DNA from: Ktedonobacterales bacterium
GTDB taxonomy: Bacteria > Chloroflexota > Ktedonobacteria > Ktedonobacterales > JADMIN01
DNA: 64,000 nucleotides
Direction of reading: 5' to 3'
Assembly: GCA_036391685.1 (NCBI GenBank)
Contig: DASVZK010000033.1
Coordinates: forward strand, 22,701-86,700
In this document: in pieces, positions 1 through 64,000 of the stretch
Position numbering within the stretch: the stretch's first letter is position 1
How the letters are laid out: each line of letters starts with the position of its first letter
Program-made: the position numbers and the translations under genes
Notes under the pieces: model-generated
Databases searched by the model: none
Seen by the model: only the letters and a program-made list of their open reading frames with translations
Told to the model about the DNA's origin: nothing

Positions 1-108
1 CTGGTCAGCGCCTTCGCCGGGCGCGAGCGCATCCTGGCGGCCTATGCCGAGGCGATCGCGCGCGAATACCGCTTCTACAGCTTCGGCGACGCCATGCTGC
101 TCATCTGA
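1..108 (+). CDS. C-terminal fragment of an unidentified protein (gene starts left of the window)
   Basis: Frame +1 is open from base 1 to TGA at 106-108 (...[22 protein letters not shown]) with G/C-rich third codon positions. It is too short to assign a family. Confidence 0.35.
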
Positions 109-218
109 GGGTCCGGCTCCAGCCAACCCGCGCGTCCGCCAGCGCGTAGACCTGAGAGAGGGAAGGCGCGCGATCGCTATATGGATTGGCTGGCCGCGCG
201 TAGAGAAGTGGACGCTGG

Positions 219-968
219 ATGAGCCTGATTCTGAACCTGATCGCCACCTTTGGATATGTCGTCGTGCTGCTGGCGATTCTGGCGGAGAGCGCGGGCGCGC
301 CTGTGCCGGGCGAGACGACGCTGCTCGTAGCGGGCGCGCTGGCGGGCGCGGGGCAGCTGTGGCTGCCGGGCGTCATGCTGGCCGCGGCTGCGGGGGCGGT
401 CCTCGGCGACACGGCCGGCTACTGGATTGGCCGCCGCTACGGGCTGCCGCTGCTGCGTCGCCACGGCCGCCTCTTCCGCTTCAACGAGGTCAGACTGGAG
501 CAGGCGCAGCAGTTCTTCGCTCGGCACGGCGACAAGACGGTCTTTTTGGGACGCTTTGTGCCGGTTGGCCGCATCTTCAGCGCCCTACTGGCCGGGGTTA
601 GCCACATGGAATACCGCCGCTTCCTGCTTTGGAACGCCACTGGCGGGATCGTCTGGGCCGTGGTCATGGGCGGCCTGGGTTACCTCTTCGGCCAGCAGTT
701 GCCGCTCATCGAGCGTCTCGTGCACACGTTTGGGTACGGGCTGCTCGGCGCGCTGGCGCTGGCCGCGCTGGTGTGGCTGGCGGTCAGGCGGCGTGCGGCC
801 TGGGCGCCCCAGGTCGCCCGGATCTGGCAGGCGCTGGCCCAGCGTGTGGCCGCGCTTCGTGTCCGGCTGACGCCCGCTGGCTGGTCGCCACGCCTGGTCG
901 CCGCGCTGGGTGGCCTCGGCGCGCTCCTGGCCATTGGCGGCGGCGCGCTGGCCCTGCTGCTGAACTAG
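219..968 (+). CDS. DedA/SNARE-associated family membrane protein
   Basis: 249-aa ORF with several hydrophobic segments. Motifs ESAGAPVPGETTLLVAG, GDTAGYWIGRRYG and FLGRFVPVGR are typical of the DedA family. Confidence 0.85.
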   Translation: MSLILNLIATFGYVVVLLAILAESAGAPVPGETTLLVAGALAGAGQLWLPGVMLAAAAGAVLGDTAGYWIGRRYGLPLLRRHGRLFRFNEVRLEQAQQFFARHGDKTVFLGRFVPVGRIFSALLAGVSHMEYRRFLLWNATGGIVWAVVMGGLGYLFGQQLPLIERLVHTFGYGLLGALALAALVWLAVRRRAAWAPQVARIWQALAQRVAALRVRLTPAGWSPRLVAALGGLGALLAIGGGALALLLN

Positions 969-977
969 GCGCGCCGC

Positions 978-1664
978 TCAGCGCGCCAGCAACTTCTGGA
1001 TCTCGGCGCTCACGGGATGCTTCGCCTGGGGATTCAGCCAGAGGACGGGGCGGCCCGGCGCTGACGCATTCCACCCCGGGCGCGCCAGCACGCCGCTCAG
1101 GCGCTGGAGCGCGCGCAGGAAGTCACGCGCGTCGCGGTAGCCGCGCTCGCTGAAGTAGTCATCCTGTTTGGCATCCGCACGCTGGACGAGACGCTTGACG
1201 GTCGCGGCGGCGTCCAGGCTGGCTGTGGCAGGGCTGGCGTCCACGCCGAGCAGGAGGACGTTGACGGCGCCTGGCGGCGCCTGGCGCAACTTCTCGCAGA
1301 TGACCTCGCTGGCCTTGCCCGGAGCGACCGGCGCGCGCAGCCGCCGCACCTCGATGTTGAAGACCATATGCCCTTTGTAGATTACGGTGAAATCAGGGCC
1401 GCGCGATTTGTTCGCCAGGTAGCGCTCATAGATGAGTGTGACGCGGCGGTCGCCGAGCAGGCGGTAGGCTGCGTCAATCTCGAGCCGCAGGTCGCCCAGA
1501 CTCTCGCCGCCGCCCGCCTGACGCGCTTTCTTGCGGATCTTGCCAGCGTTCTCTTCCAGGAACGCGCGAAATAGGCGCGATGAGGCGATCCACGCCGCGC
1601 ACGCCTCGCGCAGCGGGCTCTCTTCGCCGCCAAAGATGGTCGCCAGCAACTCGTTATCTGTCAT
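978..1664 (-). CDS. hypothetical protein
   Basis: 228-aa ORF with balanced, non-low-complexity composition that fills the gap between neighbouring genes. No family recognised by eye. Confidence 0.55.
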   Translation of the reverse strand: MTDNELLATIFGGEESPLREACAAWIASSRLFRAFLEENAGKIRKKARQAGGGESLGDLRLEIDAAYRLLGDRRVTLIYERYLANKSRGPDFTVIYKGHMVFNIEVRRLRAPVAPGKASEVICEKLRQAPPGAVNVLLLGVDASPATASLDAAATVKRLVQRADAKQDDYFSERGYRDARDFLRALQRLSGVLARPGWNASAPGRPVLWLNPQAKHPVSAEIQKLLAR

Positions 1665-1719
1665 CTCGCTGATCTCCGCGCTGGACCCATGCGGCCCGCG
1701 CAGGACGCCGCACCGCGCG

Positions 1720-2526
1720 TCATGACGCGGGCGCTTTGGCGCGCAGCCACGCCTCCACGCTCGATGCGACCTCTTCCCAGCCCGGCTGCGCGATCAGCCA
1801 GTGAGTGCGGCCGGGAAACTCGCGGAAGTCGGGAGCGTTCGCCTGGTCGCGTGGATATTTGCGCCATGTTGCCCTGACCATCGTCGCCGGGACGATGTGG
1901 TCCGCCGCCCCGGCGACGATCAGTAGCGGGGCGCGCCGGGGATTGGCGAAGTCGATGCGCGCCGGGCTGTGCGCGCTCAGCGCCGAGAGCGCATTCTGGA
2001 AGAAGACGCGCCCTGACTCCGGTACGACATAGTCGCGAAAGGCGCGCGCCTGCGCGTCCGGCGGCAGGGTATGGACGAAGGCGTAGGCGAACTCCGGCTG
2101 CGTCCAGTGGAAGACCTTCGACCAGCCGCCGGGCGTGATGATGACGCGCAGCAGCGAGCGGGTAGTGGTGGGGTAGAGGGCAGCGATGATTCCGCGTGGT
2201 GGCGCCGGATCGAGCGCGACGCCCGCGGCTCCCAGCCCGCGATCGAGCAGGACTTGCGCGACGAGGCCGCCGAAGGAGTGGCCGATGATGAGCGGCGGCA
2301 TTGGCAGCGCGCGGATGATTCCCTCGAAGTGGTCCGCGATCTCTCCAAGCCCCAGGCGACCCAGGCGCGGGTCTGGAAGTGTATTGAGCTCCTCGACCGA
2401 GCGGTCATGATATGGCCAGGCGGGCGCGAGGCAGTTGTACCCGCGCGCCGTAAAATAGCTCAGGAACGGGTCCCAACACTTGGGTGTCATCCAGGCGCCG
2501 TGAATAAAAACAACCGGGCGGCTCAT
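1720..2526 (-). CDS. alpha/beta-fold hydrolase
   Basis: 268 aa. N-terminal VVFIHGAW and the nucleophile elbow GHSFGG are typical of alpha/beta hydrolases. Confidence 0.8.
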   Translation of the reverse strand: MSRPVVFIHGAWMTPKCWDPFLSYFTARGYNCLAPAWPYHDRSVEELNTLPDPRLGRLGLGEIADHFEGIIRALPMPPLIIGHSFGGLVAQVLLDRGLGAAGVALDPAPPRGIIAALYPTTTRSLLRVIITPGGWSKVFHWTQPEFAYAFVHTLPPDAQARAFRDYVVPESGRVFFQNALSALSAHSPARIDFANPRRAPLLIVAGAADHIVPATMVRATWRKYPRDQANAPDFREFPGRTHWLIAQPGWEEVASSVEAWLRAKAPAS

Positions 2527-2854
2527 TGTCCCTCCCTCTGGGCGGCGCGGATGCGTCGCCCAGCGATGTTTGTAGCATATTCTCCCATCGATTACACGCT
2601 ACGCGGCCGCGGTCGGCAGGGAAGTTGATGGTGATGGCGCTACCTACCGGCGCTCGCGCGCTGGACAAGCGGGCCGCGCGCGGCTATCATGGAAACAGAC
2701 GATGGAAAGACTACGGTCCCGCCAGGAAGCCCACTGAGTTCCCCTCTCGTGTAGCGCAATCCCCCAGTGATAGCGGCGTTCTTCGCATTGAGTGGCTTCG
2801 CGCGCTGGCCGGCGCTGTCGCCGCGCCAGGTGAGCGATAGAGAGGACCATCGTT

Positions 2855-4255
2855 ATGAGGCATCCCTTGCGCTGGCTCCTGGTCGCGGCGCTGATCGCCG
2901 CGCTGGGCAGTCTCACGCTGAGCGCGCGTGTCGCGCACGCGGCTGGAAGCTGCCCCGGCGTAGAGAGCAATGGTGTTTGCACGGTGACGGGAACGAGTCT
3001 GGGCGCGGCGTATTTGCTTGAAGTCCCTGACTCCTGGAATGGCGCGCTGGCGCTCTATAGCCATGGGTATGTCGCGCCAGGATCACCCAACCCCGCGCGC
3101 GATGCGGGTGACCCGGCGACCCGTGGGTGGCTGCTGGGCCACGGCTACGCGCTGGCGGGCTCGTCGTACAGCACGACCGGCTGGGCGCTGCAGCAGGCGT
3201 TCGCGGACCAGATGGACGTGCTCAGCATCTTCACGTCGGACTTCAGCAAGCCCACGCGCACGATCGCCTGGGGGCACTCGCTCGGTGGCATTATCACCGC
3301 CGGTCTGGTGCAACTCAACCCCGGAACATTCGACGCCGCGCTGCCGATGTGCGGCGTGGTGGCGGGCGGCATTGGCACCTGGAACGCCGCGCTGGATAGC
3401 CAGTTCGCCTTCAATCTGCTGGTGGCGGGCGGCGCGCTCAGCGTTGTCAATATCACCAACCCCGGCCTAAACCTGCACAATGCCGAAGTGGCGCTCGCCG
3501 CCGCGCAGGCCACCCCACAGGGCCGCGCGCGCATCGCGTTGGCGGGCGCGCTCGACGATCTGCCCGGCTGGTTTGACTCCGCCTCGCCAGAGCCCGCTCC
3601 CACCGACTACGCCACCCAGGAAGCCAACCAATACCTGTGGGACGCCAACGTGGACTTCCCCTTCGTCTGGGCGCTGCGCGCCGAACTGGAGGCCCGCGCC
3701 GGTGGCAATCCGTCCTGGAACGTGGGCGTGAATTATAACGTCCAGTTCTCACATTCCGTGGACCAGGCGGAGGTCGAGGCGCTCTACGCGCAGGCTGGCC
3801 TCAACCTCAGCGCCGACCTGGCGACGTTGAACGCCGCGCCGCGCATCGCGCCCGACACAGGCGCCGTGCAGTACCTGAACACCTACCTCTCGTTCAACGG
3901 CCAGATCTCCATCCCGATCTTGACCATGCACACCGCCGGCGATGGTCTGGTGCTGAACGAGCAGGAGAGCTCCTACGCCGCCGTTGTGCGCTCGCAGGGC
4001 AATAACAGCCTGCTGCGCCAGGTCTTCGTGCACCGCGCCGGCCACTGCGCCTTCACTCCCGCTGAGACGATCACCGCCTTCCAGACGCTGATCAACCGGC
4101 TGGACACTGGGGTGTGGGACGGTTCGACGAACCCGGATACGATGAACGCCGCCGCCGCCGCGCTCGGCGCCTACAATGTCGCCCCGCCGTCGTTCATGGA
4201 CTACCATCCCGCGCAGTTCCTGCGCCCCTTCACTGCCTACAGCAGCGCGCCATAG
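2855..4255 (+). CDS. secreted alpha/beta-hydrolase-like protein
   Basis: 466 aa. N-terminal signal peptide (LLVAALIAALGSLTLSARVAHA) and a GHSLGG nucleophile-elbow motif. GAGAGG lies upstream of the ATG. Confidence 0.7.
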   Translation: MRHPLRWLLVAALIAALGSLTLSARVAHAAGSCPGVESNGVCTVTGTSLGAAYLLEVPDSWNGALALYSHGYVAPGSPNPARDAGDPATRGWLLGHGYALAGSSYSTTGWALQQAFADQMDVLSIFTSDFSKPTRTIAWGHSLGGIITAGLVQLNPGTFDAALPMCGVVAGGIGTWNAALDSQFAFNLLVAGGALSVVNITNPGLNLHNAEVALAAAQATPQGRARIALAGALDDLPGWFDSASPEPAPTDYATQEANQYLWDANVDFPFVWALRAELEARAGGNPSWNVGVNYNVQFSHSVDQAEVEALYAQAGLNLSADLATLNAAPRIAPDTGAVQYLNTYLSFNGQISIPILTMHTAGDGLVLNEQESSYAAVVRSQGNNSLLRQVFVHRAGHCAFTPAETITAFQTLINRLDTGVWDGSTNPDTMNAAAAALGAYNVAPPSFMDYHPAQFLRPFTAYSSAP

Positions 4256-4472
4256 CTGGCGCCCGGCTTGCGGCGCTGGGGGACATACGGCCCACGACCG
4301 CATCTCCCCCGGCGCGTTTTCTTGCGACTGTAGTAGACCACAATGAATCCCCGACGCGAGAGGCGGCGCATTAGTCAGGAGATTTGCCAGTTCAGCCTCA
4401 CGTTTGTTAGCATGATGCGCGTGAGTCACGGGCGCGAACAGTGGGGACGCCCGCGCCGGGAAGGATAGCCGC

Positions 4473-5147
4473 ATGCGCCAGAACGGACCCACCCTCCCAG
4501 GGCATGATTGGAATGATCAGGGACCCGAAGCGGGTTCGCCGTTGGAACCATATTCATCCGGCCCGGCGCCGATCTGGCCGGATGCGCGAGCGCGCCGCGC
4601 GTTCTTCACCGAGTCCACCCAGGAGCCTCGAGGCTATGTCAGCGCCACGCTGTTCGCCGTGAGCGTGGGCGCGAATGTGGCGCTGCTAATCGGCCTGATC
4701 GGCCTGATTCTGCTGAGCTACTCGGGTGTGTTTCCGCCGGGCGGCGCGAGCCGGCTCGCGCCGGGCACGGCCCTGTCCCCGACTGGCAGCCCTACGCTCA
4801 CTGTGACACCGGCCCCCAGCCCGACCGCTGGCTCTTCTGGCTGGCTGCAGGTGTCGCCGGCGAGCGTGCGGCTGGGCTGCAACGGCTCCAAGCAGACGCA
4901 ATATGTCGTTCTGCGGAATACCGGGCCGAACCAGGTGTCATGGCAGGCCCAGTTGTCGGGCTCCGGCGATCAGGCCGGCGTGTCGGTCGACCCGCACGAT
5001 GGTACGCTCGACTCTGGCCAGAGCGTATCGATCCAGGTGCAAAACACGACACAGTCCAGCGCGCAGCAGGGCGTCATCCAGTTCGCCGCCTCGTCCGAGG
5101 ACGCCGGCGCGCCCGCCAGTGTCACGTATAACGCCGCGGGCTGTTAG
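4473..5147 (+). CDS. membrane-anchored protein with C-terminal Ig-like domain (paralog family, see 27214 and 29664)
   Basis: 224 aa with one TM segment (VGANVALLIGLIGLILL) and a Thr/Pro/Ser linker. The C-terminal ~110 aa (LQVSPASVRLGC...VVLRNTGPNQVSWQAQ...AAGC*) resembles the C-termini of the 27214 and 29664 proteins. Start codon uncertain. Confidence 0.6.
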   Translation: MRQNGPTLPGHDWNDQGPEAGSPLEPYSSGPAPIWPDARARRAFFTESTQEPRGYVSATLFAVSVGANVALLIGLIGLILLSYSGVFPPGGASRLAPGTALSPTGSPTLTVTPAPSPTAGSSGWLQVSPASVRLGCNGSKQTQYVVLRNTGPNQVSWQAQLSGSGDQAGVSVDPHDGTLDSGQSVSIQVQNTTQSSAQQGVIQFAASSEDAGAPASVTYNAAGC

Positions 5148-5186
5148 CGCGCGCGCCACCAGTCGTCGCTGGTTATTCATCACGCC

Positions 5187-5252
5187 CCGCGCGCGACGAC
5201 GATGTCATGCTTCGCCGCCCACTGGGCGAGGTCCTGGCGCTGGATGGCGGCG
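5187..5252 (-). pseudogene. displaced remnant of the VWA gene 3' end (direct-repeat copy)
   Basis: 66 nt matches 6039-6104 at 64 of 66 positions by hand alignment (offset 852 bp). Read on the minus strand it encodes AAIQRQDLAQWAAKHDIVVARGA*, versus AAIQRQDLTQWATKHDIVVARGEEAG* at the end of the intact VWA gene. Confidence 0.8.
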
Positions 5253-5287
5253 CGGCGCTGCATGTGTAGCGCAAGAATTTGAACTGG

Positions 5288-5722
5288 TTACGGCGCCGTC
5301 ATCCAGCCTGCGAAGGGATAGCGATGTTGCTGGAGTAGGTTCGCGCGTATGGTGATGCGCTGTGGCTCGTTGAAACGAAGCAGTATCTCGGTAGCGCGTC
5401 CAATCGGCGTGAGTGGATCGATGCGCGCGCCATCCCATCGAAAGTGGTCTTGCCACCGATCTGCGCGTGGATGATAGAGGCGCGTGACGGCGCCACTTAT
5501 GTGGTCAACTGAGGCGATATCTGAACCTTTGCTGTGATTGCAGGCGTAACAGGCGTAGGCGAGGTTATCGAGTTGCGTCTGACCACCATGTTTGGTGGCG
5601 ATGATGTGATCGGGCTGATGCGACACAAGCGCTACGTCATCGGGTAAACCGCAATACTCGCAACACTGACGCGCGCGAGCCACGACTTGTTTGCGTAGCG
5701 CGGGACTTACGCGCTCACTCAT
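5288..5722 (-). CDS. HNH endonuclease
   Basis: 144 aa. Contains CEYCG...DHIIATKHGG...NLAYACYACNHSKG, the HNH Cys/His motif set. The stop of the upstream small ORF overlaps its start by 4 nt. Confidence 0.85.
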   Translation of the reverse strand: MSERVSPALRKQVVARARQCCEYCGLPDDVALVSHQPDHIIATKHGGQTQLDNLAYACYACNHSKGSDIASVDHISGAVTRLYHPRADRWQDHFRWDGARIDPLTPIGRATEILLRFNEPQRITIRANLLQQHRYPFAGWMTAP

Positions 5723-5964
5723 GTGACCGAGCGCGGGACTTGCGCGCGAATCAGGGCGACGAGATCGTTGAGGATGAGAAGTTCGTCGAGTTGCCGCTTG
5801 TCCTCTATGCTCAAGGTTCCGTCATCTTCTTTGTCGAGCAGGCGCTCGATCAGTTTCTGTGCGCCTTTGGAGAGATGAAAGCGCGCGATGTCCTCGGGGG
5901 AAGGGCCTCGTGCGAAAAACGTCGCCACTTCCTCTACTGGACTCACTGTGGATGCATGACTCAT
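5719..5964 (-). CDS. small hypothetical protein coupled to the HNH gene
   Basis: The ORF runs up to 6012. The ATG at 5964 follows GGAGG. It is translationally coupled to the HNH gene by a 4-nt overlap. No family recognised. Confidence 0.5.
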   Translation of the reverse strand: MSHASTVSPVEEVATFFARGPSPEDIARFHLSKGAQKLIERLLDKEDDGTLSIEDKRQLDELLILNDLVALIRAQVPRSVT

Positions 5965-6023
5965 GGTCTGTTTGGCGCCTCCATCGTCATATGAGCGTCC
6001 TACCAGCATCATAGCACAGCCGT

Positions 6024-7235
6024 TCAGCCTGCTTCCTCGCCGCGCGCGACGACGATGTCATGCTTCGTCGCCCACTGGGTGAGGTCCTGGCGCTGGATGG
6101 CGGCGGCCATCAGGTCGGGGAAGAGGTCGGGCGTACAGGCGAAAGAGGGGACACCAAGGGCGGCCAGCGCGGCCGCGTGCTCGCCATGGTAGCCTGGCGC
6201 GCCGTGGTCGCTGAGCGCCAGTAGGCAGACCATCTGCGCGCCGCTGGCGACGATTTCCGCCGCGCGGCGCAACATGCCCTTGGCGTCGCCGCCCTCATAG
6301 AGGTCGGTGATCAGCACGACGATGGTTTGTGGCGGGCGCGTGATGAGCTGCTGGCAATAGGTTAGCGCGCGGTTGATGTCGGTACCGCCGCCAAGCTGCG
6401 TGCCGAAGAGCAGGTCAACAGGGTCCTGCAGGTCTTCGGTCAGGTCTACAATGGTGGTATCGAAGACCACCATGCGCGTGGAGACGGCGCGCAGGCTGGC
6501 CAGCACGGCGCCGAAAACGCCGCTATAGACCACCGAGGTGGCCATCGAGCCGCTCTGGTCCACGCAAAGGATAATTTCGCGCAGTGAGGAGCGCTTGCGC
6601 CCGTGGCCGACCAGCTTCTCGGCGATGATCGTCTTCAGGCTGGGCTGGTAGTTCTTGAGATTGACGCGGATGGTGCGGTCCCAGTCCAGCTCGCTGGGGC
6701 GCGGGCGGTTGGTGCGCGTGGCGCGACTGAGGCTGCCGCGCACCGCCTGGACCATCGCGCTCGCCAGTTTGCGCTCCAGCTCCTCGACCACCCGCCGCAC
6801 GACCTGCCGCGCGGTGTCTTTGGTCTTCTCAGGCAGGACACGGCTGAGCGAGAGCAGCGTGGCGACCAAATGGACGTCGGGCTCGACCTCAGCCAGCATC
6901 TCCGGCTCCAGCAGCATCTGGGTCAGGTTCAGGCGATCGAGGGCGTCGCGCTGCATGACGCGCACGGTGGAGCTGGGGAAGTAGGAGCGGATGTCGCCCA
7001 GCCAGCGCGCGACGTTAGGCGAGGAGCCGCCTAGCCCGGCGGAGCGCCCGCTATCATACAGCGCCGCCAGCGCGCGATCCATACCCAGATCGAAGTCGCT
7101 CAAGTCTCCCGCGCCCCGCCCTTTGCGGGATTGTCCCGCGGCCTGGGCGTCCGATTCAGCGCCTAGGACTAGCCGCCAGCGGCGCAGCCGCTCGGCTTCG
7201 GCCGGGGATAGGGGAGATGTAACGCGCTCGCTCAT
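6024..7235 (-). CDS. VWA (von Willebrand factor A) domain protein, CoxE-like
   Basis: 403 aa. MIDAS motif DQSGSM (DxSxS) in ILCVDQSGSMATS, followed by GGGTDI. Its start overlaps the stop of the upstream gene by 4 nt. Confidence 0.85.
   Translation of the reverse strand: MSERVTSPLSPAEAERLRRWRLVLGAESDAQAAGQSRKGRGAGDLSDFDLGMDRALAALYDSGRSAGLGGSSPNVARWLGDIRSYFPSSTVRVMQRDALDRLNLTQMLLEPEMLAEVEPDVHLVATLLSLSRVLPEKTKDTARQVVRRVVEELERKLASAMVQAVRGSLSRATRTNRPRPSELDWDRTIRVNLKNYQPSLKTIIAEKLVGHGRKRSSLREIILCVDQSGSMATSVVYSGVFGAVLASLRAVSTRMVVFDTTIVDLTEDLQDPVDLLFGTQLGGGTDINRALTYCQQLITRPPQTIVVLITDLYEGGDAKGMLRRAAEIVASGAQMVCLLALSDHGAPGYHGEHAAALAALGVPSFACTPDLFPDLMAAAIQRQDLTQWATKHDIVVARGEEAG
6039..6104 (-). repeat. 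in-gene copy of the 66-bp direct repeat bounding the HNH cassette
   Basis: Partner of 5187-5252, with two mismatches (6067/5215 and 6079/5227). Confidence 0.85.
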
Positions 7236-9556
7236 GCGGGGCCTCCTCCAAGAAGCTGCGCCAGGACGGGCAGAACCAGCGCCGCCCGCGCCTCATCCAC
7301 CGCGACCGCGACGTCCGCCGCGCCGGGCCGCCTCGCGCCGCCAGAGCGCAACTCACGGACCATGTCGCCCATCGCGCGGCGCTCGGGCGGCTGGAAGCCG
7401 GAGAAAGTCCGGCGCAGCAGCGGCAGCAGGGCGATGAACGTCTCGGGCGATTGCTCGACCAGCCAGTCGTCCAGCGCCAGCCAGAGGCCGTCCTGCAGCA
7501 GCAGCGTCAGCGCCGGGCCGCGCACGACGCCATCGACCCACGCCGCGGCCTCCGGCGCGGGGACAGCGGGCGAGAGCGCCAGCCCGGCCAGCCGCCGTAG
7601 CCCCTCGCCATCCAGCGTGCGCAGCTCCAAAAGCAGCCGCGCACAGCGCCCGCGCACGAGGGGGTGAACGCCGTCGCGAGTCGTCAGCGCGCGTAGCGTG
7701 GTCACCCACTCCGCGCGCTGCCCGGCGTCATCCAGCAGCGCCACACTGTCGTGCGCGGCGCCAATGGATTCCACCATCGTGGTGGCGGCGTCATCGTCAA
7801 GCGCGAGGCAGGCGTTGGGCAGCGCGATCAGCGCGCGCTCAAAGAGCGCGTCGTAGACCGGGCGCACCTCGCCGGCCCGCGCGCCGCGCACGTTGCTGTA
7901 ACGCGCAATGCGCGCCAGCGGCGGTAGCGCGTTGAGCAGGTGGTGGGCGTCTGTCGCGGCGGCGGCTTGCGCGTGGACGCGCTCCAGGACCCCCGCGACA
8001 CCGTCAGGCAGCCCAGCGAGCATCACGGCGTCTAGCAGCTCGGACAACTCGGGCAAGTCGCTGGCCTCGTCAGCGCGGGCCGTGGCGCGGGCGGTGGCGG
8101 CGCGCTCGATGGTGTTGCCCCAGATGCTGGCCTCGATCAGCGCGACGGCGAACTCTACCTGCCACTGGACCTGCCACAGTTCATGGAACGTCCCGGCTGC
8201 CAGCCGGTAGCCGCGCTGCGGCTTGCCCCACGGTACGCCGAGCAGCGCCAGGCGCCGCAGCAGGTGGCTGCGAGCCAGCGCGCTCTCTTCGCGCAAGTCG
8301 AGGTCGAGGGTCTTGAATGCGGTGGATGGTGGGAAGCGCAGGCGTTTCTGTTGCGCCGCCAGGTCGCGGGCCAGCGGGACAGTCGGCGTGTCCTCAGGGA
8401 CCGCGCCCATGCGTTCGCCGATCTCCAGCTTGTCGCGGATGAGCGTCATGCGCGCGGCCTCGCCGTGGCAGAGGACGGTCTGTGTCGCCTCATGCAGCTC
8501 GGTCAGGCCGGGCATTGGCAGGTCGCGCAGGGCGGCCAGCGCGCCAACCAGCCGCACGGCCTCGATGACGCTGGCGGAGGAGATATCCAGGCCCTCGGCG
8601 CGCAACGTCTGCGCCGCGCGCGTCAGCCAGCGGGCGGGGGCGCCATCCGGCGCGTCCCAGAGGTACTCATACCAGCCGGGCGAGGTGATGCCCGCGCCGT
8701 AGCCGCCCCGATAGGCCAGCCGTGAGTTCGTCCAGGGAACCCACGTCGCGGCGACTTTCATCTGCTTGAGGCCTTTGAGCAGCGCCGCGTCGGCGGCCTG
8801 CGCGCCCTTCGCGTCGAGGTCGCGCAGGGCGGGCGAATGCCAGGCGCCGGTGACGACGGCGATGCGCTGGTAGCCCTCGCGCGCGGCGGCGCGGATGCTT
8901 TGCCGCATGTGCGCCTCGCGCCGCGCCTCGCGCTCGTCGCGTGGTGACGCTCCGTCGCGCAGCGCGGTCATCGCTTCCAGGATGGACTCGAAAAAGCCGG
9001 AAATGTCGTGGCGCTGCTCGATCTGGCGCTCCCACCAGAGCTCATGGTCGTCGTAGCCCGCGGCCTGCGCCAGCAGCGCCAGCGGGTCGTCCCGCGGGTC
9101 AGGCGTCTGCGGCGTGGCCTGTCCAGGGTTTGGCGCCTGGACGGGAGCCACCGCGCCGGCCGCTTGCGCTGGCTCATCGTCGGGCTCAGCATCCGCCGGC
9201 GCTTCCACCGCGCCGTTGGACTCTGACTCTTCTGGCCCCTGGGCAAACTGCATGGCCTGGGGCAGGTCTATGAAGCGGGCGGGAACGCTGTGGGCGTGGG
9301 CGTAGGTCAGCGCTTGCCATTCCGGGGAGAAGCGCGCCAGTGGGAAGTAGACAGCGCACGCGGGCGCCTCGGGCGCGTAGACCAGCAACGCGACCGGCGG
9401 CGTCATCTCGGCGCGGGCGAGAAGCGGCAGGACTTCGGCGGCGTCGGGTGGGCCTTCGACCAGGACGATATCCGGGTCGAGTTGCGCCAGCGCCAGGGCC
9501 AGCGCCCGCGCGCAGCCGGGGCCATGGTGGCGGACGCCGAAGAACGTGACGGTCAT
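7232..9556 (-). CDS. large uncharacterised protein (DUF5682-like; name recalled from annotations of syntenic clusters, not verified)
   Basis: 774 aa with normal composition. The start lies 2 nt after the AAA+ gene stop, and the stop overlaps the VWA start. Confidence 0.7.
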   Translation of the reverse strand: MTVTFFGVRHHGPGCARALALALAQLDPDIVLVEGPPDAAEVLPLLARAEMTPPVALLVYAPEAPACAVYFPLARFSPEWQALTYAHAHSVPARFIDLPQAMQFAQGPEESESNGAVEAPADAEPDDEPAQAAGAVAPVQAPNPGQATPQTPDPRDDPLALLAQAAGYDDHELWWERQIEQRHDISGFFESILEAMTALRDGASPRDEREARREAHMRQSIRAAAREGYQRIAVVTGAWHSPALRDLDAKGAQAADAALLKGLKQMKVAATWVPWTNSRLAYRGGYGAGITSPGWYEYLWDAPDGAPARWLTRAAQTLRAEGLDISSASVIEAVRLVGALAALRDLPMPGLTELHEATQTVLCHGEAARMTLIRDKLEIGERMGAVPEDTPTVPLARDLAAQQKRLRFPPSTAFKTLDLDLREESALARSHLLRRLALLGVPWGKPQRGYRLAAGTFHELWQVQWQVEFAVALIEASIWGNTIERAATARATARADEASDLPELSELLDAVMLAGLPDGVAGVLERVHAQAAAATDAHHLLNALPPLARIARYSNVRGARAGEVRPVYDALFERALIALPNACLALDDDAATTMVESIGAAHDSVALLDDAGQRAEWVTTLRALTTRDGVHPLVRGRCARLLLELRTLDGEGLRRLAGLALSPAVPAPEAAAWVDGVVRGPALTLLLQDGLWLALDDWLVEQSPETFIALLPLLRRTFSGFQPPERRAMGDMVRELRSGGARRPGAADVAVAVDEARAALVLPVLAQLLGGGPA

Positions 9557-9558
9557 GG

Positions 9559-11910
9559 CTAGAGAACCTCATGGCAGGCGCGGTAGAGATCTTTCCAGCC
9601 TTCGCGCTCCTTGGCAACCGTTTGCAGGTATTCCAGCCAGACGACACGGTCTTGCACAGGATCCTTGACGATGGCGCCGGTGAGGCTGGCGGCCAGATCG
9701 TCCGCTTTGAGCGCGCCGTCGCCGTAGTAGCCGGCCATCGCCAGCCCGGCGCCCATCACTGAGATCGCCTCAGCGGTGGAGAGCGTACCGCTGGGGGTCT
9801 TCAGCTTGGTCTTGCCGTCCAGCGTCATACCAGAGCGCAATTCGCGGAAGACGGTGACGATACGGCGGATCTCGTCCAGCGCGGGCTTCTCGGCGGGCAG
9901 CTCCAGCGCCTGGCCCAACTGGGCGACGCGCCGCTCGACGATTTCGACCTCCTCGTCCATCGTCTCCGGCACGGGCAAGATGACGGTATTGAAGCGCCGC
10001 AGCAGGGCGCTGGTGAGCTCATTGACGCCCTTGTCGCGGTTGTTGGCGGTGGCGATGAGGTTGAAGCCCCTGCTCGCCTGGACCTCACTATCCAGCTCAG
10101 GGATAGGCAGTGTCTTCTCGGAGAGGATGGTGATCAGCGCATCCTGCACCTCGGCTGGCATGCGTGTCAGTTCCTCGATGCGCCCGATCCTGCCCTCACG
10201 CATCGCGCGCATGATCGGGCTGACGACCAGCGCGGTCTCCGACGGCCCCTCGACCAGCAGCCGCGCGTAGTTCCAGCCGTAGCGGATCGCCGCCTCATCG
10301 GTCCCCGCCGTCCCCTGCACCAGCAGCGTGGACTCGCCGCAGATCGCCGCCGCCAGATGCTCGGCCACCCAGCTGTTGTGAATGATGAAGTCATTCGCTA
10401 CGAAATTGTGAGTATCGGCCATGCTCAAGTCATAGACTTGGTGTTCACCGATTGGTTCAATTGCGACGATGACATCCCAATAGATGTCGCTCGCGGCAAG
10501 TTGGCGAAGTTCCTCACTATTCGCAAGTCGCGCAAGGCGAAGTAAGCGTGAACGTGAAATGCTCTGATGTGGGCGTACTGAGGCGCTTGCTGCAAGTTTG
10601 CGCTGATTTATGTCGGCCTGCAACAAGGTCCCCACACTGGCAAATCCTGCGGTTACAGCGGCGCTTTGGAGACGCGACCATATTTGCTGTGGGATAGTAT
10701 CGAGATTGGGATTAACAGTTCCCTTGAAAGACGCCAAAAAAGCGTTCGCTTCTTGGATATACTTCCGCCCTAAGAGTCCAATCTCATTGAGGAACGTGCG
10801 ACACTGGTCAGTTCCATGAATGAACAGGCGGTAGTGCCCGCTCGATAGACGGCGGACACGCGCGTTGATGCCAAAGCGCAATAGTAAGTGTTGCACGCCC
10901 TGTATCAGCCGCCTCGATTTGCTGGCGTAGTCAATGGTGGCCTGTTTCTTCGGCGTCTCACGGATGTGAAGGAACCCATCGCCGCTGAACAGGCGATTGA
11001 GGAAGAGCGCAACCTGCCGTTTGGGCAGCGTAAAAACCAAATCGGGAATGAATTTGGTCCCTGAGTTAGTCCCCATCTGACCCAGATCGCGCAGCCATTG
11101 TGTGCAGGGATTCGTGGTCTTTCCGCCGCGCATGCCTCCCGAAACGCTGCACGTCCTACCGTCAGGATACCAATGCGCCTGGAGGCTGGGGAAAGCTTCA
11201 ATAACCGCCTTACTGAAATCCTCTTTCATCTCAGGATTAGTGTTAGAGAAGTACGGTAGCTCTTGAGTGAGCGTACCTTCAGCAATGAGGTGCCCAAGCA
11301 ACTTGACGTGCGCGTCACTTGTTTCTGCTGTCCCAAAATATGGCAACGCACGAGGAAGGGCGATTCTGCTGCCCACTTCGAGTTTTTCAAGTGGTTGCCA
11401 ACCATCCATTGTGAGGAATGGATGGTTGAGCGTCACCTCGATTTCTCGCCCTAGATGTGTCGTAACGCGATAGCATGGGCGAACGCCGTTATCCACGTAG
11501 TCGCTCGGCGCTTGCGACTTGAGATGATACTCACCATCTAGTGTAGCCACCTCAACATCCCGCGTTTTGCATGCTTCAGCAACAGTTACACGCTTCCCCG
11601 TCCGCGTATCCAGAATCAGCATGTCGTGTTTGACACATTTCGCTGTCCCGGGCAGGCCATACAGCAGCAGGGCGCGGTCAGTGGCCAGCGTGGCGATGGC
11701 GATCTCCATCAACCGGGCCGAGCCGATGTATTTGGGCGAGACCGCGAAGCCATTGGGTAGCGTGCCGCCGAGCAGGTAGGTGCGCACGGCCCAGGGCGAG
11801 AGCTTCCAGTTCGGCGGGCGCTGGCGGTCGTCGGCTTTGGCCAGCTCGGCCAGTTCCTCAGCGTACTGCGTCTCGGCGTGCTGGCGGAGGACGTTTGGGA
11901 GAGTGGTCAT
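9559..11910 (-). CDS. MoxR/AAA_5-class AAA+ ATPase interrupted by an intein
   Basis: 783 aa. Walker A is split as LLYGLPGTAK | intein | SWVAEH. A Walker B-like RIGRIEELTRMP and a MoxR-like C-terminal region follow. The exteins total 362 aa. Confidence 0.9.
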   Translation of the reverse strand: MTTLPNVLRQHAETQYAEELAELAKADDRQRPPNWKLSPWAVRTYLLGGTLPNGFAVSPKYIGSARLMEIAIATLATDRALLLYGLPGTAKCVKHDMLILDTRTGKRVTVAEACKTRDVEVATLDGEYHLKSQAPSDYVDNGVRPCYRVTTHLGREIEVTLNHPFLTMDGWQPLEKLEVGSRIALPRALPYFGTAETSDAHVKLLGHLIAEGTLTQELPYFSNTNPEMKEDFSKAVIEAFPSLQAHWYPDGRTCSVSGGMRGGKTTNPCTQWLRDLGQMGTNSGTKFIPDLVFTLPKRQVALFLNRLFSGDGFLHIRETPKKQATIDYASKSRRLIQGVQHLLLRFGINARVRRLSSGHYRLFIHGTDQCRTFLNEIGLLGRKYIQEANAFLASFKGTVNPNLDTIPQQIWSRLQSAAVTAGFASVGTLLQADINQRKLAASASVRPHQSISRSRLLRLARLANSEELRQLAASDIYWDVIVAIEPIGEHQVYDLSMADTHNFVANDFIIHNSWVAEHLAAAICGESTLLVQGTAGTDEAAIRYGWNYARLLVEGPSETALVVSPIMRAMREGRIGRIEELTRMPAEVQDALITILSEKTLPIPELDSEVQASRGFNLIATANNRDKGVNELTSALLRRFNTVILPVPETMDEEVEIVERRVAQLGQALELPAEKPALDEIRRIVTVFRELRSGMTLDGKTKLKTPSGTLSTAEAISVMGAGLAMAGYYGDGALKADDLAASLTGAIVKDPVQDRVVWLEYLQTVAKEREGWKDLYRACHEVL
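10375..11637 (-). mobile_element. intein with LAGLIDADG homing-endonuclease domain (421 aa)
   Basis: Begins with Cys (TGT, 11637-11635, CVKHDMLILD) and has block B TLNHPF. Two LAGLIDADG motifs are present (LLGHLIAEGT, FLNRLFSGDGF). It ends VANDFIIHN (AAC, 10377-10375) followed by +1 Ser (AGC, 10374-10372). The DNA is visibly more AT-rich than the exteins. Confidence 0.9.
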
Positions 11911-13484
11911 AGCGGCAACACTTTCACTAGGCGCTCGCGCAGGCGGATGGTCTCGGCGAACGCGTTCAGCTGGTTCTTGAAGCGGCTACTGTAGGGGTTC
12001 TGGGCTTCGGGAACGGCGATGGGTTCGCGCGCCACCGTGAACGCGGTTTCCGGCATCGCCAGCGCCGCGTCGTTGAGCGTGGTATCCCATGGGTCGGTGG
12101 CGCGCGCCTTGGTGTCAGTGACGACCGCGAAGGCGCGCAGGCCGTCGAGGTAAGCCTGGGCCACGGCGACGCTCCACGGGCGCGGCAAGAGGTCCAGCGC
12201 CGCCCGAAGACCCATATCCGCGTATGTGTCAGGCGCGGCGAGCACCCGCAGGACGAATGCGTCCAATGTGGCGGGCGGCAGCAGCGGCGCGAGCGGTCGG
12301 CAATAGCTGGCGCGGTCCGCGTCCATCTGCGCAATCTCTTTGTCAGGCATTGCGAGCAGGGCGTCCCATAGGGCGAGCGCCCAGTCGCGAGCCTGAAAGC
12401 TGGTTGTCGCGGTACTCCAGCTTTCCAGGATGCTGGCGCGCCATTTCGATGCGGCGCTGGCGGCGATAAGCGCGGCGGGCGCCACGCCAAAGCGCTCTGT
12501 CCAGTGCGCTGGCGGTACGCGCTCAAGGAGCGCCGCCAGCCAGAACGCGCGCTGGCCATTCTTGTTCGAGATGGATTGGGTAGGCAGACCGTCGCGCGCC
12601 CAGCTGCCGTCTATCGCGGCGGGTGGGTCGGCGTCGAGCGCCGCGCCATCGAAGGTGATGGCGGCGTTGGCGCGGTCGCGGAGACGCAGCGCCAGCGCCG
12701 ATGCCGGAAGATCGGTGAGCAGGCGCGCGGCGACGGCGCGCACGCGCTCGCCACGGTCGTCTAGCGCTGCCTCTAACAGCGGCTCATCGTCGGGCGCGAG
12801 ACCGGTGGCGAAGGTTTCGAGCATGCTGGCGCGGGTCTCAGCCTTCTCCTTCTTCCAGACGCCCTCGAGCCAATCGCGCGCCAGCGCCGGGTCTTGAGTG
12901 CGCAGGCGACCCAGCAGCGCGATCCGCTGCCTTGTCGTTCCCTCCTGCCAGATGGTCTCGGCGTCGGGCGGCAGGGCATCGCGCACGCCGGGCAGCGTGC
13001 GCTCCAGCAGCCACGACCATTCGGGATTGTGGCTCGCCAGCCAGCGTCCGCGCTCTCCCGCCAGCGGCCCCAGCGCGGCGCGCAGCTCGTTGGTGGCGAA
13101 GGCGCGCGCCTTCTTGAGGGTGAGTGGCAGCAGCGTGGGTGGCAGCAACTCGCCGCGCCGCTCCATCCGCGCGCAGGCTTCCAGCAGCAGGTCGTCGCGC
13201 CCGGTGACGACGAGGCCTTCGATCAGCGCGGCGGCGTCGGGCGGGCAGATTGGGCGCTCCTCCGTCTTCGCGGCTTCCAGCGGCGCGACGCCACGCGCGG
13301 GCAGGCGTCCCGCCGCGTGGTAGATGGCGGATTCAGCCGCGCGCAGCAGCAGATCTCGCCCCGCGTCCTCGCCCGGCAGCGGAATGCCATCGACTGGCGC
13401 GCCGGTGGTGGGAGATGCGTTTGGGCTGTGCGCCAGACCGGCCAGCGCCTGCGCGGTCAGCGAATTGGGGCGGGTCGCCGTCAT
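11907..13484 (-). CDS. uncharacterised helical protein (DUF5691-like; name recalled, not verified)
   Basis: The ORF extends to 13727, but the ATG at 13484 forms an ATGA overlap with the SWIM gene stop. 525 aa, Leu/Ala-rich and predicted helical. Its stop overlaps the AAA+ start by 4 nt. Confidence 0.65.
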   Translation of the reverse strand: MTATRPNSLTAQALAGLAHSPNASPTTGAPVDGIPLPGEDAGRDLLLRAAESAIYHAAGRLPARGVAPLEAAKTEERPICPPDAAALIEGLVVTGRDDLLLEACARMERRGELLPPTLLPLTLKKARAFATNELRAALGPLAGERGRWLASHNPEWSWLLERTLPGVRDALPPDAETIWQEGTTRQRIALLGRLRTQDPALARDWLEGVWKKEKAETRASMLETFATGLAPDDEPLLEAALDDRGERVRAVAARLLTDLPASALALRLRDRANAAITFDGAALDADPPAAIDGSWARDGLPTQSISNKNGQRAFWLAALLERVPPAHWTERFGVAPAALIAASAASKWRASILESWSTATTSFQARDWALALWDALLAMPDKEIAQMDADRASYCRPLAPLLPPATLDAFVLRVLAAPDTYADMGLRAALDLLPRPWSVAVAQAYLDGLRAFAVVTDTKARATDPWDTTLNDAALAMPETAFTVAREPIAVPEAQNPYSSRFKNQLNAFAETIRLRERLVKVLPL

Positions 13485-14878
13485 GCGCGCGCCTCCGTCA
13501 GCGGGGTATATGTCCCGACGGCGATGACGCCTAGCGGCAGCAGCGTCTCGCCATTCCACTCCACCATCACATCTACCGGCTGGCCCCCAGAGACGGCCAG
13601 CAGCCGCCAATGCTCGCGCGCGACCAGCGGCAGCGCGTCGCCATCGGCGTCTAGCAGCCGCCAGTCGCCCTCCGGCGTCAGCGTCGGCGTCACTCCGCGC
13701 AACACGCCGCCCAGGCGCCCAAGCCATGGATCACACGCCAACCCTCCGGCATAGGCCTGAAGAAGCCCTTCGACCCGCGTGTAACTTGCCGGGTCCCAGT
13801 TCGCGAAGGCGGGCTTCGCGGCCGCCGGGCCCGTAGCCGCGGATTTATCCGCCTGGCCGGACGTGACGATTTTGGCGCGCAGAGGGTATGCGCCGGGCCA
13901 GTAGCGCAGGTCGGCGGTCAGGCTAGAGCCAGGGAGATAGACCTCAGCGAAGGTCCCGAAGGAGGGCGAGTACTGCATGATGACGGCGGGACGCTGGCTG
14001 CGCTCGCCCAGCAGCCATGTGCGCTGGACATGGATGCGCTCGCTGTCGTCCACCCACTGCCCCAGGACCAGCCAGCCGTCGCTGACCAGTTCTCCGCGCG
14101 CGTCTACCTCCTCGGCGCTCAGCGCCCATCCGGCCACCTGGCGCACCGTCTCGCGCAGCGCCGGACTGAGCGAGTCCAGACACCTCCAGGCCTGAGAGAG
14201 CAGGGCAAGCTTGCCAAGCTCGGCCAGCAACCGTTCTGGCCAGTCCGCTGCGGAGCCGGGGATGCCTGCCATGCGGCGCAGGCGGTTGGCCGCGCCGGGG
14301 ACCTGCGCGTCCACCATGCGCGCGGCCTGCGCTTCCCAGAAGCTGGCGCCTTTGACCTCCAGCCCGGCGATGCCGTTGCGCATCAGGTCGCTCAGCCAGA
14401 GATCGAGATTGTCGAAGCCGCCCGCCATCAGCCGCTGGCGCTTCTCGATGCGCCTGGACGCGACCTTGTCGGCGGCGGCCCGCGCGGGGGCGTCATCCGT
14501 GGCGTCGGCGGGCTGGACGGGCGTGTCAGTGTTGGGCGCGGCCGCCTTGAGCGCGGCCTTGGCGGCGCGCTTGGTCAGCCAGCCGCTCATCCACTCTGGC
14601 GGCTGCGTGGTGGGAACAGTGTCATCGGCGGCGAGAAGGAGCAGGCCGATACCGTGCTTGCAGGGGAATTTGCGACTGGGACAGCTACAGGCGACGGTCA
14701 GGTTGGCGAGATCTATCTTGACCTGATACAGCGCGCTACCCAGGCATTCGCCCCAGAGCCCGGCGTCATCACGTCCCACGCTTTTCCAGTGGCGCGGCGC
14801 GGCCAGCTTGCGGCCCGCCTGCGCGGACGCGGTATCGGGCGTGAGCGCGAGGACCTGCTCAGCGGATATGGCTGGCAT
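13481..14878 (-). CDS. SWIM zinc-finger protein
   Basis: CxCx6CxH signature (ACSCPSRKFPCKHG) near the N-terminus. The ATG at 14878 is preceded by GGAAGGAGA. The track ORF extension to 15085 lacks coding character. Confidence 0.8.
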   Translation of the reverse strand: MPAISAEQVLALTPDTASAQAGRKLAAPRHWKSVGRDDAGLWGECLGSALYQVKIDLANLTVACSCPSRKFPCKHGIGLLLLAADDTVPTTQPPEWMSGWLTKRAAKAALKAAAPNTDTPVQPADATDDAPARAAADKVASRRIEKRQRLMAGGFDNLDLWLSDLMRNGIAGLEVKGASFWEAQAARMVDAQVPGAANRLRRMAGIPGSAADWPERLLAELGKLALLSQAWRCLDSLSPALRETVRQVAGWALSAEEVDARGELVSDGWLVLGQWVDDSERIHVQRTWLLGERSQRPAVIMQYSPSFGTFAEVYLPGSSLTADLRYWPGAYPLRAKIVTSGQADKSAATGPAAAKPAFANWDPASYTRVEGLLQAYAGGLACDPWLGRLGGVLRGVTPTLTPEGDWRLLDADGDALPLVAREHWRLLAVSGGQPVDVMVEWNGETLLPLGVIAVGTYTPLTEARA

Positions 14879-15178
14879 GCGCGGCGTCTCCTTCCACCAG
14901 AGGGGATGGCGCTGTAGAACCGTCGAAATCCTGTTCTCCGCCAGTATGCCGTAGCCGGAACCCCATGTATAGCCCCCATTGCCGGGGCCGCCTGCAAAGG
15001 ATGGCGGAGCGCGAATTGCATGGTCGGTGGTATGCGATACAATAGCGTGATGGGCGCTGGCCCTCACCCCTTGACGCTGTCCCACGGAGAGAGGGGAGTC
15101 AGAGTGGCCAGTACGCCTCGCGTGGCCATGAAGCTGGCCCCGCTGGATAATCCAATCGCCACAGGGAGAAACCCATAC

Positions 15179-15637
15179 ATGGCCACGTCAAAGTCAGCCG
15201 GGAAGGGACGCGTTCCAGGCGTCTACGGCAAGGAAGAGATCGCCACCAACCGGCTGGAGCCGTGGCCCAATCCCTATACGGGCCGCGATTACATCATTCA
15301 CTTCGAGATTCCGGAGTTTACCTGCGTCTGCCCGCGCTCTGGCTTCCCCGACTTCGCCACGATCGTCATTGACTACGCGCCCGGGCCGAGCGTGGTCGAG
15401 TTGAAGAGCCTCAAGCTCTACATCAACGGCTACCGCGACCGCGCGATCAGCCATGAAGGCGCGACCAACGTCATCCTCGATGACCTGCTGGCGGCGCTCA
15501 GCCCGAAGTGGATGCGGGTGGTGGGTGAGTTCAACGTGCGCGGCAACATCAAGACGGTAGTGACCGCCGAGCATTTCGCGCCGGACTACAGCGGCCCGCG
15601 CCCGGGCTATGAGCGCCCGGCTTACCGCGGCATCTGA
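15179..15637 (+). CDS. queF: NADPH-dependent 7-cyano-7-deazaguanine (preQ0) reductase
   Basis: Unimodular QueF motifs: catalytic Cys in [13 protein letters not shown] and the QueF motif ELKSLKLYI. The ATG at 15179 follows GGGAGA. Confidence 0.9.
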
Positions 15638-15675
15638 GGCGCGGCCAGGCGCTTGATCTGAGCGAGGGAGACGGC

Positions 15676-16479
15676 ATGGAGCCACAGTCACGGGCGGCGC
15701 TGCTGCTCGAACGTCTCGACGCGATTGGCGCGTCGCTCGCGGAGAGTGGCCACGCGCTGGCGCTGATCGGGCTGGGCTCCGTCGGCGCCGAGCTTGGGCG
15801 GCTGGATGTGTACTCCGACCTCGATTTCTTCGCCATCGTACAGCCGGGCTTCAAGGAGCGCTTTATCGGCGACCTCGTGTGGCTCGCGCGCGTCCATCCC
15901 ATCGCCTTCGCATTCCCCAACACCCGCGACGGCGACAAGGTCCTCTTCGCCGATGGCGTTTACGCCGAGTTCGCCGTCTTCATTCCAGACGAGCTTGGGC
16001 ATATTCCCGCGCATGGAGCCCGCGTAGTGTGGCAAACCAGCGGCTTCGACTGCGACGCCTTGCTCGCGCGCGCGCCGGAGCCGCCAGCGCCAGAGCCGCC
16101 AGCCGTCGAGTGGCTGACCGGTGAGATCCTGACCAACCTCTACGTCGGTCTAACCCGCTACCGGCGCGGCGAGCGGCTTTCCGCCATGCGCCTCATCCAG
16201 ACGCACGCCGTTGACCGCCTCATCGAGCTTTCCGCGCGCATCGAGCCTGCAGCGGCCGCCAGCGCCGACCCCTTCGCGCTGGAGCGGCGCTATGAGGCGC
16301 GCTACCCGCAGACCGCCGCTCTGCTGCCCCAGTTCGCGCAAGGCTACGAGCGCAGCGTGGAGTCCGCACTGGCCATCCTCGCCTTCATCGATCGCCATTT
16401 CCCCGCCCATGTCAACGCCGCCCTCAAGCGGCGCATCCTCGACCTCTGCGCGCCAGTCTCATCCGGCGGGCAGCCGTAG
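15676..16479 (+). CDS. Pol-beta-superfamily nucleotidyltransferase domain protein
   Basis: 267 aa. GLGSVGAELGRLDVYSDLDFF fits the GS...DxD nucleotidyltransferase signature. The substrate is not inferable. Confidence 0.6.
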   Translation: MEPQSRAALLLERLDAIGASLAESGHALALIGLGSVGAELGRLDVYSDLDFFAIVQPGFKERFIGDLVWLARVHPIAFAFPNTRDGDKVLFADGVYAEFAVFIPDELGHIPAHGARVVWQTSGFDCDALLARAPEPPAPEPPAVEWLTGEILTNLYVGLTRYRRGERLSAMRLIQTHAVDRLIELSARIEPAAAASADPFALERRYEARYPQTAALLPQFAQGYERSVESALAILAFIDRHFPAHVNAALKRRILDLCAPVSSGGQP

Positions 16480-16494
16480 CCGCGCGCTAGCAGA

Positions 16495-17430
16495 CTAGCT
16501 GGCGGGCGGGCAGACGAAGAACCCAGACGATGGCATCATGGCTTGCATGGTGGGCGCTTGGCAGTTCTCGCCGTTCCACGTCTGAGTCGGCGGCGCGAGC
16601 AGCGTCGGCTGTGAGGTCGCGACAACCCGGGGCGCGGCGCCATCCACACTCAGCGCGAACGAGAAGCCATACGTCGCGGGGCCCGTCAGACCTGTCATCA
16701 CGACGTCAATGCTCAGTCGCTGATTGGGCTGGAGTGTAACGGGTAGCGGACCCAGGACCGGATCGAGCGCCGGGCTGACTTCGACCATCCTGGCGACGGC
16801 CATCGCGCCTGCTCCGGCCCCGCTGGGGAAGCTGGCGCGCATGTAGTCATTCTGGATGTTGGCGCCGCCGCAGCCAGCGGTGATCACCTTGTGTCCCTGC
16901 GCATCATAGGAGCTCACGCAGGGCTTCCAGATTCTGAGCGCGCCGGTAAATGGCGTCAGCGTGGCGAGCGTCACCGTGACCCCATCTATGCGCCGCGTAT
17001 GGCCTGAGGTGTTGCACAGTACAATGACGTACCCCCCAGAATTCTGGTCCACGATGGGGTTGACCTGCACATCTGTGGGCGCGCCGCTGCCATTGAAGCT
17101 GTTCGTATTGTACGGCGCGAGTGGCGCGCTGTCGGGTACCCGGCCTTCAGGATACGCCGTATTGCCCATATAGGCCGTGCTTCCTACGAGCATCCCATCG
17201 AAGGCCGCGCCGGCGAATGACCCGTCGCAGCCAGGGCTTGAAGTTGGCTGGGACGTCGCCGCGGCGGTCGCGGTCGGGTTGCTGATCACCGTCGCCACGG
17301 TTGTGGCCGGGGTGGGGGCGCTCGCGGCGCCAGCGCCGCTACACCCAGCAAGTGTCAAGGTCGCCAGCGCCGCCAAGGTCATGAACGAGATACGCATTTC
17401 TAGGCCAGACATCCGACGCATAGAGATCAT
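16495..17430 (-). CDS. secreted lipoprotein, hypothetical
   Basis: Signal peptide with lipobox (LTLAGC) followed by a Thr/Ala-rich linker. No family recognised. Confidence 0.6.
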   Translation of the reverse strand: MISMRRMSGLEMRISFMTLAALATLTLAGCSGAGAASAPTPATTVATVISNPTATAAATSQPTSSPGCDGSFAGAAFDGMLVGSTAYMGNTAYPEGRVPDSAPLAPYNTNSFNGSGAPTDVQVNPIVDQNSGGYVIVLCNTSGHTRRIDGVTVTLATLTPFTGALRIWKPCVSSYDAQGHKVITAGCGGANIQNDYMRASFPSGAGAGAMAVARMVEVSPALDPVLGPLPVTLQPNQRLSIDVVMTGLTGPATYGFSFALSVDGAAPRVVATSQPTLLAPPTQTWNGENCQAPTMQAMMPSSGFFVCPPAS

Positions 17431-17575
17431 CCTTCCCGTTCGCTACATAGGCGTCCACAGCGCGCCTATCTCGCCCATCCTGTTATGTCGCCAGGCAGGG
17501 AATGATGTGACATAGGGAAGACGTAGAGCAGAGGAGTTGTGTTCCTCCGAACACATGCGCATGGTGGCGGCTCGG

Positions 17576-18037
17576 TTAGCTGGCGCGGCGCAGGAGGACA
17601 ATCGGGATCTCGCGGGACGTTCCGGCCTGGTAACGGGCGTACTGGCGATTGGCGGCGACGACCTGCGGCCAGAGGCGCGCGCGCTCCTCGGGAGAGGCGA
17701 CGCGGGCGACGACCGGGAATCGCTCGCGCTTGAGCTGGACCTGCGCTTCAGGGTGGACGAGCAGGTTGAAATACCACGCGGGCTGCGCGTCACTGCCCCA
17801 GTTCGAGGCGACCAGCGCCAGCGCGCCATCCAGATTGGGGAATGAGAAGTAGGTGATGGCGCGGGTGCGCGGCTCGCCGCTCTTGCGCCCGGTGGTGGTG
17901 AGCAGCAGCGTGCGCTGGATCACCAGCGAGTGACCGATGACGCCATCGGTAGCGCGATAGAGCGCGGTATGGGCCTTCCAGAATACGCGCGCCCACAGTG
18001 GCGCGCCGCGCGTGGCGGCAGTGCGTGGCGCGGTCAC
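17576..18037 (-). CDS. deazaflavin (F420)-dependent nitroreductase-family oxidoreductase (DDN/DUF385-like)
   Basis: 153 aa. LLLTTTGRKSGEPRT...ASNWGSDAQPAWYFNL...ARYQAGTSREIPIVLL is characteristic of the DDN family. Confidence 0.75.
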   Translation of the reverse strand: MTAPRTAATRGAPLWARVFWKAHTALYRATDGVIGHSLVIQRTLLLTTTGRKSGEPRTRAITYFSFPNLDGALALVASNWGSDAQPAWYFNLLVHPEAQVQLKRERFPVVARVASPEERARLWPQVVAANRQYARYQAGTSREIPIVLLRRAS

Positions 18038-18065
18038 AGGTGGCTCCTCTCGTTTCGTGTATGAC

Positions 18066-18100
18066 GCGGCGCGGCGCGGCGCGGCGCGGCGCGGCGCGGC
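18066..18100. repeat. pentanucleotide microsatellite (GCGGC)x7
   Basis: Seven perfect tandem GCGGC units. They lie in the 71-bp spacer between the stop of the 18109-20100 gene and the start of the DDN-family gene. Confidence 0.95.
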
Positions 18101-18108
18101 GCGCCGCG

Positions 18109-20100
18109 CTAGCGATCGCCCGGTCCATTCTCCTGCTCTGCTTGGGCCTGCGGGCCAAAGCGCGGAAGGACGGGCGGCTGCCAGCCCTCCTTCAGCCAGG
18201 GAGCGGGCTCTTCGGGTGTCTCGTAGTCCGTCCAGTCCTCACCCTCATCACCCTCGAACTCCACATCGTCATCGTCTGGGGGTTGGGTCAGCGGCATGCT
18301 GACCGGAGCGGTCGCCGTGCGCTCGGCCTCCACCATGGCAGGATGCGACGCGGGCGCGGCCTCCACGACCTGCCGCATGGGTAGCGCGGATGGCTCCTCG
18401 CGCGGCATATCGGGGTTGTACGGCGCGAACGGCGAAGGCACGGGCGCGTCGGGCAGCGTAGGCTTCGTGGAGCGCGGGTTCACCTGCGGCTGCCCAGCCG
18501 GCGGCTTCCCGGCCGGCGGTTGCCCTATCGGCGGATGAGCGGGCGCCCGTCGCGGGAAGCCTGGCCGGCGAATGAACTGGGGTGACCGTGGTGTCACTGG
18601 CTCAGGCATGGCCGGTCGTGGCTGGTCCGCTGTGAGTGGTGGGGCCGCCGCCTGGTCGTCAAGCGGCGCGGTGGGGGCGCCGCTCATGCTCAGTAGCGCC
18701 CCAGTCTCACGCAGCCAGGCCTCGCTATCGACCCCTGTGGCTGCTGGAGTTTCTGGCGGTTGATCGAGGCCCGCCCGTTCCTGGAAGCTGGCGCCCGACG
18801 GCGCGCCGCGGAAGAGTGGCTCCGGGATCCGCTCACGCGGGCCTTCAACTGGCGCGTCCACCACGTCGCCACGGCGGCCGCCGCCCCACGGGTCTATCGG
18901 GCCAGTGGGACTGGAGAGGTCGGGCGCGCGCTCCTCCACCACCGACGCTATCGGCGTCGCGGGCTGCCGCAAAGAGCCCGAGGACGCGGGCGCGCGGCGC
19001 GGAGCCGTCTGCGCGCCGGTCGCGGTGGCCGCTTCTGGACGCGGGGTACCCGCGCGGCGCAGACCCGTGTAATACTCGATCCAGGCCAGTAACTCTTCCG
19101 GCTGGGCGAGGTGGTGGAGACGGATGCGCGCCCGCCGCCCGCCGCCGCGCAGCGTCACGTACTCCGGCACGCGCGGCGACCAGGCGAAGCTGCGAATCCC
19201 ACCGTCACCGCGCGAGGCCAGCCGCAGGGCCAGGCGCCCAGCGGCGACGGCCGCCAGGATAACGCCACCCGCCGGAAAGCGGGTGCGCTCGACTTTCGAG
19301 ACCTCGCGCCAGGTAAGCTGAACGCGGCCGATCGCGCCTTTGCTCTCGATCATGCGCCCGTCCAGTGAGTAGACCCGCCGCTGGACGAAGACAATGAGCA
19401 CCATGAACAGGCTGAGGAGTGTCAGCCCCAGCAGCGCGAGACCCGCGACCAGGCCCGTAGGAATCAGCAGCGCCAGGTAGACGCCCAGGAGGGCCACCAT
19501 TAGCGCCGCGAGCGCCCACCAGCCCGCGTACCCGCTGACCGATTCGCGCGCGATGAACGGGCCGCCGCCGGTCGTGCCCCATGTCCCCCCGTGGTCGCGC
19601 CAGAGGCGGTAGCGCTCATAGACCTCTCGCCGGTAGCGCTCATAATCGAGGAGAGCGTCCTCGCGCACCTGGATGCGGCGGCCATCGCGCGCCAGCGCCA
19701 CCACCCAGCGGTAGCGGCGGCCGCCCGATACCTGTGGCCGCTCCATGAGGCGGGTGATCTCGCTCCAGCGGAGCTCCACACGCCAGGGGCCGCGCACGAT
19801 CGCCATGCCTTGCGGGCCGACGCGCGCCGAGAGGGAGAGCTTGAAGGTGTAGACGAGCGCTAGCCAGTAGATCGCCATCAAGAGCAGGCCGAAGAAGATC
19901 GCCCGCCCGACAGGATCGCCCCAGCCCAGTTGCGACCAGACACGCGCGCCGATGCCCAGCAGCGCCACCACGAGCACTCCCAGCAACAGCCAGTCACCAG
20001 CGCGCGGTGTATAGAATGCGACCTCACGCTCAGGTAGCTGCTGGTCCTCTAGCCGGACGGTGTTTGGCGCTTTCGTGCGCGGGCGGGGGGAGTATGTCAC
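18109..20100 (-). CDS. membrane protein with two TM-hairpin plus PH-like modules and a Pro-rich tail
   Basis: 663 aa. Two similar units (TM-TM followed by ~90 aa, e.g. ...VELRWSEITRL... and ...VQLTWREVSKV...) resemble membrane-flanked bacterial PH domains. The C-terminal ~300 aa are Pro/Ala-rich and low in complexity. Confidence 0.6.
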   Translation of the reverse strand: MTYSPRPRTKAPNTVRLEDQQLPEREVAFYTPRAGDWLLLGVLVVALLGIGARVWSQLGWGDPVGRAIFFGLLLMAIYWLALVYTFKLSLSARVGPQGMAIVRGPWRVELRWSEITRLMERPQVSGGRRYRWVVALARDGRRIQVREDALLDYERYRREVYERYRLWRDHGGTWGTTGGGPFIARESVSGYAGWWALAALMVALLGVYLALLIPTGLVAGLALLGLTLLSLFMVLIVFVQRRVYSLDGRMIESKGAIGRVQLTWREVSKVERTRFPAGGVILAAVAAGRLALRLASRGDGGIRSFAWSPRVPEYVTLRGGGRRARIRLHHLAQPEELLAWIEYYTGLRRAGTPRPEAATATGAQTAPRRAPASSGSLRQPATPIASVVEERAPDLSSPTGPIDPWGGGRRGDVVDAPVEGPRERIPEPLFRGAPSGASFQERAGLDQPPETPAATGVDSEAWLRETGALLSMSGAPTAPLDDQAAAPPLTADQPRPAMPEPVTPRSPQFIRRPGFPRRAPAHPPIGQPPAGKPPAGQPQVNPRSTKPTLPDAPVPSPFAPYNPDMPREEPSALPMRQVVEAAPASHPAMVEAERTATAPVSMPLTQPPDDDDVEFEGDEGEDWTDYETPEEPAPWLKEGWQPPVLPRFGPQAQAEQENGPGDR

Positions 20101-20302
20101 GCTCGCTCCCTGTTATCCAGACAAGTGATGATCTCAGACACAGCGCGCCCATCGCGTGGGGCGCGCGGTATGACGCGGCGCGCCCTCGGTATGTCCCCCA
20201 TGAGCCGGGCTGGGCGCTGCGCCTGCGTCACAGTATACCTGATGACCTCGCGCGCGTCGCCATCATGGGCCATTGGGCGGGCGGAGTGGCCGGCGAGTCT
20301 CT

Positions 20303-21124
20303 CTAGCGTTTGCGCGCAAGGGCGCAGATCCAGGCGTGGTCGGTGGGGGAGACGCGTTTGTCGCTGACGCGTGTCTCGATTCGGTCCAGCCCGGCCCTGG
20401 TGAGCAGCGCGGCGACCTCATCCTCGGTATAGAACGTGTAGTAGCGGGTGAGATTCTCCGGATTCTCGCCGGGATAGGGCTCGTAAGCTTCCACCGCTTC
20501 ATTAGGCTTGCGCCGTTTGAGGAAGAGCGCAATGGGCGCGTCCGGCCGCGCCACGCGCGCCAGCTCCGCTATGGCGCGCTCCGCCGAGCGGCGAGGCACA
20601 TGCAGTAAAGAGGCTGAACACCAGACGCCACGGACGCAACCATCGGGGAGTTCCAGTCGTCGCAGATCCATCAGCGCGTAGCGGATGGCCCCCTTGGGCA
20701 AGCGGCGCGCAGTGCGCTCGCCTGCCGCGTCCAACATGCCCTGCGAGAGGTCTACCGCCAGTACGGGAAGGTTCCGCGCCGCCAGGAGGCGCGCGTCGCG
20801 CCCCGGGCCACAGCCCGCGTCCAATACCGGGACAAACGCCAGATAGTCTTCGAGGGCGATGTCGTCTCCAGGACGGCCGAGGCTGGCGATATCCGCAATG
20901 GGGCGCTCCTCCAGCGCCTGTTCCATCACCTCCACAAACCGCTCCATGCGCTCGGACCAGAACTCCGGCTGCTCCTCATTGCGCGTGGCGTAGTCCTCTG
21001 CTTTTTGGTCATAGGTCGCCGTTGTGATTTCGGCCGCCTGGAGGAATCGCGGATCGCGCGAGTCAGGGGGTGACATGGGCGCTGGCTCCTTGTGGTGCGC
21101 GGGCAGACTCCCCTCTTCCTGCAT
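20303..21124 (-). CDS. class I SAM-dependent methyltransferase
   Basis: Motif I VLDAGCGPGRD, followed by an acidic residue (AVDLS). 273 aa. Confidence 0.75.
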   Translation of the reverse strand: MQEEGSLPAHHKEPAPMSPPDSRDPRFLQAAEITTATYDQKAEDYATRNEEQPEFWSERMERFVEVMEQALEERPIADIASLGRPGDDIALEDYLAFVPVLDAGCGPGRDARLLAARNLPVLAVDLSQGMLDAAGERTARRLPKGAIRYALMDLRRLELPDGCVRGVWCSASLLHVPRRSAERAIAELARVARPDAPIALFLKRRKPNEAVEAYEPYPGENPENLTRYYTFYTEDEVAALLTRAGLDRIETRVSDKRVSPTDHAWICALARKR

Positions 21125-21170
21125 AAGGAGAGGCGCTGAGGGCGAGGTCGCTCGCTTGTTCCCGCCGCCG

Positions 21171-21887
21171 CTAGCGAGCGACGAGCTTTTCGCGCTTCTC
21201 GGTCAGCGCGGCGATCATTGAGCCGAAGACCAGCCGGCCATCTTCGCCGCCTAGCAGCGCCTCAACGCAGCGCTCAGGATGCGGCATCATCGCCGCCACG
21301 GTACGCGCGGGGTTGATGATCCCGGCGATATTGCGGCGCGAGCCATTCGGGTTGGCGGCGCTGGTTAGCTCCCCGTTGGGCTCACTGTAGCGGAAGAGAA
21401 TGCCGTTGCTAGCCTCCAGCGCGTCGAGCGTCGCGTCATCGGCGTAATAGTTGCCCTCGCCGTGCGAGATGGGAACGCGGATGACCTGGCCTGGCCGCAT
21501 CAGCCGCGTGAAGGGGGTCTCGGCATTCTCGACGCGCAGATGCGTCCACTGGCAGCGGAATTCCAGGCTCGCGTTGCGCTGCATGGCGCCCGGCAGCAGC
21601 CCCGCTTCCAGCAGGATCTGGAAGCCATTGCAGATGCCCAGCGCCAGGCCGCCGCGCTCGGTGAACGACTTGATCGCGCCCATCACGGGAGCGAACCGCG
21701 CTACCGCCCCGGCGCGCAGGTAGTCGCCATACGAGAAGCCGCCAGGCAGGATGACAGCGTCGCACCCCTGCAGGTCGGTATCTTCATGCCAGATCGCCAC
21801 CGCCTCATGACCCATCACCGGGCCGAAGGCGCGCAGCGTATCTTTATCGCTCCAGGTGCCGGGGAAGACGACGACCCCGAATTTCAT
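21171..21887 (-). CDS. purQ: phosphoribosylformylglycinamidine synthase subunit PurQ (glutaminase)
   Basis: MKFGVVVFPG..., catalytic Cys in GICNGFQIL, and HGEGNYY. The ATG at 21887 was chosen; the upstream ORF extension has no homology-like character. Confidence 0.9.
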   Translation of the reverse strand: MKFGVVVFPGTWSDKDTLRAFGPVMGHEAVAIWHEDTDLQGCDAVILPGGFSYGDYLRAGAVARFAPVMGAIKSFTERGGLALGICNGFQILLEAGLLPGAMQRNASLEFRCQWTHLRVENAETPFTRLMRPGQVIRVPISHGEGNYYADDATLDALEASNGILFRYSEPNGELTSAANPNGSRRNIAGIINPARTVAAMMPHPERCVEALLGGEDGRLVFGSMIAALTEKREKLVAR

Positions 21888-22006
21888 GCTGTGTTGTCTC
21901 CTGATGGCGTAAATGACATGATGCGGGCCGACGTGACACGGGCCAATGCATTCGCGCTGCAAGAGCCTCGCGGCCACAAGACGCGCCTGCGTGGATCCGG
22001 GCGCGC

Positions 22007-22465
22007 TTAGCCTTCGACCCACGCCTCGCCGTCCTCATAGAACTCTTTCTTCCAGATCGGCACGCGCGATTTGAGCTCATCGATCGCGTAGCGGCAGGCC
22101 TCGAACGCTTCGCCGCGATGCGGGCAGGCGGCGACGATGACCACACTCGCCTCGCCTATCGCCAGCGGGCCGGTGCGGTGTGCCATCGCCAGCGCGCACT
22201 CCGGCCAGCGCTGCGCCACCTCGGCGGCGATGGCGCGCATCTCGCGCTCCGCCATCTCTGGATAGGCGTCATACTCCAGCGACCGAACCCGCTTGCCGCG
22301 CGCGTTATCACGCACGACTCCGGCGAAGGTGACGACGCCGCCCGCGCCGGCATAGGTCACCGCCGCCTCCAGCGCGCGTGTGGCCCCGCCGTCCAGCGAT
22401 TCAGCGGTGATGCGGATGATCGGCGCGGGCAGGGCGCGCGTGGCGTCCGCGGCCTCCTCGGCCAT
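22007..22465 (-). CDS. moaE: molybdopterin synthase catalytic subunit MoaE
   Basis: 152 aa with FAGVVRDN...LEYDAYPEMA...RVPIWKKE motifs. It sits directly downstream of moaD. Confidence 0.85.
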   Translation of the reverse strand: MAEEAADATRALPAPIIRITAESLDGGATRALEAAVTYAGAGGVVTFAGVVRDNARGKRVRSLEYDAYPEMAEREMRAIAAEVAQRWPECALAMAHRTGPLAIGEASVVIVAACPHRGEAFEACRYAIDELKSRVPIWKKEFYEDGEAWVEG

Positions 22466-22467
22466 GC

Positions 22468-22713
22468 TCAGCCTCCCCCCAGCGGCGGGATGAATACCAG
22501 TTCATCGTTCTCCGTCAGTGGCGCGTCAACCGGGACATAGCGCTGGTTGATGGCGGCCATGCAGGGCGGAAGCGCGACCGCCAGCGCGTGGCTGCGCTCC
22601 GCGACAAGCGCACGCGCTTGCCCTACGGTGACGCCGTCTGGCAGGTCGAGCGTCTCCTCCGCCATCCCGGCCGCCTCACGCAGCGAGGCGAAATAGCGTA
22701 TCCGCACGCGCAT
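22468..22713 (-). CDS. moaD: molybdopterin synthase sulfur-carrier subunit MoaD
   Basis: 81 aa, ubiquitin-like ThiS/MoaD pattern ending in FIPPLGGG (C-terminal Gly-Gly). Confidence 0.8.
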   Translation of the reverse strand: MRVRIRYFASLREAAGMAEETLDLPDGVTVGQARALVAERSHALAVALPPCMAAINQRYVPVDAPLTENDELVFIPPLGGG

Positions 22714-22863
22714 GGATTCTTCCGCGCCCTCTCCATGATACGAGCCAGCGCCCGCGCGCCAGTCCCTCTCCAGTGTACCGCGCGCCGTCGCGGCGCCGCC
22801 AGCGACCGCGGCGTGGTACCTTCAAGGGTAGGCGGCCAGACCCGCCAGACAGGAGCGCGCTCG

Positions 22864-23463
22864 ATGGCTTCCAGGGTTCCCTACGACAGCCGCGATGTCC
22901 AGCAGTTCGAGCAGTGGTCGCGGACGTATGACGCCTCGTGGATGCAGCGCCGTCTCTTCATCCCGATTCACCGCGCGCTGCTCGATCTCGCCGCTGGTCT
23001 GCCCGCGCCCGCCAGCGTGCTGGACGTTGGCTGTGGCACTGGGCGGCTGCTGCGTGGCGTCGCGGCCCGCTGGCCGGATGCCGCGCTCTTCGGCGTGGAC
23101 CCGGCGGAAGGGATGGTTGAGGCGGCGCGGCGGCTGACGCCAGGCGCGACCATCCAGCGCGGGCTGGCCGAAGCGTTGCCGCTGCCCGACGCCAGCATAG
23201 ACCTGGCGGTTTCCACGATGTCTTTCCACCACTGGGGGAACCAGCAAGCGGGTGTGCGTGAGATCGCGCGCGTCCTGCGCCCCGGCGGCCATTTCATCCT
23301 GGTGGACTTCGCCCCGCCCCGCGGTCTGGGCTGGCTGATGTTCCATGAGCGCGCCCAGCCGGCCGTCACCCGCGCGCGCATCTTCGCCGCCGCCGGGTTG
23401 CGCACCGAGCGCCAGCGCGGCGTTGTCTATCCGCTGATTCTGGCTACCGTAGCCGCGCGTTGA
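22864..23463 (+). CDS. class I SAM-dependent methyltransferase
   Basis: Motif I VLDVGCGTGRL. The ATG at 22864 was chosen because the track ORF start at 22588 would overlap moaD antisense. Confidence 0.8.
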   Translation: MASRVPYDSRDVQQFEQWSRTYDASWMQRRLFIPIHRALLDLAAGLPAPASVLDVGCGTGRLLRGVAARWPDAALFGVDPAEGMVEAARRLTPGATIQRGLAEALPLPDASIDLAVSTMSFHHWGNQQAGVREIARVLRPGGHFILVDFAPPRGLGWLMFHERAQPAVTRARIFAAAGLRTERQRGVVYPLILATVAAR

Positions 23464-23471
23464 GAGGGCTC

Positions 23472-23912
23472 CTACGGGCCGCCCTCCAGCGGGTAGACTA
23501 CATAGCAGTCCTGGCCGTCGGCGATGATAATCGGCGCGGGCAAACCAGCGTTTCCAACAGGGCGCAGGAGGTCATGCGGGGCGCCGAAGAGGGTGAACAT
23601 CGTCCCGACCGATTGCAGCGGCCACGCCTTGAACTGCGTCAGGTCTGCCTGTGTGTAGCAGCGCGCGATATTCTGGCTGGCCATATCCGCCTGGCGCCAG
23701 CCCGCGCCCGCGCAGACCTGCGGCGAGTGGTAACGCCGGCCGTAGAAGAATACGTAGGTGGGTAGTCCATCGCGACCCGCGAGCGCGTAGCCGAAGTGGT
23801 TGGCCGTCCATGGTTGCGACGCGCCCAGAGTCAGTCCGGCGAGCAATAGCGCGAGTATCACGCCTCCAGCGACAAGCCAGCGCCGCCCGCGTCTCATCCT
23901 GTGCGCATCCAT
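23472..23912 (-). CDS. membrane-anchored hypothetical protein
   Basis: 146 aa with an N-terminal TM/signal anchor (WLVAGGVILALLLAGLTLG). No family recognised. Confidence 0.5.
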   Translation of the reverse strand: MDAHRMRRGRRWLVAGGVILALLLAGLTLGASQPWTANHFGYALAGRDGLPTYVFFYGRRYHSPQVCAGAGWRQADMASQNIARCYTQADLTQFKAWPLQSVGTMFTLFGAPHDLLRPVGNAGLPAPIIIADGQDCYVVYPLEGGP

Positions 23913-24028
23913 TCTCTATGCGCGGGCTGGCCATCCTGCCGTCCGCAGCAGGTCCATCATGCGCCGTGGCGCCGATTCGCGCTGTGAACAAGCTCACATT
24001 TCTGGCGTCAGCGGATCGACGATGCGAC

Positions 24029-24463
24029 TTACTGCGTCGTCTCTGGCATGTTGGCGGGACTCCCGCTGGATGGAGTGCGAAGGAGCGATTCCGCCTCGTG
24101 TACCGCTTCGACCAATTCGTCAATATTGAATGGCTTGGCCATGACGGTGGCGTTCACGTCGCTGATCGCGCTTTCGCAGTCATCCTGGGCCGCTATCGGG
24201 CTGGCGGTCATGAAGACGTAGGCGTGCTGATCGCGCAGGCGCTCATCATGGGCGACAAGCTCCAGCAGGTCGCAGCCGTCCATCGCGGGCAGCCGGTGGT
24301 CGAGCACAACGACCATCCGCTGGGTGGAGGTATTCAGCAATGTCCATCCCGCCAGGCCATCCGGCGCTTCGGTGACCTCGTAGCCCTCTTCTTCAAGGAG
24401 TTCGCGGACGGTCTGGCGCGTCGCGTCATCGTCTTCGATCAGGCAGATATGCGCTTTCGCCAT
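24029..24463 (-). CDS. stand-alone response-regulator receiver domain protein
   Basis: ICLIEDDD...VVVLDHRLPAMDG...MAKPF fits the CheY-like receiver pattern, with no output domain. The ATG at 24463 is preceded by GAAAGGA. Confidence 0.8.
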   Translation of the reverse strand: MAKAHICLIEDDDATRQTVRELLEEEGYEVTEAPDGLAGWTLLNTSTQRMVVVLDHRLPAMDGCDLLELVAHDERLRDQHAYVFMTASPIAAQDDCESAISDVNATVMAKPFNIDELVEAVHEAESLLRTPSSGSPANMPETTQ

Positions 24464-24477
24464 AAGTGTCCTTTCTC

Positions 24478-24525
24478 GCGCCTTGCTGTGTCTGCGCGCA
24501 TGAGCGCGCAGACACAGCAAGGCGC
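24478..24525. repeat. perfect 22-bp inverted repeat (hairpin or palindromic operator)
   Basis: gcgccttgctgtgtctgcgcgc (24478-24499), loop atga, then the exact reverse complement (24504-24525). It lies 14 nt upstream of the receiver gene ATG and downstream of the 24653 gene stop. No U-tract follows it. Confidence 0.9.
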
Positions 24526-24652
24526 GCACAGGTCTTACCATAGCGAATGCGGCGCCAGACCGTTGAGTGTGAGCGATCGCAAGCGACCATATAGGCGCCA
24601 GGTGATGGTTGATGAGTAGGCGGAAGGGTATGAGGCGCCGCCACCACATCGT

Positions 24653-25246
24653 TCAGTTCATGTCGACCACTACGGTCGTGAGCGCGAGCGCGACGCACAC
24701 GAACATAAACACACCCACAGCGATAGTAAACGCCACACGTCGCTTGTAGAGTGTTTCATAGAGCAAGACGAGCGTGGGCAACGCGACATAGGCGAAGATG
24801 AATGGCCCTGTCAAAGCGCTTGGTCCCAGGCTGAGGTAGTTGTTAGGATCGCTGGTCCTGGTGGCCGCCACGGATTCAAAGACGAGAAAGACCAGCGCCA
24901 TGGCCGCGCCGATCGAGACCAATAGCGCATCGTCAGCGACCGCGCGGCGTCGCAGATTCCGGATCAAAAGCACGATCATCAACACTGCCAGGGCGAGCGC
25001 CGGCAGGAAAAGCCCAATCCCGGCTTCGGCCATTTGAACGTTTGAGTAGAGACCTCCACTCGCCCCGCCACAGCAAGCGATTGTCGCGAGCGACAGAGCG
25101 ATAAGCGCGACGCCTGAATCGGCGGCCGGTCGTGGCTGGCCGGCCGCAGGCGTGGCGAGTTGCGGGGCCTCTCCAGTTTGCGGAGTCTTGTCCGGCTGTG
25201 GCTCATTGGGCTGATATGCGTCAGGCTGGCTGTCTTCGGGCTGCAT
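24653..25246 (-). CDS. polytopic membrane protein, hypothetical
   Basis: The ATG at 25246 is preceded by GGAG. A Pro/Gln-rich N-terminus is followed by ~5 hydrophobic segments. Confidence 0.55.
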   Translation of the reverse strand: MQPEDSQPDAYQPNEPQPDKTPQTGEAPQLATPAAGQPRPAADSGVALIALSLATIACCGGASGGLYSNVQMAEAGIGLFLPALALAVLMIVLLIRNLRRRAVADDALLVSIGAAMALVFLVFESVAATRTSDPNNYLSLGPSALTGPFIFAYVALPTLVLLYETLYKRRVAFTIAVGVFMFVCVALALTTVVVDMN

Positions 25247-25524
25247 AGTGAGCTCCAATCCGCGCGAAGAGCGTACGCGAAAAACGGAGTATGGCGTGAG
25301 GTATGCCTGGGGAGAGCCACTGTGGCGCGGCGTAGGGGAAAGTCGCAGAGCGTGCGAAACAAAACGATCAAACGCGCTAACGCTGTTGGCGACATAATGG
25401 CACGCAACACGGCGCAAGAAGTGTGAAATCCGCCACAGGTGGGCGGCGCGACGGGCGAACTGTGCTCAGCGCCACACATTCACTATACTTGACATGACAG
25501 TTGTGTTGGCGTGGGAGATCGAGC

Positions 25525-27192
25525 ATGGCGCAGAGCGCGACGGATACCGACGTGATCATCGTCGGCGCGGGGCTGGCGGGACTCGTGGCGGCGGCGGAGT
25601 TGACGGACGCTGGCAAGCGCGTAATCATCGTTGAGCAGGAGCCAGAGCAAAGCCTGGGCGGCCAGGCGTTCTGGTCCTTCGGCGGCCTGTTCTTCGTGGA
25701 TTCACCCGAGCAGCGCCGCATGGGCATTCGTGACTCCCGTGACCTTGCCCTGCAGGACTGGATGGGCTCAGCGCAGTTCGACCGCGAGGAGGATCGCTGG
25801 CCGCGGCGGTGGGCCGAGGCATATGTGAACTTCGCCGCCGGCGAGAAGCGTCCCTGGCTGGCAAGTCAGGGCATGTCCTGGTTCCCGGTCGTCGGCTGGG
25901 CCGAGCGCGGCGGCGGGAATGCCAGCGGCCACGGCAACTCCGTCCCGCGCTTCCATGTCACCTGGGGTACAGGCCCCGGCGTGCTGGAGCCATTCATCCG
26001 TCGCGTGCGCGCGGCGGAGCAGCGCGGCAAGCTAACCTTCACGTTTCGCCACCGCGTGGACGAGTTGACTGTGACCAACGGCGTGGTGGATGGCGTACAC
26101 GGCGAGGTCCTGGAGCCAAGCGGGATCGAGCGCGGACAGGCAAGCGCGCGCGTCGCCGTGGGCGAGTTCACCTTCTCCGCTCAGGCAGTGATCGTCACCT
26201 CCGGCGGCATCGGCGCCAACCATGACCTGGTGCGCCAGAACTGGCCGGAGCGGCTGGGGACGCCGCCTGCGGCGATGCTCTCCGGTGTGCCCGCGCATGT
26301 GGACGGGCGTATGCTGGCAATCACCGCGGCGGCCGGCGGGCGGATCATCAACCGCGACCGCATGTGGCACTACACCGAGGGCATCCAGAACTGGAACCCG
26401 ATCTGGCCGCTGCATGGCATCCGCATTCTGCCTGGCCCTTCCTCGCTCTGGCTCGACGCGCGCGGCAAGCGGCTGCCCGCGCCGCTTTACCCCGGCTTCG
26501 ATACGATGGCGACGCTGGCCTACCTGCGCCGCACGGGCTACGACTATAGCTGGTTCATCCTGACGCAGAAGATTATCAAGAAGGAATTCGCGCTTTCCGG
26601 CTCTGAGCAGAACCCGGACCTGACCAACAAGAGCTGGCGCCAGGTGTTGGGTCGCGCGGTCGGATCGAAGGCGACCGGCCCGGTCGAGGCGTTCAAAGAG
26701 CATGGCGCGGACTTCGTCGTCAAGCCGACGCTGGCGGAACTGGTCGCGGGGATGAACGCGCTCACCGCCGAGCCGCTACTGGACTACGCGGCGGTGGCCC
26801 GCGAGGTGGTCGCGCGCGACCGCGAGCTGGCCAATCCCTTCAGCAAGGACACCCAAATCACCCACATCCGTGGCGCGCGTCACTACCTGGGCGACCGCCT
26901 GATCCGCACGGCTCCGCCGCACCGCCTGCTCGACCCCGCCGCTGGCCCGCTGATCGCCGTGCGCCTGCACATCCTGACGCGCAAGACGCTTGGCGGACTG
27001 GAGACTGACCTCGACGCGCGAGTGCTTGGCGCGGACGGCCAGCCGGTTCCCGGCCTCTACGCCGCGGGTGAGGTGGCCGGCTTCGGTGGCGGCGGCGTCC
27101 ACGGCTACAACGCGCTCGAAGGCTCATTCCTCGGCGGCTGCATCTTCTCCGGACGGACGGCGGGCCGCGCGGCGGCGCGTGCGGTGGTGTAG
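25525..27192 (+). CDS. FAD-binding dehydrogenase (KstD/fumarate-reductase-like flavoprotein)
   Basis: N-terminal dinucleotide-binding motif DVIIVGAGLAGL and C-terminal GLYAAGEVAGFGGGG. 555 aa counted from the ATG at 25525 (GGGAGA upstream). Confidence 0.8.
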   Translation: MAQSATDTDVIIVGAGLAGLVAAAELTDAGKRVIIVEQEPEQSLGGQAFWSFGGLFFVDSPEQRRMGIRDSRDLALQDWMGSAQFDREEDRWPRRWAEAYVNFAAGEKRPWLASQGMSWFPVVGWAERGGGNASGHGNSVPRFHVTWGTGPGVLEPFIRRVRAAEQRGKLTFTFRHRVDELTVTNGVVDGVHGEVLEPSGIERGQASARVAVGEFTFSAQAVIVTSGGIGANHDLVRQNWPERLGTPPAAMLSGVPAHVDGRMLAITAAAGGRIINRDRMWHYTEGIQNWNPIWPLHGIRILPGPSSLWLDARGKRLPAPLYPGFDTMATLAYLRRTGYDYSWFILTQKIIKKEFALSGSEQNPDLTNKSWRQVLGRAVGSKATGPVEAFKEHGADFVVKPTLAELVAGMNALTAEPLLDYAAVAREVVARDRELANPFSKDTQITHIRGARHYLGDRLIRTAPPHRLLDPAAGPLIAVRLHILTRKTLGGLETDLDARVLGADGQPVPGLYAAGEVAGFGGGGVHGYNALEGSFLGGCIFSGRTAGRAAARAVV

Positions 27193-27213
27193 GCCTGACC
27201 TCGCCCGGAGCGC

Positions 27214-28098
27214 TCAGCAGGAGAACGTGACCGCCTGACTTCCCTGGCTAGCGGTCTGATCGCTGGCGCCATGTGGCGTGAACGTCACTACGACCGCTGG
27301 ATGAGCGGATGTTGGATGGAAGACGCCACTCACCGTCACCGTTTGTTGCTGGCCCGCGCCGAGCGCCCCGCTCGCGGGCGAGATGGTCACGGGTGTCGCT
27401 GGGTCCGCCTGGGCTGACCAGACGAGCGTGCCGCCACCACTGGTGGCGATGGTCACGAGCGGATAGGTCCCGCGAAGGCAGTCAGTCGCTGGAGCGCTGG
27501 CCTCGGTGATCGTGAGCTGTGGCGCGGCGCCTGTCTGCCCTGCGACCGGAGCGGTGGCGGATGAGATCGCGGTCAACACGACCAAAGTGGCGACAATGGC
27601 GCCCATGGCGATGCGCAACGGCAGGCGCCTGCTCCAGTACAGGTCGATTGCCAGCGTCGCGAGCGAAACAGCCGTGATTGCCAATGTCACAGACCACGCG
27701 GTCAGCCACCAGTGACCGCCGGCCTGAGCGGAGACGCTATGAGACGCGGTGGTCTTGCCAAGCTCTATCACGGTATCCGCGTTCCAGAGGTTTTCGAGCA
27801 GCGCCCCACAGATGAATGCGGCCGCCAGCGTGAGTAGCAGGAGCCACAGGCCGGCGCGGTCGCTCTCGCGGCTGCGCGCCAGCCGCAGCGCCCGAACCAG
27901 CGCGATAATCGCCGCGCCAATACCCACAATCGCGAGCAACGCGCCCGGGATTCCCGTGATAAACGGGTTGTAGCCACAGGATGGGCACGCGATCCCGCGC
28001 GCGATAATCCACCACGCCAAGCCGAGACTAAGAACGGCGATGATGGACCACATTGCAGCCCTGCGGTCAGGCGATCGGTGTATCTGTTGGCGCCGCAT
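27214..28098 (-). CDS. polytopic membrane protein with C-terminal Ig-like domain (paralog of 29664-30533)
   Basis: 294 aa. It shares CPxCG/CPGSG, the RRLPLR(I/L)A TM segment, and a C-terminal domain (...TLVWSAQ...VTFSC*) with the 29664 protein. Confidence 0.65.
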   Translation of the reverse strand: MRRQQIHRSPDRRAAMWSIIAVLSLGLAWWIIARGIACPSCGYNPFITGIPGALLAIVGIGAAIIALVRALRLARSRESDRAGLWLLLLTLAAAFICGALLENLWNADTVIELGKTTASHSVSAQAGGHWWLTAWSVTLAITAVSLATLAIDLYWSRRLPLRIAMGAIVATLVVLTAISSATAPVAGQTGAAPQLTITEASAPATDCLRGTYPLVTIATSGGGTLVWSAQADPATPVTISPASGALGAGQQQTVTVSGVFHPTSAHPAVVVTFTPHGASDQTASQGSQAVTFSC

Positions 28099-28432
28099 GG
28101 TTGGCCTCGCTTTTGCGTCCCCGCGCCGCGCTGGAAACGTTACGCCTCCGTACAGTCAACACTATCATGTGATGGTATGCGCGCCAACGTTTCTTGGCTG
28201 AGCTATTCCACCGTATGCTCGGTCAAAGTCGCGATGATGGCTGGAAAGCCTGCCGATAGCATTTGGAAGCCACTGTTGGTGACCACGCGCCATGCGCCAG
28301 CTGTCTCGGCCGCCTGTGTCACTGCGCGCTGGCCGCCGCATGGCGCTGGTCGATTGAAAGGCCAGATTTGCGAAGGGAGAGCCAAGCGCGACGCCATCTT
28401 GTGGCCGCATGTTGCGCTCTCTGTCGGACTTC

Positions 28433-29449
28433 TCACTCGTTGATTTGCAGCGCGTCCACGGTGAGACGCCCGTCAACAACATCGCCGCTGAAGGTGTGCG
28501 TACCATAAGCCAGATTGGTTGTGTTGAAGACAACCACCTGGTTCTGCTGAGAGCTCGCGTACAAATCGAGCGTTGTCACAAGCGATCCATCGATATAGAT
28601 GGCCGTATGCCCATAGTCCACACCCTCGGTGGTGATGAACGTCACGCCTGTCCCCTTGAATGTGTAGGAAAAAGCGCCCCCCGCTTCCGTTGTCGTATGA
28701 GCGGTGGAATCCACATACACAGCATAAGTGGGGCCCTGGAGGGAGGTCCACGTTCCCACGTAGGAGATGCCTGGGTTGGCGTCGTCAATGGTGACTACCT
28801 GGCCTGTGGGGCCGGTGTTAACCGTCGGAGTGATGGTCGGCGTTGGCGTCCAGGTCGCTGTGGGAGCCGCGCCATGGAGCGTCTGCACGATGGAGGCGCC
28901 CTGCGGCGTCTGGCTGAGCACCCCAAGACCCAGCGCCACGAGCGCGACCGCCGAAACCGCCGCCACCCAACCCTTTGACAAGGATCCCAGCGGGTTACGC
29001 CCACCACCGAGTCCTCGGCGCACCCAGTCCATGTCGTAGTCGAATGAGTCAGCGCGAACCTGCCGCGCATTGCGGCGCGTGAGTGGGCGCAGGCTTTCGG
29101 GCAGGCGCTCGGCGGGCGGCATCTGCGCGCCGCCGACCAGCACCGGGATGACAGGGATATTCTGGCGCAGGGCCGACTCCGCCTCCAGGCGGACGTAGGA
29201 GGTATCAGGATTATTGACCTGGTTGAGCCACGACGGGCTGATGACCACAACCACCGCCCTGCACTGGCTGATGGCCTTCTCGATCTCCTGCAGGAAATCA
29301 GCGCCGGGCAGAATCGCGGTCACGTCCATGAAGATGTCGTCGCGCGCGGCGCGCTTGGTCTGGACAAGCCAGTCGCGGATGCGGCCGGAGATGTCCGCCG
29401 CATCCTCACGCCGATAGGAGATGAAGATCTTGTTGCCTTTGGCCGCCAT
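28433..29449 (-). CDS. TIR-domain transmembrane protein with extracytoplasmic beta-sandwich (CBM-like) domain
   Basis: N-terminal TIR pattern KIFISYRREDA...FMD...PG..F...I..AI..C..VVVVISP.W...Y.RLEAESAL. One TM (WVAAVSAVALVALGLGVL) and a Thr/Pro linker precede a C-terminal ~130-aa beta-rich domain. The ATG at 29449 is preceded by GGAGG. Confidence 0.8.
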   Translation of the reverse strand: MAAKGNKIFISYRREDAADISGRIRDWLVQTKRAARDDIFMDVTAILPGADFLQEIEKAISQCRAVVVVISPSWLNQVNNPDTSYVRLEAESALRQNIPVIPVLVGGAQMPPAERLPESLRPLTRRNARQVRADSFDYDMDWVRRGLGGGRNPLGSLSKGWVAAVSAVALVALGLGVLSQTPQGASIVQTLHGAAPTATWTPTPTITPTVNTGPTGQVVTIDDANPGISYVGTWTSLQGPTYAVYVDSTAHTTTEAGGAFSYTFKGTGVTFITTEGVDYGHTAIYIDGSLVTTLDLYASSQQNQVVVFNTTNLAYGTHTFSGDVVDGRLTVDALQINE

Positions 29450-29663
29450 GTTCACCCCTCCTGAAATCACGCGGCGCGCGCTCTTGCCTGGAGCGCGCTG
29501 GATTGGCTGCTTGAATACGAGTGGCGCGCTGTGCCAGGTCGGCTCTGGTGGTCGCCTGTCAGCTTGGGGGATCTCATTATTCCGGGCGCCACTTGACTAC
29601 GCACAACGACGAACCAACTAGACACGGTAGGCGCGATACACTGCGAAGGTCTACCAGGTGCCG

Positions 29664-30533
29664 TCAACATGTGATGTTGACGGTCTGGTCAAAGCCTTGT
29701 GGCACGTAGCCGGCCGATTGCGCCGAGATATCTATCCCGAAGCCGACAAAGCCGGTGTCGGTCTGGCTGAATGCGCCATGCGGTGTTATGCTTTGTCGCT
29801 GGCCGGGACCAAGCGCGCCGTTCGCCGGGGTGACGGTAATGTTGTCGGGGGCAATATTCGGCTGCGCCGTCCAGCGCAGCGCCGCGCTCCCAGTGTTGAC
29901 GAGCGTGATCGGGGGATACACGCCGTGCGCGCAATCAATCTGCGGTTTTGGAGCCAGGCTCACGTTGAGTTGCAGGGGGCCATTGTCACGCGTCTGGCCG
30001 AAAGCGAGCACGGTAAGCACAAGTGTCAGTGCGAGTAGGCCGCTGAGTGCGAGTCGCAGTGGCAAGCGCCGGTTGCGCAGTGTGGCATAGACGAGAATCG
30101 CCACAGGCAGCCCGAACAGCGCTACTATGAGGGCTGGGCCAGCGAGCGCGTATGGCTGAGGCGATTGCGCGCTGAACGAATTCGGGTTCTCGCCCGCCCA
30201 CAAAAGATAGAGATAGTACGAGCAGGCGACCGCGACAACCGGCACGAACGAGAGCAACACTACCGTCACCCAATCGCGACCTCGCGCCGCGACTCCGATG
30301 GCGAAAGCGGTGGCCACGATCGCGCAGACACCACCCACAAAGCCTGCGATCAGGAGCGCGAGCGCCAGAAGCAGCCCACATGTTGTAATACCGCTCCCCG
30401 GGCAAGAGATATTTTGTGGGTTCCAGGCCCAGATGTATGCCGCCAGAGCGAGCAAGAAGACGGTGTCCAGCCCGACAGCCCACCTGAGGAGGAGGCTTGA
30501 GGTTCTACGGCTGTTGGCGCTCTCGTGTGACAT
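29664..30533 (-). CDS. polytopic membrane protein with C-terminal Ig-like domain (paralog of 27214-28098)
   Basis: 289 aa with the same layout and conserved segments as the 27214 protein. It ends ...VNITC*. Confidence 0.65.
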   Translation of the reverse strand: MSHESANSRRTSSLLLRWAVGLDTVFLLALAAYIWAWNPQNISCPGSGITTCGLLLALALLIAGFVGGVCAIVATAFAIGVAARGRDWVTVVLLSFVPVVAVACSYYLYLLWAGENPNSFSAQSPQPYALAGPALIVALFGLPVAILVYATLRNRRLPLRLALSGLLALTLVLTVLAFGQTRDNGPLQLNVSLAPKPQIDCAHGVYPPITLVNTGSAALRWTAQPNIAPDNITVTPANGALGPGQRQSITPHGAFSQTDTGFVGFGIDISAQSAGYVPQGFDQTVNITC

Positions 30534-31009
30534 GCTCTCCTCCCCTCAATCGCGCGCCGCTGGTGGGTAGGGCCGGGCTCGACCATAGCGGTCGCCAGTG
30601 TGGCCCGCGGTCCGCTTGTTATGTAAACGTAAATGTAGAGAAAGCGTTACTCGAAATCGGAACCGCAGAAACTGGGCGCCGAGTGGGATGAGCAGGCCGA
30701 GATTGGCCAGCGGGAAGCGCGTCATTCGCCTGGTGTGTGGCGCCAAGTGAAGGGCCGTCTTCTCGGTTACAGCGTACCTTATGTCACGGCGGCGATGATG
30801 TGTCGTGCGACGCGCTTGCGCTGTGCTCCAGTTCACAGGAATGCGGGCGCGCGGTCAGTGTTTGGCGCCGCGAGTGTGAGCGCTACCTGTCACGCTGCTC
30901 TGGATGTGACCGCTGTCATACGCCAGCCGTTCGGCTGTTATGTCATGGCGCGCGGTGCGATGTTGGCCCTGGATAGCTACAGGGCATAGCTGGCGAAGGG
31001 AGAGCGGGC

Positions 31010-32294
<1,285 letters not shown>

Positions 32295-32298
32295 GTCC

Positions 32299-33321
32299 AT
32301 GACCATCGAGACGCACACCTCCGCCGTGCTGGTTCCCGCCGCGACGCCCGACGCCCTGCCGCGCTACCGCGACCTGATTGATCTGGATGACTGGTCGCCG
32401 CGCGACCTGGCCGCGCTGATCGCGCGCGCCGCCTGGTGCCGCGAGGCGTTGGCCGAGCCCAAGCGGCGCTTCGAGACGCTGCGCGGACAGACGATGGTCA
32501 CGCTTTTCTACGAGAACAGCACGCGCACACGGATTAGCTTCGAGCGCGCCGGGCGGCTGCTGGGCGCGGACGTCTTCAGCGTCGCCGCCTCATCCAGCAG
32601 CGTCACCAAAGGTGAGTCGCTGCGCGACACCATCGAGACGCTGCAGGCGCTGGGAGCGACCATCATCGCCGTGCGCTCGTCGCAGTCCGGCGCGCCAGAT
32701 GTCATCGCCCGCCATCTGCGCGGCGCGGTCCTCAACGCGGGCGACGGCTGGCGCGGCCACCCCACGCAGGCGCTGCTCGACCTGCTCACCATCACCCGCC
32801 ATATTGGCGCGCTGGAGGGCCGCCGGGTGGTCATCCTGGGGGACATCCTGCACAGCCGTGTCGCGCGCTCCAATCTGTGGTCGCTGACGGCGATGGGCGC
32901 CGAGGTGGTCCTCTGCGCGCCGCCAACACTCATGGCTCCCGAAGCGGTCGCCGCATACACTTCGCGGCCCATCCCGGAGACAGGCGCGGCGCGGCGCGTG
33001 ACCATCGAGCCGCGCATCGAGGCTGCTATGGCAGGGGCCGACGTAGTGATGGCGCTGCGGCTGCAGAAGGAGCGCCAGCAGGCGGGGCTGCTGCCTTCGA
33101 TCCGCGAGTACAGCCTGCGCTGGGGGCTGACACCCGAGCGGCTGGGGCTGGCGAAACGCGGCGCGCTCGTCCTGCATCCTGGCCCGATGAATGAGGGCGT
33201 CGAGATCACGCCAGAGGTGGCGCACGGCGCGACCTCGGTGGTCGAGGAGCAGGTGACCAACGGCGTCGCGACCCGCATGGCCACGCTGGAGATGATCGCC
33301 CGCGCACGGGGCTGGGCCTAA
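32299..33321 (+). CDS. pyrB: aspartate carbamoyltransferase catalytic subunit
   Basis: ENSTRTRISFE and HPTQALLD motifs. The ATG at 32299 lies just after the pyrR stop. Confidence 0.9.
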   Translation: MTIETHTSAVLVPAATPDALPRYRDLIDLDDWSPRDLAALIARAAWCREALAEPKRRFETLRGQTMVTLFYENSTRTRISFERAGRLLGADVFSVAASSSSVTKGESLRDTIETLQALGATIIAVRSSQSGAPDVIARHLRGAVLNAGDGWRGHPTQALLDLLTITRHIGALEGRRVVILGDILHSRVARSNLWSLTAMGAEVVLCAPPTLMAPEAVAAYTSRPIPETGAARRVTIEPRIEAAMAGADVVMALRLQKERQQAGLLPSIREYSLRWGLTPERLGLAKRGALVLHPGPMNEGVEITPEVAHGATSVVEEQVTNGVATRMATLEMIARARGWA

Positions 33322-33329
33322 CGCCACGC

Positions 33330-34802
33330 ATGAACAGGACAACACTACCAATGACCGGTACAACCGCATCATCCCAGCCGATCCTGCTGCGCGGCGCGCG
33401 TGTCGTGGACCCCGCCCGCGCGCTGGATGGCCCGGGCGCCGTGCTGATCGCTGACGGGCGCATCCTCGCCTGTGGCATGGCAGCCAGCAAGGGCGGCCCG
33501 CTTGGCCCCGACGTGACGCGCGCGCTGGCGCGACTGGAGGCCGAGGGGCAGCCCGCGCGCGTGGTGGACCTGCCGTCCGGCTGGGCTATCGCGCCGGGCT
33601 TCGTGGACCTGCACGCGCACCTGCGCGAGCCGGGGTTCGAGGCCAAGGAGACCATCGCCAGTGGCGCGGCGGCGGCGGCGCGCGGCGGCTTCACCACCAT
33701 CTGCGCCATGCCCAACACCAGCCCGGTCACCGATTCGCGCGCTGGCGTCGAATACGTCCTGCGCGCGGCAGAGGGCGCGCCCGCACGGGTACGCGTCATC
33801 GCCGCCATCTCGCAGGGTGAGCGCGGCGAGGAACTCAGCGACATGGGCGAGCTGGCCGCGGCCGGCGCAGTGGCCTTCTCAGACGATGGCCGCCCGGTAT
33901 CCAGCGCAAAAGTCATGCGCCACGCGCTGGAGTATGCCGCGCCGCTGGGTCTGCCCATCGTGGAGCACTGCCAGGACGAGGAACTGGTCGGCGAGGGCGT
34001 GATGCATGAAGGTGCCGCGGCGACGCGCCTGGGCCTCAAGGGCTGGCCAGCCGCTGGCGAGACAGTCATGCTGGCGCGTGACCTGGAACTCGTGCGGACG
34101 AGCGGCGCGCGCTACCATGCCGCGCATCTCAGCGTCGCCGGAGCGGTGGCGCTGGCGCGCGAGGCGAAGCGCGCCGGGCTGCCGGTGACCGCCGAGGTCA
34201 CGCCGCACCACCTGCTGCTGACCGATGACTGGGTGGCGGGCGAGCGTACTGGGCCGCTGGCGGACGCGCTGCGTGAAATGGGCCATGACCTGCCCGCGGG
34301 GCCGCGCTACGACACCGCCGCCAAGGTCAATCCGCCGCTGCGCACGGCCGCCGACTGCGAAGCGCTGCTGACGGGTCTGCTGGATGGGACGATCGACGCC
34401 ATCGCCACCGACCATGCGCCGCATACGCAGGTGGACAAAGACTGCGAGTTCGCCGAGGCGGCGTTTGGCATGAGCGGCTTCGAGACGGCGCTAGCCGCGC
34501 TGCTGGCGCTGGTCCACACCGGCAAGCTGCCGCTCTCCCAACTGATCGCCGCGCTGACTGTGCGCCCCGCCACCGCCTGGGGGCTGGACGCCGGGACGCT
34601 GGAGCCAGGAAAGCCAGCCGATCTGGTCATCTTCGACCCCGATGAGACATGGACGGTGGACCCGGCGCGCTTCGCCTCGCTGGGCAAGAACACCCCGCTG
34701 GCCGGGCTGACGCTGCGCGGACGCGTGCGCCAGACCTGGCTCGGCGGCGCCCTGGTCTACGACGCCGCTTCCGGGCCGGCGGCTGAGGAGACGCAGGTAT
34801 GA
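33330..34802 (+). CDS. pyrC: dihydroorotase
   Basis: DLHAHLREPG (HxH metal ligands) and ATDHAPH motifs. 490 aa. Confidence 0.9.
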   Translation: MNRTTLPMTGTTASSQPILLRGARVVDPARALDGPGAVLIADGRILACGMAASKGGPLGPDVTRALARLEAEGQPARVVDLPSGWAIAPGFVDLHAHLREPGFEAKETIASGAAAAARGGFTTICAMPNTSPVTDSRAGVEYVLRAAEGAPARVRVIAAISQGERGEELSDMGELAAAGAVAFSDDGRPVSSAKVMRHALEYAAPLGLPIVEHCQDEELVGEGVMHEGAAATRLGLKGWPAAGETVMLARDLELVRTSGARYHAAHLSVAGAVALAREAKRAGLPVTAEVTPHHLLLTDDWVAGERTGPLADALREMGHDLPAGPRYDTAAKVNPPLRTAADCEALLTGLLDGTIDAIATDHAPHTQVDKDCEFAEAAFGMSGFETALAALLALVHTGKLPLSQLIAALTVRPATAWGLDAGTLEPGKPADLVIFDPDETWTVDPARFASLGKNTPLAGLTLRGRVRQTWLGGALVYDAASGPAAEETQV

Positions 34803-36025
34803 CCGCCAGCATGGCGCGCGACGAGGCCGGGAAGATGCGTGTGCTGGTGAGGAACAGGAAAGGAGCGAGCGGCGTGGATGAGGCGAGCGAGTTGACCGCC
34901 GCGTTGGTCCTGGAGGACGGCGCCATCTTCACCGGCAAACCGTTTGGCGCGGTGGAGGCGCTGGCGAAGGGGCGCCGCGGCGAGGTGGTCTTCTGCACCG
35001 CGATGACGGGCTATCAGGAGATCTGCACCGATCCCTCCTATCGCGGCCAGATGGTGACGATGACCTACCCCCTCATCGGCAACTATGGCATCGCTGACGA
35101 GGATGTAGAGTCGCGGCGGCCGTGGCTCTCGGCCCTGATCGTGCGCGAGTGGTGCGATGAGTACAGCAACTGGCGCGGCGGCCAGAGCGTGGACGATTAC
35201 CTGCGGCGCTACGGCATCCCTGGCCTGCATGAGGTGGACACCCGCGCGCTGACGCGGCACCTGCGCGAGGCGGGAAGCCTCCGCGGCGTCATCCACACCT
35301 TCGCCGCGGGCCAAACGCCCGATCTGGCCGCGCTGACCGCCGAGGCGCGCACGGTCAAATCGGTCTCGGATATTGATGTCGTCGCCGAGGTTTCGATTGA
35401 TGACCTCGCTCCCTGGGAGACACGGCCCTCCACGCCGGGCGCGCCGCGTGTCCTGCTGGTCGATACCGGCTTCAAGCGCAATATCGCCCGCCAGCTGACC
35501 GCGCATGGCATGGAGGTGGTTGTCGCGCCGCACACCGTCGATATGAGCGTCATTCGCAAGGTGCAGCCTGACGGCGTGCTGCTCTCCAACGGCCCCGGCG
35601 ACCCGGAGCGTGTGGAGGCGCTCATCGCGCTGACCAAGGCGCTGATCTACGAGGAGCGCATCCCGATGATGGGCATCTGCCTGGGCCACCAGATCATTGG
35701 CCTGGCGGCGGGCGCGCAGACCGGGCGGCTGCTCTTCGGTCACCACGGCGCAAACCATCCTGTGCGCGATGTGCGCGACGGCCGCGTGACGGTGACCTCG
35801 CAGAACCACAACTTCCAGGTACTGGCGGAGACGCTGCCAGCGGAGAGCGGCTTCAGTGTCAGCCACATCAATCTGTCGGATGGCAGCGTCGAGGGGTTGG
35901 CGCATGAGTCGCTGCCGGTCTTCTCGGTGCAATACCACCCTGAGGCGGCGCCCGGCCCGGAGGACAACCACTTCCTGTTCACCCAGTTCCGCGCGCTGAT
36001 GACCGGCGCGGAGGCGCGGCCCTAG
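34799..36025 (+). CDS. carA: carbamoyl-phosphate synthase small (glutaminase) subunit
   Basis: ATGA overlap with the pyrC stop. Catalytic Cys in MGICLGHQI and C-terminal YHPEA. The N-terminal ~30 aa are unusual, so a later start (ATG at 34835) is possible. Confidence 0.9.
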   Translation: MTASMARDEAGKMRVLVRNRKGASGVDEASELTAALVLEDGAIFTGKPFGAVEALAKGRRGEVVFCTAMTGYQEICTDPSYRGQMVTMTYPLIGNYGIADEDVESRRPWLSALIVREWCDEYSNWRGGQSVDDYLRRYGIPGLHEVDTRALTRHLREAGSLRGVIHTFAAGQTPDLAALTAEARTVKSVSDIDVVAEVSIDDLAPWETRPSTPGAPRVLLVDTGFKRNIARQLTAHGMEVVVAPHTVDMSVIRKVQPDGVLLSNGPGDPERVEALIALTKALIYEERIPMMGICLGHQIIGLAAGAQTGRLLFGHHGANHPVRDVRDGRVTVTSQNHNFQVLAETLPAESGFSVSHINLSDGSVEGLAHESLPVFSVQYHPEAAPGPEDNHFLFTQFRALMTGAEARP

Positions 36026-36538
36026 ATGGGCGGCGTCTACGCCATCGCCCGTGTGGACGCGGCGGATTCGGCCAGCCTGGCGGCGTTCGTCGCGGTCCAC
36101 GAAGAAGCGGCGGCGTGGCTCTGGGCGCGCGGGATCGAGCAGTGGCGGCCGGGCGAGTGTACCCTGGCGACGCTGCGGCGCGAGCGCGCGGAGGGCCCCG
36201 AAGTGTATGTCGCGCGGCGCGACGGCGCGGTGGCGGGCGGTTTCACACTCCAGTGGGACGACCCGGAGAACTGGGAGGAGCAGCCGCCAGTCGCTGGCTA
36301 CCTCCACGCGCTGTGCGTGCGCCGCGCCGACGCCGGCCACGGCCTGGGCGCGATGATGCTGGACTTCGCCGGGCGGCGTGTCGCGAAGATGGGGCGCCCC
36401 TGGCTGCGACTCGACTGCTGGAAGGGAAACGCCACGTTGCGCGCCTACTACGAAGGCCTGGGTTTCAGGTATCAGGGCATCGGCGATCACGGCTGGGCGG
36501 CGCTCTACCAGCGGTCATCTATGAGCTTTCAGGAGTAA
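36026..36538 (+). CDS. GNAT-family N-acetyltransferase
   Basis: 170 aa. Acetyl-CoA-binding pattern LCVRRADAGHGLGAMML. The ATG immediately follows the carA stop, and carB starts 6 nt after its own stop. Confidence 0.75.
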   Translation: MGGVYAIARVDAADSASLAAFVAVHEEAAAWLWARGIEQWRPGECTLATLRRERAEGPEVYVARRDGAVAGGFTLQWDDPENWEEQPPVAGYLHALCVRRADAGHGLGAMMLDFAGRRVAKMGRPWLRLDCWKGNATLRAYYEGLGFRYQGIGDHGWAALYQRSSMSFQE

Positions 36539-36544
36539 CCAGAT

Positions 36545-39500
36545 ATGACGCGCGACGATATCCACAGTGTGCTGGTCATCGGCTCCGGGCCGATCATCAT
36601 CGGGCAGGCGGCGGAGTTCGACTACGCCGGCGCCCAGGCCTGCCGCGCGCTGCGTGAAGAGGGCAAGCGCGTCATCCTGGTCAACTCCAACCCGGCGACG
36701 ATCATGACTGATGAGGGCGTGGCCGATGTTACCTACATCGAGCCGCTGACCGTCGCTTCGGTGCGGCGCATCATCAAGGCGGAGCGCCCCGATGGCCTGC
36801 TGGCGACGCTCGGCGGCCAGACCGGGCTCAACCTGGCCGTCGCGCTCGCGGAAGACGGCGCGCTGGACCAGTACAAGGTCAAGTTGCTCGGCACCCCGCT
36901 CCAGACCATCAAACAGGCGGAGGACCGTGAACTCTTCAAGCAACTGCTGCTGAGCCTGGGGCTGGGGGTGCCGCCGAGCAAGACCGTGACGACCGTCGCG
37001 GACGCGCTGGCGTTCAGTGACGCCGAGATCGGCCTGCCCGCCGTCATCCGCCCGGCCTTCACGCTGGGCGGCTCCGGCGGCGGCATCGCGCGCACCCGCG
37101 CCGAACTGGCGACCATCGCGCAGCGCGGCATCGACGCCAGCCCCATCCACCAGATCCTCGTTGAGCAGTACCTCGGCGGCTGGAAAGAGATCGAGTACGA
37201 GGTCATCCGCGACTCAGCCGGAGCCTGCGTCACCGTCTGCAACATGGAGAACTTCGACCCGCTGGGCGTCCATACCGGCGATAGCATCGTCGTCGCCCCC
37301 AGCCAGACGCTCTCCGACCGCGAGTACCAGATGCTGCGTACCGCCTCGGTGCGGATCATCTCGGCGCTGGGCGTCGAGGGTGGCTGCAATATCCAGTTCG
37401 CGCTGGACCCGCGCTCCTTCCGCTACTTCGTCATCGAGGTCAACCCGCGCGTCAGCCGCTCCTCGGCGCTCGCCTCCAAAGCCACTGGCTACCCCATCGC
37501 GCGCGTCGCCACCAAGATCGCCATCGGCAAGCGGCTGGATGAGATCACCAACGAGATCACCGGCAAGACCGTCGCCGCCTTCGAGCCTGCCCTGGATTAC
37601 GTCGTCGTCAAGATACCGCGCTGGCCGTTCGACAAGTTCCCGCTGGCCGACCGCGGCCTGGGCACGCAGATGAAGGCCACCGGCGAGGTCATGGCCATAG
37701 ACCGCACCTTCGAGGCGGCGCTGCAGAAAGCCATGCGCGCGCTGGAGGTCCGCGCCGACACGCTTAACGCCAACCCCGGCGACGTGGACGACCTGGGCGA
37801 GTTCCCGCCCAACGATGTGCGCCTCTGGCGACTGCTCGACTCGCTGCGCGTGGATACCGCCGATGGCGCGATCCAGACGCTCCACGACCAGACCGGCATC
37901 GATGTCTGGTTCCTCGCCAAACTGCGCCGCATCATCAGGATGGAGCAGCGGCTCGCCCGGCAGGAACTGACGCCGGAGTTGCTGCGCGAGGCCAAGCGCA
38001 TGGGCTTTTCCGACGCGCAGATCGCGGTGGCGCAGGCGCAGCGGCCCGGCGCGACCGAGACAACGGCGAAGGCGGTCTACGAGCTCCGCCGCGCGCTGGG
38101 CATCCTGCCGACGTTCAAGATGGTGGACACCTGCGCCGCCGAGTTCGCCGCGCGCACCCCCTACTTCTACGCCACCTATGAGCAGGAGAACGAGGCTCCG
38201 GCGCTTGAGGGCGCGAAGGCGGTCGTTCTCGGCTCCGGCCCCATCCGCATCGGCCAGGGCATCGAATTCGACTACTGCTCCGTGCGCGCCTCGCAGGCGC
38301 TGCGCGACGCCGGGATGCGCAGCGTGATGATCAACTCCAACCCCGAAACCGTCTCCACCGACTTCGACATGTCCGACCGGCTCTACTTCGAGCCACTGGA
38401 CGCCGAATCCGTCATCGCCATCCTCGACAACGAGGCGGGCGCGGGCGCGAAGCCGTCGGTGGTGACGCAGTTCGGCGGGCAGACGGCTATCGGCCTCGCC
38501 GCCCCGCTGTACGCCGCCGGCGCGCCCATCCTGGGCACGTCAGTGGATAGCATAGACCTGGCCGAGGACCGCCGCCGCTTCGATGACCTGATGGAGCGGC
38601 TGGGCGTGCCACGACCGCAGGGCGCGGCGGTGACGAGCGTCGCGGAGGCCGAGCGTGTGGCGGCCGAGATCGGCTACCCGGTGCTCGTGCGCCCATCTTA
38701 CGTCCTCGGCGGGCGGGCGATGGAGATCATCAGGGCGCCCGAGGCGCTCACGCGCTACGTGACCCGCGTCATCTCGCAGTTCGGTGAGCACCCCATCCTG
38801 ATCGACCGCTACCTGACCGGGCGCGAGATCGAGGTGGACGCCATCAGCGACGGCGAGTCCGTCCTGATCCCCGGTGTGATGGAACACATCGAGCGCGCGG
38901 GCGTGCATTCCGGCGATAGCTTCGCCGTCTATCCAACGCGCAGCCTCTCTGAGGACGAAATCCGCGCCGTCGCCCGCCACACAACCAACATCGCGCGGGC
39001 GCTGAAGGTCAAGGGACTGATCAACGCGCAGTTCGTCGTCACCGAGCCCAATGGCGAGCCAGGGTCCAACGTCTGGATCCTGGAGGTCAACCCGCGCGCC
39101 TCACGCACCGTCCCATTCCTCTCCAAAGTCACGGGTGTGCCGATGGCGCCGCTGGCGACGCGCGCGGCGATGGGCGAGTCACTGGCGGCGCTGGACGGCG
39201 GGAAGTGGGTCGGGCATCCCGACAACCTGTGGCCGGTCCAGCCGCTCTTCGCCGTCAAGGGCCCGGTCTTCTCGATGTCCAAACTGGTGGGGGCGGAACT
39301 GGCGCTGGGGCCGGAGATGAAGTCCACCGGCGAGGTAATGGGCATCGACAAGACCTATCCCGCCGCGCTGCGCAAGGCGCTGATCGCCGCGGGCGTCACC
39401 GCGCCCGACCGCGACGGCGCGGCCTTCGTCAGCGTCGCCGACCGCGACAAGGCGGAGGCGCTGCCGATCCTCCAGGCGCTGGGCGCGGCGGGGTACACCT

Positions 39501-39826
39501 TCTACGCCACCGGTGGCACCGCGAAGATGCTCACCGACGCCGGGCTCACCGCGGCGGAGGTCGCGCGCATCAGCGACGAGGACGATACCATCCTCACCCT
39601 CATCCGCACGCGCACCGTCCAACTGGTGATCAACACCATCACTGGCGGCTCGGGTCGCGCGCGCGCCGGCATCGAGATCCTCGACGGCTTCAAGATCCGC
39701 CGCGCCGCCGTCGAGGCCAACATCCCCTGCCTCACCTCGCTTGACACCGCCCGCGCCCTGGTCGAAGCGATGCGCGCGGGCGACGAGGCGCTCTGCCTGC
39801 CGTTTGTGGCGTACCGGGAAGGATAG
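36545..39826 (+). CDS. carB: carbamoyl-phosphate synthase large subunit
   Basis: 1093 aa. Duplicated ATP-grasp halves ([21 protein letters not shown] and [20 protein letters not shown]) and a C-terminal MGS-like domain. Confidence 0.95.
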
Positions 39827-39841
39827 TCGCTGCCCTGATGT

Positions 39842-40393
39842 CTACGCCTGAGGCGTCGCATAGGCCAGCGAGCAGACAGCAATCGTCCATTCCGGCAGGG
39901 AGACGCCATAGAAGATCCAGCCTGCGGCGACCTGGCCATGCTTCCATTGCCAGAAATTGTTCGCCTGTGTGCCGCAGCCACCGGCGTTATCTACCGTTGG
40001 GTTCCAGCGAGTCCAGCCTGCCCGCTGAAAGCCTGCGTTCAGCGATGCGACCAGAGCAGCCTGAGTGGTGTTAGGCGTGCATTCTATGTAGTAGGTCGCG
40101 CCGGCCGCGCCTCCACCGATGTTATACGAAACGGTGTTAGGTGGCACAGGCATGGTCAGATTGATGGAGTCGCCATTAATGGAAGGGCAACCTCCTACGG
40201 GCGTATTCGTGGCGGCTGGTATGGTAGTCGGCGCCGCGGTTGACGTGGCTATGACGGTAACAGTCGAGGATGCGTTTACGCCGCCTGTGTCGCCAGGGCG
40301 GCACGCGCTCGCGAACAGGGCCACGAGGCAGCATAGCGTTGCGGCGGCGGTGAACCGGAGGGCGGCCCCACGCGCGTAGCGCGGATACAGCAT
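39842..40393 (-). CDS. secreted lipoprotein-like hypothetical protein
   Basis: 183 aa. Signal peptide with a lipobox-like LFASAC and a Thr/Ala-rich linker. It lies inside the cassette between carB and the first carB remnant. Confidence 0.55.
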   Translation of the reverse strand: MLYPRYARGAALRFTAAATLCCLVALFASACRPGDTGGVNASSTVTVIATSTAAPTTIPAATNTPVGGCPSINGDSINLTMPVPPNTVSYNIGGGAAGATYYIECTPNTTQAALVASLNAGFQRAGWTRWNPTVDNAGGCGTQANNFWQWKHGQVAAGWIFYGVSLPEWTIAVCSLAYATPQA

Positions 40394-40406
40394 GCGAACG
40401 TGCCTC

Positions 40407-40661
40407 CTACTGGCGCTTGATTACTACGATCTTGTTCATCTCGCCACAACTGGAGTATGGGCGCTTGTTGGTCGCGATGAAGTTGATGTAGCAATTGTAC
40501 TGCGATCCCGAAGCCCGGACGTTAATCACCACAACCGGCGACTGATGCGGCGGCATGGCGCAAGACGCCCATTGGCTCGGCGCTAAATGGACTTTCGCTC
40601 TCGGATCGTGGCTAATTACGGCTATCCACTGCGCTTGCATCGCGGCGGCGTGCCTCTTCAA
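40407..40661 (-). CDS. possible small protein (weak call)
   Basis: 84-aa ORF in a locally AT-richer stretch that ends 13 nt before the 40393 start. Its N-terminal part overlaps the carB remnant region, so a shorter product from an internal Met is equally possible. Confidence 0.3.
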   Translation of the reverse strand: MKRHAAAMQAQWIAVISHDPRAKVHLAPSQWASCAMPPHQSPVVVINVRASGSQYNCYINFIATNKRPYSSCGEMNKIVVIKRQ

Positions 40662-40685
40662 GCTGCTCGATCCGCTTGCGCGCCG

Positions 40686-40752
40686 ATCGAAGCGCTGCGC
40701 GCGGAGGATGAGGCGCTCTGCCTGCCCTTCGTGGCGTATCGCGGGGGGATAG
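40686..40752 (+). pseudogene. displaced carB 3'-end remnant (copy 2)
   Basis: Encodes [21 protein letters not shown] followed by TAG, versus car[22 protein letters not shown]. The nucleotide alignment to 39761-39826 is roughly four-fifths identical by eye. Weaker similarity continues upstream to about 40640. Confidence 0.75.
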
Positions 40753-41423
40753 AAGAGCGATATACGCCGACACTACGCGGACATCCGCGCGGGCTGGCGC
40801 CAATCACCGCAGGCGAAGGACCGTATGCTAATCTGCGGATTGAAAACGCTTGACACGTGTGCTACGTTATCACATGGCGCTCGCGTTCACCCGCAATTCC
40901 CCGCGCCACGCGACCTCTTGTCCCGTTCGGCGTTCCCCTCAGCGCGCGAACATGACATCACGCGCTCAGGCCACGCGCTGAACCGCGCCTCCCATATCGC
41001 GACTCCCTGAACTCTCGCGACCCCTCGCGACCCCTTCGCTTCATCTGATGGATTATGCCTGTCATTTCGAGTTTGCGCGTCCTTTCGCCCCGTGACGCCT
41101 GGAGGACCGTGACGGAGCCTGCGGATGACAGCGCGATCGAATGTGTGGATGTGGATAATCAACCGCCAATGGACGTGGTGGCCGTCATTGCCAACGGACT
41201 GGCCTGAAACAACCCCGTGTAGGCGGCATTTTGGCGGATCGAGTGGCGCGCGTGTTTGCGCCGCTGCTCTCGGTGGTAAGCGCGTACAAGCGCCAAATTA
41301 CGACGTTCCACAGGGGGAAATGCTCTGGCGCTGGAGTCGGGCGCGCCCGGCTTCCTGACAGACTGTGGGCCGTGGGACTGTGTCGTTACCCAATGGCCCA
41401 ACGATGGATGGAGGGTACATCGT

Positions 41424-43589
41424 TTGTTCCGTATGACTCTGTGGCCGCCTTCGGGGCGGCAGCGAACATCCTGGATCGCAACCTCGCTCGCGCTGGTATT
41501 GGCCCTGACCGTGATTCCAAGCGCGTTTGCGTCGACCACAGGGAACCTCGGTGGGAACATCATCGAAATTGACGGAACCCAGATCGCTGGCGCGGCGGCT
41601 GGGCTGGGCATGGGCGCCAACCTATACCCCGATGGGTACACGGGCGCGCCCTATAGCTCGAGCAATCCAGCGCCCACCAGCCCGCACCTGAACGCCAACG
41701 CGAATATTGACTGGGTCAAGTCTTCCACCGGCAACATCGGAACTAACTGCCTCAACGTGACCGACTTCGCTACTTGCGACCAGGCTGGAGTGACCGCTTC
41801 TACGAACGGCGCTGGCGACTGGAATGGCCTGCGCATCGTTGATGGCATTGGGAACAACGACCAAGACATCTTCACCAAGGGTGGCAAGGAGAACGATACC
41901 TCGACCTGGACTGTCGGGCCAGGCTCCGTTGGATCGGCGAAGTACGATATTACGCAGGCGTACATCGCCAACACCGCTACCAGCAACACGAGTGGCTACC
42001 TCTTCTTCGGCATGGAGCGGCGCGGCAACGACGGCACCACCGCGTTCGACTTCGAGTTCAACGCGAAGGCGCCCGCCGCGGGCAGCAGATATGTGCCTAC
42101 CCGCACAGTCGGTGATGTGTTGTTCACCTTCGAGATGCAAGGCTCCGGGTCCAGTGGCTCGGCGGTACCGCATGTCTTCACCTGGAACGGCAGCGCGTAC
42201 ATCGAGCAGACCAACCTGGCAGCCGGCGAAGTGGTCACCTCGATCAACAACGCCCCAACGCCGGGCGCGCCATGGGGCTTCGTCAACAGCAAGGGAAACT
42301 GGACCGACTCCTCGGCGACGAGCGCGAGCGGCATGCTTCCGAACTTCGAGTTCGCTGAGGCCGCCGTCAAGATCGGTGCCGGTGGCGTCGCCTTACCTGG
42401 TGTGGGCGCCTGCGGTGGCGTCGCGTACTCTGAGGTGCGCACCCGCTCCTCGGCGACCGATACCAGCGACCTGAAGGACACGACGAAGATCTTCCCGTTC
42501 AACTTCGGATCGCCGACCGCGGCCGCGACGCTGGCGGCGCTCTGCCCGCCGACTCAGGGCTCCGCCCCGCAATTCAGCTACGACGGGCGCGCCTCGACCG
42601 ATTCGTCGGGTAACACCAACTCCTCCAACCTGTCCTACAGTTGGAACATCTCAGTGGCGCCCACTTCTGTGACTCTCTCGGGAGGCGGCGTCGCGGGGAC
42701 AGCTACCGCTGGCCAGTACACCTCGACCGCCTCCAATGGCACGGTGGATGTCATCTTCCCGGCAGACACCACCGTGACGCAGGCGAGTGTCACGGTCAAG
42801 AACACGGTGTCTGAGAATGGGGCCTGTTCGAACTCCACAGGCAATCTCACGGTGACGGTCTATCGCGGGCTCGGCGCCACGGCGACGCTCGCGCCCACCT
42901 GTGGATTCGGCGTTTCCTATAGTTCGAGCGTCTCGGGAGGGTTGGCGCCATACACCTACTCCTGGGCGTTCTATAAAGTCGGCGCGGGTACGGGCGGCTC
43001 TGACCTGCAGGTGGGGACGAGCACTTCCGCATCGGGCACGTTCGACGCGACCTCGAGCGGCGCGGGCAGCTACTATGGCAAGCTCACGGTGACTGATAGC
43101 GCCGACACGACGAACTATGGCGCCGGGGTCACTGGCAAGGGCTCCTGTACGTTCAATGTGACGTCGAGTACGATCCAGGTATTTGGACCGCTGAATCCGA
43201 CCGCGAGTAAGTCCGGTCAGGACGGTACCGCGCTGACCGTGACAGGCAGCGGCGGCGCCAACGCCGCGACCTTGCTCCAGTGGCAGTACCAGGACAGCAG
43301 CGGTAACTGGCACAACATCGGAACCGCCGACACCAGCACGACTGCCTCACTGACGAACGCGACGGCGCTGACGCTGGGTGAATTGAATTTCCGCGGCTCC
43401 TCAAGCATCGCGAAGTCGCAGACCAGCTCGACGGCTACCATTGGCTCATCGTCGTATGTGGGTCAGTTGTATACCATCGTGTTGCGCCTGCATGCGGAGC
43501 GCTCCGCTTCCGCCGGCGGCACGACGAGCGATTGTACGGCCGATTCGTCGCCCGTTACCCTGACCCTCTTCATTGGTGTTGATCCGTAG
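41424..43589 (+). CDS. large secreted surface protein with Ig/PKD-like repeats
   Basis: 721 aa. Signal peptide (SLALVLALTVIPSAFAS), Thr/Ser/Gly-rich beta-type composition, and repeated ~90-aa segments in the C-terminal half. Confidence 0.7.
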   Translation: MFRMTLWPPSGRQRTSWIATSLALVLALTVIPSAFASTTGNLGGNIIEIDGTQIAGAAAGLGMGANLYPDGYTGAPYSSSNPAPTSPHLNANANIDWVKSSTGNIGTNCLNVTDFATCDQAGVTASTNGAGDWNGLRIVDGIGNNDQDIFTKGGKENDTSTWTVGPGSVGSAKYDITQAYIANTATSNTSGYLFFGMERRGNDGTTAFDFEFNAKAPAAGSRYVPTRTVGDVLFTFEMQGSGSSGSAVPHVFTWNGSAYIEQTNLAAGEVVTSINNAPTPGAPWGFVNSKGNWTDSSATSASGMLPNFEFAEAAVKIGAGGVALPGVGACGGVAYSEVRTRSSATDTSDLKDTTKIFPFNFGSPTAAATLAALCPPTQGSAPQFSYDGRASTDSSGNTNSSNLSYSWNISVAPTSVTLSGGGVAGTATAGQYTSTASNGTVDVIFPADTTVTQASVTVKNTVSENGACSNSTGNLTVTVYRGLGATATLAPTCGFGVSYSSSVSGGLAPYTYSWAFYKVGAGTGGSDLQVGTSTSASGTFDATSSGAGSYYGKLTVTDSADTTNYGAGVTGKGSCTFNVTSSTIQVFGPLNPTASKSGQDGTALTVTGSGGANAATLLQWQYQDSSGNWHNIGTADTSTTASLTNATALTLGELNFRGSSSIAKSQTSSTATIGSSSYVGQLYTIVLRLHAERSASAGGTTSDCTADSSPVTLTLFIGVDP

Positions 43590-43693
43590 GAGTTGATTCC
43601 GCAAGGGTTCGCGTCTGGACCCGTGGGCGCGCTGGACTCTCCCATCTGGCGCGCCCGATGGCGCCCGGCGCGAACGGCATTGTGGATACAAAC

Positions 43694-43729
43694 TGAGGGG
43701 AAACTGGCGCTTGCGCCAGTTTCCCCTCA
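43694..43729. terminator. perfect 17-bp hairpin between convergent genes
   Basis: tgaggggaaactggcgc tt gcgccagtttcccctca. There is no clear U-tract on either side, so terminator function is inferred from position only. Confidence 0.5.
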
Positions 43730-43736
43730 CATATCT

Positions 43737-43871
43737 CTGCGAGAGCGACACATCCTCAATGGAGTCGTCGCCGGAGACCCCACGCCCAATCGCGGCGGCG
43801 CGGCCTTCGTCAGCTTCGTCCGCCGCGACAACACTCCGCCGCTCTTCGTGGCGTATACCGCGGGGAAGGGA
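43737..43871 (+). pseudogene. decayed carB-like fragment (copy 3)
   Basis: An 18-nt exact match ggcgcggccttcgtcagc (43797-43814 versus carB 39416-39433) sits inside a longer similar stretch (LRERHILNGVVAGDPTPNRGGAAFVSFVRRDN versus [28 protein letters not shown]). It is followed by cttcgtggcgtat, identical to 40727-40739 (PLFVAYTAGKG versus LPFVAYREG). Confidence 0.55.
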
Positions 43872-43909
43872 CTCGCGAGGACGTATACGGACAGCGGTGT
43901 CCCAACGAT

Positions 43910-44827
43910 TCACACACGCTGGCCGATGGCGATGTGAACTGGCATGTTGCAGCGGTACTGGCGGGAGTCAATGTCGCGCAGCGCCTGAGTCAGCGTCTGG
44001 TCAAACTGTGTCTCCGTCGCCAGGCCCTGCGCCACGATCACGCCGCGCACCGCCTGGACGCCCGCGAAATAGTCCGTCATCATCATCTTGCCGACGCGCC
44101 CGCCCCAGGAGCCACACGGAATCTCGATGGTACGCGTCGCGATGGCGCTCAGGCCCGCATCGCGCAGCAACCCGGCGACGCGCGTCGCGTCCTCGATCTC
44201 CACATTACGCCGCAGGCTGATGGCGCGGATCCAGTCCATTAGCTGCTCCGCCTGCGGGCCGCCCGCGGTAGGCAGGGTTGGCTCGACGGACTCGATCCAC
44301 CCGCCAGGCGCGGTGACACGCGCCAGCTCATGGATGACCAGCGGCCAGCGGTCGTGCAGGATCGCGCTCACCAGCAGGCGCATATGGGTAAAGTCGAAGC
44401 TTTGATCGGGGAAGGGCAAACCCTCCAGGACATTGCCAGCGTAAAAGGCATAGTTGGGTGGCGCTGGCTCAGTCAGGGCGCTGGGCGAGACATCGGCGGG
44501 CGGCTGATTGATATCGAGGCCAACAACTCGCGCCTGTGGGAAGTTCTGCGCCATCTCGCGCGCCCAGCGGCCGGTGCCTGTGCCGACGTCCAGGATGCTG
44601 CGCGGGTAGGCGATTGGCGCGGCGTAGTTGCCTCGCAGCGCCGCGCGAAAGAGGTAGTGCTGGAAGTCCAGCCGGTTCATTTCCTCCAGGTCGCGCGGCA
44701 GATTATAGGGAACCCCCCGCGCCCTGACGCGCCCGGCGATCATGCCGCTGGGCGCGTCGACGCCACTACCAAAATCTCCGGCGCGCTCAGCGGACCGCCG
44801 CCGGAAAAGCCTGCTCAACCATCCCAT
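43910..44827 (-). CDS. class I SAM-dependent methyltransferase
   Basis: Motif I ILDVGTGTGRWA, followed by VVGLDI. 305 aa. Confidence 0.8.
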   Translation of the reverse strand: MGWLSRLFRRRSAERAGDFGSGVDAPSGMIAGRVRARGVPYNLPRDLEEMNRLDFQHYLFRAALRGNYAAPIAYPRSILDVGTGTGRWAREMAQNFPQARVVGLDINQPPADVSPSALTEPAPPNYAFYAGNVLEGLPFPDQSFDFTHMRLLVSAILHDRWPLVIHELARVTAPGGWIESVEPTLPTAGGPQAEQLMDWIRAISLRRNVEIEDATRVAGLLRDAGLSAIATRTIEIPCGSWGGRVGKMMMTDYFAGVQAVRGVIVAQGLATETQFDQTLTQALRDIDSRQYRCNMPVHIAIGQRV

Positions 44828-45302
44828 GTCGCCCTCCTGCGCTCCCAGGCGGTTTCACGCGTTTCACGTGAAAGGCGCCACGTCCAGTGTGGTGAAGGAT
44901 GTGGGCTAGCGCGCTCCTTGCCACGCTTGCGATGCGATCCTGCGCTCAAGCCCGCCAAGCCCCACAAGCCCCACGCGCGCATCCTCATGCGCACGTCGTC
45001 ACGCGTCTCAGCGCGCTTTACTCTGCCCTTGCTATCCTACCAAATGCGGTCAAGCGCGAACACTTGCTGGCGCGCCCTCTGGCAGTTGCGCGGGCGCCAG
45101 TCCCATTTCGCTGCTTTACCTGAATTTAACAGCGGCCCCTAACCGGGAGGCGAGCGAGCGCGTAGAAAGAGCGTGCCGCGTGACGGCGAGCGGCGCCGCC
45201 GCGAGGACGGTTGGTGGTCGCCGGCGCCGTCTATGTCTGCTCGCGGAGTGGACTGAGATGAGGCGGGAAGCCAAGCGCCTCACCCAGACGAGAGGGAGCC
45301 TT

Positions 45303-46241
45303 ATGGGGGAATACGAGAGCGCCATCGTCGTGGAAGACCTGCGCAAGTCCTACGGCGCCACCAGAGCGGTGGACGGTGTCAGCTTCAGTGTCCAGCAGGG
45401 CGAGGTCTTTGGCATGCTGGGGCCGAACGGCGCCGGCAAATCAACGACCATCGAGATCGTTGAGGGGCTGCGCACGGCTGATGCGGGCAGCGTAAGTGTG
45501 CTTGGGCTGAAACAGCCGCGCGCCGCGCGGGCCATCAAGTCGCGCATTGGCATCCAGTTGCAGACCACCTCGCTCTACCCGCGCCTGACCGTCACCGAGA
45601 TCCTCGACCTCTTCCACACGTTCTATCCTCACCGCAAGTCGCTGCCCACCGCCGAGTTGATCCGCATGGTGGATTTGGGCGAAAAGGCGCGCACCCGTAG
45701 CAAGCAGCTTTCTGGCGGGCAGAAACAGCGGCTGAGTGTCGCCCTGGCGTTGGTGAACGATCCAGACATCGTGTTCCTTGACGAGCCGACGACCGGCATG
45801 GATCCACAAGCCCGCCGCCAGTTGTGGGATGTCGTTCTCGACCTCAAGCGCCAGGGCAAGACCGTATTGATGACCACGCACTATATGGAAGAAGCCGAGC
45901 AGATCTGTGACCGTGTGGCGATTGTGGACCACGGCCATATCATCGAGATCGGCGCGCCGGGAGAGTTGGTGCGCCGCCACTTCAGCGATATCGCTATCTC
46001 GTTCCAGGCGTCCGGCAAAGGGGTGGAGAATCTCGATGACTATCAGGCGCTCGCGGGCGCCCTGCATGTCATGCGTGAAGATGGCCGGGTGACGGTCTAT
46101 ACCAGCGACGCGCCGCGCACGATGTCCGCGCTGCTGGAACGTGAGTCCGCGAATGGCGCGGCGCTGCGCGATCTGAACGTGCACAGCGCGACGCTGGAAG
46201 ATGTCTTTCTCAAGCTGACCGGTCGCGCGCTGCGTGAGTAG
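45303..46241 (+). CDS. ABC transporter ATP-binding protein
   Basis: Walker A GPNGAGKST, signature LSGGQKQRL, Walker B IVFLDEPT. The ATG at 45303 is preceded by GAGGGAG. Confidence 0.9.
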   Translation: MGEYESAIVVEDLRKSYGATRAVDGVSFSVQQGEVFGMLGPNGAGKSTTIEIVEGLRTADAGSVSVLGLKQPRAARAIKSRIGIQLQTTSLYPRLTVTEILDLFHTFYPHRKSLPTAELIRMVDLGEKARTRSKQLSGGQKQRLSVALALVNDPDIVFLDEPTTGMDPQARRQLWDVVLDLKRQGKTVLMTTHYMEEAEQICDRVAIVDHGHIIEIGAPGELVRRHFSDIAISFQASGKGVENLDDYQALAGALHVMREDGRVTVYTSDAPRTMSALLERESANGAALRDLNVHSATLEDVFLKLTGRALRE

Positions 46242-46311
46242 CCGCAAGCTCCAGAGCGACTGAACCGAACGTCTGAGCCTGCTCATCCCAGGGAAGAGGA
46301 GCGTAGCTACG

Positions 46312-47403
46312 ATGTCAACCGTTTTCAGCCTCTACATCGCGAACATGAAGGAGTTTATTCGCGACCGGGCGGCGCTATTTTGGACTTTCGCCTTCCCGGT
46401 CTTCTTCATTGTCCTCTTCGGCGCGATCTTCTCAGGCAATAGCTCCGTCTCATTCAACGTTGGCCTGGTGGACCAGGACGGCGGGCAGATCAGCGCGCAA
46501 CTTGCGCAGGTTTTCACGCGTGACGTGAAGCCCTTCAAGGTCAAGACGGGCAGCTACGCCAGCGAGATGGACGCGCTGAAAAAGGGCAATCTCGACCTAG
46601 TGATCGTGCTGCCCCCTGGCCTGAGTCAGACCGTGGCGGCGGGTCACACCGCGCATGTCCAGATGTATTACGATCCCTCCAAGAACGCGACCGACGCGCA
46701 GGTCGAGCAGACGATTGTCTCACAGGTCCTCGACGGGTTCAACCGTGCGGTGGCCCGCTCCGCCCCGGCGCTGGACCTGACGACGACCAGCGTTACCTCG
46801 CAAACCCTGCGCACGATCGACTTCCTGATGCCGGGCATCCTGGCGATGTCGCTCATGCAGCTTGGGCTCTTCGCCACGGCCACGCCGCTGGTCTCGCTGC
46901 GCGAGGAGGGCGTGCTGCGGCGGCTAGGCGCGACACCGTTGCCGCGCTGGCAGTTGATCGCCGGCCAGCTGCTGATGCGCCTGACGATTGGCATGGCGCA
47001 GGCGGCGTTGATCATCGGCATCAGCATTGTCGGGTTCAACGTGAAGATTCAGGGGAGCTATCTGGCGCTCGCCGGGCTGACGCTGCTGGGCGCGCTGACA
47101 TTCATTGGACTGGGCTATTTGATCGCGGCGCTAGCGAAATCAGTGGAGAGCGCGAGCGGCATCTCGTCGGCGATCAACTTTCCGATGATGTTTCTCTCGG
47201 GTGTCTTCTTTCCCCTGGCCTTCCTGCCGGCGTTCCTGGCGCCCATCGTCCGGGCGATGCCGCTGACCTACCTGGCCGACGCTTTCCGCCAGATCACTAC
47301 GGGCGGCACGCCGGCGTTTCCAATGTGGATGGATGTCGCGGTCCTGGCTGGCTGGGGCGTGGTCTGTACGGCGCTCGCCTCGCGCTTCTTCCGCTGGGAA
47401 TGA
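46312..47403 (+). CDS. ABC-2 type transporter permease
   Basis: 363 aa with an N-terminal TM, a large loop and then five TM segments, which is the typical ABC-2 layout. It is adjacent to the ATPase gene. Confidence 0.85.
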   Translation: MSTVFSLYIANMKEFIRDRAALFWTFAFPVFFIVLFGAIFSGNSSVSFNVGLVDQDGGQISAQLAQVFTRDVKPFKVKTGSYASEMDALKKGNLDLVIVLPPGLSQTVAAGHTAHVQMYYDPSKNATDAQVEQTIVSQVLDGFNRAVARSAPALDLTTTSVTSQTLRTIDFLMPGILAMSLMQLGLFATATPLVSLREEGVLRRLGATPLPRWQLIAGQLLMRLTIGMAQAALIIGISIVGFNVKIQGSYLALAGLTLLGALTFIGLGYLIAALAKSVESASGISSAINFPMMFLSGVFFPLAFLPAFLAPIVRAMPLTYLADAFRQITTGGTPAFPMWMDVAVLAGWGVVCTALASRFFRWE

Positions 47404-47546
47404 CGCCTGGCCGCCAGGCTTGCGGCGCGGCGTACAATAGGCGATAGCCGTTGGTGGATGGGCGCGAGGCGAGCGCCGCCAGCGAGAGCCGTTCAGCTGC
47501 CATCGCTCTGTGATGTCATGCTCATGGTGTCATTCGTGACTCTCTG

Positions 47547-49667
47547 TTGACTCTCGCAGGCCACCTAACCCGCGCTGCCGCGCTTGTGCCGTTGGGAAGG
47601 TCTGCGCCTGTGGATTCTCTCAACTCCTACGATTCCCTCGATGAGCGGCGGGCGTCCACGTCCGCTGCGACAGACGCCGGGCGCGCGCCGTTGACCGTCT
47701 GGGGACATATCTCCCTGAGCGCGCTCTGGCTGGGCGTTAATGCGGTCTCCGCCGCGCTGCTGCCAATCGTGCTGCCGGTGCAAATCCTGTTGTTTGTGGC
47801 GCCTGGCGGAGTGGGCAGCGCGCAGCAGGCGGAGCTGCTGGGCTGGCTCTCGGCCCTGGGCTCGGTGATCGCGCTGCTCGCGCCGCCGCTTGTTGGCGCG
47901 CTTTCCGACCGCTCGACCTCGCCCTGGGGGCGCCGCCGCCCTTATATCGTGCTGGGCGTCGCTATCTCGGTGTTGGGCGCGTGGGCGATGGCGCGCGCCG
48001 GCGACCTGAATACCCTGATCCTGGCCTTCCTCGTCCTCAATCTGGGTTTCAACGTCGCCATTGGCGCCTATCAGGGGCTGCTGCCAGATAACACGCCAGA
48101 GAGCCAGCGTGGCGCCGCTTCAGGCTATCTGGGACTGATGACAATTCTCGGCAACGTGGGCAGCCTGGCGCTCGCGGGCGCGCTCTTCGCCAGCGTGACT
48201 CTCACTAATGCGCGCACGGGCGCCGGGCGGGTCGCGATTCTCAACGGCTCGAACCTGTTCTACGGCGTGACCGCCGCTGTGATGGTCACGACGGCGATTG
48301 TCACGTTGGTTTGGACGCGTGAGACGCCGCTGAGCGCCCAGATGGCGGCGGCGCTGCGTCCGGCGAAGACAGGCGGGAGCCTGCTGGAGCGGCGTCTGGG
48401 CTCGCTGCGCGCCCTGTGGCTGGAGCCCTGGCGCAGCCATAACTTCACCTGGGTCTTCCTGACGCGCGCCTTCGTCATGATGGGCCTGACGCTCTTCCTG
48501 ACCTTTATCGAGTACTACTTCGCCAATGTCGTCGGCGCGACGAGTTTCGTCAGCGCGACGGCGGTCGTCGCCGGGCTGGCGCTGCTTGGCGCGGTGCTGA
48601 GCGCGCTGGCGCTGGGTATCCTCTCTGACCGCATGAACCGCACGCTGCTGGTGGGCGTTTCCAGCGGCCTGATGGCCCTGCCCGCGCTGGTCTTCGTCAT
48701 CGCCCCGGCGCAGATTCCGCTCTGGCCGCTGGGGCTGGTCTTTGGCCTGGGTTACGGCGCATATACCAGCGTGGACTGGGCGCTAGCGGTGGATGCGCTG
48801 CCCGTGCAGGCTAACGCTGGGAAAGACCTCGGCATCTGGAGCGCCGCCTCGACGCTGCCCGCCATCCTCGCGCCCGCCGTCGGCGCGCTGGTGATCGCGC
48901 TGGTGGACGCGCTGGGCGGCAAGACCGCGCTGGGTTACCAGTCAATCTTCGCGCTGGCGGCGGTCTGCCTGGCGCTGGGCGCTGTCTTCGTCTCCTTCAT
49001 TCGCGGTGAGCCGGGGGCGGCGCCGCCCTCGCCCGCCGAGCGCCCAGGCGCGGGCTGGCGGCTGGCGGGCCACTCACATGGCGGTCAGGCGCGCGGCTTC
49101 CTGCGCTTCTGGCCGTTTTGGGAATGGGTGACGCGCACGCTCAAGCCAGTGACGCCGATCCCCCACGCGCCGCACGGCTTGCTTGGCGTCCACTTCGCCC
49201 GCTATCACGGCCAGCCGATCACCCTGCCCGATGGTACACGCGTCACCCAGGGGGCGGCCGTCGCCGAGCTCCACTTCAACAACCGGCTGCTGAGCGCCAC
49301 CGCCCAGGGCGGGCCCTGGCGCATCACCCATATGGTCGCGGATGATCTGGGCGCGCTGGCGCGCTGGGCGCAGGGGACCGGCGAGATGGCGCAGGTAGAG
49401 GCCATCGTCGGCGTGACGCTGCTGGGGCGCGCTGGCAGGCGGGTCGGCTTTACGCTACGCGAGCGCCCGGTCACGCTTCACGCCCGGCTGGAACGCTTCT
49501 TCATGCAGGGGTTACTGGCGATGTACAACCCCGCGGGCGTCCAGCGGCTGGAGCGCGGCGCGACCTACGCCAGTTATCCGGTCGAGGTCTGGATGTCACG
49601 CGCGGAGCTGCTGCGCCGCTACGGCGGCGAGGCGCCTGCCGCCAACGCGGAGTCGCGGGAGAAATAA
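47547..49667 (+). CDS. MFS transporter fused to an uncharacterised C-terminal soluble domain
   Basis: About 12 TM segments with an MFS-like loop motif (LSDRSTSPWGRRRPY), then a ~200-aa non-membrane domain (FWPFWEWVTR...ERFFMQGLLAMYNP...). The start codon is uncertain (TTG in the track). Confidence 0.7.
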   Translation: MTLAGHLTRAAALVPLGRSAPVDSLNSYDSLDERRASTSAATDAGRAPLTVWGHISLSALWLGVNAVSAALLPIVLPVQILLFVAPGGVGSAQQAELLGWLSALGSVIALLAPPLVGALSDRSTSPWGRRRPYIVLGVAISVLGAWAMARAGDLNTLILAFLVLNLGFNVAIGAYQGLLPDNTPESQRGAASGYLGLMTILGNVGSLALAGALFASVTLTNARTGAGRVAILNGSNLFYGVTAAVMVTTAIVTLVWTRETPLSAQMAAALRPAKTGGSLLERRLGSLRALWLEPWRSHNFTWVFLTRAFVMMGLTLFLTFIEYYFANVVGATSFVSATAVVAGLALLGAVLSALALGILSDRMNRTLLVGVSSGLMALPALVFVIAPAQIPLWPLGLVFGLGYGAYTSVDWALAVDALPVQANAGKDLGIWSAASTLPAILAPAVGALVIALVDALGGKTALGYQSIFALAAVCLALGAVFVSFIRGEPGAAPPSPAERPGAGWRLAGHSHGGQARGFLRFWPFWEWVTRTLKPVTPIPHAPHGLLGVHFARYHGQPITLPDGTRVTQGAAVAELHFNNRLLSATAQGGPWRITHMVADDLGALARWAQGTGEMAQVEAIVGVTLLGRAGRRVGFTLRERPVTLHARLERFFMQGLLAMYNPAGVQRLERGATYASYPVEVWMSRAELLRRYGGEAPAANAESREK

Positions 49668-49709
49668 AGGCGCAGGAGACCGGCATGCGCCAACAGAGTC
49701 CATTGCCCG

Positions 49710-50558
49710 TTAGGGGTGGGCGCTGCTCGTGGGCTCAACAATGAGCAGGTCGCGTGTGGCGTCGTAGCCGGTGACGGCTGGAACCGCCGTTGAAGCGTCC
49801 ACCGCCGCGCACCAGGCGAGATCGGCCCCGAGACCGACATCCAGGACATCGCGCGCGGGTTCGGAGGCCGCGAGCCGGTCATAGATCCAGCGCTCGGCGT
49901 ACTGACTGCCCCACTCGGAGGCCGCGAGCATGGCGCGAGCGGTCTGTGCCGCGGTGTCTGGCGTAACCTGCGTTCCCTCGCCGTGCGCTACTTCCTCCAA
50001 TGTGGCGATAAGCCAGGCCGCGCAGAGCGAGTCATCCTCAGCGGGCCGGTTCTCGCGACCCGAGCACACAACCAGGACGCCCGCGCCCGCGCCATCCGCC
50101 ACCAGGCCGCGCGCCGCGGCAAGCGCCGCGCGGCTGACCGCCGTCGCGTTGCGCAGCGAGCCCGCGAAGATCGGTCCACCTCCACGGCTGGCGTGCAGCG
50201 CGCGGGCGCCGTTGGTGGTCGAGAAGAGGATGTCGCGTCCGGCGACGATCTTTTCCGGAAGGCTCCCCCATTCCTCAGGAGAATTGCCACAATCGAAATC
50301 AGACGGGGCGACGGCGGCCACCTCACCCGCGACCAGCGCGCCGGTCAGGCTGTCGCGCGCGGCGCGGGCAGCCTCCACATCCCGCGCGACCCACACCCGC
50401 CGCACGCCGCGCTCGAACATGACCGTCAGCGTGGTCGTCGCCCGGATGACATCCACGACGACGTAGACCGTCCGCGCGCGCCGCTCCGGGTCAGCAGGGA
50501 TCTCCGCCGGGATGTGGGCGACGCTCAAGGTGATCGCTGAGTCGCTGGCGCTGGTCAT
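49710..50558 (-). CDS. comB: 2-phosphosulfolactate phosphatase family protein
   Basis: VVVDVIRATTT...CGNSP...STTNGARAL is the characteristic ComB pattern. The ATG at 50558 is preceded by AGGAGGAG. Confidence 0.8.
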   Translation of the reverse strand: MTSASDSAITLSVAHIPAEIPADPERRARTVYVVVDVIRATTTLTVMFERGVRRVWVARDVEAARAARDSLTGALVAGEVAAVAPSDFDCGNSPEEWGSLPEKIVAGRDILFSTTNGARALHASRGGGPIFAGSLRNATAVSRAALAAARGLVADGAGAGVLVVCSGRENRPAEDDSLCAAWLIATLEEVAHGEGTQVTPDTAAQTARAMLAASEWGSQYAERWIYDRLAASEPARDVLDVGLGADLAWCAAVDASTAVPAVTGYDATRDLLIVEPTSSAHP

Positions 50559-50726
50559 ACGGACGCTGGCTCCTCCTATCGCGCGCGGGCCGCCCGCGCG
50601 CCGCAGCCAGTATGGCATAGGCCATCCTGTCAGACAAGCGCGAGTCGTCGCGCTCGTCGGCTGGGCGGCGGCATATACTGCGTCAGAGCGGACGCCGATG
50701 AAGCGCCGAGCAGGAAGGAGCGGACA

Positions 50727-51279
50727 TTGATGGGCGACACACCTGAGCTGACGATCCGCGACTATCTCGCCGAGCCTGAGACGAACATTGTGTCGCAGCA
50801 AGCCGTGGGAGGCTGGCGCGGCCAGACGTCATCGGGTGGATTCAACGCGGCGCCAGACAGCTTCACCTTTGGGAGCATGCGTGAGCTAGGCGATCGGCGG
50901 GTGTACGCGGTGACGTTCGCGACGCGCGCGGGCGCGCGCATGCGTGTCATCTGCCATGTGCGCCGCGCCGCCACCGGCGACTGGCGCTGCGAGGGCGTGG
51001 CGGGTGGTGGCGTTGGCGGCGACCCGCATCGCGGCCAGCCATGGGTCAACTTCTGCGGCAGTTATGGGCGCGAATTCTACGCGGGCGGGCAGGTCCTGGA
51101 GCATGGCGGCGCGGTCGCGCGTGTGCGGATGGTGGGCGCGAACGGCTACGCGCTGGAGGACGCGCCTGGCGAGGTTGACATCGTTCTATTTCTTGCTGAT
51201 GACCCCACCCATGCCGCTGCGGGTCGAGTTGCTGGGCTTCGCGGGCAAGATCCTGGCGAGGGGTAAGCCCGTGGGGTAG
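50727..51279 (+). pseudogene. hypothetical protein with an apparent +1 frame change near 51190
   Basis: The 50727 frame loses G/C-rich third positions after about 51185. The frame ending at 51279 (...LLMTPPMPLRVELLGFAGKILARGKPVG*) gains them. This is a frameshift or a sequencing error at the T-run cta ttt ctt. Confidence 0.45.
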
Positions 51280-51291
51280 TGACGCGGCGTT

Positions 51292-52266
51292 TCAGCGGGA
51301 AAGGACGCCAGCCAGCTCGAGCAGCTCCGGTGTGACCTTGACCGTTGGCGTGGTGACGTGGGTGAGGGGAATCTCGGCGATGTCGCCCCGCTGCCAGCCG
51401 ATGAGCGCGCCCTGACGTCCCGCCATCAGCGCGTCCACCGCCGCGGCTCCGAAGCGGCTGGCGTAAATGCGGTCGCGCGCGGTGGGAGAGCCACCCCGCT
51501 GGACATGCCCCAGCACACTTATCCGCGCCTCGAAGCCGCTGGGGTGCTGGCTGAGGTAGCTGGAGAGCGCCTGTGTCCCAATCCTGGCGCCCTCGGCGCG
51601 CACGACGATGTAGTGCGCTTTGCCGCGCGCGTAGGCCGCCTGTACATCCTGGGCGATCGCTTCCAGCGCGGTATCGCGCTCAGGGACGATGGCCAGCTCA
51701 GCGCCAGTGGCGATGGCGGTCAGCAGCGCCAGATAGCCCGACGCGCGGCCCATCACTTCGACGATAAAGGCGCGATGGTGCGAGGTGGCGGTGTCCTTCA
51801 GGCGGTCGATGTAGCCCACCGCGGTGTTCAGCGCCGTATCGAAACCAAGCGTGATCTCAGTCTCGGGCAGGTCATTATCAATTGTGGAGGCGATGCCCAC
51901 AACCGGGAAACCCAGTGTATGGAGCGCGAGCGCGCCCTGCTGGGAGCCGTTGCCGCCAATGACTACGAGCGCCTGAATGTCGCGGCGCTCGAGCTCCGCC
52001 AGCGCCTCACGCTGCGTCTCGATGGCGCTGAACTCAGGGAAGCGCGCCGTGCCGAGAAACGTGCCGCCGCGCTGCAGAATACCCGCTACAGCCCGGTCGT
52101 CGAGGCGCTCGAACTCGCCACCGTGCAGCCCGGCATACCCATTCCGGATGCCAAGCATCTCGACGCCATGCGCCCCCGCGGCCCGCGTGACCGCGCGTAT
52201 CGCGGCGTTCATGCCAGGCGCGTCGCCACCGCTCGTCAGCGTCGCAATCCGTCGTATGCCGGCCAT
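51292..52266 (-). CDS. pfkA: ATP-dependent 6-phosphofructokinase
   Basis: TSGGDAPGMNAAIR, VVIGGNGS, VEVMGR and LGHVQRGG motifs. The ATG at 52266 is preceded by GAGGAG. Confidence 0.9.
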   Translation of the reverse strand: MAGIRRIATLTSGGDAPGMNAAIRAVTRAAGAHGVEMLGIRNGYAGLHGGEFERLDDRAVAGILQRGGTFLGTARFPEFSAIETQREALAELERRDIQALVVIGGNGSQQGALALHTLGFPVVGIASTIDNDLPETEITLGFDTALNTAVGYIDRLKDTATSHHRAFIVEVMGRASGYLALLTAIATGAELAIVPERDTALEAIAQDVQAAYARGKAHYIVVRAEGARIGTQALSSYLSQHPSGFEARISVLGHVQRGGSPTARDRIYASRFGAAAVDALMAGRQGALIGWQRGDIAEIPLTHVTTPTVKVTPELLELAGVLSR

Positions 52267-52360
52267 TTCTCGCGCGCTCCTCATGCTCAACAAATGGCGT
52301 CACGCTCGCGCCGCGGCGCCACAGTGTACAACGGAGAGTCGTGCGGCCGCGACAGCACAT

Positions 52361-53450
52361 CTATATCACAAGATCGCGCCCGCGCTGGCTGGACATTCCG
52401 CTGGGCGAGCCGCGAGTGTCGTGCGTGGCCTTTGTCAGCGGAAGCACGCGGGTCAGCAACTCGGCGAGGAATCGTTCTGGTTGGGCGAAGGCCGCGAGAT
52501 GGCCAGCATCCTCGATCAGGACGAACTCCTTGCGTGGCGCTTCGATCCAATCAAAATAGGCCTTCGCTGTTTCAACTGGCGTCAGCGCGTCGCACGCCCT
52601 GGAAGATGAAGAATGGCGCCACCAAGCGCGGACCAAGCGCGCGCAAGTCCATGCTCATCATCTCAGCAAAGAGCGCCTTATTCGAGAAGGCCAGGCCGTT
52701 GGCGATGTCCATGACATCATGCAGGGTATGGTCAGGTGAGGAGAGCATGCCTGGGAGGAAGATATCGTCGATCATATCGGGAACGCTCGGGTCGGCCCTG
52801 ATCGTCCACTGGTGCAGCGTTCTGGCTTCCTTCGGCGTCAGTCGGTCCAGGCGCGCGCCGATCATCTCGACCGCCTGCACCCCTCGGGTGTTTCTCGCCG
52901 CGCGCAGCATCGCCAGTGTCAGTTCGTAGGAGCGCTGGAGGGAGGCCACGCCCGTGTTTTGGTCTGTGCCCACATAGGCCCAGAATAGATCGGGCCGTCG
53001 CTTGGCCATCATCATCCCGGTGAGGCTGCCAACTGAACTGCCGACGAGGATGATCTTTTCCTGGCCGAGATATCCTCGCAGGTACTCGGTCAACTCAAGC
53101 CCATCCTGGACCAGACGGTCGAAGGTGATGGCGCCGCAGCCGGCCTTGCCGTTCCGGCCGAGTGTCTTGCCCGCGCCACGCTGGTCCCACTGGACGATAG
53201 TGAAGAATCGCTCCCAAGGACGCAGCGGCGGCGAGAGGACGGAGTAGACCGACCCTGGCCCGCCGTGAACGAAGAGCAAGACAGGGTTGGCGCGGTCCTC
53301 GCCGCTGATCGTGATCCACTGCTCGATCTCGCCGATCGTCGCGAACCGCTGTTCGAGGACGCCGCTGGGCGCCGTGATGACCAGTTGTCGCGCCAGGTTC
53401 CGCTGGTTGCGCCCACGCATGAGCAGCGCGGCTAGCAAGTTGGTTGCCAT
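52361..53450 (-). pseudogene. alpha/beta hydrolase (proline-iminopeptidase-like) with a 1-nt frameshift near 52600
   Basis: The N-terminal part (ATG 53450 after AAGGAGG; HGGPG, nucleophile GSSVGS) stops at 52572 after ...PFFIFQGVRRADAS*. The expected continuation, DALTPVETAKAYF...IEDAGHLAAF (catalytic His), is in another frame and ends at 52361. Confidence 0.7.
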
Positions 53451-53601
53451 GCGATAGCCTCCTTCGCGCTCCCGCTCGCCACCGAGTTGGCGGCGAGCGT
53501 ACATAAACTGTGTATAACGTACACTGTTTATTTCTGCGTATACTGCACACAGTTTTCGCGCGCTGTCAAGAGGGCGCGGGAGAGACGAAAGAGCGTGTGG
53601 G

Positions 53602-54399
53602 ATGTCTAAAAGCGAACCGGACCACGGAACGCCGCTGGAGCGGCGGCGAACGCTCGATCTGCTGTGGGGCAAGCGGGCCGGGCCAACGCGCGGACCGAAA
53701 CCCAGCCTGAATGTTGAAAAGATCGTGGCCGCGGCCGTCGCCATCGCTGATTCCGAGGGGTTGGAGGCTGTTTCGATGCAGCGCGTCGCAGAGGCATGTG
53801 GCGTCACGACGATGGCGCTCTATCGTTACGTGCCCGGGAAATCGGAGCTCGTCGCGCTGATGCTCGATGTCGGGCTAGGCGCGCCGCCGCCGCTCGCTGG
53901 CGCGCCTGGCGACTGGCGTGCGCAACTGGAGGACTGGGCGCGTCGGCTGTGGGTGATCTTCCAGGCGCACCCCTGGAGCCTGGCGGCGACCGCGCCCGCG
54001 CGTGTGATGGGTCCAAACGAGTTGGGATGGTTCGAGGTCGCTGTCAGTGTGCTCGGAGGGACCAGCCTTAGCGCCGAAGAGGCGGTCCAGGCGGTGATCG
54101 CAATTCTGCTGCATGTACGCGGCATGGCAGGAGCCATGCTGGGCGGCTCGGCGGATCGGGGGCAGAACGTTTCGGGGGGATGGAGCGCGATGGTCGCCGA
54201 GCTCCTGCGCGCGCATGGGGAAAGCTTCCCAGCCTTGCGTGCGGCAAGCTTCGACCCGCCAGCGAGTGAGGCGCCGGACGGTGGGCCGGGCGGTGGGTTG
54301 GGATTCGGCCTGCGCTTGCTGCTAGATGGGTTGAGCGCGCATATCGGCGGACGCGCACGTTCGACGTCTAGCGCGAAACGTCCGCGAGCGGCAGAGTAA
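53602..54399 (+). CDS. TetR/AcrR-family transcriptional regulator
   Basis: N-terminal HTH VSMQRVAEACGVTTMALYRYVPGKSELV. It is divergent from the hydrolase pseudogene. Confidence 0.85.
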   Translation: MSKSEPDHGTPLERRRTLDLLWGKRAGPTRGPKPSLNVEKIVAAAVAIADSEGLEAVSMQRVAEACGVTTMALYRYVPGKSELVALMLDVGLGAPPPLAGAPGDWRAQLEDWARRLWVIFQAHPWSLAATAPARVMGPNELGWFEVAVSVLGGTSLSAEEAVQAVIAILLHVRGMAGAMLGGSADRGQNVSGGWSAMVAELLRAHGESFPALRAASFDPPASEAPDGGPGGGLGFGLRLLLDGLSAHIGGRARSTSSAKRPRAAE

Positions 54400-56866
54400 A
54401 CCAAAACTCCGCGCCTTGTCCCTCCTCGCTCTCGACGCCGACCTGGCCGCCATGCCGCTCGATGATCTCGCGGCTGATGAAGAGGCCCAGCCCAAGGCCG
54501 ATGCCTGAGCCACTCGTGTGAGCGACGCCTGGCGCGCGGTAGAACCGTTCCCAGACACGGTCGATTTCATCAGCCGCAATCCCCGGCCCTTCATCGCGGA
54601 CCGCCACACGCGCTACGCCAACGTCCAGCGCCTGTGTCAGGGTGATCGTCACAGGCCGCTCCACTGGAGAATAGCGCAGCGCGTTGATCAGATAGTTGGC
54701 CAGCGCCTGGCGTACACGGTCACCATCCGCCCAGACGCTGATCGGCCCTGCGACGGGCTCCAGCGTCACCGTCCGGTTTGGGAAGACCAGCCGCTGCTCC
54801 TCGATGGCGTCGCCAGCCAGCTTCACGAGGTCCAGCCGGGCGAAGTGGTGTTCCAGTGTATTGGAGCGGATCCGCGAGACATCCAGCAGGTCGCTCACGA
54901 GCCGGTCCTGGCGTGTGACTGCTTCATCGGCGCGCTGCAGCAGGCGCTCCAGCGCCTCTATCTCGGTGACAGGCGCTTTGAGCCAGGGCTCGGATGCCGC
55001 CTCGTGCGGGGTGTTCCAGTGACCCAGCCGCCGTATCGTCGTTTGCAGACCTTCACGCATGACGGTGAGCGGCGCATCGCGCTGGGCCAGAAGCTGGTTC
55101 ACCCGCCGCGCGCTCATCTGGATGCTGGCTTTCATCGTCGTCAGGGGCGTGCGTAACTCGTGGCTGGCCAGCGAGAGGAAGCGGTCCATCTGCTCCTGGG
55201 CGGTCCGCAGCGCCATCTCGCGCGACTGCGCTTGTGTGCGCTCCTGCGCGAGCCGCTCACGCTCGATGACCAGCGCCACCAATTGCGTCACGGCGCTGGC
55301 GAGCGATTGTTCCTGGGCGGAATAGGTGTGCGGGTCGCTGGCGTAGTCCACGTTGAGCAAGCATACCAGCTTGCCGCGGAGCAGGCCGGGGGCTACGAGC
55401 GCCGAGTGGGCGGAGTAGGGATTGCGTTGGCGATCGAGGCCATCCGCGTCGAGGTCGCTGGTCAGCGCCTCACCGGCTCGCAGTCGCGCGAGGTCTTGCG
55501 GACTGAGGGTGGCGCCCAGCGTGGCGCGCTCAGGCCAGGTCGCCCACATATGCGCCTCTTGTTCTGGCGTCAGCCCGACCGCGGCCAGTGGCCTTATGGT
55601 GTCCGACTCGGGGTTGACCAGGGTGATCACGACGCGCTTGCAGCCCAGCACGCTCTGGGTCAGTTCCGCGAGCCGGCGGGCCGCCTGCCGCGCGGGTGGG
55701 ATTGGCTGGCTGGACGAGATGCGCGCGCGGGGCTGGCTGGCGCTGATTGTCGCGGTGGCCGGGCCGTCTTCAGGCGTGGCCGTAACGAGCGCCTGGGCCA
55801 TCTCCAGCAGCGCCGCCAGCGTCTCCTGCGTGCGCCGCTCTAGCTGGCGCCGCTCGGTCACATCACGGTAGACGGTGACGGAGCCGGTGATGCGCCCGTT
55901 TGCGTCGCGCACAGGCGCCGCCGAGACATTGACATCGAGCGTGCGCCCATCGAAGGCGACCATGCGCAGGTCGACGGCGCGCTCGCCGGTAAACACCTCA
56001 CCCGCCAGCGCGCACATCTGGGGCATGCGCTCCAGTGGCACCACATTGCCTTCGGTGTCCTGCACGGCCAGCGGGGCGTAGCGCCGCTCGTCTGGCAGCG
56101 TGGCAAAGTCGGGCGCCTGCTCGAAGCGCAACATGCGGTCGAGGGCGTTGTTGCGCCTGACCAGACACTTGTTGGCGTCATAGAGCAGCACGGCGTCGGC
56201 CATAGCGTCGAAAGCCGTCTGTAGCTGCTCGGCCCTGCCCGCCGCTTCGGCGCGGGCCTCCAGCGCCTCAGCGTGGGCGCGCTCCGCGGTGCGCTGGGAG
56301 CGGGTGACCTGGCTGGCGAGGATGCTGATCGCGACGCCGACGGCGAGCAGCAGCAGAATGCCAGCCAGGTCGTTGGGTGTGCGCGCGGCGAGATCGTACC
56401 GCGGCGGAAGAAGCGCAAAATAGACGAGCGCCGCGCCCCAGAACGCGGCGAAGAAACTTGGCCCGGCGCCAAAGGTGAGCGCGATCAGCACGGTGACGAG
56501 CAGTGGGAGCGCGCTGCGAAAACCCAGATTTGGGGCCAGGGTGATCAGACCGGCGGAGATAAGAGTGACGGTGATCTGCCCGGCGGCGGCCAGGATGTAG
56601 CCCGTCACGGAGCCGCGCCATTGGGGCGCGAGCCAGGCTGGTTGGAGCGTGTTCGTGGTGATCCAGCGCGCGCTGTGGCCGAAGCTGTCACGCGCGAACT
56701 GGATAGCCCGCGCTACTGGGCCAGATGGAGGACGAGGTTCTCGCGGGGGGCCGCCGGGCAACGGGGCAAGCGAAGTGGATGGACCAGCGCGGGGCGCGGC
56801 AGCCGCGTCTGACGCAGGTGGACGTGACAGAATTGTTTTGCGGTTGGGCACAGTCGCGCTCCGCAC
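54368..56866 (-). CDS. sensor histidine kinase with membrane, PAS and GAF-like modules
   Basis: H-box SHELRTPLTT and ATP-binding boxes (DEGPGIA..., GSGIGLGL). An N-terminal 4-TM region and central sensor domains are present. 832 aa. Confidence 0.85.
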   Translation of the reverse strand: MRSATVPNRKTILSRPPASDAAAAPRAGPSTSLAPLPGGPPREPRPPSGPVARAIQFARDSFGHSARWITTNTLQPAWLAPQWRGSVTGYILAAAGQITVTLISAGLITLAPNLGFRSALPLLVTVLIALTFGAGPSFFAAFWGAALVYFALLPPRYDLAARTPNDLAGILLLLAVGVAISILASQVTRSQRTAERAHAEALEARAEAAGRAEQLQTAFDAMADAVLLYDANKCLVRRNNALDRMLRFEQAPDFATLPDERRYAPLAVQDTEGNVVPLERMPQMCALAGEVFTGERAVDLRMVAFDGRTLDVNVSAAPVRDANGRITGSVTVYRDVTERRQLERRTQETLAALLEMAQALVTATPEDGPATATISASQPRARISSSQPIPPARQAARRLAELTQSVLGCKRVVITLVNPESDTIRPLAAVGLTPEQEAHMWATWPERATLGATLSPQDLARLRAGEALTSDLDADGLDRQRNPYSAHSALVAPGLLRGKLVCLLNVDYASDPHTYSAQEQSLASAVTQLVALVIERERLAQERTQAQSREMALRTAQEQMDRFLSLASHELRTPLTTMKASIQMSARRVNQLLAQRDAPLTVMREGLQTTIRRLGHWNTPHEAASEPWLKAPVTEIEALERLLQRADEAVTRQDRLVSDLLDVSRIRSNTLEHHFARLDLVKLAGDAIEEQRLVFPNRTVTLEPVAGPISVWADGDRVRQALANYLINALRYSPVERPVTITLTQALDVGVARVAVRDEGPGIAADEIDRVWERFYRAPGVAHTSGSGIGLGLGLFISREIIERHGGQVGVESEEGQGAEFWFTLPLADVSR

Positions 56867-57096
56867 TCATGGCTGACTCGATCAAATGGTGTGGCGCAGC
56901 GCTGTCAGGGCGCTCCCGCTACGCATGAGTCTCGCATGCGGAATGCCAGACTCCCGCTCTCCCATGTGGGTAGCGCCACATCGCCCGCCGATTGCGCTCA
57001 TTTGACACGCCGCGCCCGTTCCGGCGAAGCCATGCAGGCCGCAGTTATACATATAGAGGTCGCGGGCAATTCCGGGGTTAGGCAGGCGGAGGAAGT

Positions 57097-57140
57097 TGGT
57101 GGCCCCACTGGGAATCGAACCCAGATGCTCGGTTTAGAAG
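57097..57140 (-). other. tRNA 3'-half remnant (att-like island boundary)
   Basis: The minus strand reads ...CUUCUAA ACCGA GCAU CUGGG UUCGAUU CCCAG UGGGGCC A CCA. This gives a perfect T-arm, acceptor 3' strand, discriminator and encoded CCA. No complementary 5' acceptor strand (GGCCCCA) or anticodon-stem partner is present upstream. Confidence 0.6.
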
Positions 57141-57212
57141 GTCGGGGAACGACTTTCGCTGGCTTTCGGGGAGTGTCGCCACAGGGCGGCATTCCCCCTC
57201 TTTTTGTTCGTC

Positions 57213-57650
57213 TTAGGCCGCCGTCTGCCGATCACTGTCACCGGATTGGTGGTCAGATTGGTGGTCATCGAGAGTTGACGCAAGGTACTTTATCGGATCG
57301 TCAGCGATGACCATTTGCTGAAGTTGCCATTGCCATGCAGGCAGCTTACTCTGAGTCACCACCCTCTGATAGTGCCCCGACTGGGTATAGGTCGTTCCGG
57401 TGGTAGGATTTGTTTTTGTTCGCGCAGGCACCCATCGCTTATGCACATCGCCCCACAGCGCCTTGGCAAAGCCGTGGTCGAAGACGAGTGTGTAAGGCTC
57501 CATCGTCACGTGCCTGGCACCAGGAAGATTATTGAACTCTATCCATTTCAGGTCAGGCACAAAGACATTCACGTTCGGGAACGGTGGTTGCCAGCCGCCA
57601 TCAATTGCCTTCCGGATAGCTTCTTCTAAGATTTGTTGGTTGGTCATCAC
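57213..57650 (-). CDS. hypothetical protein (island gene)
   Basis: 145-aa ORF in the lower-GC region with a 4-nt overlap with the upstream ArdC-like gene. No family recognised. Confidence 0.55.
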   Translation of the reverse strand: MMTNQQILEEAIRKAIDGGWQPPFPNVNVFVPDLKWIEFNNLPGARHVTMEPYTLVFDHGFAKALWGDVHKRWVPARTKTNPTTGTTYTQSGHYQRVVTQSKLPAWQWQLQQMVIADDPIKYLASTLDDHQSDHQSGDSDRQTAA

Positions 57651-58435
57651 TCTCCTTCTAGAGCTACACGCCCTGCTTTTAGTACTGCCTCAGCCGCTCT
57701 ACACACTCGTCTAATCGACGTGTCCGGTGGTTGTTCATTATGTAACCAGTGTTGGATGTAGCCCCGACTATGCGCTGACCACGCGTCATCCGCAATACCC
57801 AGCTCATTGCCGACTAGATAGGAGGTGGCTTCCGCTTCAAACTCGCGTAGTCCACGGTGCGGGAGGAACTCCCCAGCGGATAAGGCGGTGGTATGCCCGA
57901 GAATGATGTGGCCGATCTCATGGAACGTCGTCCGCGTCCGATTGACAGCCATCGGGTTGATGGCAAACTCCAGCCCGCGTGAGTAGCCTTGCATATTGCC
58001 GTCTACGCTGTCATACGGGACTTCGCGTATCCCAAACTTGGCGAGGGCTTGCTGGAGATCCCAGCGCGGCGTGGGTGGCTCCGGCAGCTCCTTGCCTTCC
58101 GTATCTGAATAGCCAAAGACGGCGTTGACCACTTTGAAACCGATGAGCCGCGCCACGCGTTCGCGTTTCTCGTCGAGCGTCTCTTCTTCGGGAGGCTTCT
58201 CTTTGACCAGGACAGGCACGATCACCTCTTTCGCCCGCGCTCCCTGTACCACGTGCCTACCGAGCGATTGCCAGCGCCTATACGACGCGACTGGCTCATG
58301 GAGTCCTTGGATACGGAACAGCAAACAATTCGTGAGGCTATAGTCCCAGAAACGGTTATACGTGTTGCCAAGATTACCGGGAACGGTCAGGGCTTCATCG
58401 AGCAGTCTTGGCCAGTCTAATCGTGTCTCGGCCAT
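57647..58435 (-). CDS. ArdC-like protein (ssDNA-binding N-domain fused to HExxH metallopeptidase)
   Basis: 262 aa. The N-terminal region (YSLTNCLLF...SYRRWQSLGRHVVQGARAKEVIVPV) resembles the ArdC/DUF1738 pattern, and the C-terminal part has HEIGHIILGH. Assigned by eye only. Confidence 0.55.
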   Translation of the reverse strand: MAETRLDWPRLLDEALTVPGNLGNTYNRFWDYSLTNCLLFRIQGLHEPVASYRRWQSLGRHVVQGARAKEVIVPVLVKEKPPEEETLDEKRERVARLIGFKVVNAVFGYSDTEGKELPEPPTPRWDLQQALAKFGIREVPYDSVDGNMQGYSRGLEFAINPMAVNRTRTTFHEIGHIILGHTTALSAGEFLPHRGLREFEAEATSYLVGNELGIADDAWSAHSRGYIQHWLHNEQPPDTSIRRVCRAAEAVLKAGRVALEGE

Positions 58436-58444
58436 ACAAAGAGG

Positions 58445-58765
58445 TTAGGCAGCGTCTTCAGGCTCAGGAGGCAGCATGTCCCTCGGCATACGAGCGCGCT
58501 TGCGAGCTGGCTTCGCAACTTCTTGAGCTGCTATCAGTTCGCCCATCTTGAGCGCCAGCTCTCTCTGCCGCAATCGGTTCTCAACGACGGTTCTCCACAC
58601 CAATCCGACGAACTCTTCAAAACGCTCGCCAGGTATAACGCTTGGTGTGTCACCGACCAGCGCATCATAGGCCGCGCCGAGGCGTTCATCATCCAGATCC
58701 CAATAGGCTTGCTCGAACAATGTTGGTGGTGTTTGTTCTGCTATTCCCTCGATTTGGTCTGCCAT
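58445..58765 (-). CDS. hypothetical protein (island gene)
   Basis: 106-aa ORF in the same orientation and closely spaced with its neighbours. Confidence 0.5.
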   Translation of the reverse strand: MADQIEGIAEQTPPTLFEQAYWDLDDERLGAAYDALVGDTPSVIPGERFEEFVGLVWRTVVENRLRQRELALKMGELIAAQEVAKPARKRARMPRDMLPPEPEDAA

Positions 58766-58867
58766 AGCTAACGTCCTTATTTAGATATTTTACGCCTACG
58801 CCTTGTTTTCTCCAGCTCAGCGGTATATGCGGCTGTCCGTCTGTCACAATAGTCTTCCAGACTGCTC

Positions 58868-59251
58868 TTATTCGCTTCCTTCTTGGCCGTCGTTCAGCTG
58901 CCGCCTCAGCTCGTCAAGCCGATCGAGTAGGCTCGCTTCTCCCGGTTCGTATTCATCGGCTATCGCGTCGAGCGTGGCATAAAAGTCTTCTTGGCCTTTA
59001 GGGATACTGAGCCGGGCGTACAGTCCATTCAAAGCCGCAGCACCGATAGCGCTCAACAGAACGCGCTTGCCGAGGTGTTCATTCTCGCCGCCGGGGTCGT
59101 ATAAACCCGAGGTCCAATTGCTGAAGGTGTAACCGTCTTCCGAGAGGGCAAGCATCGTGGTATTGCCGCCACGGTCCATCTCGTCGAACACGAAGGTATA
59201 CGCGTCGATGACCCCTTCCTTATGGAATTGGTCAATCAGCCTCATAGTCAC
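58868..59251 (-). CDS. hypothetical protein (island gene)
   Basis: 127-aa ORF with an acidic C-terminus. No family recognised. Confidence 0.5.
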   Translation of the reverse strand: MTMRLIDQFHKEGVIDAYTFVFDEMDRGGNTTMLALSEDGYTFSNWTSGLYDPGGENEHLGKRVLLSAIGAAALNGLYARLSIPKGQEDFYATLDAIADEYEPGEASLLDRLDELRRQLNDGQEGSE

Positions 59252-59310
59252 ATAGTAGCATCGTTGCCCGGTTGGTTATAAGGCGGAATGATCTGATGTG
59301 ACAAATGCCA

Positions 59311-59574
59311 CTACACGGCTTCGAGGTGACTGATTCTGTGTTCGTGGTGCTCCACCTGATCGCTCAACCCACCGACCGCGTTGCTGAGGTCCCGGACGGC
59401 GACTTTGAGCGCCTGCGTATCATCCATGAGGAGGCGCGTATTCTGCCGAATCTCTGGTAACGCGTGCACTTGCCGCTGCATGTCGCCGACAGCTTCCATC
59501 ACGGCGCGGAACTGCTCGCGCATCTCTTCCAGAAGCACGCTTGTATAGTCGGAGTTATCTTGTTTGTCGGCCAT
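59311..59574 (-). CDS. hypothetical coiled-coil protein (island gene)
   Basis: 87-aa ORF with a heptad-like charged/hydrophobic pattern. Confidence 0.45.
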   Translation of the reverse strand: MADKQDNSDYTSVLLEEMREQFRAVMEAVGDMQRQVHALPEIRQNTRLLMDDTQALKVAVRDLSNAVGGLSDQVEHHEHRISHLEAV

Positions 59575-59583
59575 ACCACCAGC

Positions 59584-59742
59584 CTAGCACTGATGCAGCA
59601 AAACAGAAAGCGCCGACGATTTCACCGCTTCCACGAAGCGGCGGCATGCCTGCTCGTCTCTGCCCACGTAGGCGTGGGGATCCTGCCCCAAGAAATCCCG
59701 GATCTTCGTCCAGTCGTCATCGCTGAGCCGGATATCTGTCAC
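59584..59742 (-). mobile_element. truncated N-terminal fragment of an IS5-like (DUF4096-type) transposase
   Basis: A 52-codon ORF from a GTG start encodes TDIRLSDDDWTKIRDFLGQDPHAYVGRDEQACRRFVEAV. This fits the L(T/S)D..W..I...L......G.....R.F.EAV N-terminus of IS5-family transposases. It then diverges and stops where LW..RTG..WR would be expected. Confidence 0.35.
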
Positions 59743-60011
59743 GCCGCTAGTCTACCGCTGACTCCTCAAACGTCAACAGAACCTAATTTCCTACTTCAGC
59801 GCTTAGCGGGGCTGGCCGCGCTCTCGTGGTGTTTGCTGACAGTTGTCGACACGTGACACACCGCGAATCTATTATTCGTGCTTTGCTACGTGTCCTACTG
59901 CCTACAGGAGCAGAAATATCCAGCCACAGGCAAGAAGAGTGTGTTGTATGATGCTTACACCGGTAGCCAGTAGTTGACGAGCTCGATCACACCTAAGTCG
60001 GAGGGGATACC

Positions 60012-60890
60012 GTGATCATTACCCATCGAGAACTGGCTATCTTCCTCTTATTCGGTCAATTCCTTGATTTGCTTGGTGGACTATACGTAGCAACAGATAT
60101 CCTCGGCGGCAAGCAGGGTGTGCTCCGGCGATTGACTGAGTTATTTACGTATATCGTTCCAACCACCATAGTGACACTGTTCGGATACCTTTCCATCTTT
60201 CTCGCGCTCTATGCTACTGAACCAAAGCTAGTCGCCGCATTTGGCCGCGATACTGCTCTCGCCGGATCCGTTGGTCTAGGTGTTGGGGCTGGCATCGGTT
60301 ACGGGCTGGGATTCGCTCTCAATATTCGCTATCGCAATCATTATGTCGCTCGATCCATACGCCGGCGCGTCATCTATGCTGTCTTGGTAGGTATCGAGTC
60401 TGGAGGATTCGGTTGCCTGCTGTATGGTTGTATTCGACTAGCTCCCAGCTTCTCGTTCACAATCGCCTCTGCGTTTCTGCTTGCCGCCGCCCTCAATTTC
60501 ATCGGCGGCTACCTTTTTTCCGCCTTCGTCGCTCGCCTGCTGATCCGACGAATAAAAGACCCCGATCCTACCAGACGACCAGATATTCAATCCATTGATG
60601 TTATCGTTGGTATGATATGCGGCCTCGTCATTGGCCTGGTCGTTGGACTAGGGTCATTCTTTATCTTCGAGCCTGACCCGGTCTCGGCGATATTCTCGGG
60701 TCTGACTGGTTCAATCCTGTCTTCGCTCGGTCTGGGGGTGTTTGTAGCTGGCGCTCCAATCATCGCATGGCGGGTCAATCTAATCACTTCGAAACGGTTC
60801 GCCTACGCCGGAATCATCCTTATCCTTGTGGCGTTCGCTATCCAGTCCGCGCAATACGTTGTCGTATTGCTGAATTACCCAATCAATTGA
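60012..60890 (+). CDS. polytopic membrane protein, hypothetical
   Basis: 292 aa with ~8 hydrophobic segments. GTG start preceded by GGAGGGG. Confidence 0.6.
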   Translation: MIITHRELAIFLLFGQFLDLLGGLYVATDILGGKQGVLRRLTELFTYIVPTTIVTLFGYLSIFLALYATEPKLVAAFGRDTALAGSVGLGVGAGIGYGLGFALNIRYRNHYVARSIRRRVIYAVLVGIESGGFGCLLYGCIRLAPSFSFTIASAFLLAAALNFIGGYLFSAFVARLLIRRIKDPDPTRRPDIQSIDVIVGMICGLVIGLVVGLGSFFIFEPDPVSAIFSGLTGSILSSLGLGVFVAGAPIIAWRVNLITSKRFAYAGIILILVAFAIQSAQYVVVLLNYPIN

Positions 60891-60898
60891 GGTTCACG

Positions 60899-61330
60899 AT
60901 GGCACGAACGTCGATCCGTCCTCCGGCCGAACTACAATCCGCTACAGTGCTGCTGACTGCGGCCACCCTTTACTGGAATATGGCTCACGGCATGGAGGAA
61001 CTCCGCTATGGCTTCCAACTGAATTTCGGACTCTCGCCAACGTGGCTTGGACTGTTTTTCTGTCTTGGCTATCTCGGAGAAGTTATCACGTTGCTTATGC
61101 TTGCGACTCGGCCAATGCTCGGGTGCTATCTCGCGCTCGTCGTCAACGCACTGATCGCCATTACAAGCTCGCATCACGTTTTCGATATCCTATTCGCGTG
61201 GCCATATCGCGAAGGAATCATCTCCAAAGCCATCGAGGCGGCACTCATCATTTCTGCCTACCTCTCCATTCCCATCACCATCTGGGCGATTGCAGTCGCT
61301 CGCCGCGCGCAGAAACAGAGTCCGTTTTGA
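60899..61330 (+). CDS. small 4-TM membrane protein, hypothetical
   Basis: The ATG at 60899 is preceded by GAGG. 143 aa with four hydrophobic segments. Confidence 0.55.
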   Translation: MARTSIRPPAELQSATVLLTAATLYWNMAHGMEELRYGFQLNFGLSPTWLGLFFCLGYLGEVITLLMLATRPMLGCYLALVVNALIAITSSHHVFDILFAWPYREGIISKAIEAALIISAYLSIPITIWAIAVARRAQKQSPF

Positions 61331-62745
61331 TCCCTTTCCCTGGGCAAGCAACCACCTTACGGTCTCATGCGCTTGACGACCTGACCAGCTGGGGTAGGAC
61401 TGCTCACGCTAAGAGTCTGCGTTATCCAATCACCTCTCTTGAATCCCTTCAGGAAGCTTTCGCACTGGCAGGCATGATCCAACAACCTATCATTGCATGT
61501 GGGGCAGGTCATAGTTATAATGATGCCTCCTTGTTAGACAACGGTATCGTGTTGGACATGCGGCCGATGAACCGCTGTCTCTCATGGAATGCTCACACAG
61601 GCGTCATCACAGTCGAGCCGGGCACAACTCTTGAGGCGATCTATCGTTTGACATTACCAGATGGGTGGTGGTTTCCAGTTACGCCGACTGCTTCTGAAGC
61701 AACGATCGGTGGCTGCGTGGCTATGAACGTCCATGGCAGAAACGCTTGGAAGAGGGGGGCGCTCGGCGAACACGTTACAGAGATTGTACTGATGACCGCC
61801 AGTGGTCAGGTGATGATCGTGCGGCCCGATGAGGAACTGTTCATGGCCGCCGTCGGCGGCGCGGGACTCCTCGGCATCATTACCCAAATCACCATGCAAA
61901 TGGTACGTGTACCATCAGCGTTCATTGCCGTTCAGACTAACCGCATTACCAATCTGGATGCAATGTTCGCTGCCTTCGATGAGCATGCGGCCGACGCCGA
62001 CTTTCTCGAAGGGTGGATCGATGGTTTCGCTTCTGGAGCAGCCATGGGGCGCGGCACCTTCACGGCGGCGACCTACCAGTCCATTGGGAAGCCATATCGT
62101 CCGCAGCGTTCAGGTAGCAGCCTTAGTGTCGTCCAGGCAGCCGCTGCGATTGGAAGTCGGATCGTTGTACGACCATGGGCACGAGTTCTTGCCAGATCAG
62201 GACTTGCAGCGCTCTATCACACAAGCGCGCCAGCGCGAGGCGTCTTGCAGCAGACGGCGTCTTTGCCAGCCTTCACCTATCACCACCCTGCCGAATATCA
62301 AGTAATGCGGGCGTGCATGCCACATGGCGTCTTCGTTTTCCAGCCTTTTGTGCCAGCGTCCGAGGCACGCAGGCTCTTCGAGGTCTTCCTCAAACTCTCG
62401 CATGAAGCAGCTCTCACACCGCTTTGGTGCATTATGAAACGACATCGACGGGATCCTTTTCCGCTGAGTTGTCAGGTTGATGGTTATTCACTTGAACTGA
62501 ACTACCGTGTGACCCCACATAATCGGCGACGTATCGAAGAGCTGCTGTGTTTCATGACTGAGGCCGCACTAGATGCCGGCAGCCGGTTCTACATTGCGAA
62601 AGACCAATTGCTCAATGCCGACCAGTTTCGACGCTGCATCGGTACATCAACGGCCGCGTGGTTCCATCGGCTACGTCGCATGCATGATCCGCAAGGACGC
62701 ATTCAGTCACGGCTAGCTCATCGTCTCTTCCCTGAGGAGGTATAG
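61327..62745 (+). CDS. DprE1-like FAD-dependent oxidase (PCMH-type FAD-binding domain)
   Basis: LTSWGRTAHA, GAGHSYND, TIGGCVAMNVHG and FYIAKDQ...HDPQGRIQSRLAHRL align by eye with M. tuberculosis DprE1 (LTGWGRTAPS, GLGRSYGD, LYTAKDS..., VDPLRVFASDMARRL). The proposed TTG start at 61327 overlaps the upstream stop (TTGA). The track ORF start at 61042 is spurious. Confidence 0.75.
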   Translation: MIPFPGQATTLRSHALDDLTSWGRTAHAKSLRYPITSLESLQEAFALAGMIQQPIIACGAGHSYNDASLLDNGIVLDMRPMNRCLSWNAHTGVITVEPGTTLEAIYRLTLPDGWWFPVTPTASEATIGGCVAMNVHGRNAWKRGALGEHVTEIVLMTASGQVMIVRPDEELFMAAVGGAGLLGIITQITMQMVRVPSAFIAVQTNRITNLDAMFAAFDEHAADADFLEGWIDGFASGAAMGRGTFTAATYQSIGKPYRPQRSGSSLSVVQAAAAIGSRIVVRPWARVLARSGLAALYHTSAPARGVLQQTASLPAFTYHHPAEYQVMRACMPHGVFVFQPFVPASEARRLFEVFLKLSHEAALTPLWCIMKRHRRDPFPLSCQVDGYSLELNYRVTPHNRRRIEELLCFMTEAALDAGSRFYIAKDQLLNADQFRRCIGTSTAAWFHRLRRMHDPQGRIQSRLAHRLFPEEV

Positions 62746-62748
62746 GCC

Positions 62749-64000
62749 GTGCGCATCACGATTATCACCGTTGGAACGTATGGTGACATCGCTCCACTTG
62801 TTGCACTAGGATATGGCTTGCAAAAGCATGGGCATAGCGTTCGTGTGGCTACCCATCGGACTTTTGCAGATCTCGTTCGCGCGTGCGGCTTGGACTTCTT
62901 TCCAGTGCACGGTGATCCACAAGACATTTTACAGACTGGTTCGGGTCAGCACTGGTTGCGAACGAGCGGCAACCCGGTACGTTTCCTAGCAAGGATGAGA
63001 GGCTTGGCTAAGGAGCATATTCGACCGTTGATGGTTGACTGTATCCGGGCTCTTGGGGACACGGACGCAATCGTCTTCTCACAGATCGGCATCGCCCTTC
63101 CAGACGAGGTCCTGCTTTCCTTGCACAAGCCGGTGTGTCTTGCGCTACTGAAACCACTTACGCAGACGTCGGCATATCCCTCAGCACATTTTCCCCAGCT
63201 AACGCGCTGGCCAAAATCCCTGGCACACTGGTACAACCGTACGACCTATGCGATCTACTTGCGCATGCTATGGCGACTCTCCAGACCGTATCTCCAAGAG
63301 GTGGTACCCAACCAACTAGGCGTTCAGCTCCCGACATCTGATTGGATTGAGCAACGCTTTCGTAAGCAGCAAGTACCCGTGGTCTATGGCTACAGCCCAA
63401 CACTCTTACCTCCCCCTGCCGACTGGGGGACTAACAACTATGTCACTGGATTCTGGCCACTTCCTCCTCAAGGAAATTGGGAGCCATCGCAAGAATTGCG
63501 TGAGTTTGTTGGGCAGGGATATCCACTAGTCTATGTCGGTTTCGGCAGCATGGTCGACCGTGAGCAAGAGCAACTCATCATGCTAGCAGTAAGCGCATTG
63601 CAGGCAGTGGGTGCGCGAGGCATCATTGCAACAGGCTGGAATCAGGCAGTCACTCTACCAATGCCCAAGACGATTTTGATAACTAAAGAGATACCTCACG
63701 AGTGGCTCTTCCCTCACATGGAGGCAATTGTGCATCATGGAGGCATTGGCACGTTCGCTGCTTCGCTCCGAGCAGGGCGTCCTATGGTCTGCGTGCCTTA
63801 CTTCTCGGATCAGCCTTTCTGGAGCAATCTGGCCTTCAGCCTTGGCGTGAGCCCTCGCCCTGTTCCGCGCCGCCGGCTCACCTCGTCAAACTTGACAGCT
63901 GCGTTACACATTGCTCTGCGTGACAGCGCGATGCGCCAACGAGCTAGGGCGATTGGAGAGGCCCTCACCCATGAAGACGGTGTCGCCTCGGCAGCAGCGA
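62749..64000 (+). CDS. GT1-family (MGT/sterol-glucosyltransferase-like) glycosyltransferase, 3'-truncated by the window edge
   Basis: Not in the ORF track because there is no stop inside the window. The GTG at 62749 follows GAGGAGG. My hand translation is open to base 64000: VRITIITVGTYGDIAPLVALG...VYVGFGSM...HHGGIGT...PYFSDQPFW. Confidence 0.8.
   Translation, partial: MRITIITVGTYGDIAPLVALGYGLQKHGHSVRVATHRTFADLVRACGLDFFPVHGDPQDILQTGSGQHWLRTSGNPVRFLARMRGLAKEHIRPLMVDCIRALGDTDAIVFSQIGIALPDEVLLSLHKPVCLALLKPLTQTSAYPSAHFPQLTRWPKSLAHWYNRTTYAIYLRMLWRLSRPYLQEVVPNQLGVQLPTSDWIEQRFRKQQVPVVYGYSPTLLPPPADWGTNNYVTGFWPLPPQGNWEPSQELREFVGQGYPLVYVGFGSMVDREQEQLIMLAVSALQAVGARGIIATGWNQAVTLPMPKTILITKEIPHEWLFPHMEAIVHHGGIGTFAASLRAGRPMVCVPYFSDQPFWSNLAFSLGVSPRPVPRRRLTSSNLTAALHIALRDSAMRQRARAIGEALTHEDGVASAAA

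Follow-up and report, generated by a model that had tools for sequence, protein, structure and literature searches.

A two-gene HNH cassette at the 3' end of a VWA gene in a Ktedonobacterales bacterium: a probable selfish nuclease module inserted with long target duplication

Precedents for gene-end insertion

Insertion with long target duplication has, to our knowledge, been seen repeatedly around restriction-modification (RM) genes, by a mechanism that is still unexplained. Furuta, Abe & Kobayashi (2010, NAR 38:2428, PMC2853133) described RM genes inserted with target duplications of 46-423 bp and without mobility genes, reported a lone short McrA-type HNH gene inserted likewise, and found flanking repeats to be significantly enriched over average genes; for insertion of RM complexes with long target duplication their paper cites Nobusato et al. 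2000. The criteria used there were absence from a related orthologous locus, direct repeats >30 bp aligning to one single-copy target, no other mobility gene, an insert of <20 kb, and the presence of restriction and modification homologues (PMC2853133). In fungal mitochondria, mobile ORFs (mORFs) combine an inserted C-terminus with a native C*-terminus, as in Allomyces macrogynus atp6 and Glomus sp. atp6/atp9/cox2/nad3 (Beaudet et al. 2013, PMC3630166, which cites Paquin et al. 1994 for mORF elements).

The locus described here lies in a 64,000-nucleotide stretch of DNA from a soil Ktedonobacterales bacterium (Chloroflexota), which was analysed as a whole and is referred to as the window. Like the RM insertions, it carries a putatively selfish, nuclease-encoding unit without transposase or integrase that relatives lack at the orthologous locus, is bounded by direct repeats of a single-copy target (of variable length, 46-423 bp there and ~60-460 bp in the family described here), and has an atypical GC content; in both cases several repeats overlap gene 3' ends. 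By the criteria of Furuta et al., it shows the absence, the repeats, the lack of mobility genes and the small size, but it encodes no methyltransferase and its second gene belongs to no known family. Unlike the RM units, it pairs the nuclease with a small helical protein rather than a methyltransferase, so that protection, if any, would act by protein inhibition and not by DNA modification; it belongs to an uncharacterised HNH-plus-partner family of Chloroflexota, Planctomycetota and Acidobacteriota, and the segment duplicated is nearly always an ORF end, some loci being non-coding or REP-like.

The mORFs share with this locus the order gene core, inserted C-terminus, endonuclease ORF and relic of the native C*-terminus, as well as a preserved host ORF and empty sites in related species. 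In contrast, mORF endonucleases are of the LAGLIDADG or GIY-YIG type, are in many cases in-frame fusions and lack a partner gene; the C-terminus they bring in is clearly foreign, sharing 64-81% identity with the native one (against 97% between the copies here); and they are organellar, whereas the VWA cassette resides on a bacterial chromosome.

The insert at the VWA gene end

The host gene (6024-7235, on the minus strand, as are all features of the locus) encodes a CoxE-type VWA protein of 403 aa (PF05762 VWA_CoxE, E = 1.3e-49) and is the last of an operon of the order SWIM / helical / AAA+ (with intein) / DUF5682 / VWA. A repeat search located a direct repeat of 66 nt, in which 5187-5252 and 6040-6105 are identical at 64/66 positions (97%) with a spacing of 853; the two repeat flanks match each other in blastn with E = 4.7e-28, and the next-best direct repeats within 3000-9000 reach at most 47 nt at 72%. 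The 64/66 match on which the sequence-only reading had rested was thus borne out by both searches, and since the offset is 853 instead of the 852 given there, its right copy (6039-6104) had been placed 1 nt off. The right, gene-proximal copy (6040-6105) encodes AAIQRQDLTQWATKHDIVVARG of the VWA C-terminus and closes the 403-aa ORF (...AAIQRQDLTQWATKHDIVVARGEEAG), the final stretch of which is a tail at 6024-6039 (..EEAG). The left copy belongs to an orphan VWA 3' end (5180-5252) consisting of the repeat, a tail and a stop at 5180-5182; it translates as RRAAIQRQDLAQWAAKHDIVVARGA and reads ..AAIQRQDLAQWAAKHDIVVARGA. These translations agree with the earlier assignment of the right copy to the VWA C-terminus and of the left copy to an orphan.

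The insert between the copies (5253-6039, 787 bp) is low in GC, with values of 0.55-0.61 over 5200-6099 against 0.62-0.77 in the flanks. It holds two ORFs, of which the HNH alone matches Pfam, and neither the ORF list nor Pfam revealed an integrase, transposase or other mobility gene in the 787 bp; the small ORF and the HNH gene, coupled to each other and co-oriented with the operon, are indeed, as had been proposed, all that separates the copies. A leader (5965-6023, delimited by alignment) leads from the VWA stop to the conserved start of the small partner gene (5719-5964), which is followed by the HNH nuclease gene (5288-5722) and by a 35-nt trailer (5253-5287, placed by alignment) from the HNH stop to the orphan copy. 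The junction of trailer and orphan (...GCAGCGCCG|CGCCGCCATCC) sits within a CGCCGCC microhomology. No promoter-like site was found in the leader, so the cassette is probably expressed by read-through from the operon.

Orthologues of the VWA gene, with 60-85% identity, were found in 15 relatives, every one directly after DUF5682. The insert is missing from 15/15 of these operons (13 with ~1.5 kb of downstream sequence, 2 with less), which have no HNH, no small ORF and a single 3' end: the cassette at the VWA locus is an insertion absent from orthologous loci. With these loci empty, the proximal copy completing the ORF and the distal copy an orphan, the proposal of an insertion that preserves the host ORF is upheld. 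At the empty site of a same-genus genome (L006), a convergent gene begins 17 bp past the VWA stop, and both 66-nt copies align to a single site at 1500-1570. An empty site of the exact form predicted, a VWA gene ending in ...VARGA* followed by the 4473-type neighbour, did not turn up; at the closest empty site, from the same genus, the VWA gene ends in ...VVARGEGV* and is followed by a different gene.

Besides this genome, one of the same genus and two or three metagenome contigs carry the insert with both VWA ends. The congeneric locus (L025, genome G009) carries the same VWA-cassette unit, is syntenic on the queF side, and is 82% identical to the window in the cassette DNA, as compared with 84-87% in queF and recA. 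Being common to the congeneric genome, with a divergence similar to that of host genes, the VWA insertion event is shown by these sequence comparisons to be old. The same unit is found in L165 and L166, and L163 contains a proximal VWA fragment and the small ORF with a truncated HNH, adjoined by a TIR gene. Because the VWA-HNH arrangement recurs in these four independent assemblies (L025, L163, L165 and L166), it is no assembly artefact. In G009 the HNH pair occurs without the AAA+/VWA operon, the operon having been deleted and the module retained. Breakpoints cluster to within ~20 nt around VWA codon ~345, as judged both from where the orphans of L025, L165 and L166 begin on their 5' side and from the 5' ends of the proximal fragments remaining in L025 and L163, two loci that differ in their left flanks; the orphan of the window is 65 nt shorter on its 5' side than those of L025, L165 and L166. 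The source genome holds no further copy of the cassette; apart from a 31-nt match by chance, a search returned only an HNH of 33% identity, encoded on a different contig.

The proximal and orphan copies differ in their last 3-5 codons and by two Ala-to-Thr changes, and the orphan keeps the orthologue consensus, including the Ala residues. In comparisons of short segments, the copies group by genome in the core 66 nt and by position in the tails and the 5' 30 nt. Orphan tails resemble the tail at the empty site, and the tail of the functional ORF (6024-6039) is unlike that of the orphan and is common to the proximal copy of L025 (GGCGAGGA..); it probably travels with the cassette. The proximal copy had been read as a replacement 3' end, yet it is not recoded and, at 97% identity to the orphan, not clearly foreign, and because of this 64/66 identity a donor-derived "replacement end" as in the mORF model is not demonstrated.

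The two cassette genes and their family

The HNH start overlaps the small-ORF stop (ATGA, 5719-5722), indicating translational coupling. The HNH protein (144 aa; PF01844, E = 3e-12) presents a zinc finger of the CxxC...CxxC type as well as catalytic residues (DH...N...N) that do not vary, and C21, C24, H39, N53, C58, C61 and N62 are invariant in the family alignment. Its predicted model (pLDDT 92) has its best fold matches in PtuB of Septu/retron complexes (TM 0.57-0.63) and in EcoKMcrA, with which it shares a CCCC zinc-finger HNH core in matches that span the whole chain. Unlike in Septu, no PtuA ATPase gene is adjacent, the small helical partner standing in its place, and the HNH is ~60-140 residues shorter than PtuB/McrA-type HNHs; PADLOC matches to PtuB are weak (E >= 3e-5) and far below the family thresholds. 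No NUMOD or other DNA-binding module was found in the HNH protein, and its fold is closest to effector and restriction HNHs (PtuB, McrA) rather than to known homing HNHs, which does not support the homing-type insertion initially envisaged.

The small ORF extends at its longest over 5719-6012 (97 aa), with a probable true start at 5964 (81 aa) defined by a conserved MSHAS in the family alignment. The partner is predicted to form four helices (pLDDT 88); it matches no family in Pfam, NCBIfam or PADLOC, its relatives are all annotated as "hypothetical", and a fold search returned nothing significant (best YnzC/DUF896, E = 0.8). Long partner forms present a weak RelB/CopG-like (RHH-like) N-terminus, at sub-threshold E-values of 3e-4 and 8e-3, which the partner of the window lacks in the family alignment. 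We regard the partner as a candidate inhibitor (antidote) of the predicted nuclease. With dS at ~0.6-0.7, the HNH has an estimated dN/dS of 0.09 and the partner one of 0.2, and by this measure both cassette genes are kept by strong purifying selection. The pair resembles type II toxin-antitoxin systems in its small upstream gene overlapping a downstream enzyme gene and kept with it, in its patchy multi-copy distribution with frequent pseudogenes, in a weakly RHH-like N-terminus (in long partner forms only), and in its retention in G009 after deletion of the neighbouring operon. In contrast to those systems, neither gene of the putative toxin-antidote pair matches a recognised toxin or antitoxin family.

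Family loci were scanned with a profile built from 8 HNH sequences, a 20-sequence profile being too diverse. A coupled upstream ORF is present in 93/103 family loci, and the HNH pair occurs in unrelated contexts across several phyla. Members are plentiful in Chloroflexota, Planctomycetota and Acidobacteriota of soils (>470 matches among those listed in one metagenome scan), and the cassette was found in 17/41 related genomes, at 1-5 copies each, several with stop codons. Two cassettes (L107 and L114) are ~92% identical within unrelated flanks, the shared sequence starting ~20 nt ahead of the small ORF and running on to ~20 nt past the HNH stop; such near-identity at unrelated sites goes against the sequence-specific homing suggested earlier.

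Flanking direct repeats were detected at 12/65 loci of a first set (inverted, 2/65) and at 4/25 loci of a second (inverted, 0), that is, at 16/90 testable loci (~18%) versus 11/500 random 750-bp windows, all from the source genome (Fisher p = 8e-8). Family loci are therefore ~8 times likelier than these random windows to have long flanking direct repeats, and the seven strongest background repeats are all tandem paralogues or REP-like elements, none an orphan gene end. At some of the repeat-flanked loci (L047, L076, L085, L104 and L114), the repeats are non-coding or REP-like and not gene ends. The layout of intact gene, cassette and orphan 3' end represents at least six events including VWA. 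Among the genes hit are one for a class-V aminotransferase (Aminotran_5, SufS-like), where the orphan spans ~153 codons, an LPG_synthase_TM gene, an ORF of 505 aa and an ABC transporter gene with a 290-bp duplication and inverted cassette, for which a sister genome has the empty site, both 290-bp copies of L140 aligning to one site in L168. Repeat length in the family varies from ~60 to ~460 bp, and a 0.7-1.0 kb two-gene unit alone lies between the repeats. Planctomycete loci L032 and L034 were rejected as clean gene-end cases, the copies ("..EQYLILVKCRDEKQQVELLERFGREGLECRALLA*") being short fragments of a gene without Pfam match. The "target ORF" of L161 is likewise without a Pfam family and is possibly no gene at all.

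A similar layout exists at carB in the same window, where 39747-39816 has a second copy at 40672-40741 (83%) and 43765-43866 forms a third piece. The recurrence at carB noted from the sequence is real, as the computed repeats show; the gene end is duplicated twice there, with a different cargo that encodes no nuclease. With relatives of the cassette at other genes and the carB locus sharing the layout, the idea of a class of small 3'-end-targeting cassettes holds.

Origin of the duplication and competing explanations

We interpret 5253-6039 as a mobile selfish two-gene module, most likely a nuclease and its inhibitor, inserted with a long target duplication (probability about 0.68). The module would have been acquired horizontally and have gone in at the extreme end of the VWA gene, duplicating approximately the last 55 VWA codons. 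The proximal copy, with a short cassette-borne tail, would keep the VWA ORF intact and the distal copy would be a dead orphan, which in this genome would later have lost 65 nt, leaving the 66-nt repeat. We infer a double-strand break near VWA codon ~345, in whose repair homology served the gene side only while the other side was closed by illegitimate or microhomology joining; the product would be the same if a circular copy bearing a fragment of the gene end had integrated by a single crossover. That the pair is an addiction or defence-type nuclease-inhibitor module is somewhat favoured, while the chances that the HNH itself makes the break are slightly short of even. It is unlikely that the pair constitutes an autonomous recombinase-free mobile element, a "nuclease-antidote transposon" whose HNH breaks gene ends; the 0.8-kb unit would then integrate while duplicating up to ~460 bp of target, and its long repeats would allow circle excision or tandem amplification, followed by re-entry into homologous genes. 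Terminal redundancy, a possible trace of a circular form, was seen only at L045 (99 bp), where it may equally be an assembly loop.

The sequence-only reading had also considered recruitment of the HNH protein as an effector of the upstream operon. The pair is co-oriented with that operon, follows the VWA stop at a distance of 59 nt and lacks its own promoter, but since the insert is missing from all 15 orthologous operons, the HNH is not an operon effector, and a general association is refuted; furthermore, the pair occurs without the operon in G009, beside a TIR gene in L163 and in unrelated contexts in several phyla. At most, a lineage-specific co-option as effector or accessory could be imagined, which we hold to be extremely improbable. 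Integrative elements commonly target the 3' ends of genes and tRNAs and bring a replacement end, and toxin-antitoxin modules are common island cargo. The 66-bp repeats might accordingly be read as attL and attR at the VWA 3' end of an island that lost its integrase, an origin for which both the targeting with a replacement end and the cargo would be usual. This is very improbable in view of the two-gene unit of just 0.7-1.0 kb between the repeats in all of the at least six independent events, the variable repeat length (~60 to ~460 bp) and the absence of any recombinase gene or fragment.

A free-standing homing element of the mORF type would cut cassette-less VWA alleles near codon ~345, repair would copy the gene end with the cassette, and the partner would be an accessory or specificity factor. 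Consistent with this are the presence/absence polymorphism at one site within the genus, the clustering of breakpoints at codon ~345 in three kinds of junction, the proximal tail common to the window and L025 with orphan tails like that of the empty site, the intact catalytic motif (DH39, N53, N62 and four Cys), and a layout identical to that of fungal mORFs, elements shown to be mobilised by their endonuclease (PMC3630166). Homing is nevertheless doubtful: cassettes that are almost identical have entered unrelated targets, which number at least six different genes in the family; without recoding, the proximal copy would not be immune to cutting; the fold is nearest PtuB/McrA with no NUMOD or other DNA-binding module; and homing genes do not typically stay under strong purifying selection well after fixation or keep a conserved partner. 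Alternatively, the pair could be passive cargo, an ordinary toxin-antitoxin or defence pair without a role in its own movement, brought in with transforming DNA, for which the recombination system of the host would have used the conserved gene as its anchor and made an illegitimate joint on the opposite side (homology-facilitated illegitimate recombination). The twofold carB gene-end duplication with a non-nuclease cargo implies that HNH-independent host recombination could produce such a layout, and the CGCCGCC microhomology at the trailer/orphan junction and the 82% of cassettes without repeats also suit passive transport. Against it stand the ~8-fold enrichment of flanking repeats, the lack of an orphan-gene-end layout in the seven background cases inspected, the clustering of breakpoints at one VWA position in different contexts, and DNA breakage, argued by Furuta et al. 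(PMC2853133) to be the shared feature of genes so inserted; we consider passive transport rather unlikely.

Implications

A selfish module inserted as we propose would be a second, unrelated nuclease module with the footprint of long target duplication, consisting of an HNH and a small protein partner without methylase and backed by family-wide statistics. It would add a new gene family to an insertion style known from RM genes and fungal mitochondria, and would connect this footprint with the "replacement gene end" arrangement seen in the mobile ORFs of fungal mitochondria. The compact 0.8-kb two-gene unit makes the break-and-duplicate step testable in the laboratory. [quoted passage not shown] For the Chloroflexota, orphan gene ends may serve as annotation markers of horizontally acquired cassettes, and in G009 the cassette outlived the operon it had invaded, as expected for an addictive module.

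The duplicated VWA gene end and its empty sites

The CoxE-type VWA gene of the window (6024-7235, minus strand; PF05762, E = 1.3e-49) is the last gene of a five-gene operon, which also comprises its upstream neighbor, a DUF5682 gene (7232-9556, minus strand), and an AAA_5 ATPase gene (9559-11910, minus strand) interrupted by a LAGLIDADG intein (PF14890, PF14528). Downstream of the VWA gene lie a small ORF (5719-6012, minus strand) and an HNH gene (5288-5722, minus strand; PF01844, E = 3e-12), whose ATG overlaps the small-ORF stop as ATGA, and a second copy of the VWA 3' end begins 35 nt beyond the HNH gene. A repeat search places this direct repeat at 5187-5252 and 6040-6105, with 64 of 66 matches at a spacing of 853, and blastn between the repeat flanks yields E = 4.7e-28. 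The observation made at this site in the sequence-only reading, a cassette bounded by a repeat, is thus confirmed: the match and the translations of both copies agree with the computed ones, and only the right-hand coordinates were one base off. The GC content is 0.55-0.61 over the insert, compared to 0.62-0.77 on both sides. No promoter-like site was found in the 59-nt leader between the VWA stop and the small ORF, so that the cassette is probably transcribed by read-through from the VWA operon.

The source genome, a Ktedonobacterales (Chloroflexota) MAG of 88 contigs, carries a single copy of the cassette. VWA orthologues were identified in 15 related genomes (60-85% identity), every one directly after DUF5682, and the HNH gene, the small ORF and the second 3' end were absent from all 15 loci over the downstream span inspected (1.5 kb for 13 of them, 0.2-0.5 kb for two). 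The closest orthologue, L006, comes from the same genus and is 85% identical; its C-terminus reads ...VVARGEGV*, the end of a convergent gene lies 17 bp from the VWA end, and both window repeat copies align to this one site. At the two variable positions the orphan copy encodes Ala, as in the orthologues, and the functional copy Thr. These 15 loci support the earlier proposal of an insertion that restores the host ORF, and the alternative of an HNH protein recruited as effector of the operon is refuted. The insertion duplicated the target gene end and preserved the host ORF.

An insertion shared with a congeneric genome

The same cassette unit is present in a genome of the same genus (locus L025, G009/G041), with 87% amino-acid identity between the HNH proteins, and in two metagenome contigs (L165 and L166). 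In L025 the proximal VWA fragment is followed by the leader, the small ORF, HNH, the trailer and an orphan VWA end (113-124 bp, 87-89%), and synteny with the window is seen on the side of queF, over the genes for a membrane protein, an oxidoreductase and queF. The operon body is absent from L025, where VWA homology begins only at about codon 345-350. Comparison of L025 3345-3470 (G009/G041:C6) with window 6186-15160 reveals that the whole SWIM/AAA+/DUF5682/VWA operon has been deleted, from queF to VWA codon ~345; the endpoint of this deletion is the 5' end of the orphan copy, and the cassette and both VWA ends survive intact. DNA identity between the window and L025 is 82% for the cassette, close to the values for queF (84%) and recA (87%), indicating that the insertion is older than the split of the two genomes. 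Both cassette genes are under purifying selection between them (dN/dS of 0.09 for HNH and 0.21 for the partner, at dS of ~0.6-0.7), and the cassette has been kept in this manner for a long time.

In the metagenome contig L163 (2-559 and 1454-1643), the proximal VWA fragment and the small ORF adjoin a TIR-domain gene (PF13676, E = 1e-21), and unrelated sequence replaces the HNH gene after its first 26 codons. In L164 (220-1754), a partner gene (72% identical) has no HNH gene beside it; next come an alpha/beta-hydrolase gene and a gene whose product is homologous (58%) to the BACON/Ig-like protein of the window (4473-5147). L164 may represent a decayed cassette close to a neighbor of the same kind.

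The orphan 5' side is 65 nt longer in L025, L165 and L166 than in the window, where the shorter orphan is bounded by a CGCCGCC microhomology, which suggests that it was shortened by a later deletion. Junctions of three kinds fall within ~20 nt of one VWA position, AACGC at about codon 345: the orphan 5' ends (L025, L165 and L166), the point where the residual proximal fragment of L025 begins, and the corresponding point in L163. A recurrent break at this position could account for the clustering, and a mobile unit with its own VWA fragment beginning there could do so equally well.

The gene pair and its flanking repeats across the family

Relatives of the HNH protein (35-77% identity) occur in Chloroflexota, Planctomycetota, Acidobacteriota and others, and a metagenome scan for the family gave at least 474 confirmed matches among the 600 candidates listed. 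Of 103 loci, 93 have a small ORF whose end meets the start of the HNH gene. The partner has a conserved core of ~70 residues with four predicted helices (pLDDT 88), for which the fold search returned no significant match; in longer forms, an additional strand-helix at the N-terminus bears sub-threshold similarity to RelB/CopG, and all close relatives are annotated as hypothetical. Invariant HNH residues are C21/C24/C58/C61, DH39, N53 and N62. In a whole-chain fold comparison, the HNH structure model (pLDDT 92) comes closest to PtuB of Septu and retron-Septu complexes (TM 0.57-0.63); EcoKMcrA, Cas9 HNH domains and the Gme nicking HNH rank next, and PADLOC reports PtuB matches only, all weak. 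The family is patchy among 41 related genomes, 17 of which carry 1-5 copies, several with stop codons or as fragments. Altogether, the pair resembles a nuclease that has its own protein partner, and its behavior is like that of a selfish or defence-type module. A distant pair (small ORF and N-terminally truncated HNH) resides on a 1317-bp Chloroflexales contig (L045) with 99-bp identical ends (1-99 and 1219-1317) containing a hairpin, CCGCACGATTGCCGC...GCGGCAATCGTGCGG; this contig may represent a circle or a tandem array, or else a loop that assembly produced from flanking repeats.

We compared the 1.5 kb upstream with the 1.5 kb downstream of each cassette (blastn, E < 1e-4). Direct repeats were detected at 12 of 65 testable loci in the first set and at 4 of 25 further loci from related genomes (inverted repeats at two, of 37-39 bp, and none, respectively), compared to 11 of 500 random 750-bp windows of the source genome (inverted, five). 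The direct-repeat enrichment (16/90 versus 11/500) is significant (Fisher p = 8e-8), and the seven strongest background repeats are all tandem paralogues or REP-like elements, none of them orphan gene ends. Most cassettes (~82%) have no detectable flanking repeat, and the repeats at L047, L076, L085, L104 and L114, non-coding or REP-like, may be coincidental or unrelated. Several of the background direct repeats of the source genome are explained by GC-rich hairpin repeats of the CCCCCTCTCC...GGAGAGGGGG type, which are read through as '..SPCGERG..' and occur repeatedly close to junctions (L025 3400-3435; L026 3570-3620; G000 contigs C32 and C67).

The arrangement of intact gene, cassette and orphan 3' end recurs at several different genes, in support of the earlier suggestion of a class of 3'-end cassettes. 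Targets include an Aminotran_5 (SufS-like) gene (L077/L078; orphan of ~153 codons, 96% identical over the first 209 nt), an LPG_synthase_TM gene (L107; 143 bp at 93%), a 505-aa ORF (L113; 62 bp at 97%), an ABC transporter (L140; 290 bp at 97.6%, cassette inverted relative to the target) and an uncertain ORF (L161; 130 bp at 94%). A sister genome of L140 has the transporter gene with a single end and no cassette, and the L107 orphan stop still overlaps the next gene's ATG, the mark of the original operon junction. The duplication reaches to a few codons from the target's stop in nearly all cases, and the HNH stop lies 15-35 nt from the downstream copy in six of nine. In L107 and L114 the cassettes share ~92% identity over a segment that begins ~20 nt ahead of the small ORF and extends ~20 nt past the HNH stop, between unrelated flanks, indicating a moving unit of ~0.8 kb without tie to one target sequence. 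A perfect sigma-70 consensus (TTGACA, 17 nt, TATAAT) lies between the target's new stop and the cassette in L107 (2545-2573) and is absent from L114. Directly beyond the orphan transporter end of L140 (reverse-complemented, 257-714) is a HicB/HicA-like toxin-antitoxin pair, a second addiction-type module at the same junction.

Proposed routes of insertion and known systems

Insertion would begin with a break in or near the end of the target gene, which would be repaired from DNA where the cassette follows a homologous gene end, with homology on the gene side only; the opposite side would be joined illegitimately or through microhomology. The same product would result if a circular copy with a gene-end fragment integrated by a single crossover. 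The window and L025 have a common proximal tail (GGCGAGGA...), L025 and L165 a common orphan 5' segment ('ASMG'), and the orphan tails resemble the empty-site tail; these similarities would fit reciprocal exchange, in segments too short to separate repair from single crossover. That the HNH protein itself makes the break is a tentative proposal, somewhat short of an even chance: the footprint enrichment, the breakpoint cluster and the view that DNA breakage is what genes inserted this way have in common (Furuta et al., PMC2853133) speak for it, and the carB locus, where the footprint occurs twice with nuclease-free cargo, speaks against it. There, the carB 3' end (39747-39816) recurs downstream at 40672-40741 (70 nt at 83%) and 43765-43866 (67 nt at 81% plus 26 nt at 85%), the same footprint as at VWA without an HNH gene; the cargo consists of two ORFs with no Pfam family, one of 183 aa on the minus strand and one of 721 aa. 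Site-specific homing of the VWA cassette is a less likely reading. The cassette persisted intact in G009 after the adjoining operon was lost, and this, together with the low dN/dS, argues more for an addictive or otherwise selected module than for a homing gene in decay.

The closest bacterial precedent is the 'insertion with long target duplication' of restriction-modification genes (Furuta et al. 2010, PMC2853133), in which units without mobility genes are flanked by repeats of 46-423 bp. These repeats match one and the same target in the genome that lacks the insert, some overlap gene 3' ends, and such flanking repeats are more frequent there than around average genes; a short McrA-type HNH gene on its own is among the cases. 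The VWA cassette shares three of the four defining features used there and lacks the fourth, restriction-plus-modification genes, because its partner is no methylase. In architecture, the nearest parallel is the fungal mitochondrial mobile ORF, in which a C-terminus has been inserted and the native one (C*) displaced (Beaudet et al. 2013, PMC3630166); it differs in its endonuclease family, its lack of a partner gene and its clearly foreign inserted end. The VWA case is best read as a long-target-duplication insertion of a selfish nuclease module, from an uncharacterised HNH-plus-partner family of soil bacteria.

Follow-up and report, generated by a model that had tools for sequence, protein, structure and literature searches.

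Five open reading frames occupy the minus strand at positions 6024-14878 of the window, the whole 64,000-nucleotide stretch of DNA analysed here. From first to last they encode a 465-residue SWIM zinc-finger protein (13481..14878; Pfam SWIM 2e-5), a 525-residue DUF5691 protein (11907..13484; Pfam DUF5691 5e-108), a 783-residue, intein-split precursor of a MoxR AAA+ ATPase of the YehL subfamily (9559..11910; AAA_5 1.5e-30), a 774-residue DUF5682 protein orthologous to E. coli YehM (7232..9556; Pfam DUF5682 4e-250) and a 403-residue VWA_CoxE protein orthologous to YehP (6024..7235; Pfam VWA_CoxE 1.3e-49). Judged by the E-values obtained, none of the Pfam assignments can be a chance match. Read from the DNA, the first, second and fourth junctions are ATGA overlaps (13484-13481, 11910-11907 and 7235-7232), whilst at the third a TAG codon is followed by a 2-nt gap (cc, 9558-9557) and an ATG at 9556. 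A Shine-Dalgarno sequence (GGAAGGAG, 14895-14888) lies 9 nt 5' of the ATG of gene 1 (14878). An Rfam search found no riboswitch or other element upstream of the operon, and no promoter or terminator signal exceeded chance level. Its neighbours within the window encode QueF, alpha/beta hydrolases, a peptidase S9-like protein and unknowns. An earlier note on this DNA had given the same five genes, overlaps and gap, the 525- and 774-residue lengths, and the SWIM, MoxR/AAA_5 and MIDAS-bearing VWA domains, and in these respects the DNA, Pfam and the motif residues bear it out. It went on to claim stoichiometric co-expression, which over-reads the overlaps: NorQ and NorD, the one MoxR/VWA pair with such data among those compared here, have a ratio of 6:1 (bioRxiv 10.1101/2022.11.16.516607).

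The ATPase gene carries a 421-residue intein (10375..11637, minus strand; residues 92-512 of the precursor; Intein_splicing 6.5e-20, LAGLIDADG_3 2e-16) between K91 and S92 of the Walker A motif (GLPGTAK|C...HN|S). Its hallmarks are complete, comprising C92, a block B TLNH (TxxH), HN512 followed by S513, a LAGLIDADG domain and an in-frame position within a conserved host motif. The intein N- and C-terminal models TIGR01445 and TIGR01443 both match, and a model search revealed similarity to the intein part of intein-containing DnaB (1.3e-92). On these features the element belongs to the inteins with a LAGLIDADG homing endonuclease, and splicing is predicted. Its removal restores the Walker A motif GLPGTAK|S within a 362-residue protein that is colinear with YehL and matches AAA_5 at 3.5e-37. 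The GC content of the intein is 0.526 against 0.663 for the exteins. The same intein is carried by one 76%-identical relative and is missing from all 80 genome loci compared. The ATPase motifs (Walker A G85..K91-S92 after splicing, Walker B E158 E159, N202 and R217 R218) are invariant in orthologs, as are the VWA family's MIDAS residues (71-73 orthologs across the two). Median identity of the ATPase across phyla is 72.6%, and the window protein retains 143 of 144 conserved columns. Chloroflexota ATPases are about 73% identical to those of Bacteroidota or Pseudomonadota, a level which, across such distant phyla, is usually limited to central housekeeping proteins. Sitting in the P-loop, the intein may be regarded as a conditional switch of natural origin for the ATPase; it also marks the site as strongly constrained.

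The MIDAS of the VWA protein is complete (D226-x-S228-x-S230, T285 and D311). This subunit has a median identity of 62% and retains 83 of 84 conserved columns in the window; a sequence search of the PDB found no match to it. An analogy with the chelatases (CobN/S/T, BchH/I/D) was considered and dropped, its sole support being an 18-bit match of the VWA protein to a cobaltochelatase model whose cut-off is 779 bits. Repeat searches, pairwise alignment and Pfam HNH define a homing-endonuclease cassette (5187..6105, minus strand) at the VWA gene's 3' end. Two 66-nt direct repeats, 97% identical and derived from the VWA 3' end (5187-5252 and 6040-6105), flank a 787-bp insert (5253-6039) in which an 81-residue ORF (5719-5964; no match in a PHROGs search) shares an ATGA overlap with a 144-residue HNH ORF (5288-5722; Pfam HNH 3e-12, PHROGs HNH endonuclease 1e-10). 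The GC content of the cassette is 0.573. The end of the VWA gene is now supplied by the upstream repeat copy (...VVARGEEAG*), whilst the old end (...VVARGA*) is preserved in the downstream copy. Of the double invasion by selfish elements described in the earlier note, the intein and the HNH cassette are both real, but the cassette sits at the end of the last gene, which it regenerates, and leaves the operon uninterrupted. A close relative lacks the HNH cassette. The intein, the HNH gene and the accompanying 81-residue ORF each occur only once in the window, and none of them recurs in the compared loci.

The DUF5682 protein is modelled by AlphaFold2 (pLDDT 77) as an N-terminal alpha/beta domain (about residues 1-275) with a parallel beta-sheet core, followed by a middle domain and, from about 468 to 770, an alpha-solenoid at the C-terminus. 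The N-terminal domain includes a disordered acidic loop (109-151); the median Asp plus Glu content of this loop is 0.23 against 0.13 protein-wide, and its net charge is -5 or lower in 55 of 74 sequences. The invariant residues are R9, H10, H11, E34, E79, D97, R213, E214 and H240. The succession G-x-x-H, E, R-x-x-x-M and G-A-x-H resembles, in order and spacing, that of the TIKI/TraB/PrgY/GumN/ChaN/erythromycin-esterase superfamily: the His-to-Glu and Arg-to-His distances are 24 and 27 residues in DUF5682 and 28 and 29 in RRSP, and the former is again 28 in Bcr135, RRSP and Bcr135 being enzymes of the TIKI superfamily (PMC6254334). DUF5682 departs from that superfamily in the canonical 2His/2Glu set, whose first Glu is missing, and its domain has an acidic insert of ~45 residues and is joined to about 500 more. 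Pfam TraB_PrgY_gumN is matched by two of 62 DUF5682 members (E 0.09), and comparison of the N-terminal domain with TIKI/TraB profiles gave non-significant E-values of 0.13 (hhalign) and 0.03 (hmmsearch). Neither the full sequence nor an N-terminal-domain profile found a match in the PDB. In whole-chain Foldseek searches of the PDB, solenoid matches from the C-terminal half dominate. In BFVD, no match exceeds the probability of 0.99 reached by a protein of the TraB family (TM 0.44 by target, E 0.067), which is by name among the few non-repeat proteins in the top ranks. The motif spacing, the weak Pfam matches and the Foldseek TraB match together give an even chance of the N-terminal domain being a TIKI-like hydrolase. 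Alternatively, the RHHG motif which follows strand 1 could be read as histidine-phosphatase-like.

The SWIM protein contains the zinc finger C64-x-C66-x6-C73-x-H75, with no known domain in the remaining ~380 residues. Its median identity across phyla is 37.5%, and it retains all 29 columns conserved at 95% or above among 62 orthologs. DUF5691 is the fastest-evolving subunit, with a median identity of 31%. Its AlphaFold2 model (pLDDT 90.6) is an all-helical solenoid of HEAT/ARM type, for which the best Foldseek matches are PP2A-A, importin-alpha and Integrator (prob 0.97-1.0). Neither protein found a match in sequence searches of the PDB. In four lineages the two share a single ORF.

The locus was compared with 80 genome loci; 61 loci are informative for gene order. 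The five-gene order is retained in 54 of the 61, spanning about 14 phyla, and thus extends well beyond this genome; the actinomycete string SWIM, DUF5691, AAA, DUF5682 and VWA given in the earlier note is likewise correct. In the other seven, one or more partners do not adjoin DUF5682. The four junctions in turn fall within +-20 nt in 52/58, 45/68, 42/73 and 58/70 cases. Comparison of the flanks for shared families found no conserved flanking gene family among the 80 loci. Across all five families the window proteins retain 384 of the 390 columns conserved at 95% or above, and identity to the window declines with taxonomic distance roughly as vertical descent predicts. In E. coli the cluster is core, single-copy and chromosomal (5353 of 5426 genomes). 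Occurrences on plasmids (37 of 72,556 records) and phages (1 of 50,697) are rare. In Chitinophagaceae a DUF4132 gene is a sixth member of the operon. The conserved order, the tight junctions, the unshared flanks and the SWIM-DUF5691 fusions indicate that the five genes form a functional unit.

The explanation which best accommodates these data, and which we hold to be slightly more probable than its negation, is that a YehL-type MoxR hexamer with a MIDAS adaptor remodels DUF5682, whilst the SWIM and HEAT-repeat proteins provide specificity. We infer every subunit contact in this scheme. The ATPase precursor would first splice out its P-loop intein, restoring Walker A, and the mature protein would assemble into a MoxR-type hexamer. 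The VWA protein would sit on this hexamer in the manner of other MoxR/VWA pairs and use its MIDAS metal to grip an acidic residue of the client. The operon partners are the only conserved candidates for that client, and DUF5682 is taken here, tentatively and with somewhat less than even confidence, to be the client or effector. Its acidic disordered loop, which is conserved, would be the likely handle for the MIDAS or the pore. Its N-terminal domain would probably be a hydrolase of TIKI/TraB type (peptidase or esterase) with H10/H11, E34, R213 and H240 as the catalytic set, and ATP-driven remodelling would switch on or load this hydrolase. SWIM and the HEAT-repeat DUF5691, which occur fused in four lineages and evolve faster than the other parts, may act as one unit in target recognition or scaffolding.

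The same parts could be arranged as an anti-phage or conflict system, in which a MoxR-VWA threshold switch, like that of the ternary MoxR-vWA systems, frees the DUF5682 hydrolase once SWIM-HEAT senses an invader or DNA damage. Conserved ATPase and VWA subunits (73% and 62% median identity) would then be coupled to fast-evolving SWIM and DUF5691 (37.5% and 31%), and MoxR-vWA pairs do control effectors in described conflict systems (PMC7159879). Toxin peptidases occur among TIKI-family members (PMC6254334), nuclease-type selfish genes repeatedly invade the operon, and H-NS silences yehL and yehM in E. coli (PMC3686432). There are furthermore the links to DUF4132 and WGR genes, which lie upstream in E. 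coli, DUF4132 being the sixth gene in Chitinophagaceae; in Deinococcus, DUF4132 and WGR genes are DNA-damage-induced according to one preprint. The distribution, however, gives no support to the conflict system hinted at in the earlier note. The module is core, single-copy and chromosomal in E. coli and rare on plasmids and phages, its flanking genes are not common to the loci, and its divergence roughly tracks vertical descent. In PADLOC-DB 2.0 the four non-intein components match no defence model, save for a weak match of the SWIM finger to PDC-S62 (21 bits, confined to the finger); the intein is recognised by models for homing endonucleases. The operon fits no ternary type of MoxR-vWA conflict system out of the four described, and the bpMoxR model scores the ATPase at 19.3 bits, under its cut-off of 27. 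We consider a conflict system unlikely.

A maturation or cofactor-insertion chaperone of the RavA-ViaA, NorQ-NorD or CoxD-CoxE type, acting on a client encoded elsewhere, is also an improbable account. DUF5682, DUF5691 and SWIM would here be non-catalytic, serving as scaffolds or metal carriers and not as the target. Maturation is the best-documented role of MoxR/VWA pairs. Pfam places the VWA protein in the CoxE family, alpha-solenoid scaffolds make up most of two of the three partners, and the His/Glu/Asp residues that cluster invariantly in DUF5682 could bind metal instead of catalysing. The wide, largely vertical, chromosomal distribution would also suit a housekeeping accessory. Yet no conserved candidate client lies nearby in the 80 loci, cox, nor and cbb genes and their like are absent from the flanks, no riboswitch or other Rfam element precedes it, and three dedicated, co-inherited partners are atypical of known chaperone pairs. 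That the five genes are merely adjacent, without joint function, has in its favour only the seven loci with partners missing beside DUF5682, and is effectively refuted: across about 14 phyla the genes keep their order, their strand and their tight junctions amid otherwise unrelated flanks, gene fusions occur, and four of the families are still found together in E. coli.

If the remodelling of DUF5682 by the YehL-type ring is extended to its fullest form, the module would be a hitherto unrecognised, phylum-spanning ATP-gated machine in which MoxR-VWA arms DUF5682, as a TIKI/TraB-like peptidase or esterase, on targets chosen by a fast-evolving SWIM-HEAT sensor, in a stress, DNA-damage or conflict response. 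This is distinctly unlikely; if true, it would establish a new class of response system, whose E. coli ortholog yehLMPQ sat uncharacterised beside yehF and yehHI in the best-studied genome. The window alone adds little to the catalogue, whereas the comparison gives the module an anatomy that can be put to the test. One subunit is built of HEAT repeats, another probably has a TIKI-like catalytic domain whose residues can be named, the MIDAS would have an acidic handle, the SWIM and HEAT proteins occur fused, and a link to DUF4132 recurs.

Among known systems, the MoxR-vWA ternary conflict systems likewise combine a MoxR-vWA pair with dedicated components, some of them fast-evolving (Kaur et al. 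2020). The window, in contrast, lacks VMAP, iSTAND, FtsH and beta-propeller components (Pfam; definitions in PMC7159879), and the patchy distribution of those systems differs from the core, chromosomal one of the YehL-type module. The account of Kaur, Burroughs, Iyer and Aravind makes no mention of SWIM or YehL (PMC7159879). Midasin/Rea1, a eukaryotic AAA+ protein of ribosome assembly, also combines an AAA_5 ring, an acidic (D/E-rich) segment and a MIDAS with large helical-repeat partners. When the spliced ATPase is searched against PDB sequences, the midasin AAA domains score best (3.5e-17), followed by NorQ (7e-9); these are the nearest solved relatives outside YehL and far more distant than YehL itself. 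Midasin is, however, a single chain of roughly 4,900 residues with six fused AAA domains, whilst in the window each part is a protein of its own, and the acidic segment belongs to DUF5682 and does not precede the MIDAS domain.

NorQ/NorD, CbbQ/CbbO, CoxD/CoxE and RavA/ViaA, like the window, combine an AAA_5/MoxR ATPase with a VWA protein that bears a MIDAS, and in the window both the ATPase motifs and the MIDAS are intact. NorQ is among the solved structures nearest to the ATPase, and the VWA protein falls in the CoxE family. The MoxR hexamer of NorQ/NorD takes up a single VWA protein, whose MIDAS is needed for acting on acidic surface residues of the client and not for binding the ring (bioRxiv 10.1101/2022.11.16.516607). 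By analogy, a hexamer, a single VWA protein and a MIDAS directed at an acidic client residue are likely to be common to both. Those pairs adjoin or act on a known enzyme client; the window has three uncharacterised partners only, and it lies neither in nor beside the cox gene cluster that goes with CoxD/CoxE maturation of CO dehydrogenase.

The closest comparison is with E. coli K-12 yehL-yehM-yehP-yehQ, of which the locus is very probably the intact five-gene form, judging by sequence comparison. YehL, YehM, YehP and YehQ are AAA_5, DUF5682, VWA_CoxE and SWIM proteins, respectively. Over 362 of 362 residues, the spliced ATPase and YehL share 42% identity (E 3e-79); the DUF5682 protein is 26% identical to YehM (E 9e-38) and the VWA protein 33% identical to YehP over its full length. 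Full-length YehL similarity, an adjacent YehP-type VWA protein and YehM-type protein, and a SWIM gene in the cluster place the ATPase, very probably, in the YehL subfamily, which was defined in 2006 and is one of seven MoxR subfamilies in the Snider and Houry classification (PMC3893208). Both loci are chromosomal, with genes that overlap or abut and a 362-residue ATPase. They differ in that the E. coli genes are four, their order permuted to ATPase-DUF5682-VWA-SWIM, with WGR and DUF4132 genes (yehF, yehHI) upstream and no intein. E. coli YehL is also far more divergent, at 42% compared with 66-82% among five-gene forms. DUF5691 is absent altogether from E. coli and so is not universally required; proposed relationships of DUF5691 to YehQ or YehI were rejected, direct comparisons detecting no homology. 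The SWIM protein has only the zinc finger in common with YehQ (614 residues), further homology having likewise been sought and rejected. The operon matches no characterised pathway or PADLOC system. In proposing a distinct machine the earlier note missed the orthology to yehLMPQ and the YehL subfamily: the module is already known, though uncharacterised, and is not a new discovery. Searches of the available literature found no functional study of DUF5682, DUF5691, yehL, yehM, yehP or yehQ, nor of DUF4132. YehL is a MoxR subfamily for which these searches gave no function, yet its module belongs to the core genome of E. coli and occurs in at least about 14 bacterial phyla, and yehLMPQ is the obvious experimental entry point.

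The five-gene operon at 6024-14878 is, by sequence, a YehL-subfamily MoxR/VWA operon, of a kind already known but uncharacterised, and this copy carries two lineage-specific selfish insertions. Its five open reading frames (ORFs) all lie on the minus strand, and the closest database relatives of their products are found in Ktedonobacterales (Chloroflexota). Pfam assigns genes 1 to 5 to SWIM (E 2e-5), DUF5691 (E 5e-108), AAA_5 (E 1.5e-30, together with Intein_splicing and LAGLIDADG_3), DUF5682 (E 4e-250) and VWA_CoxE (E 1e-49), exactly the annotation which the earlier note gives for syntenic actinomycete clusters. The tight gene packing described there was likewise read directly from the DNA at every junction. 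ATGA start/stop overlaps on the minus strand join genes 1 and 2 (13484-13481), 2 and 3 (11910-11907) and 4 and 5 (7235-7232), whilst genes 3 and 4 meet at TAG-cc-ATG (9561-9554, minus strand), leaving a 2-nt gap. A ribosome-binding site, GGAAGGAG, lies on the same strand 9 nt 5' of the ATG at 14878. Each protein was aligned with 62-82 orthologs and columns conserved at 95% or more were counted. The window proteins keep 29/29 of these for SWIM, 11/11 for DUF5691, 143/144 for the ATPase, 118/122 for DUF5682 and 83/84 for VWA. Ortholog alignment places among the kept residues all the SWIM ligands (C64, C66, C73, H75), the Walker A, Walker B (E158, E159), N202, R217 and R218 of the ATPase, and the full MIDAS of the VWA protein (D226, S228, S230, T285, D311). 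On these alignments, all five genes are intact.

The arrangement is widely shared. Scanning one genome per species gave at least 590 matches, from which 80 loci in about 14 phyla were kept: Chloroflexota, Actinomycetota, Cyanobacteriota and relatives, Planctomycetota, Acidobacteriota, Myxococcota, Bacteroidota, Pseudomonadota, Desulfobacterota, Deinococcota, Verrucomicrobiota, Bacillota, Armatimonadota and Gemmatimonadota, the last through a locus (L002) added from a separate look-up. All five genes occur in the same order and on the same strand in 54 of the 61 loci with enough flanking sequence, so that the gene order, which the earlier note had proposed to check outside this genome, is indeed kept. 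The exceptions are some cyanobacteria, in which the operon is split, and a few loci without SWIM, DUF5691 or VWA beside DUF5682. Gaps fall within ±20 nt at the four successive junctions in 52/58, 45/68, 42/73 and 58/70 cases, counts which are biased by a preference for starts closest to the preceding stop codon, and three of these junctions commonly show overlaps of the ATGA type. A soft spot lies between the ATPase and DUF5682 genes, with a gap exceeding 100 nt in 19/73 loci. Depending on lineage it holds genes for Uma2, NucS_C/DUF7669, 23S_rRNA_IVP, TPR, or an esterase plus cyclase. Such inserts lie at 9313-9894, 9137-9718, 5317-6078, 9474-9953, 7560-9938 and 7192-9310 of comparison loci L008, L010, L002, L058, L081 and L005, respectively; two are of nuclease type, namely the cyanobacterial Uma2 gene and the NucS_C/DUF7669 gene of Longimicrobium. 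Selfish genes seem to have landed in this operon repeatedly. No flanking gene is conserved across the compared loci.

In four taxa unrelated to one another, from Pseudomonadota, Chloroflexia, Planctomycetota and Actinomycetota, one ORF without internal stops spans both SWIM and DUF5691. These ORFs, found in loci L045 (5961-8756), L051 (5916-8891), L059 (5634-8615) and L070 (6092-8947), would fit a fusion of the genes and direct contact between the two proteins, sequencing frameshifts being a possible alternative source. Across 60 complete loci, the median identity to the corresponding window protein is 72.6% for the ATPase, 62.3% for VWA, 46.4% for DUF5682, 37.5% for SWIM and 31.2% for DUF5691. 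The YehL-type MoxR ATPase evidently has a MIDAS-complete VWA partner, and three co-inherited proteins join the pair, two of the three apparently fused in some lineages.

The first selfish element in the window operon is a 421-aa intein (aa 92-512 of the 783-aa ATPase ORF; nt 10375-11637, minus strand) that splits the Walker A P-loop exactly at K91/S92 (GLPGTAK/S). It begins with Cys, has a block B of TLNH, ends in HN followed by Ser, and carries a LAGLIDADG endonuclease (Pfam LAGLIDADG_3); its GC content is 0.526 versus 0.663 for the exteins. The Walker A of this ATPase exists only after the predicted protein splicing. Among named relatives, the closest is the intein portion of an intein-containing DnaB (NF005852, 1.3e-92), which suggests, short of demonstration, an ectopic move between the P-loops of unrelated ATPases. 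The intein-bearing gene, there of 787 aa, recurs in a metagenomic relative of 76% identity; the intein is found in 0/80 genome loci, all of them more distant than this relative.

The second element, a 787-bp HNH cassette (5253-6039; GC 0.573), lies downstream and comprises an 81-aa ORF, a member of no known family, in ATGA overlap with a gene for a 144-aa HNH endonuclease. Direct-repeat comparison and Pfam delimit the cassette with its flanking repeats at 5187-6105, the 3' end of the VWA gene being repeated on both sides (66 nt, 97% identical). The upstream copy now completes the VWA gene (...ARGEEAG), whilst the former C-terminus (...ARGA) survives in the downstream copy. Since the cassette supplies a replacement for these final 66 nt, the VWA ORF stays complete after insertion, and the element therefore regenerates its target gene without disrupting the operon. 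The earlier note had the operon invaded twice; both elements are real, though the cassette does not interrupt the operon, the VWA ORF being regenerated. Its observations on this region otherwise stand, as does its interpretation for the most part. No second copy of the cassette occurs in the window or the fetched loci. Just past it, on the opposite strand, an ORF at 4473-5147 (+) has weak Ig-like/BACON-type Pfam matches, all below cut-offs. At the other end, a QueF-family gene (7-cyano-7-deazaguanine reductase-like; 15020-15637, +) is transcribed divergently, its start separated by 141 nt from that of the operon. It also neighbours the operon in the 76%-identical relative and is absent beside distant loci; neither a preQ1 nor any other riboswitch was detected.

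DUF5691 is predicted to be an all-helical solenoid (pLDDT 90.6), with structural matches to PP2A A-subunit, importin-alpha and Integrator (probability 0.97-1.0). The DUF5682 model (pLDDT 77) has a predicted N-terminal alpha/beta domain (aa about 1-275), a middle domain and a C-terminal solenoid (aa about 468-770). A predicted disordered loop at aa 109-151 varies from 19 to 141 aa among orthologs and is acidic (D+E 0.23 versus 0.13 protein-wide; net charge of -5 or below in 55/74 sequences). A second, Gly-rich loop at aa 277-303 (nt 8645-8725, minus strand; consensus around SGYGAGVTSPGWY, with invariant G285, Y286, G287, A288, G289, P293 and Y296) ranks with the best-conserved stretches of the protein, yet its AlphaFold pLDDT is below 50, behaviour typical of a segment that would become ordered only upon partner binding. 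The N-terminal domain has invariant R9, H10, H11, E34, E79, D97, E180, R213, E214, M217, R218, G237, A238 and H240. Its motif pattern, G-x-x-H, E, R-E-x-x-M and G-A-x-H, prompted the reading that this domain is TIKI/TraB-like, for which the odds on all the evidence are roughly even. The TIKI superfamily fold is described as a parallel beta-sheet core with a 2His/2Glu set and an Arg (PMC6254334). His-to-Glu and Arg-to-His spacings are 24 and 27 residues in DUF5682, compared with 28 and 29 in RRSP and a His-to-Glu spacing of 28 in Bcr135, both TIKI-superfamily enzymes (PMC6254334). Pfam TraB_PrgY_gumN matches weakly (E 0.09) in 2/62 DUF5682 members. Against viral models, the highest-probability Foldseek match is a Marseillevirus 'TraB family protein' (prob 0.99, E 0.067; TM 0.44 by target length), by name among the few top-ranked matches other than repeat proteins. 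Against the assignment, alignment to a shallow YbaP profile with hhalign reaches E 0.13, and a PDB profile search with the domain found nothing. The RHHG motif might instead be of histidine-phosphatase type.

By analogy with NorQ/NorD, and from its closeness to midasin and NorQ, the YehL-type ATPase would form a hexamer with one VWA bound, an acidic residue of the client would supply the sixth ligand of the MIDAS metal, and ATP hydrolysis would remodel the client. With no conserved external client in the neighbourhood, DUF5682 itself is most simply read as client or effector. The acidic loop of DUF5682 would serve as the handle and the His/Glu/Arg pocket would hold the activity that is switched or loaded, whilst the fast-evolving pair of SWIM protein and predicted HEAT-type DUF5691 may confer specificity. 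That the module is a conflict-type system seems unlikely. The yehLMPQ cluster is present as a single chromosomal copy in 5353/5426 complete E. coli genomes, and DUF5682 occurs in 37/72,556 plasmid records (29 of the 37 non-mobilizable; the top matches are replicons of 0.18-11.9 Mb) and in 1/50,697 phage records. PADLOC has no model for any operon component, and identity to the window proteins declines roughly with taxonomy. Such a distribution speaks against a mobile defence island of the usual kind. A chaperone acting on an unlinked client, rather than on DUF5682, is similarly improbable. Mere adjacency of five genes, with no joint function, is excluded.

Among known systems, the MoxR-vWA ternary conflict systems (PMC7159879) were considered, and the operon is none of the four types. 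In E. coli K-12, yehL (AAA_5, 362 aa), yehM (DUF5682), yehP (VWA_CoxE) and yehQ (SWIM) overlap or abut. One of seven MoxR subfamilies is named after YehL; the paper listing them has experiments on RavA alone (PMC3893208), and the sole other data found on the cluster concern repression of yehL and yehM by H-NS (PMC3686432). DUF5682 and DUF5691 had no mention in the literature searched. Given the yehLMPQ correspondence and the lack of any functional study found, the cluster is a long-known unknown. Just upstream of it (475-7912 of the fetched E. coli region, L083) lie the DUF4132 genes yehH (a pseudogene) and yehI and the WGR gene yehF. Chitinophaga and Niastella have a large DUF4132 (+HEAT) gene within about 8-20 nt of the end of the VWA gene; loci with this arrangement are L046 (13429-16428), L049, L050 and L075. 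According to one preprint, DUF4132 and WGR genes of Deinococcus are under DdrO control; it also cites LexA regulation of MolR. A link of the module to DNA damage through this association is possible; in the window, no DUF4132 or WGR gene lies near the operon. The main value of the window operon is as a pointer to a highly conserved module with an E. coli ortholog and no published function found, whose anatomy as described above opens the way to specific experiments. YehL is 42% identical to the spliced window ATPase across all 362 residues, YehM 26% identical to the DUF5682 protein (E 9e-38) and YehP 33% identical to VWA, whereas YehQ has the zinc finger alone in common with the SWIM protein. 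E. coli lacks DUF5691, which the window operon has; judged from the loci compared, the five-gene form is the commoner, more conserved version of the yehLMPQ-type cluster.

Follow-up and report, generated by a model that had tools for sequence, protein, structure and literature searches.

A predicted class 1 LAGLIDADG intein splitting the Walker A motif of a MoxR-like ATPase from a Ktedonobacterales bacterium

The interrupted ATPase gene and its operon

The window, a stretch of 64,000 nucleotides from a Ktedonobacterales contig, contains an operon of five genes on the minus strand, which encode, in order, SWIM, DUF5691, AAA_5, DUF5682, and VWA_CoxE proteins; at three of the four gene junctions, the start and stop codons overlap in an ATGA (Table 1). 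The five-protein operon that the initial annotation had proposed around the ATPase was borne out, each of its genes being assigned by Pfam. The third gene is a single ORF with neither a stop codon nor a frameshift inside and encodes a precursor of 783 amino acids with an AAA_5 match (E=1.5e-30), from which a spliced product of 362 amino acids is predicted. Orthologues of this protein carry the JGI name 'MoxR-like ATPase'. VWA proteins are the usual genomic partners of MoxR-type ATPases, and a VWA_CoxE gene was found two genes downstream of the ATPase gene in loci L001 to L007 (L008 stops short of that position). NCBIfam provided no names for the operon partner proteins, and the literature searches found no papers on DUF5682 or DUF5691 and nothing relevant on the combination of MoxR, vWA, and SWIM. 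The operon was also considered as a defence system, but PADLOC gave just two weak partial matches, to IetA (E=7e-4, 29 residues around the P-loop) and to PDC-S62 (E=3e-5, SWIM region), which was too little for such an assignment.

Table 1. Features of the intein-interrupted ATPase gene and its operon (positions in the window)
Feature	Position	Strand	Basis
Operon gene 1, SWIM zinc-finger protein, likely start MPAISAEQ	13481..14878	-	Pfam SWIM; start set from L001 orthologue alignment
Operon gene 2, DUF5691 protein, ATGA overlaps at both ends	11907..13484	-	Pfam DUF5691, E=1e-107
Precursor gene (operon gene 3), intein-interrupted MoxR-like AAA_5 ATPase	9559..11910	-	Single unbroken ORF; Pfam AAA_5, Intein_splicing, and LAGLIDADG_3
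N-extein, aa 1-91, ending ...LLLYGLPGTAK (Walker A up to Lys)	11638..11910	-	Orthologue alignment
Predicted class 1 intein, 421 aa (precursor residues 92-512), with embedded LAGLIDADG homing endonuclease	10375..11637	-	Motifs, Pfam, NCBIfam, PDB sequence match, AF2/Foldseek
HINT splicing domain, N-terminal lobe, intein aa 1-100; block A (Cys1), block B	11338..11637	-	Aligns with Ssp DnaB mini-intein residues 5-101; AF2 beta strands, pLDDT 96-98
Block B, TLNH	11422-11433	-	T69-L-N-H72
Homing endonuclease region, intein aa 101-384; double LAGLIDADG core, then helical extension (aa ~294-381)	10486..11337	-	Pfam, AF2, Foldseek, dN/dS
LAGLIDADG motif 1, LLGHLIAEG, acidic residue E120	11275..11301	-	E120 and G121 invariant in same-site alleles; G121 invariant across 30 relatives
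LAGLIDADG motif 2, LNRLFSGDG, acidic residue D220	10975..11001	-	D220 and G221 invariant across 30 relatives
HINT splicing domain, C-terminal lobe, intein aa 385-421; block F (D403, H410), block G (H420, N421)	10375..10485	-	Aligns with C-terminal part of Ssp DnaB mini-intein
C-extein, beginning with +1 Ser (SWVAEH...); remaining AAA_5 domain, C-terminal lid, and stop codon	9559..10374	-	Orthologue alignment; AAA_5 at precursor residues 513-640 (Pfam)
Operon gene 4, DUF5682 protein	7232..9556	-	Pfam DUF5682, E=3.7e-250
Operon gene 5, VWA_CoxE (von Willebrand A) protein	6024..7235	-	Pfam VWA_CoxE, E=1.3e-49

The junctions of the insert read ...YGLPGTAK/CVKHDM...FIIHN/SWVAEH (slashes mark the junctions), in frame between Lys91 and Ser513. 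The best 120 homologues of the exteins were all intein-less, 356-388 amino acids long, and up to 95% identical, and GTAK/S was uninterrupted in the nine that were aligned. The nucleotide alignment of the window with the intein-less locus L001 revealed a clean 1263-nt insertion, corresponding to a gap of 421 amino acids in the protein. The L001 site reads ...GGGACGGCAAAA/TCGTGGGTGGCC... and is centred on ...CCGGGGACGGCAAAA/TCGTGGGTGGCCGAG.... A syntenic operon without the intein is present in a Ktedonobacterales MAG. In the N-extein, residues G85, P87, G88, T89, A90, and K91 were invariant among the aligned orthologues, and the P-loop that remains after removal of the insert, GLPGTAKS, is identical to that of the intein-less orthologues. 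The coordinates and length of the insert in the initial annotation proved exact, and the orthologue alignment agreed with its placement exactly between the P-loop Lys and Ser. Its statement that excision restores the P-loop also held, but not the motif it gave, GxxGxGKS, since the real loop is a MoxR variant in which Ala precedes the Walker A Lys; this Ala was invariant in the MoxR-like ATPase family in both the orthologue and the metagenome alignments.

Splicing domain and homing endonuclease

The splicing residues place the insert among the class 1 inteins. The position-1 nucleophile is the Cys at precursor residue 92, which was nearly invariant across 30 relatives. In the TxxH motif of block B, H72 was invariant across the same relatives and T69 in the same-site alleles, whereas in blocks F and G (VYDLSMADTHNFVANDFIIHN) D403 and H410 were invariant and H420 and N421 nearly invariant. 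The first C-extein residue, Ser513, occupies the Ser/Thr position of the host Walker A motif. The hallmarks named from the initial reading (Cys1, TLNH, terminal HN, and +1 Ser) are thus all there. In the class 3 intein of M. smegmatis, DnaBi1, the position-1 nucleophile is absent and a WCT triplet with a block F Cys nucleophile is found (PMC6195587), whereas the present intein has Cys1, and its block F carries Asp (D403) instead of Cys.

The Intein_splicing family of Pfam matched the insert (E=6.5e-20), the NCBIfam models intein_Nterm and intein_Cterm matched above their cut-offs, and the top PDB sequence match was the Ssp DnaB mini-intein (E=2.7e-24). A HINT fold was indicated by sequence matches to solved DnaB and RecA mini-inteins and by the AF2 predicted structure, which superimposed on mini-inteins with an rmsd of 1.3-1.7 A over ~96 residues. 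From these motifs and the model, splicing is expected to occur and to be efficient. That the 421-aa segment is instead a conserved non-splicing insertion domain (degenerate HINT or BIL-like) or an assembly artefact is extremely improbable. Nothing was found in favour of either, and both are contradicted by orthologues up to 95% identical that lack the segment, by the presence and conservation of every splicing residue, by the same in-frame insert in seven other, independently assembled genomes, and by an ORF free of stops and frameshifts.

Both LAGLIDADG motifs reported earlier were recovered with their acidic residues intact, and the sequence NRLFSGDG was found in 7/7 related loci. LAGLIDADG_3 matched precursor residues 299-378 (E=2.2e-16; 60.3 bits against a cut-off of 22.5). 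In the AF2 model of the intein (pLDDT 92.6, pTM 0.92), the alpha-beta-beta-alpha-beta-beta-alpha unit of the endonuclease occurs twice. Foldseek matched the model to TliVMA, PI-PfuI, PI-TkoII, PI-SceI, and I-DmoI; the full-length match was led by TliVMA (7qss; E=7e-23, TM 0.72), followed by PI-PfuI, PI-TkoII, and PI-SceI. The dN/dS of the endonuclease core was 0.03-0.08 in the closest allele pairs, at or below the value of the splicing domain, and these values are approximate because synonymous divergence between alleles is nearly or fully saturated. By this estimate, purifying selection acts strongly on the endonuclease core, and this shows endonuclease function over the history of the lineage and not for the copy in the window. 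The freed intein is predicted to cleave its target site.

Distribution, mobility, and origin of the intein

Intein alleles at the same site were found in seven other GTDB species representatives, five of Chloroflexota and two of Gemmataceae, and all of them were intact. Recognisable operon partners flank the ATPase gene in the five Chloroflexota loci and in the Gemmataceae locus L007. Among the metagenome orthologues, the best 80 of 240 relatives were all without the intein (80/80). A tblastn search of the 64-kb window for a second intein, with the present intein as the query, matched the query itself only. This sporadic distribution, with nearly all orthologues intein-less, is explained no less well by a selfish element than by a regulatory switch.

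The intein has a GC content of 0.526, whereas the two exteins have 0.674 and 0.659; GC3 is 0.56 in the intein and 0.87 in the exteins. Measured against every 1263-nt segment of the 64 kb, the GC of the intein had a z-score of -2.7, which confirmed the AT-richness noticed at first sight. In 7/7 related loci, the GC of the intein was also below that of the exteins. It spans 0.44 to 0.63 across the loci and partly tracks the GC of the host, and therefore the intein may have been in each host for a long time instead of having arrived recently.

The histories of inteins and exteins were discordant. The C-exteins of L002 and L003 are 98% identical (270 aa compared, dS 0.31), whereas their inteins are only 84% identical (dS ~1-1.4); in L004 and L005, the inteins are 70% identical and the C-exteins 54%. 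The intein occurs in seven species of two phyla with discordant intein and host-gene histories, a small sample uncorrected for phylogeny, and this disagreement, together with the purifying selection on the endonuclease core, indicates that the element is mobile now or was so recently. The codon of the +1 Ser is AGY in 8/8 intein-bearing alleles but in 10/55 intein-less Ser alleles (Fisher p=1.1e-5, uncorrected for phylogeny). This association, which like the discordance comes from just eight phylogenetically non-independent alleles, agrees with co-conversion of the flanking codon during homing. Between the window and L001, no clear co-conversion tract was detected in the flanking exteins beyond the +1 codon, and mismatches immediately upstream were about as dense as in the gene on average. 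Horizontal transfer of the whole operon could have contributed to the cross-phylum pattern as well.

These data bear on whether the intein is stranded, that is, whether it splices while the endonuclease of this copy is inactive or has no target left. Such an intein would be inherited only vertically and would persist because its imprecise loss would destroy the P-loop. The endonuclease activity of the present copy is a prediction from sequence, many inteins with inactive endonucleases are reported in surveys (PMC8966425), and the partial tracking of host GC suggests long residence. On the other hand, both motifs with E120 and D220 are intact and invariant among the alleles, the dN/dS of the endonuclease core is as low as that of the splicing domain or lower, and discordance of the kind seen in L002 and L003 requires transfer between alleles. 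A stranded intein is accordingly regarded as unlikely. The earlier suggestion that the endonuclease may still be active was supported by the intact conserved residues, the low dN/dS, the intein/extein discordance, and the AF2 match to endonuclease-bearing inteins, and that of horizontal acquisition by the foreign base composition, the intein-less orthologues, and the discordant divergence.

The intein had also been read as a post-translational switch. In that case, a redox, metal, or temperature signal would control splicing and thereby gate the MoxR-VWA system. There is published precedent among P-loop inteins, in that oxidation reversibly stops M. smegmatis DnaBi1 and the RadA intein of P. 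horikoshii prevents its ATPase from functioning (PMC6195587; PMC4513877). Besides the catalytic Cys1, the intein has the cysteines C55, C163, C178, and C279, which were invariant among five aligned same-site alleles. A gate might, for example, act through redox chemistry between Cys1 and a clade-invariant cysteine, holding the SWIM/DUF5691/MoxR/DUF5682/VWA machine inactive until the environment changes. However, the sequence data say nothing on regulation. The best 120 homologues and the 80 metagenome loci (best of 240) do without the intein, and therefore the system needs no such switch. Both its distribution and its foreign composition mark the intein as a selfish element. Co-option as a conditional switch is thus rather improbable, and the redox-type gate in the P-loop equally so; if true, it would extend such switches for the first time to a protein that does not belong to replication or repair. 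Of the initial interpretation, the LAGLIDADG intein, its site, and its horizontal origin were supported, but the switch was not.

In summary, the insert is very probably a class 1 intein with a double-motif LAGLIDADG homing endonuclease, a selfish mobile element that would have entered the gene of a MoxR-like AAA_5 ATPase by homing into its Walker A coding sequence. Translation would yield the precursor with its P-loop split between Lys91 and Ser513. The ATPase can soundly be expected to be inactive at this stage, given the position in the P-loop and the published precedent of the P. horikoshii RadA P-loop intein (cited in PMC6195587). Splicing would then proceed through an N-S acyl shift at Cys1, trans-esterification onto the +1 Ser, cyclisation of the terminal Asn, and an O-N shift, by which the exteins would be joined into a normal 362-aa ATPase with the GLPGTAKS loop, able to work with its SWIM, DUF5691, DUF5682, and VWA_CoxE partners. 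Once freed, the intein would serve as a site-specific endonuclease and cut the P-loop-coding DNA of alleles that lack it, so that repair would copy the intein in.

Comparison with known inteins

The element is of a well-known kind and its P-loop site is "classic", but the host protein is newly described for it. The literature searched, to which the supplementary tables of the Novikova survey did not belong, contained no paper pairing an intein with a MoxR host, and a search for inteins in Ktedonobacter found nothing relevant. The list of intein hosts would be extended beyond replication, repair, and packaging proteins to the MoxR-like AAA_5 ATPase of a widespread uncharacterised five-gene operon. 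The locus also offers a clean natural case of one intein lineage at the same position, between Lys and Ser/Thr, in the P-loops of several unrelated ATPases, and this shared position bears on how inteins colonise new hosts. As a compact class 1 intein near the much-used Ssp DnaB intein, with Lys at -1 and Ser at +1, it could have modest use in protein engineering, and the predicted endonuclease would add one more specificity to the known rare cutters. The appropriate annotation of the gene is an intein-containing ATPase and not a 783-aa fusion protein.

Insertion between Lys and Thr or Ser is the "classic" P-loop site of inteins, and the DnaB P-loop-site inteins with LAGLIDADG, MCM-a, RFC-a, and mycobacteriophage TerL1-a share the GK/[ST] point (PMC5050341; PMC4760082). 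The present intein differs from these in the Ala that precedes the Lys and in its host, a MoxR-like AAA_5 ATPase that belongs to an uncharacterised operon and is not a replication, repair, or packaging protein. Its nearest relatives outside AAA_5 are the class 1 DnaB P-loop inteins (PSMGK/C...HN/T), which are 38-45% identical and have the same architecture. In the NJ tree, all of the GK/[ST]-site inteins recovered, those of AAA_5, the DnaB P-loop, DnaX, and other ATPases, formed one clade with 100% bootstrap, with the DnaB H4-site inteins outside.

Among solved splicing domains, that of the Ssp DnaB intein of Synechocystis sp. PCC 6803 (1mi8, 6frg) is nearest in sequence (E=2.7e-24); 1mi8 and related entries showed 36-38% identity over the aligned HINT lobe in Foldseek. 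The Ssp DnaB intein likewise has Cys1 and TxxH (TANH), and its blocks F and G (VFDLTVPGPHNFVANDIIVH) are nearly identical to those of the present intein. Its site, however, is not the P-loop but the DnaB H4 motif (RESG/SIEQD), as in the RESG/C...HN/SIEQD relatives recovered here, and H4-site inteins fall outside the P-loop-site clade. Moreover, its solved forms lack the endonuclease that the present intein carries.

TliVMA (7qss), PI-PfuI (1dq3), PI-TkoII (2cw7), and PI-SceI (1vde) share with the full-length model the two-domain architecture of HINT and double LAGLIDADG, but their sequence identity is just 11-18%, and they occupy other hosts and other insertion sites. M. smegmatis DnaBi1 and P. 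horikoshii RadA resemble the present case in that the intein lies in the P-loop of an ATPase and no ATPase activity is expected of the precursor before splicing (PMC6195587). DnaBi1, however, is a class 3 mini-intein with neither Cys1 nor an endonuclease (PMC6195587), whereas the present intein is assigned to class 1 and carries a predicted endonuclease.

Position, residues and fold of the intein

The MoxR-like ATPase precursor is interrupted by an insert whose limits, read from the ORF translation, are identical to those of the initial annotation; the junctions are ALLLYGLPGTAK / CVKHDM ... NDFIIHN / SWVAEH, where slashes mark the intein ends. Pfam placed AAA_5, Intein_splicing and LAGLIDADG_3 on this single protein, the NCBIfam models of the N-terminal and C-terminal splicing regions both exceeded their cut-offs, and an intein-containing DnaB model matched the precursor through its intein part with E=1.3e-92. 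All of the splicing hallmarks and both LAGLIDADG motifs of that annotation were located, and the intein was, as claimed, more AT-rich than the exteins (the host ATPase flanks), with a GC of 0.526 vs 0.674 and 0.659, a third-position GC of 0.56 vs 0.87, and z=-2.7 relative to every 1263-nt window in the 64 kb. The restored loop had been given as GxxGxGKS, but the actual loop after splicing is G-L-P-G-T-A-K-S, in which the Ala preceding Lys is invariant in the family; it is a MoxR-type Walker A variant.

Coordinates of the features discussed in the text
Feature	Position	Strand or numbering	Detail
Precursor ORF	9559-11910	(-)	783 aa
Intein	10375-11637	(-)	precursor residues 92-512, 421 aa
Intein_splicing	104-512	precursor	Pfam E=6.5e-20
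LAGLIDADG_3	299-378	precursor	Pfam E=2.2e-16
AAA_5	513-640	precursor	Pfam E=1.5e-30
Cys1	aa 1	intein	class 1 splicing residue
Block B	T69-L-N-H72	intein	
LAGLIDADG motif 1	E120	intein	LLGHLIAEG, acidic residue E120
LAGLIDADG motif 2	D220	intein	LNRLFSGDG, acidic residue D220
Block F	V-Y-D403-L-S-M-A-D-T-H410-N-F	intein	
Block G	H420-N421	intein	
+1 residue	Ser513	precursor	
SWIM gene	start 14878	(-)	MPAISAEQ; longest ORF 13481-15085 over-extended 5'; L001 orthologue alignment
DUF5691 gene	start 13484	(-)	MTATRPNS; longest ORF 11907-13727 over-extended 5'; L001 orthologue alignment
ORF	57647-58435	(-)	sub-threshold ArdC N-terminal domain match, E=4e-4
FAD_binding_4 protein	61042-62745	(+)	

Elsewhere in the window, GC drops broadly between 57000 and 64000 (0.50-0.59 vs a window mean of 0.655), with a minimum of 0.518, as low as the intein, at about 59830-61092. 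Several ORFs of this stretch have no Pfam match, and it may be a horizontally acquired island.

When the intein was aligned with 29 relatives, H72, G121, D220, G221, D403, and H410 were invariant, and C1, H420, and N421 nearly so. Its sequence assigns it to class 1 because Cys1 and the block F Asp are present; the class 3 arrangement of M. smegmatis DnaBi1 (PMC6195587) is absent. The closest solved sequence was the Ssp DnaB mini-intein (E=2.7e-24), which aligns with both splicing-domain lobes and is almost identical in blocks F/G. The AlphaFold2 model built from the 29-relative alignment is confident (mean pLDDT 92.6, pTM 0.92). It predicts an N-terminal lobe (aa 1-100) and a C-terminal lobe (aa 385-421) that are both rich in beta strands, a centre of two alpha-beta-beta-alpha-beta-beta-alpha units with first helices ending at E120 and D220, and a helical extension (aa ~294-381). 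Foldseek matched the whole model to TliVMA (7qss; E=7e-23, TM 0.72) and next to PI-PfuI, PI-TkoII, and PI-SceI, all endonuclease-bearing inteins, and matched its lobes separately to mini-inteins and free-standing LAGLIDADG enzymes such as I-DmoI.

Intein-less orthologues and same-site alleles

A search with the spliced 362-aa sequence returned thousands of homologues, the best 120 of which were all 356-388 aa, 79-95% identical and AAA_5 only, with named Ktedonobacterales and Dictyobacter proteins among them. Nine of these 120, when aligned to the precursor, showed one clean 421-column gap between K91 and S513, which confirmed the proposed insertion point between the P-loop Lys and Ser; G85, P87, G88, T89, A90, K91, and S513 were invariant in the precursor and the nine orthologues. 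The contig of a 95%-identical orthologue (L001, Ktedonobacterales MAG GCA_035716045.1) matches the window in gene order (QueF, HIT, SWIM, DUF5691, AAA_5, DUF5682, VWA_CoxE), so that the window genome probably belongs to the Ktedonobacterales as well. The exteins of the two are 88% identical in nucleotides and the junction is exact, reading ...GGGACGGCAAAA/TCGTGGGTGGCC... in L001 and ...GGGACAGCGAAA/[1263 nt]/AGCTGGGTGGCC... in the window.

With the intein alone as query, the nearest relatives (56-83% identical) were found in other AAA_5 ATPases, with the junction GTAK/C...HN/SW in every readable one; many are interrupted by contig ends, and the junction was read only where present. When a single genome of each GTDB species was scanned, seven more carriers emerged: five in the Chloroflexota (MAGs of Ktedonobacterales and "Chloroflexia") and two in the Gemmataceae (Planctomycetota). 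Their inteins are 58-84% identical to that of the window. All seven have an open frame, retain Cys1, HN, +1 Ser, and NRLFSGDG, have intein GC below that of the flanking exteins, and occupy the identical site of the orthologous AAA_5 ATPase. DUF5682 and VWA_CoxE partners were recognisable at 5/5 Chloroflexota loci and the Gemmataceae locus L007, and SWIM and DUF5691 at four of the five Chloroflexota loci; carrier L008 gave weak partial partner matches only. At carrier L002, the match to the window VWA_CoxE protein (10388-11558) falls into two abutting pieces in different frames (10388-11398 and 11397-11558), which may be a frameshift or sequencing error. The intein was absent from all 80 listed metagenome extein loci (best 80 of 240 relatives); its distribution is thus sporadic, single-site, and spread across two phyla.

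Mobility, selection and proposed working

The histories of intein and host gene differ. Carriers L002 and L003 have C-exteins 98% identical (270 aa compared, dS 0.31) and inteins just 84% identical (dS 1.0-1.4), and L004 and L005 have inteins 70% and C-exteins 54% identical. This discordance, the foreign composition and the sporadic two-phylum distribution bear out the horizontal acquisition proposed earlier.

Pairwise Nei-Gojobori dN/dS on codon alignments of the closest pairs (window/L002, window/L003, L002/L003, L007/L008), rough values with synonymous sites near saturation, was 0.03-0.08 in the LAGLIDADG core, 0.05-0.12 in the splicing lobes, and 0.09-0.25 in the helical extension; pN of ~0.2 vs pS of ~0.8 is a plain contrast despite the near-saturation. 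These values point to purifying selection on the endonuclease core and hence to an endonuclease that has been maintained. All eight intein-bearing alleles encode the +1 Ser by AGC or AGT, with AGT even where gene GC3 is >0.8, whereas the listed intein-less Ser alleles have TCN in 45/55 and AGY in 10/55 (Fisher p=1.1e-5 for AGY vs intein presence, shared ancestry uncorrected). AGY at +1 matches the trace expected if the neighbouring codon is co-converted in homing; the alignment of the window with L001 showed no tract beyond it. The intein-less alleles with AGY at the Walker A Ser are L010, L013, L022, L025-L027, L045, L051, L076, and L078, of which L013 and L022 have AGT at a gene GC3 of about 0.8. 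They may be footprints of an earlier intein with precise loss, or may reflect differing endonuclease sensitivity.

With the SWIM and DUF5691 starts placed as in the table, ATGA start/stop overlaps occur at three of the four operon junctions (SWIM/DUF5691, DUF5691/ATPase, DUF5682/VWA), and ATPase/DUF5682 has a 2-nt gap, which together suggest that the five genes are translationally coupled. Pairs of MoxR-type ATPase and VWA protein are commonly viewed as systems with a chaperone-like or maturation role. For the operon here, no usable match came from defence-system or NCBIfam profiles, and no mention of DUF5682 or DUF5691 was found in the searched literature.

Following established intein chemistry, the 783-aa precursor would fold its HINT domain, Cys1 would form a thioester with Lys91, the N-extein would pass to Ser513, and Asn421 would cyclise, with the ester becoming a peptide bond, to yield a 362-aa ATPase with a normal GLPGTAKS loop. 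Judging from the insert position and the RadA P-loop intein, a precedent for an inactive precursor cited in PMC6195587, the precursor would be unable to bind or hydrolyse ATP properly. The initial annotation had also envisaged splicing as a post-translational switch. Some P-loop inteins are known to splice conditionally (PMC6195587, PMC4513877), and this one has Cys1 as well as C55, C163, C178, and C279, which are invariant in five aligned same-site alleles, but most orthologues by far work without an intein, and a conditional switch seems very unlikely. As in its family, the free intein would cut alleles that lack it where they encode the P-loop, and repair would copy the intein in.

In summary, these results show that the insert is precise, has the full class 1 catalytic residues together with an intact double LAGLIDADG domain, is foreign in composition, and bears the evolutionary marks of a homing element. 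This class 1 LAGLIDADG intein is real and intact, occupies the classic P-loop position, and is probably still mobile.

Place among known inteins

Insertion between the Lys and the Thr or Ser is termed the "classic" one for P-loop inteins in the literature (PMC5050341, PMC4760082), and inteins are enriched in ATPase P-loops (PMC4760082). As far as the literature searched goes, this intein is previously undescribed in the MoxR-like AAA_5 host family, no report of one in a MoxR-type host having been found there; the supplementary tables of the Novikova survey may hold an earlier listing. Public annotation pipelines already assign intein Pfam domains to such proteins.

The next relatives after the AAA_5 alleles were class 1 DnaB P-loop inteins (PSMGK/C...HN/T; 38-45% identity); others interrupt the P-loop of DnaX-like, DnaB/KaiC-like, or archaeal GKRGSGK/SY ATPases, and DnaB H4-site inteins (RESG/C...HN/SIEQD) were more distant (33-38%). 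The proteins P0147, P0165, P0175, P0164, and P0170, a DnaX-like clamp-loader, archaeal GKRGSGK/SY ATPases, and DnaB/KaiC-like proteins, carry related class 1 LAGLIDADG inteins at the same Lys/Ser-Thr position. In an NJ tree (73 full inteins, 100 bootstraps), the eight AAA_5 inteins were monophyletic (bootstrap 100%), with four inteins of other P-loop hosts as nearest outgroup (bootstrap 76), and 25/25 P-loop-site inteins formed one clade (bootstrap 100%) separate from the H4-site inteins. Because related inteins share the Lys/Ser-Thr position across hosts, this lineage has colonised the P-loops of several unrelated ATPases.
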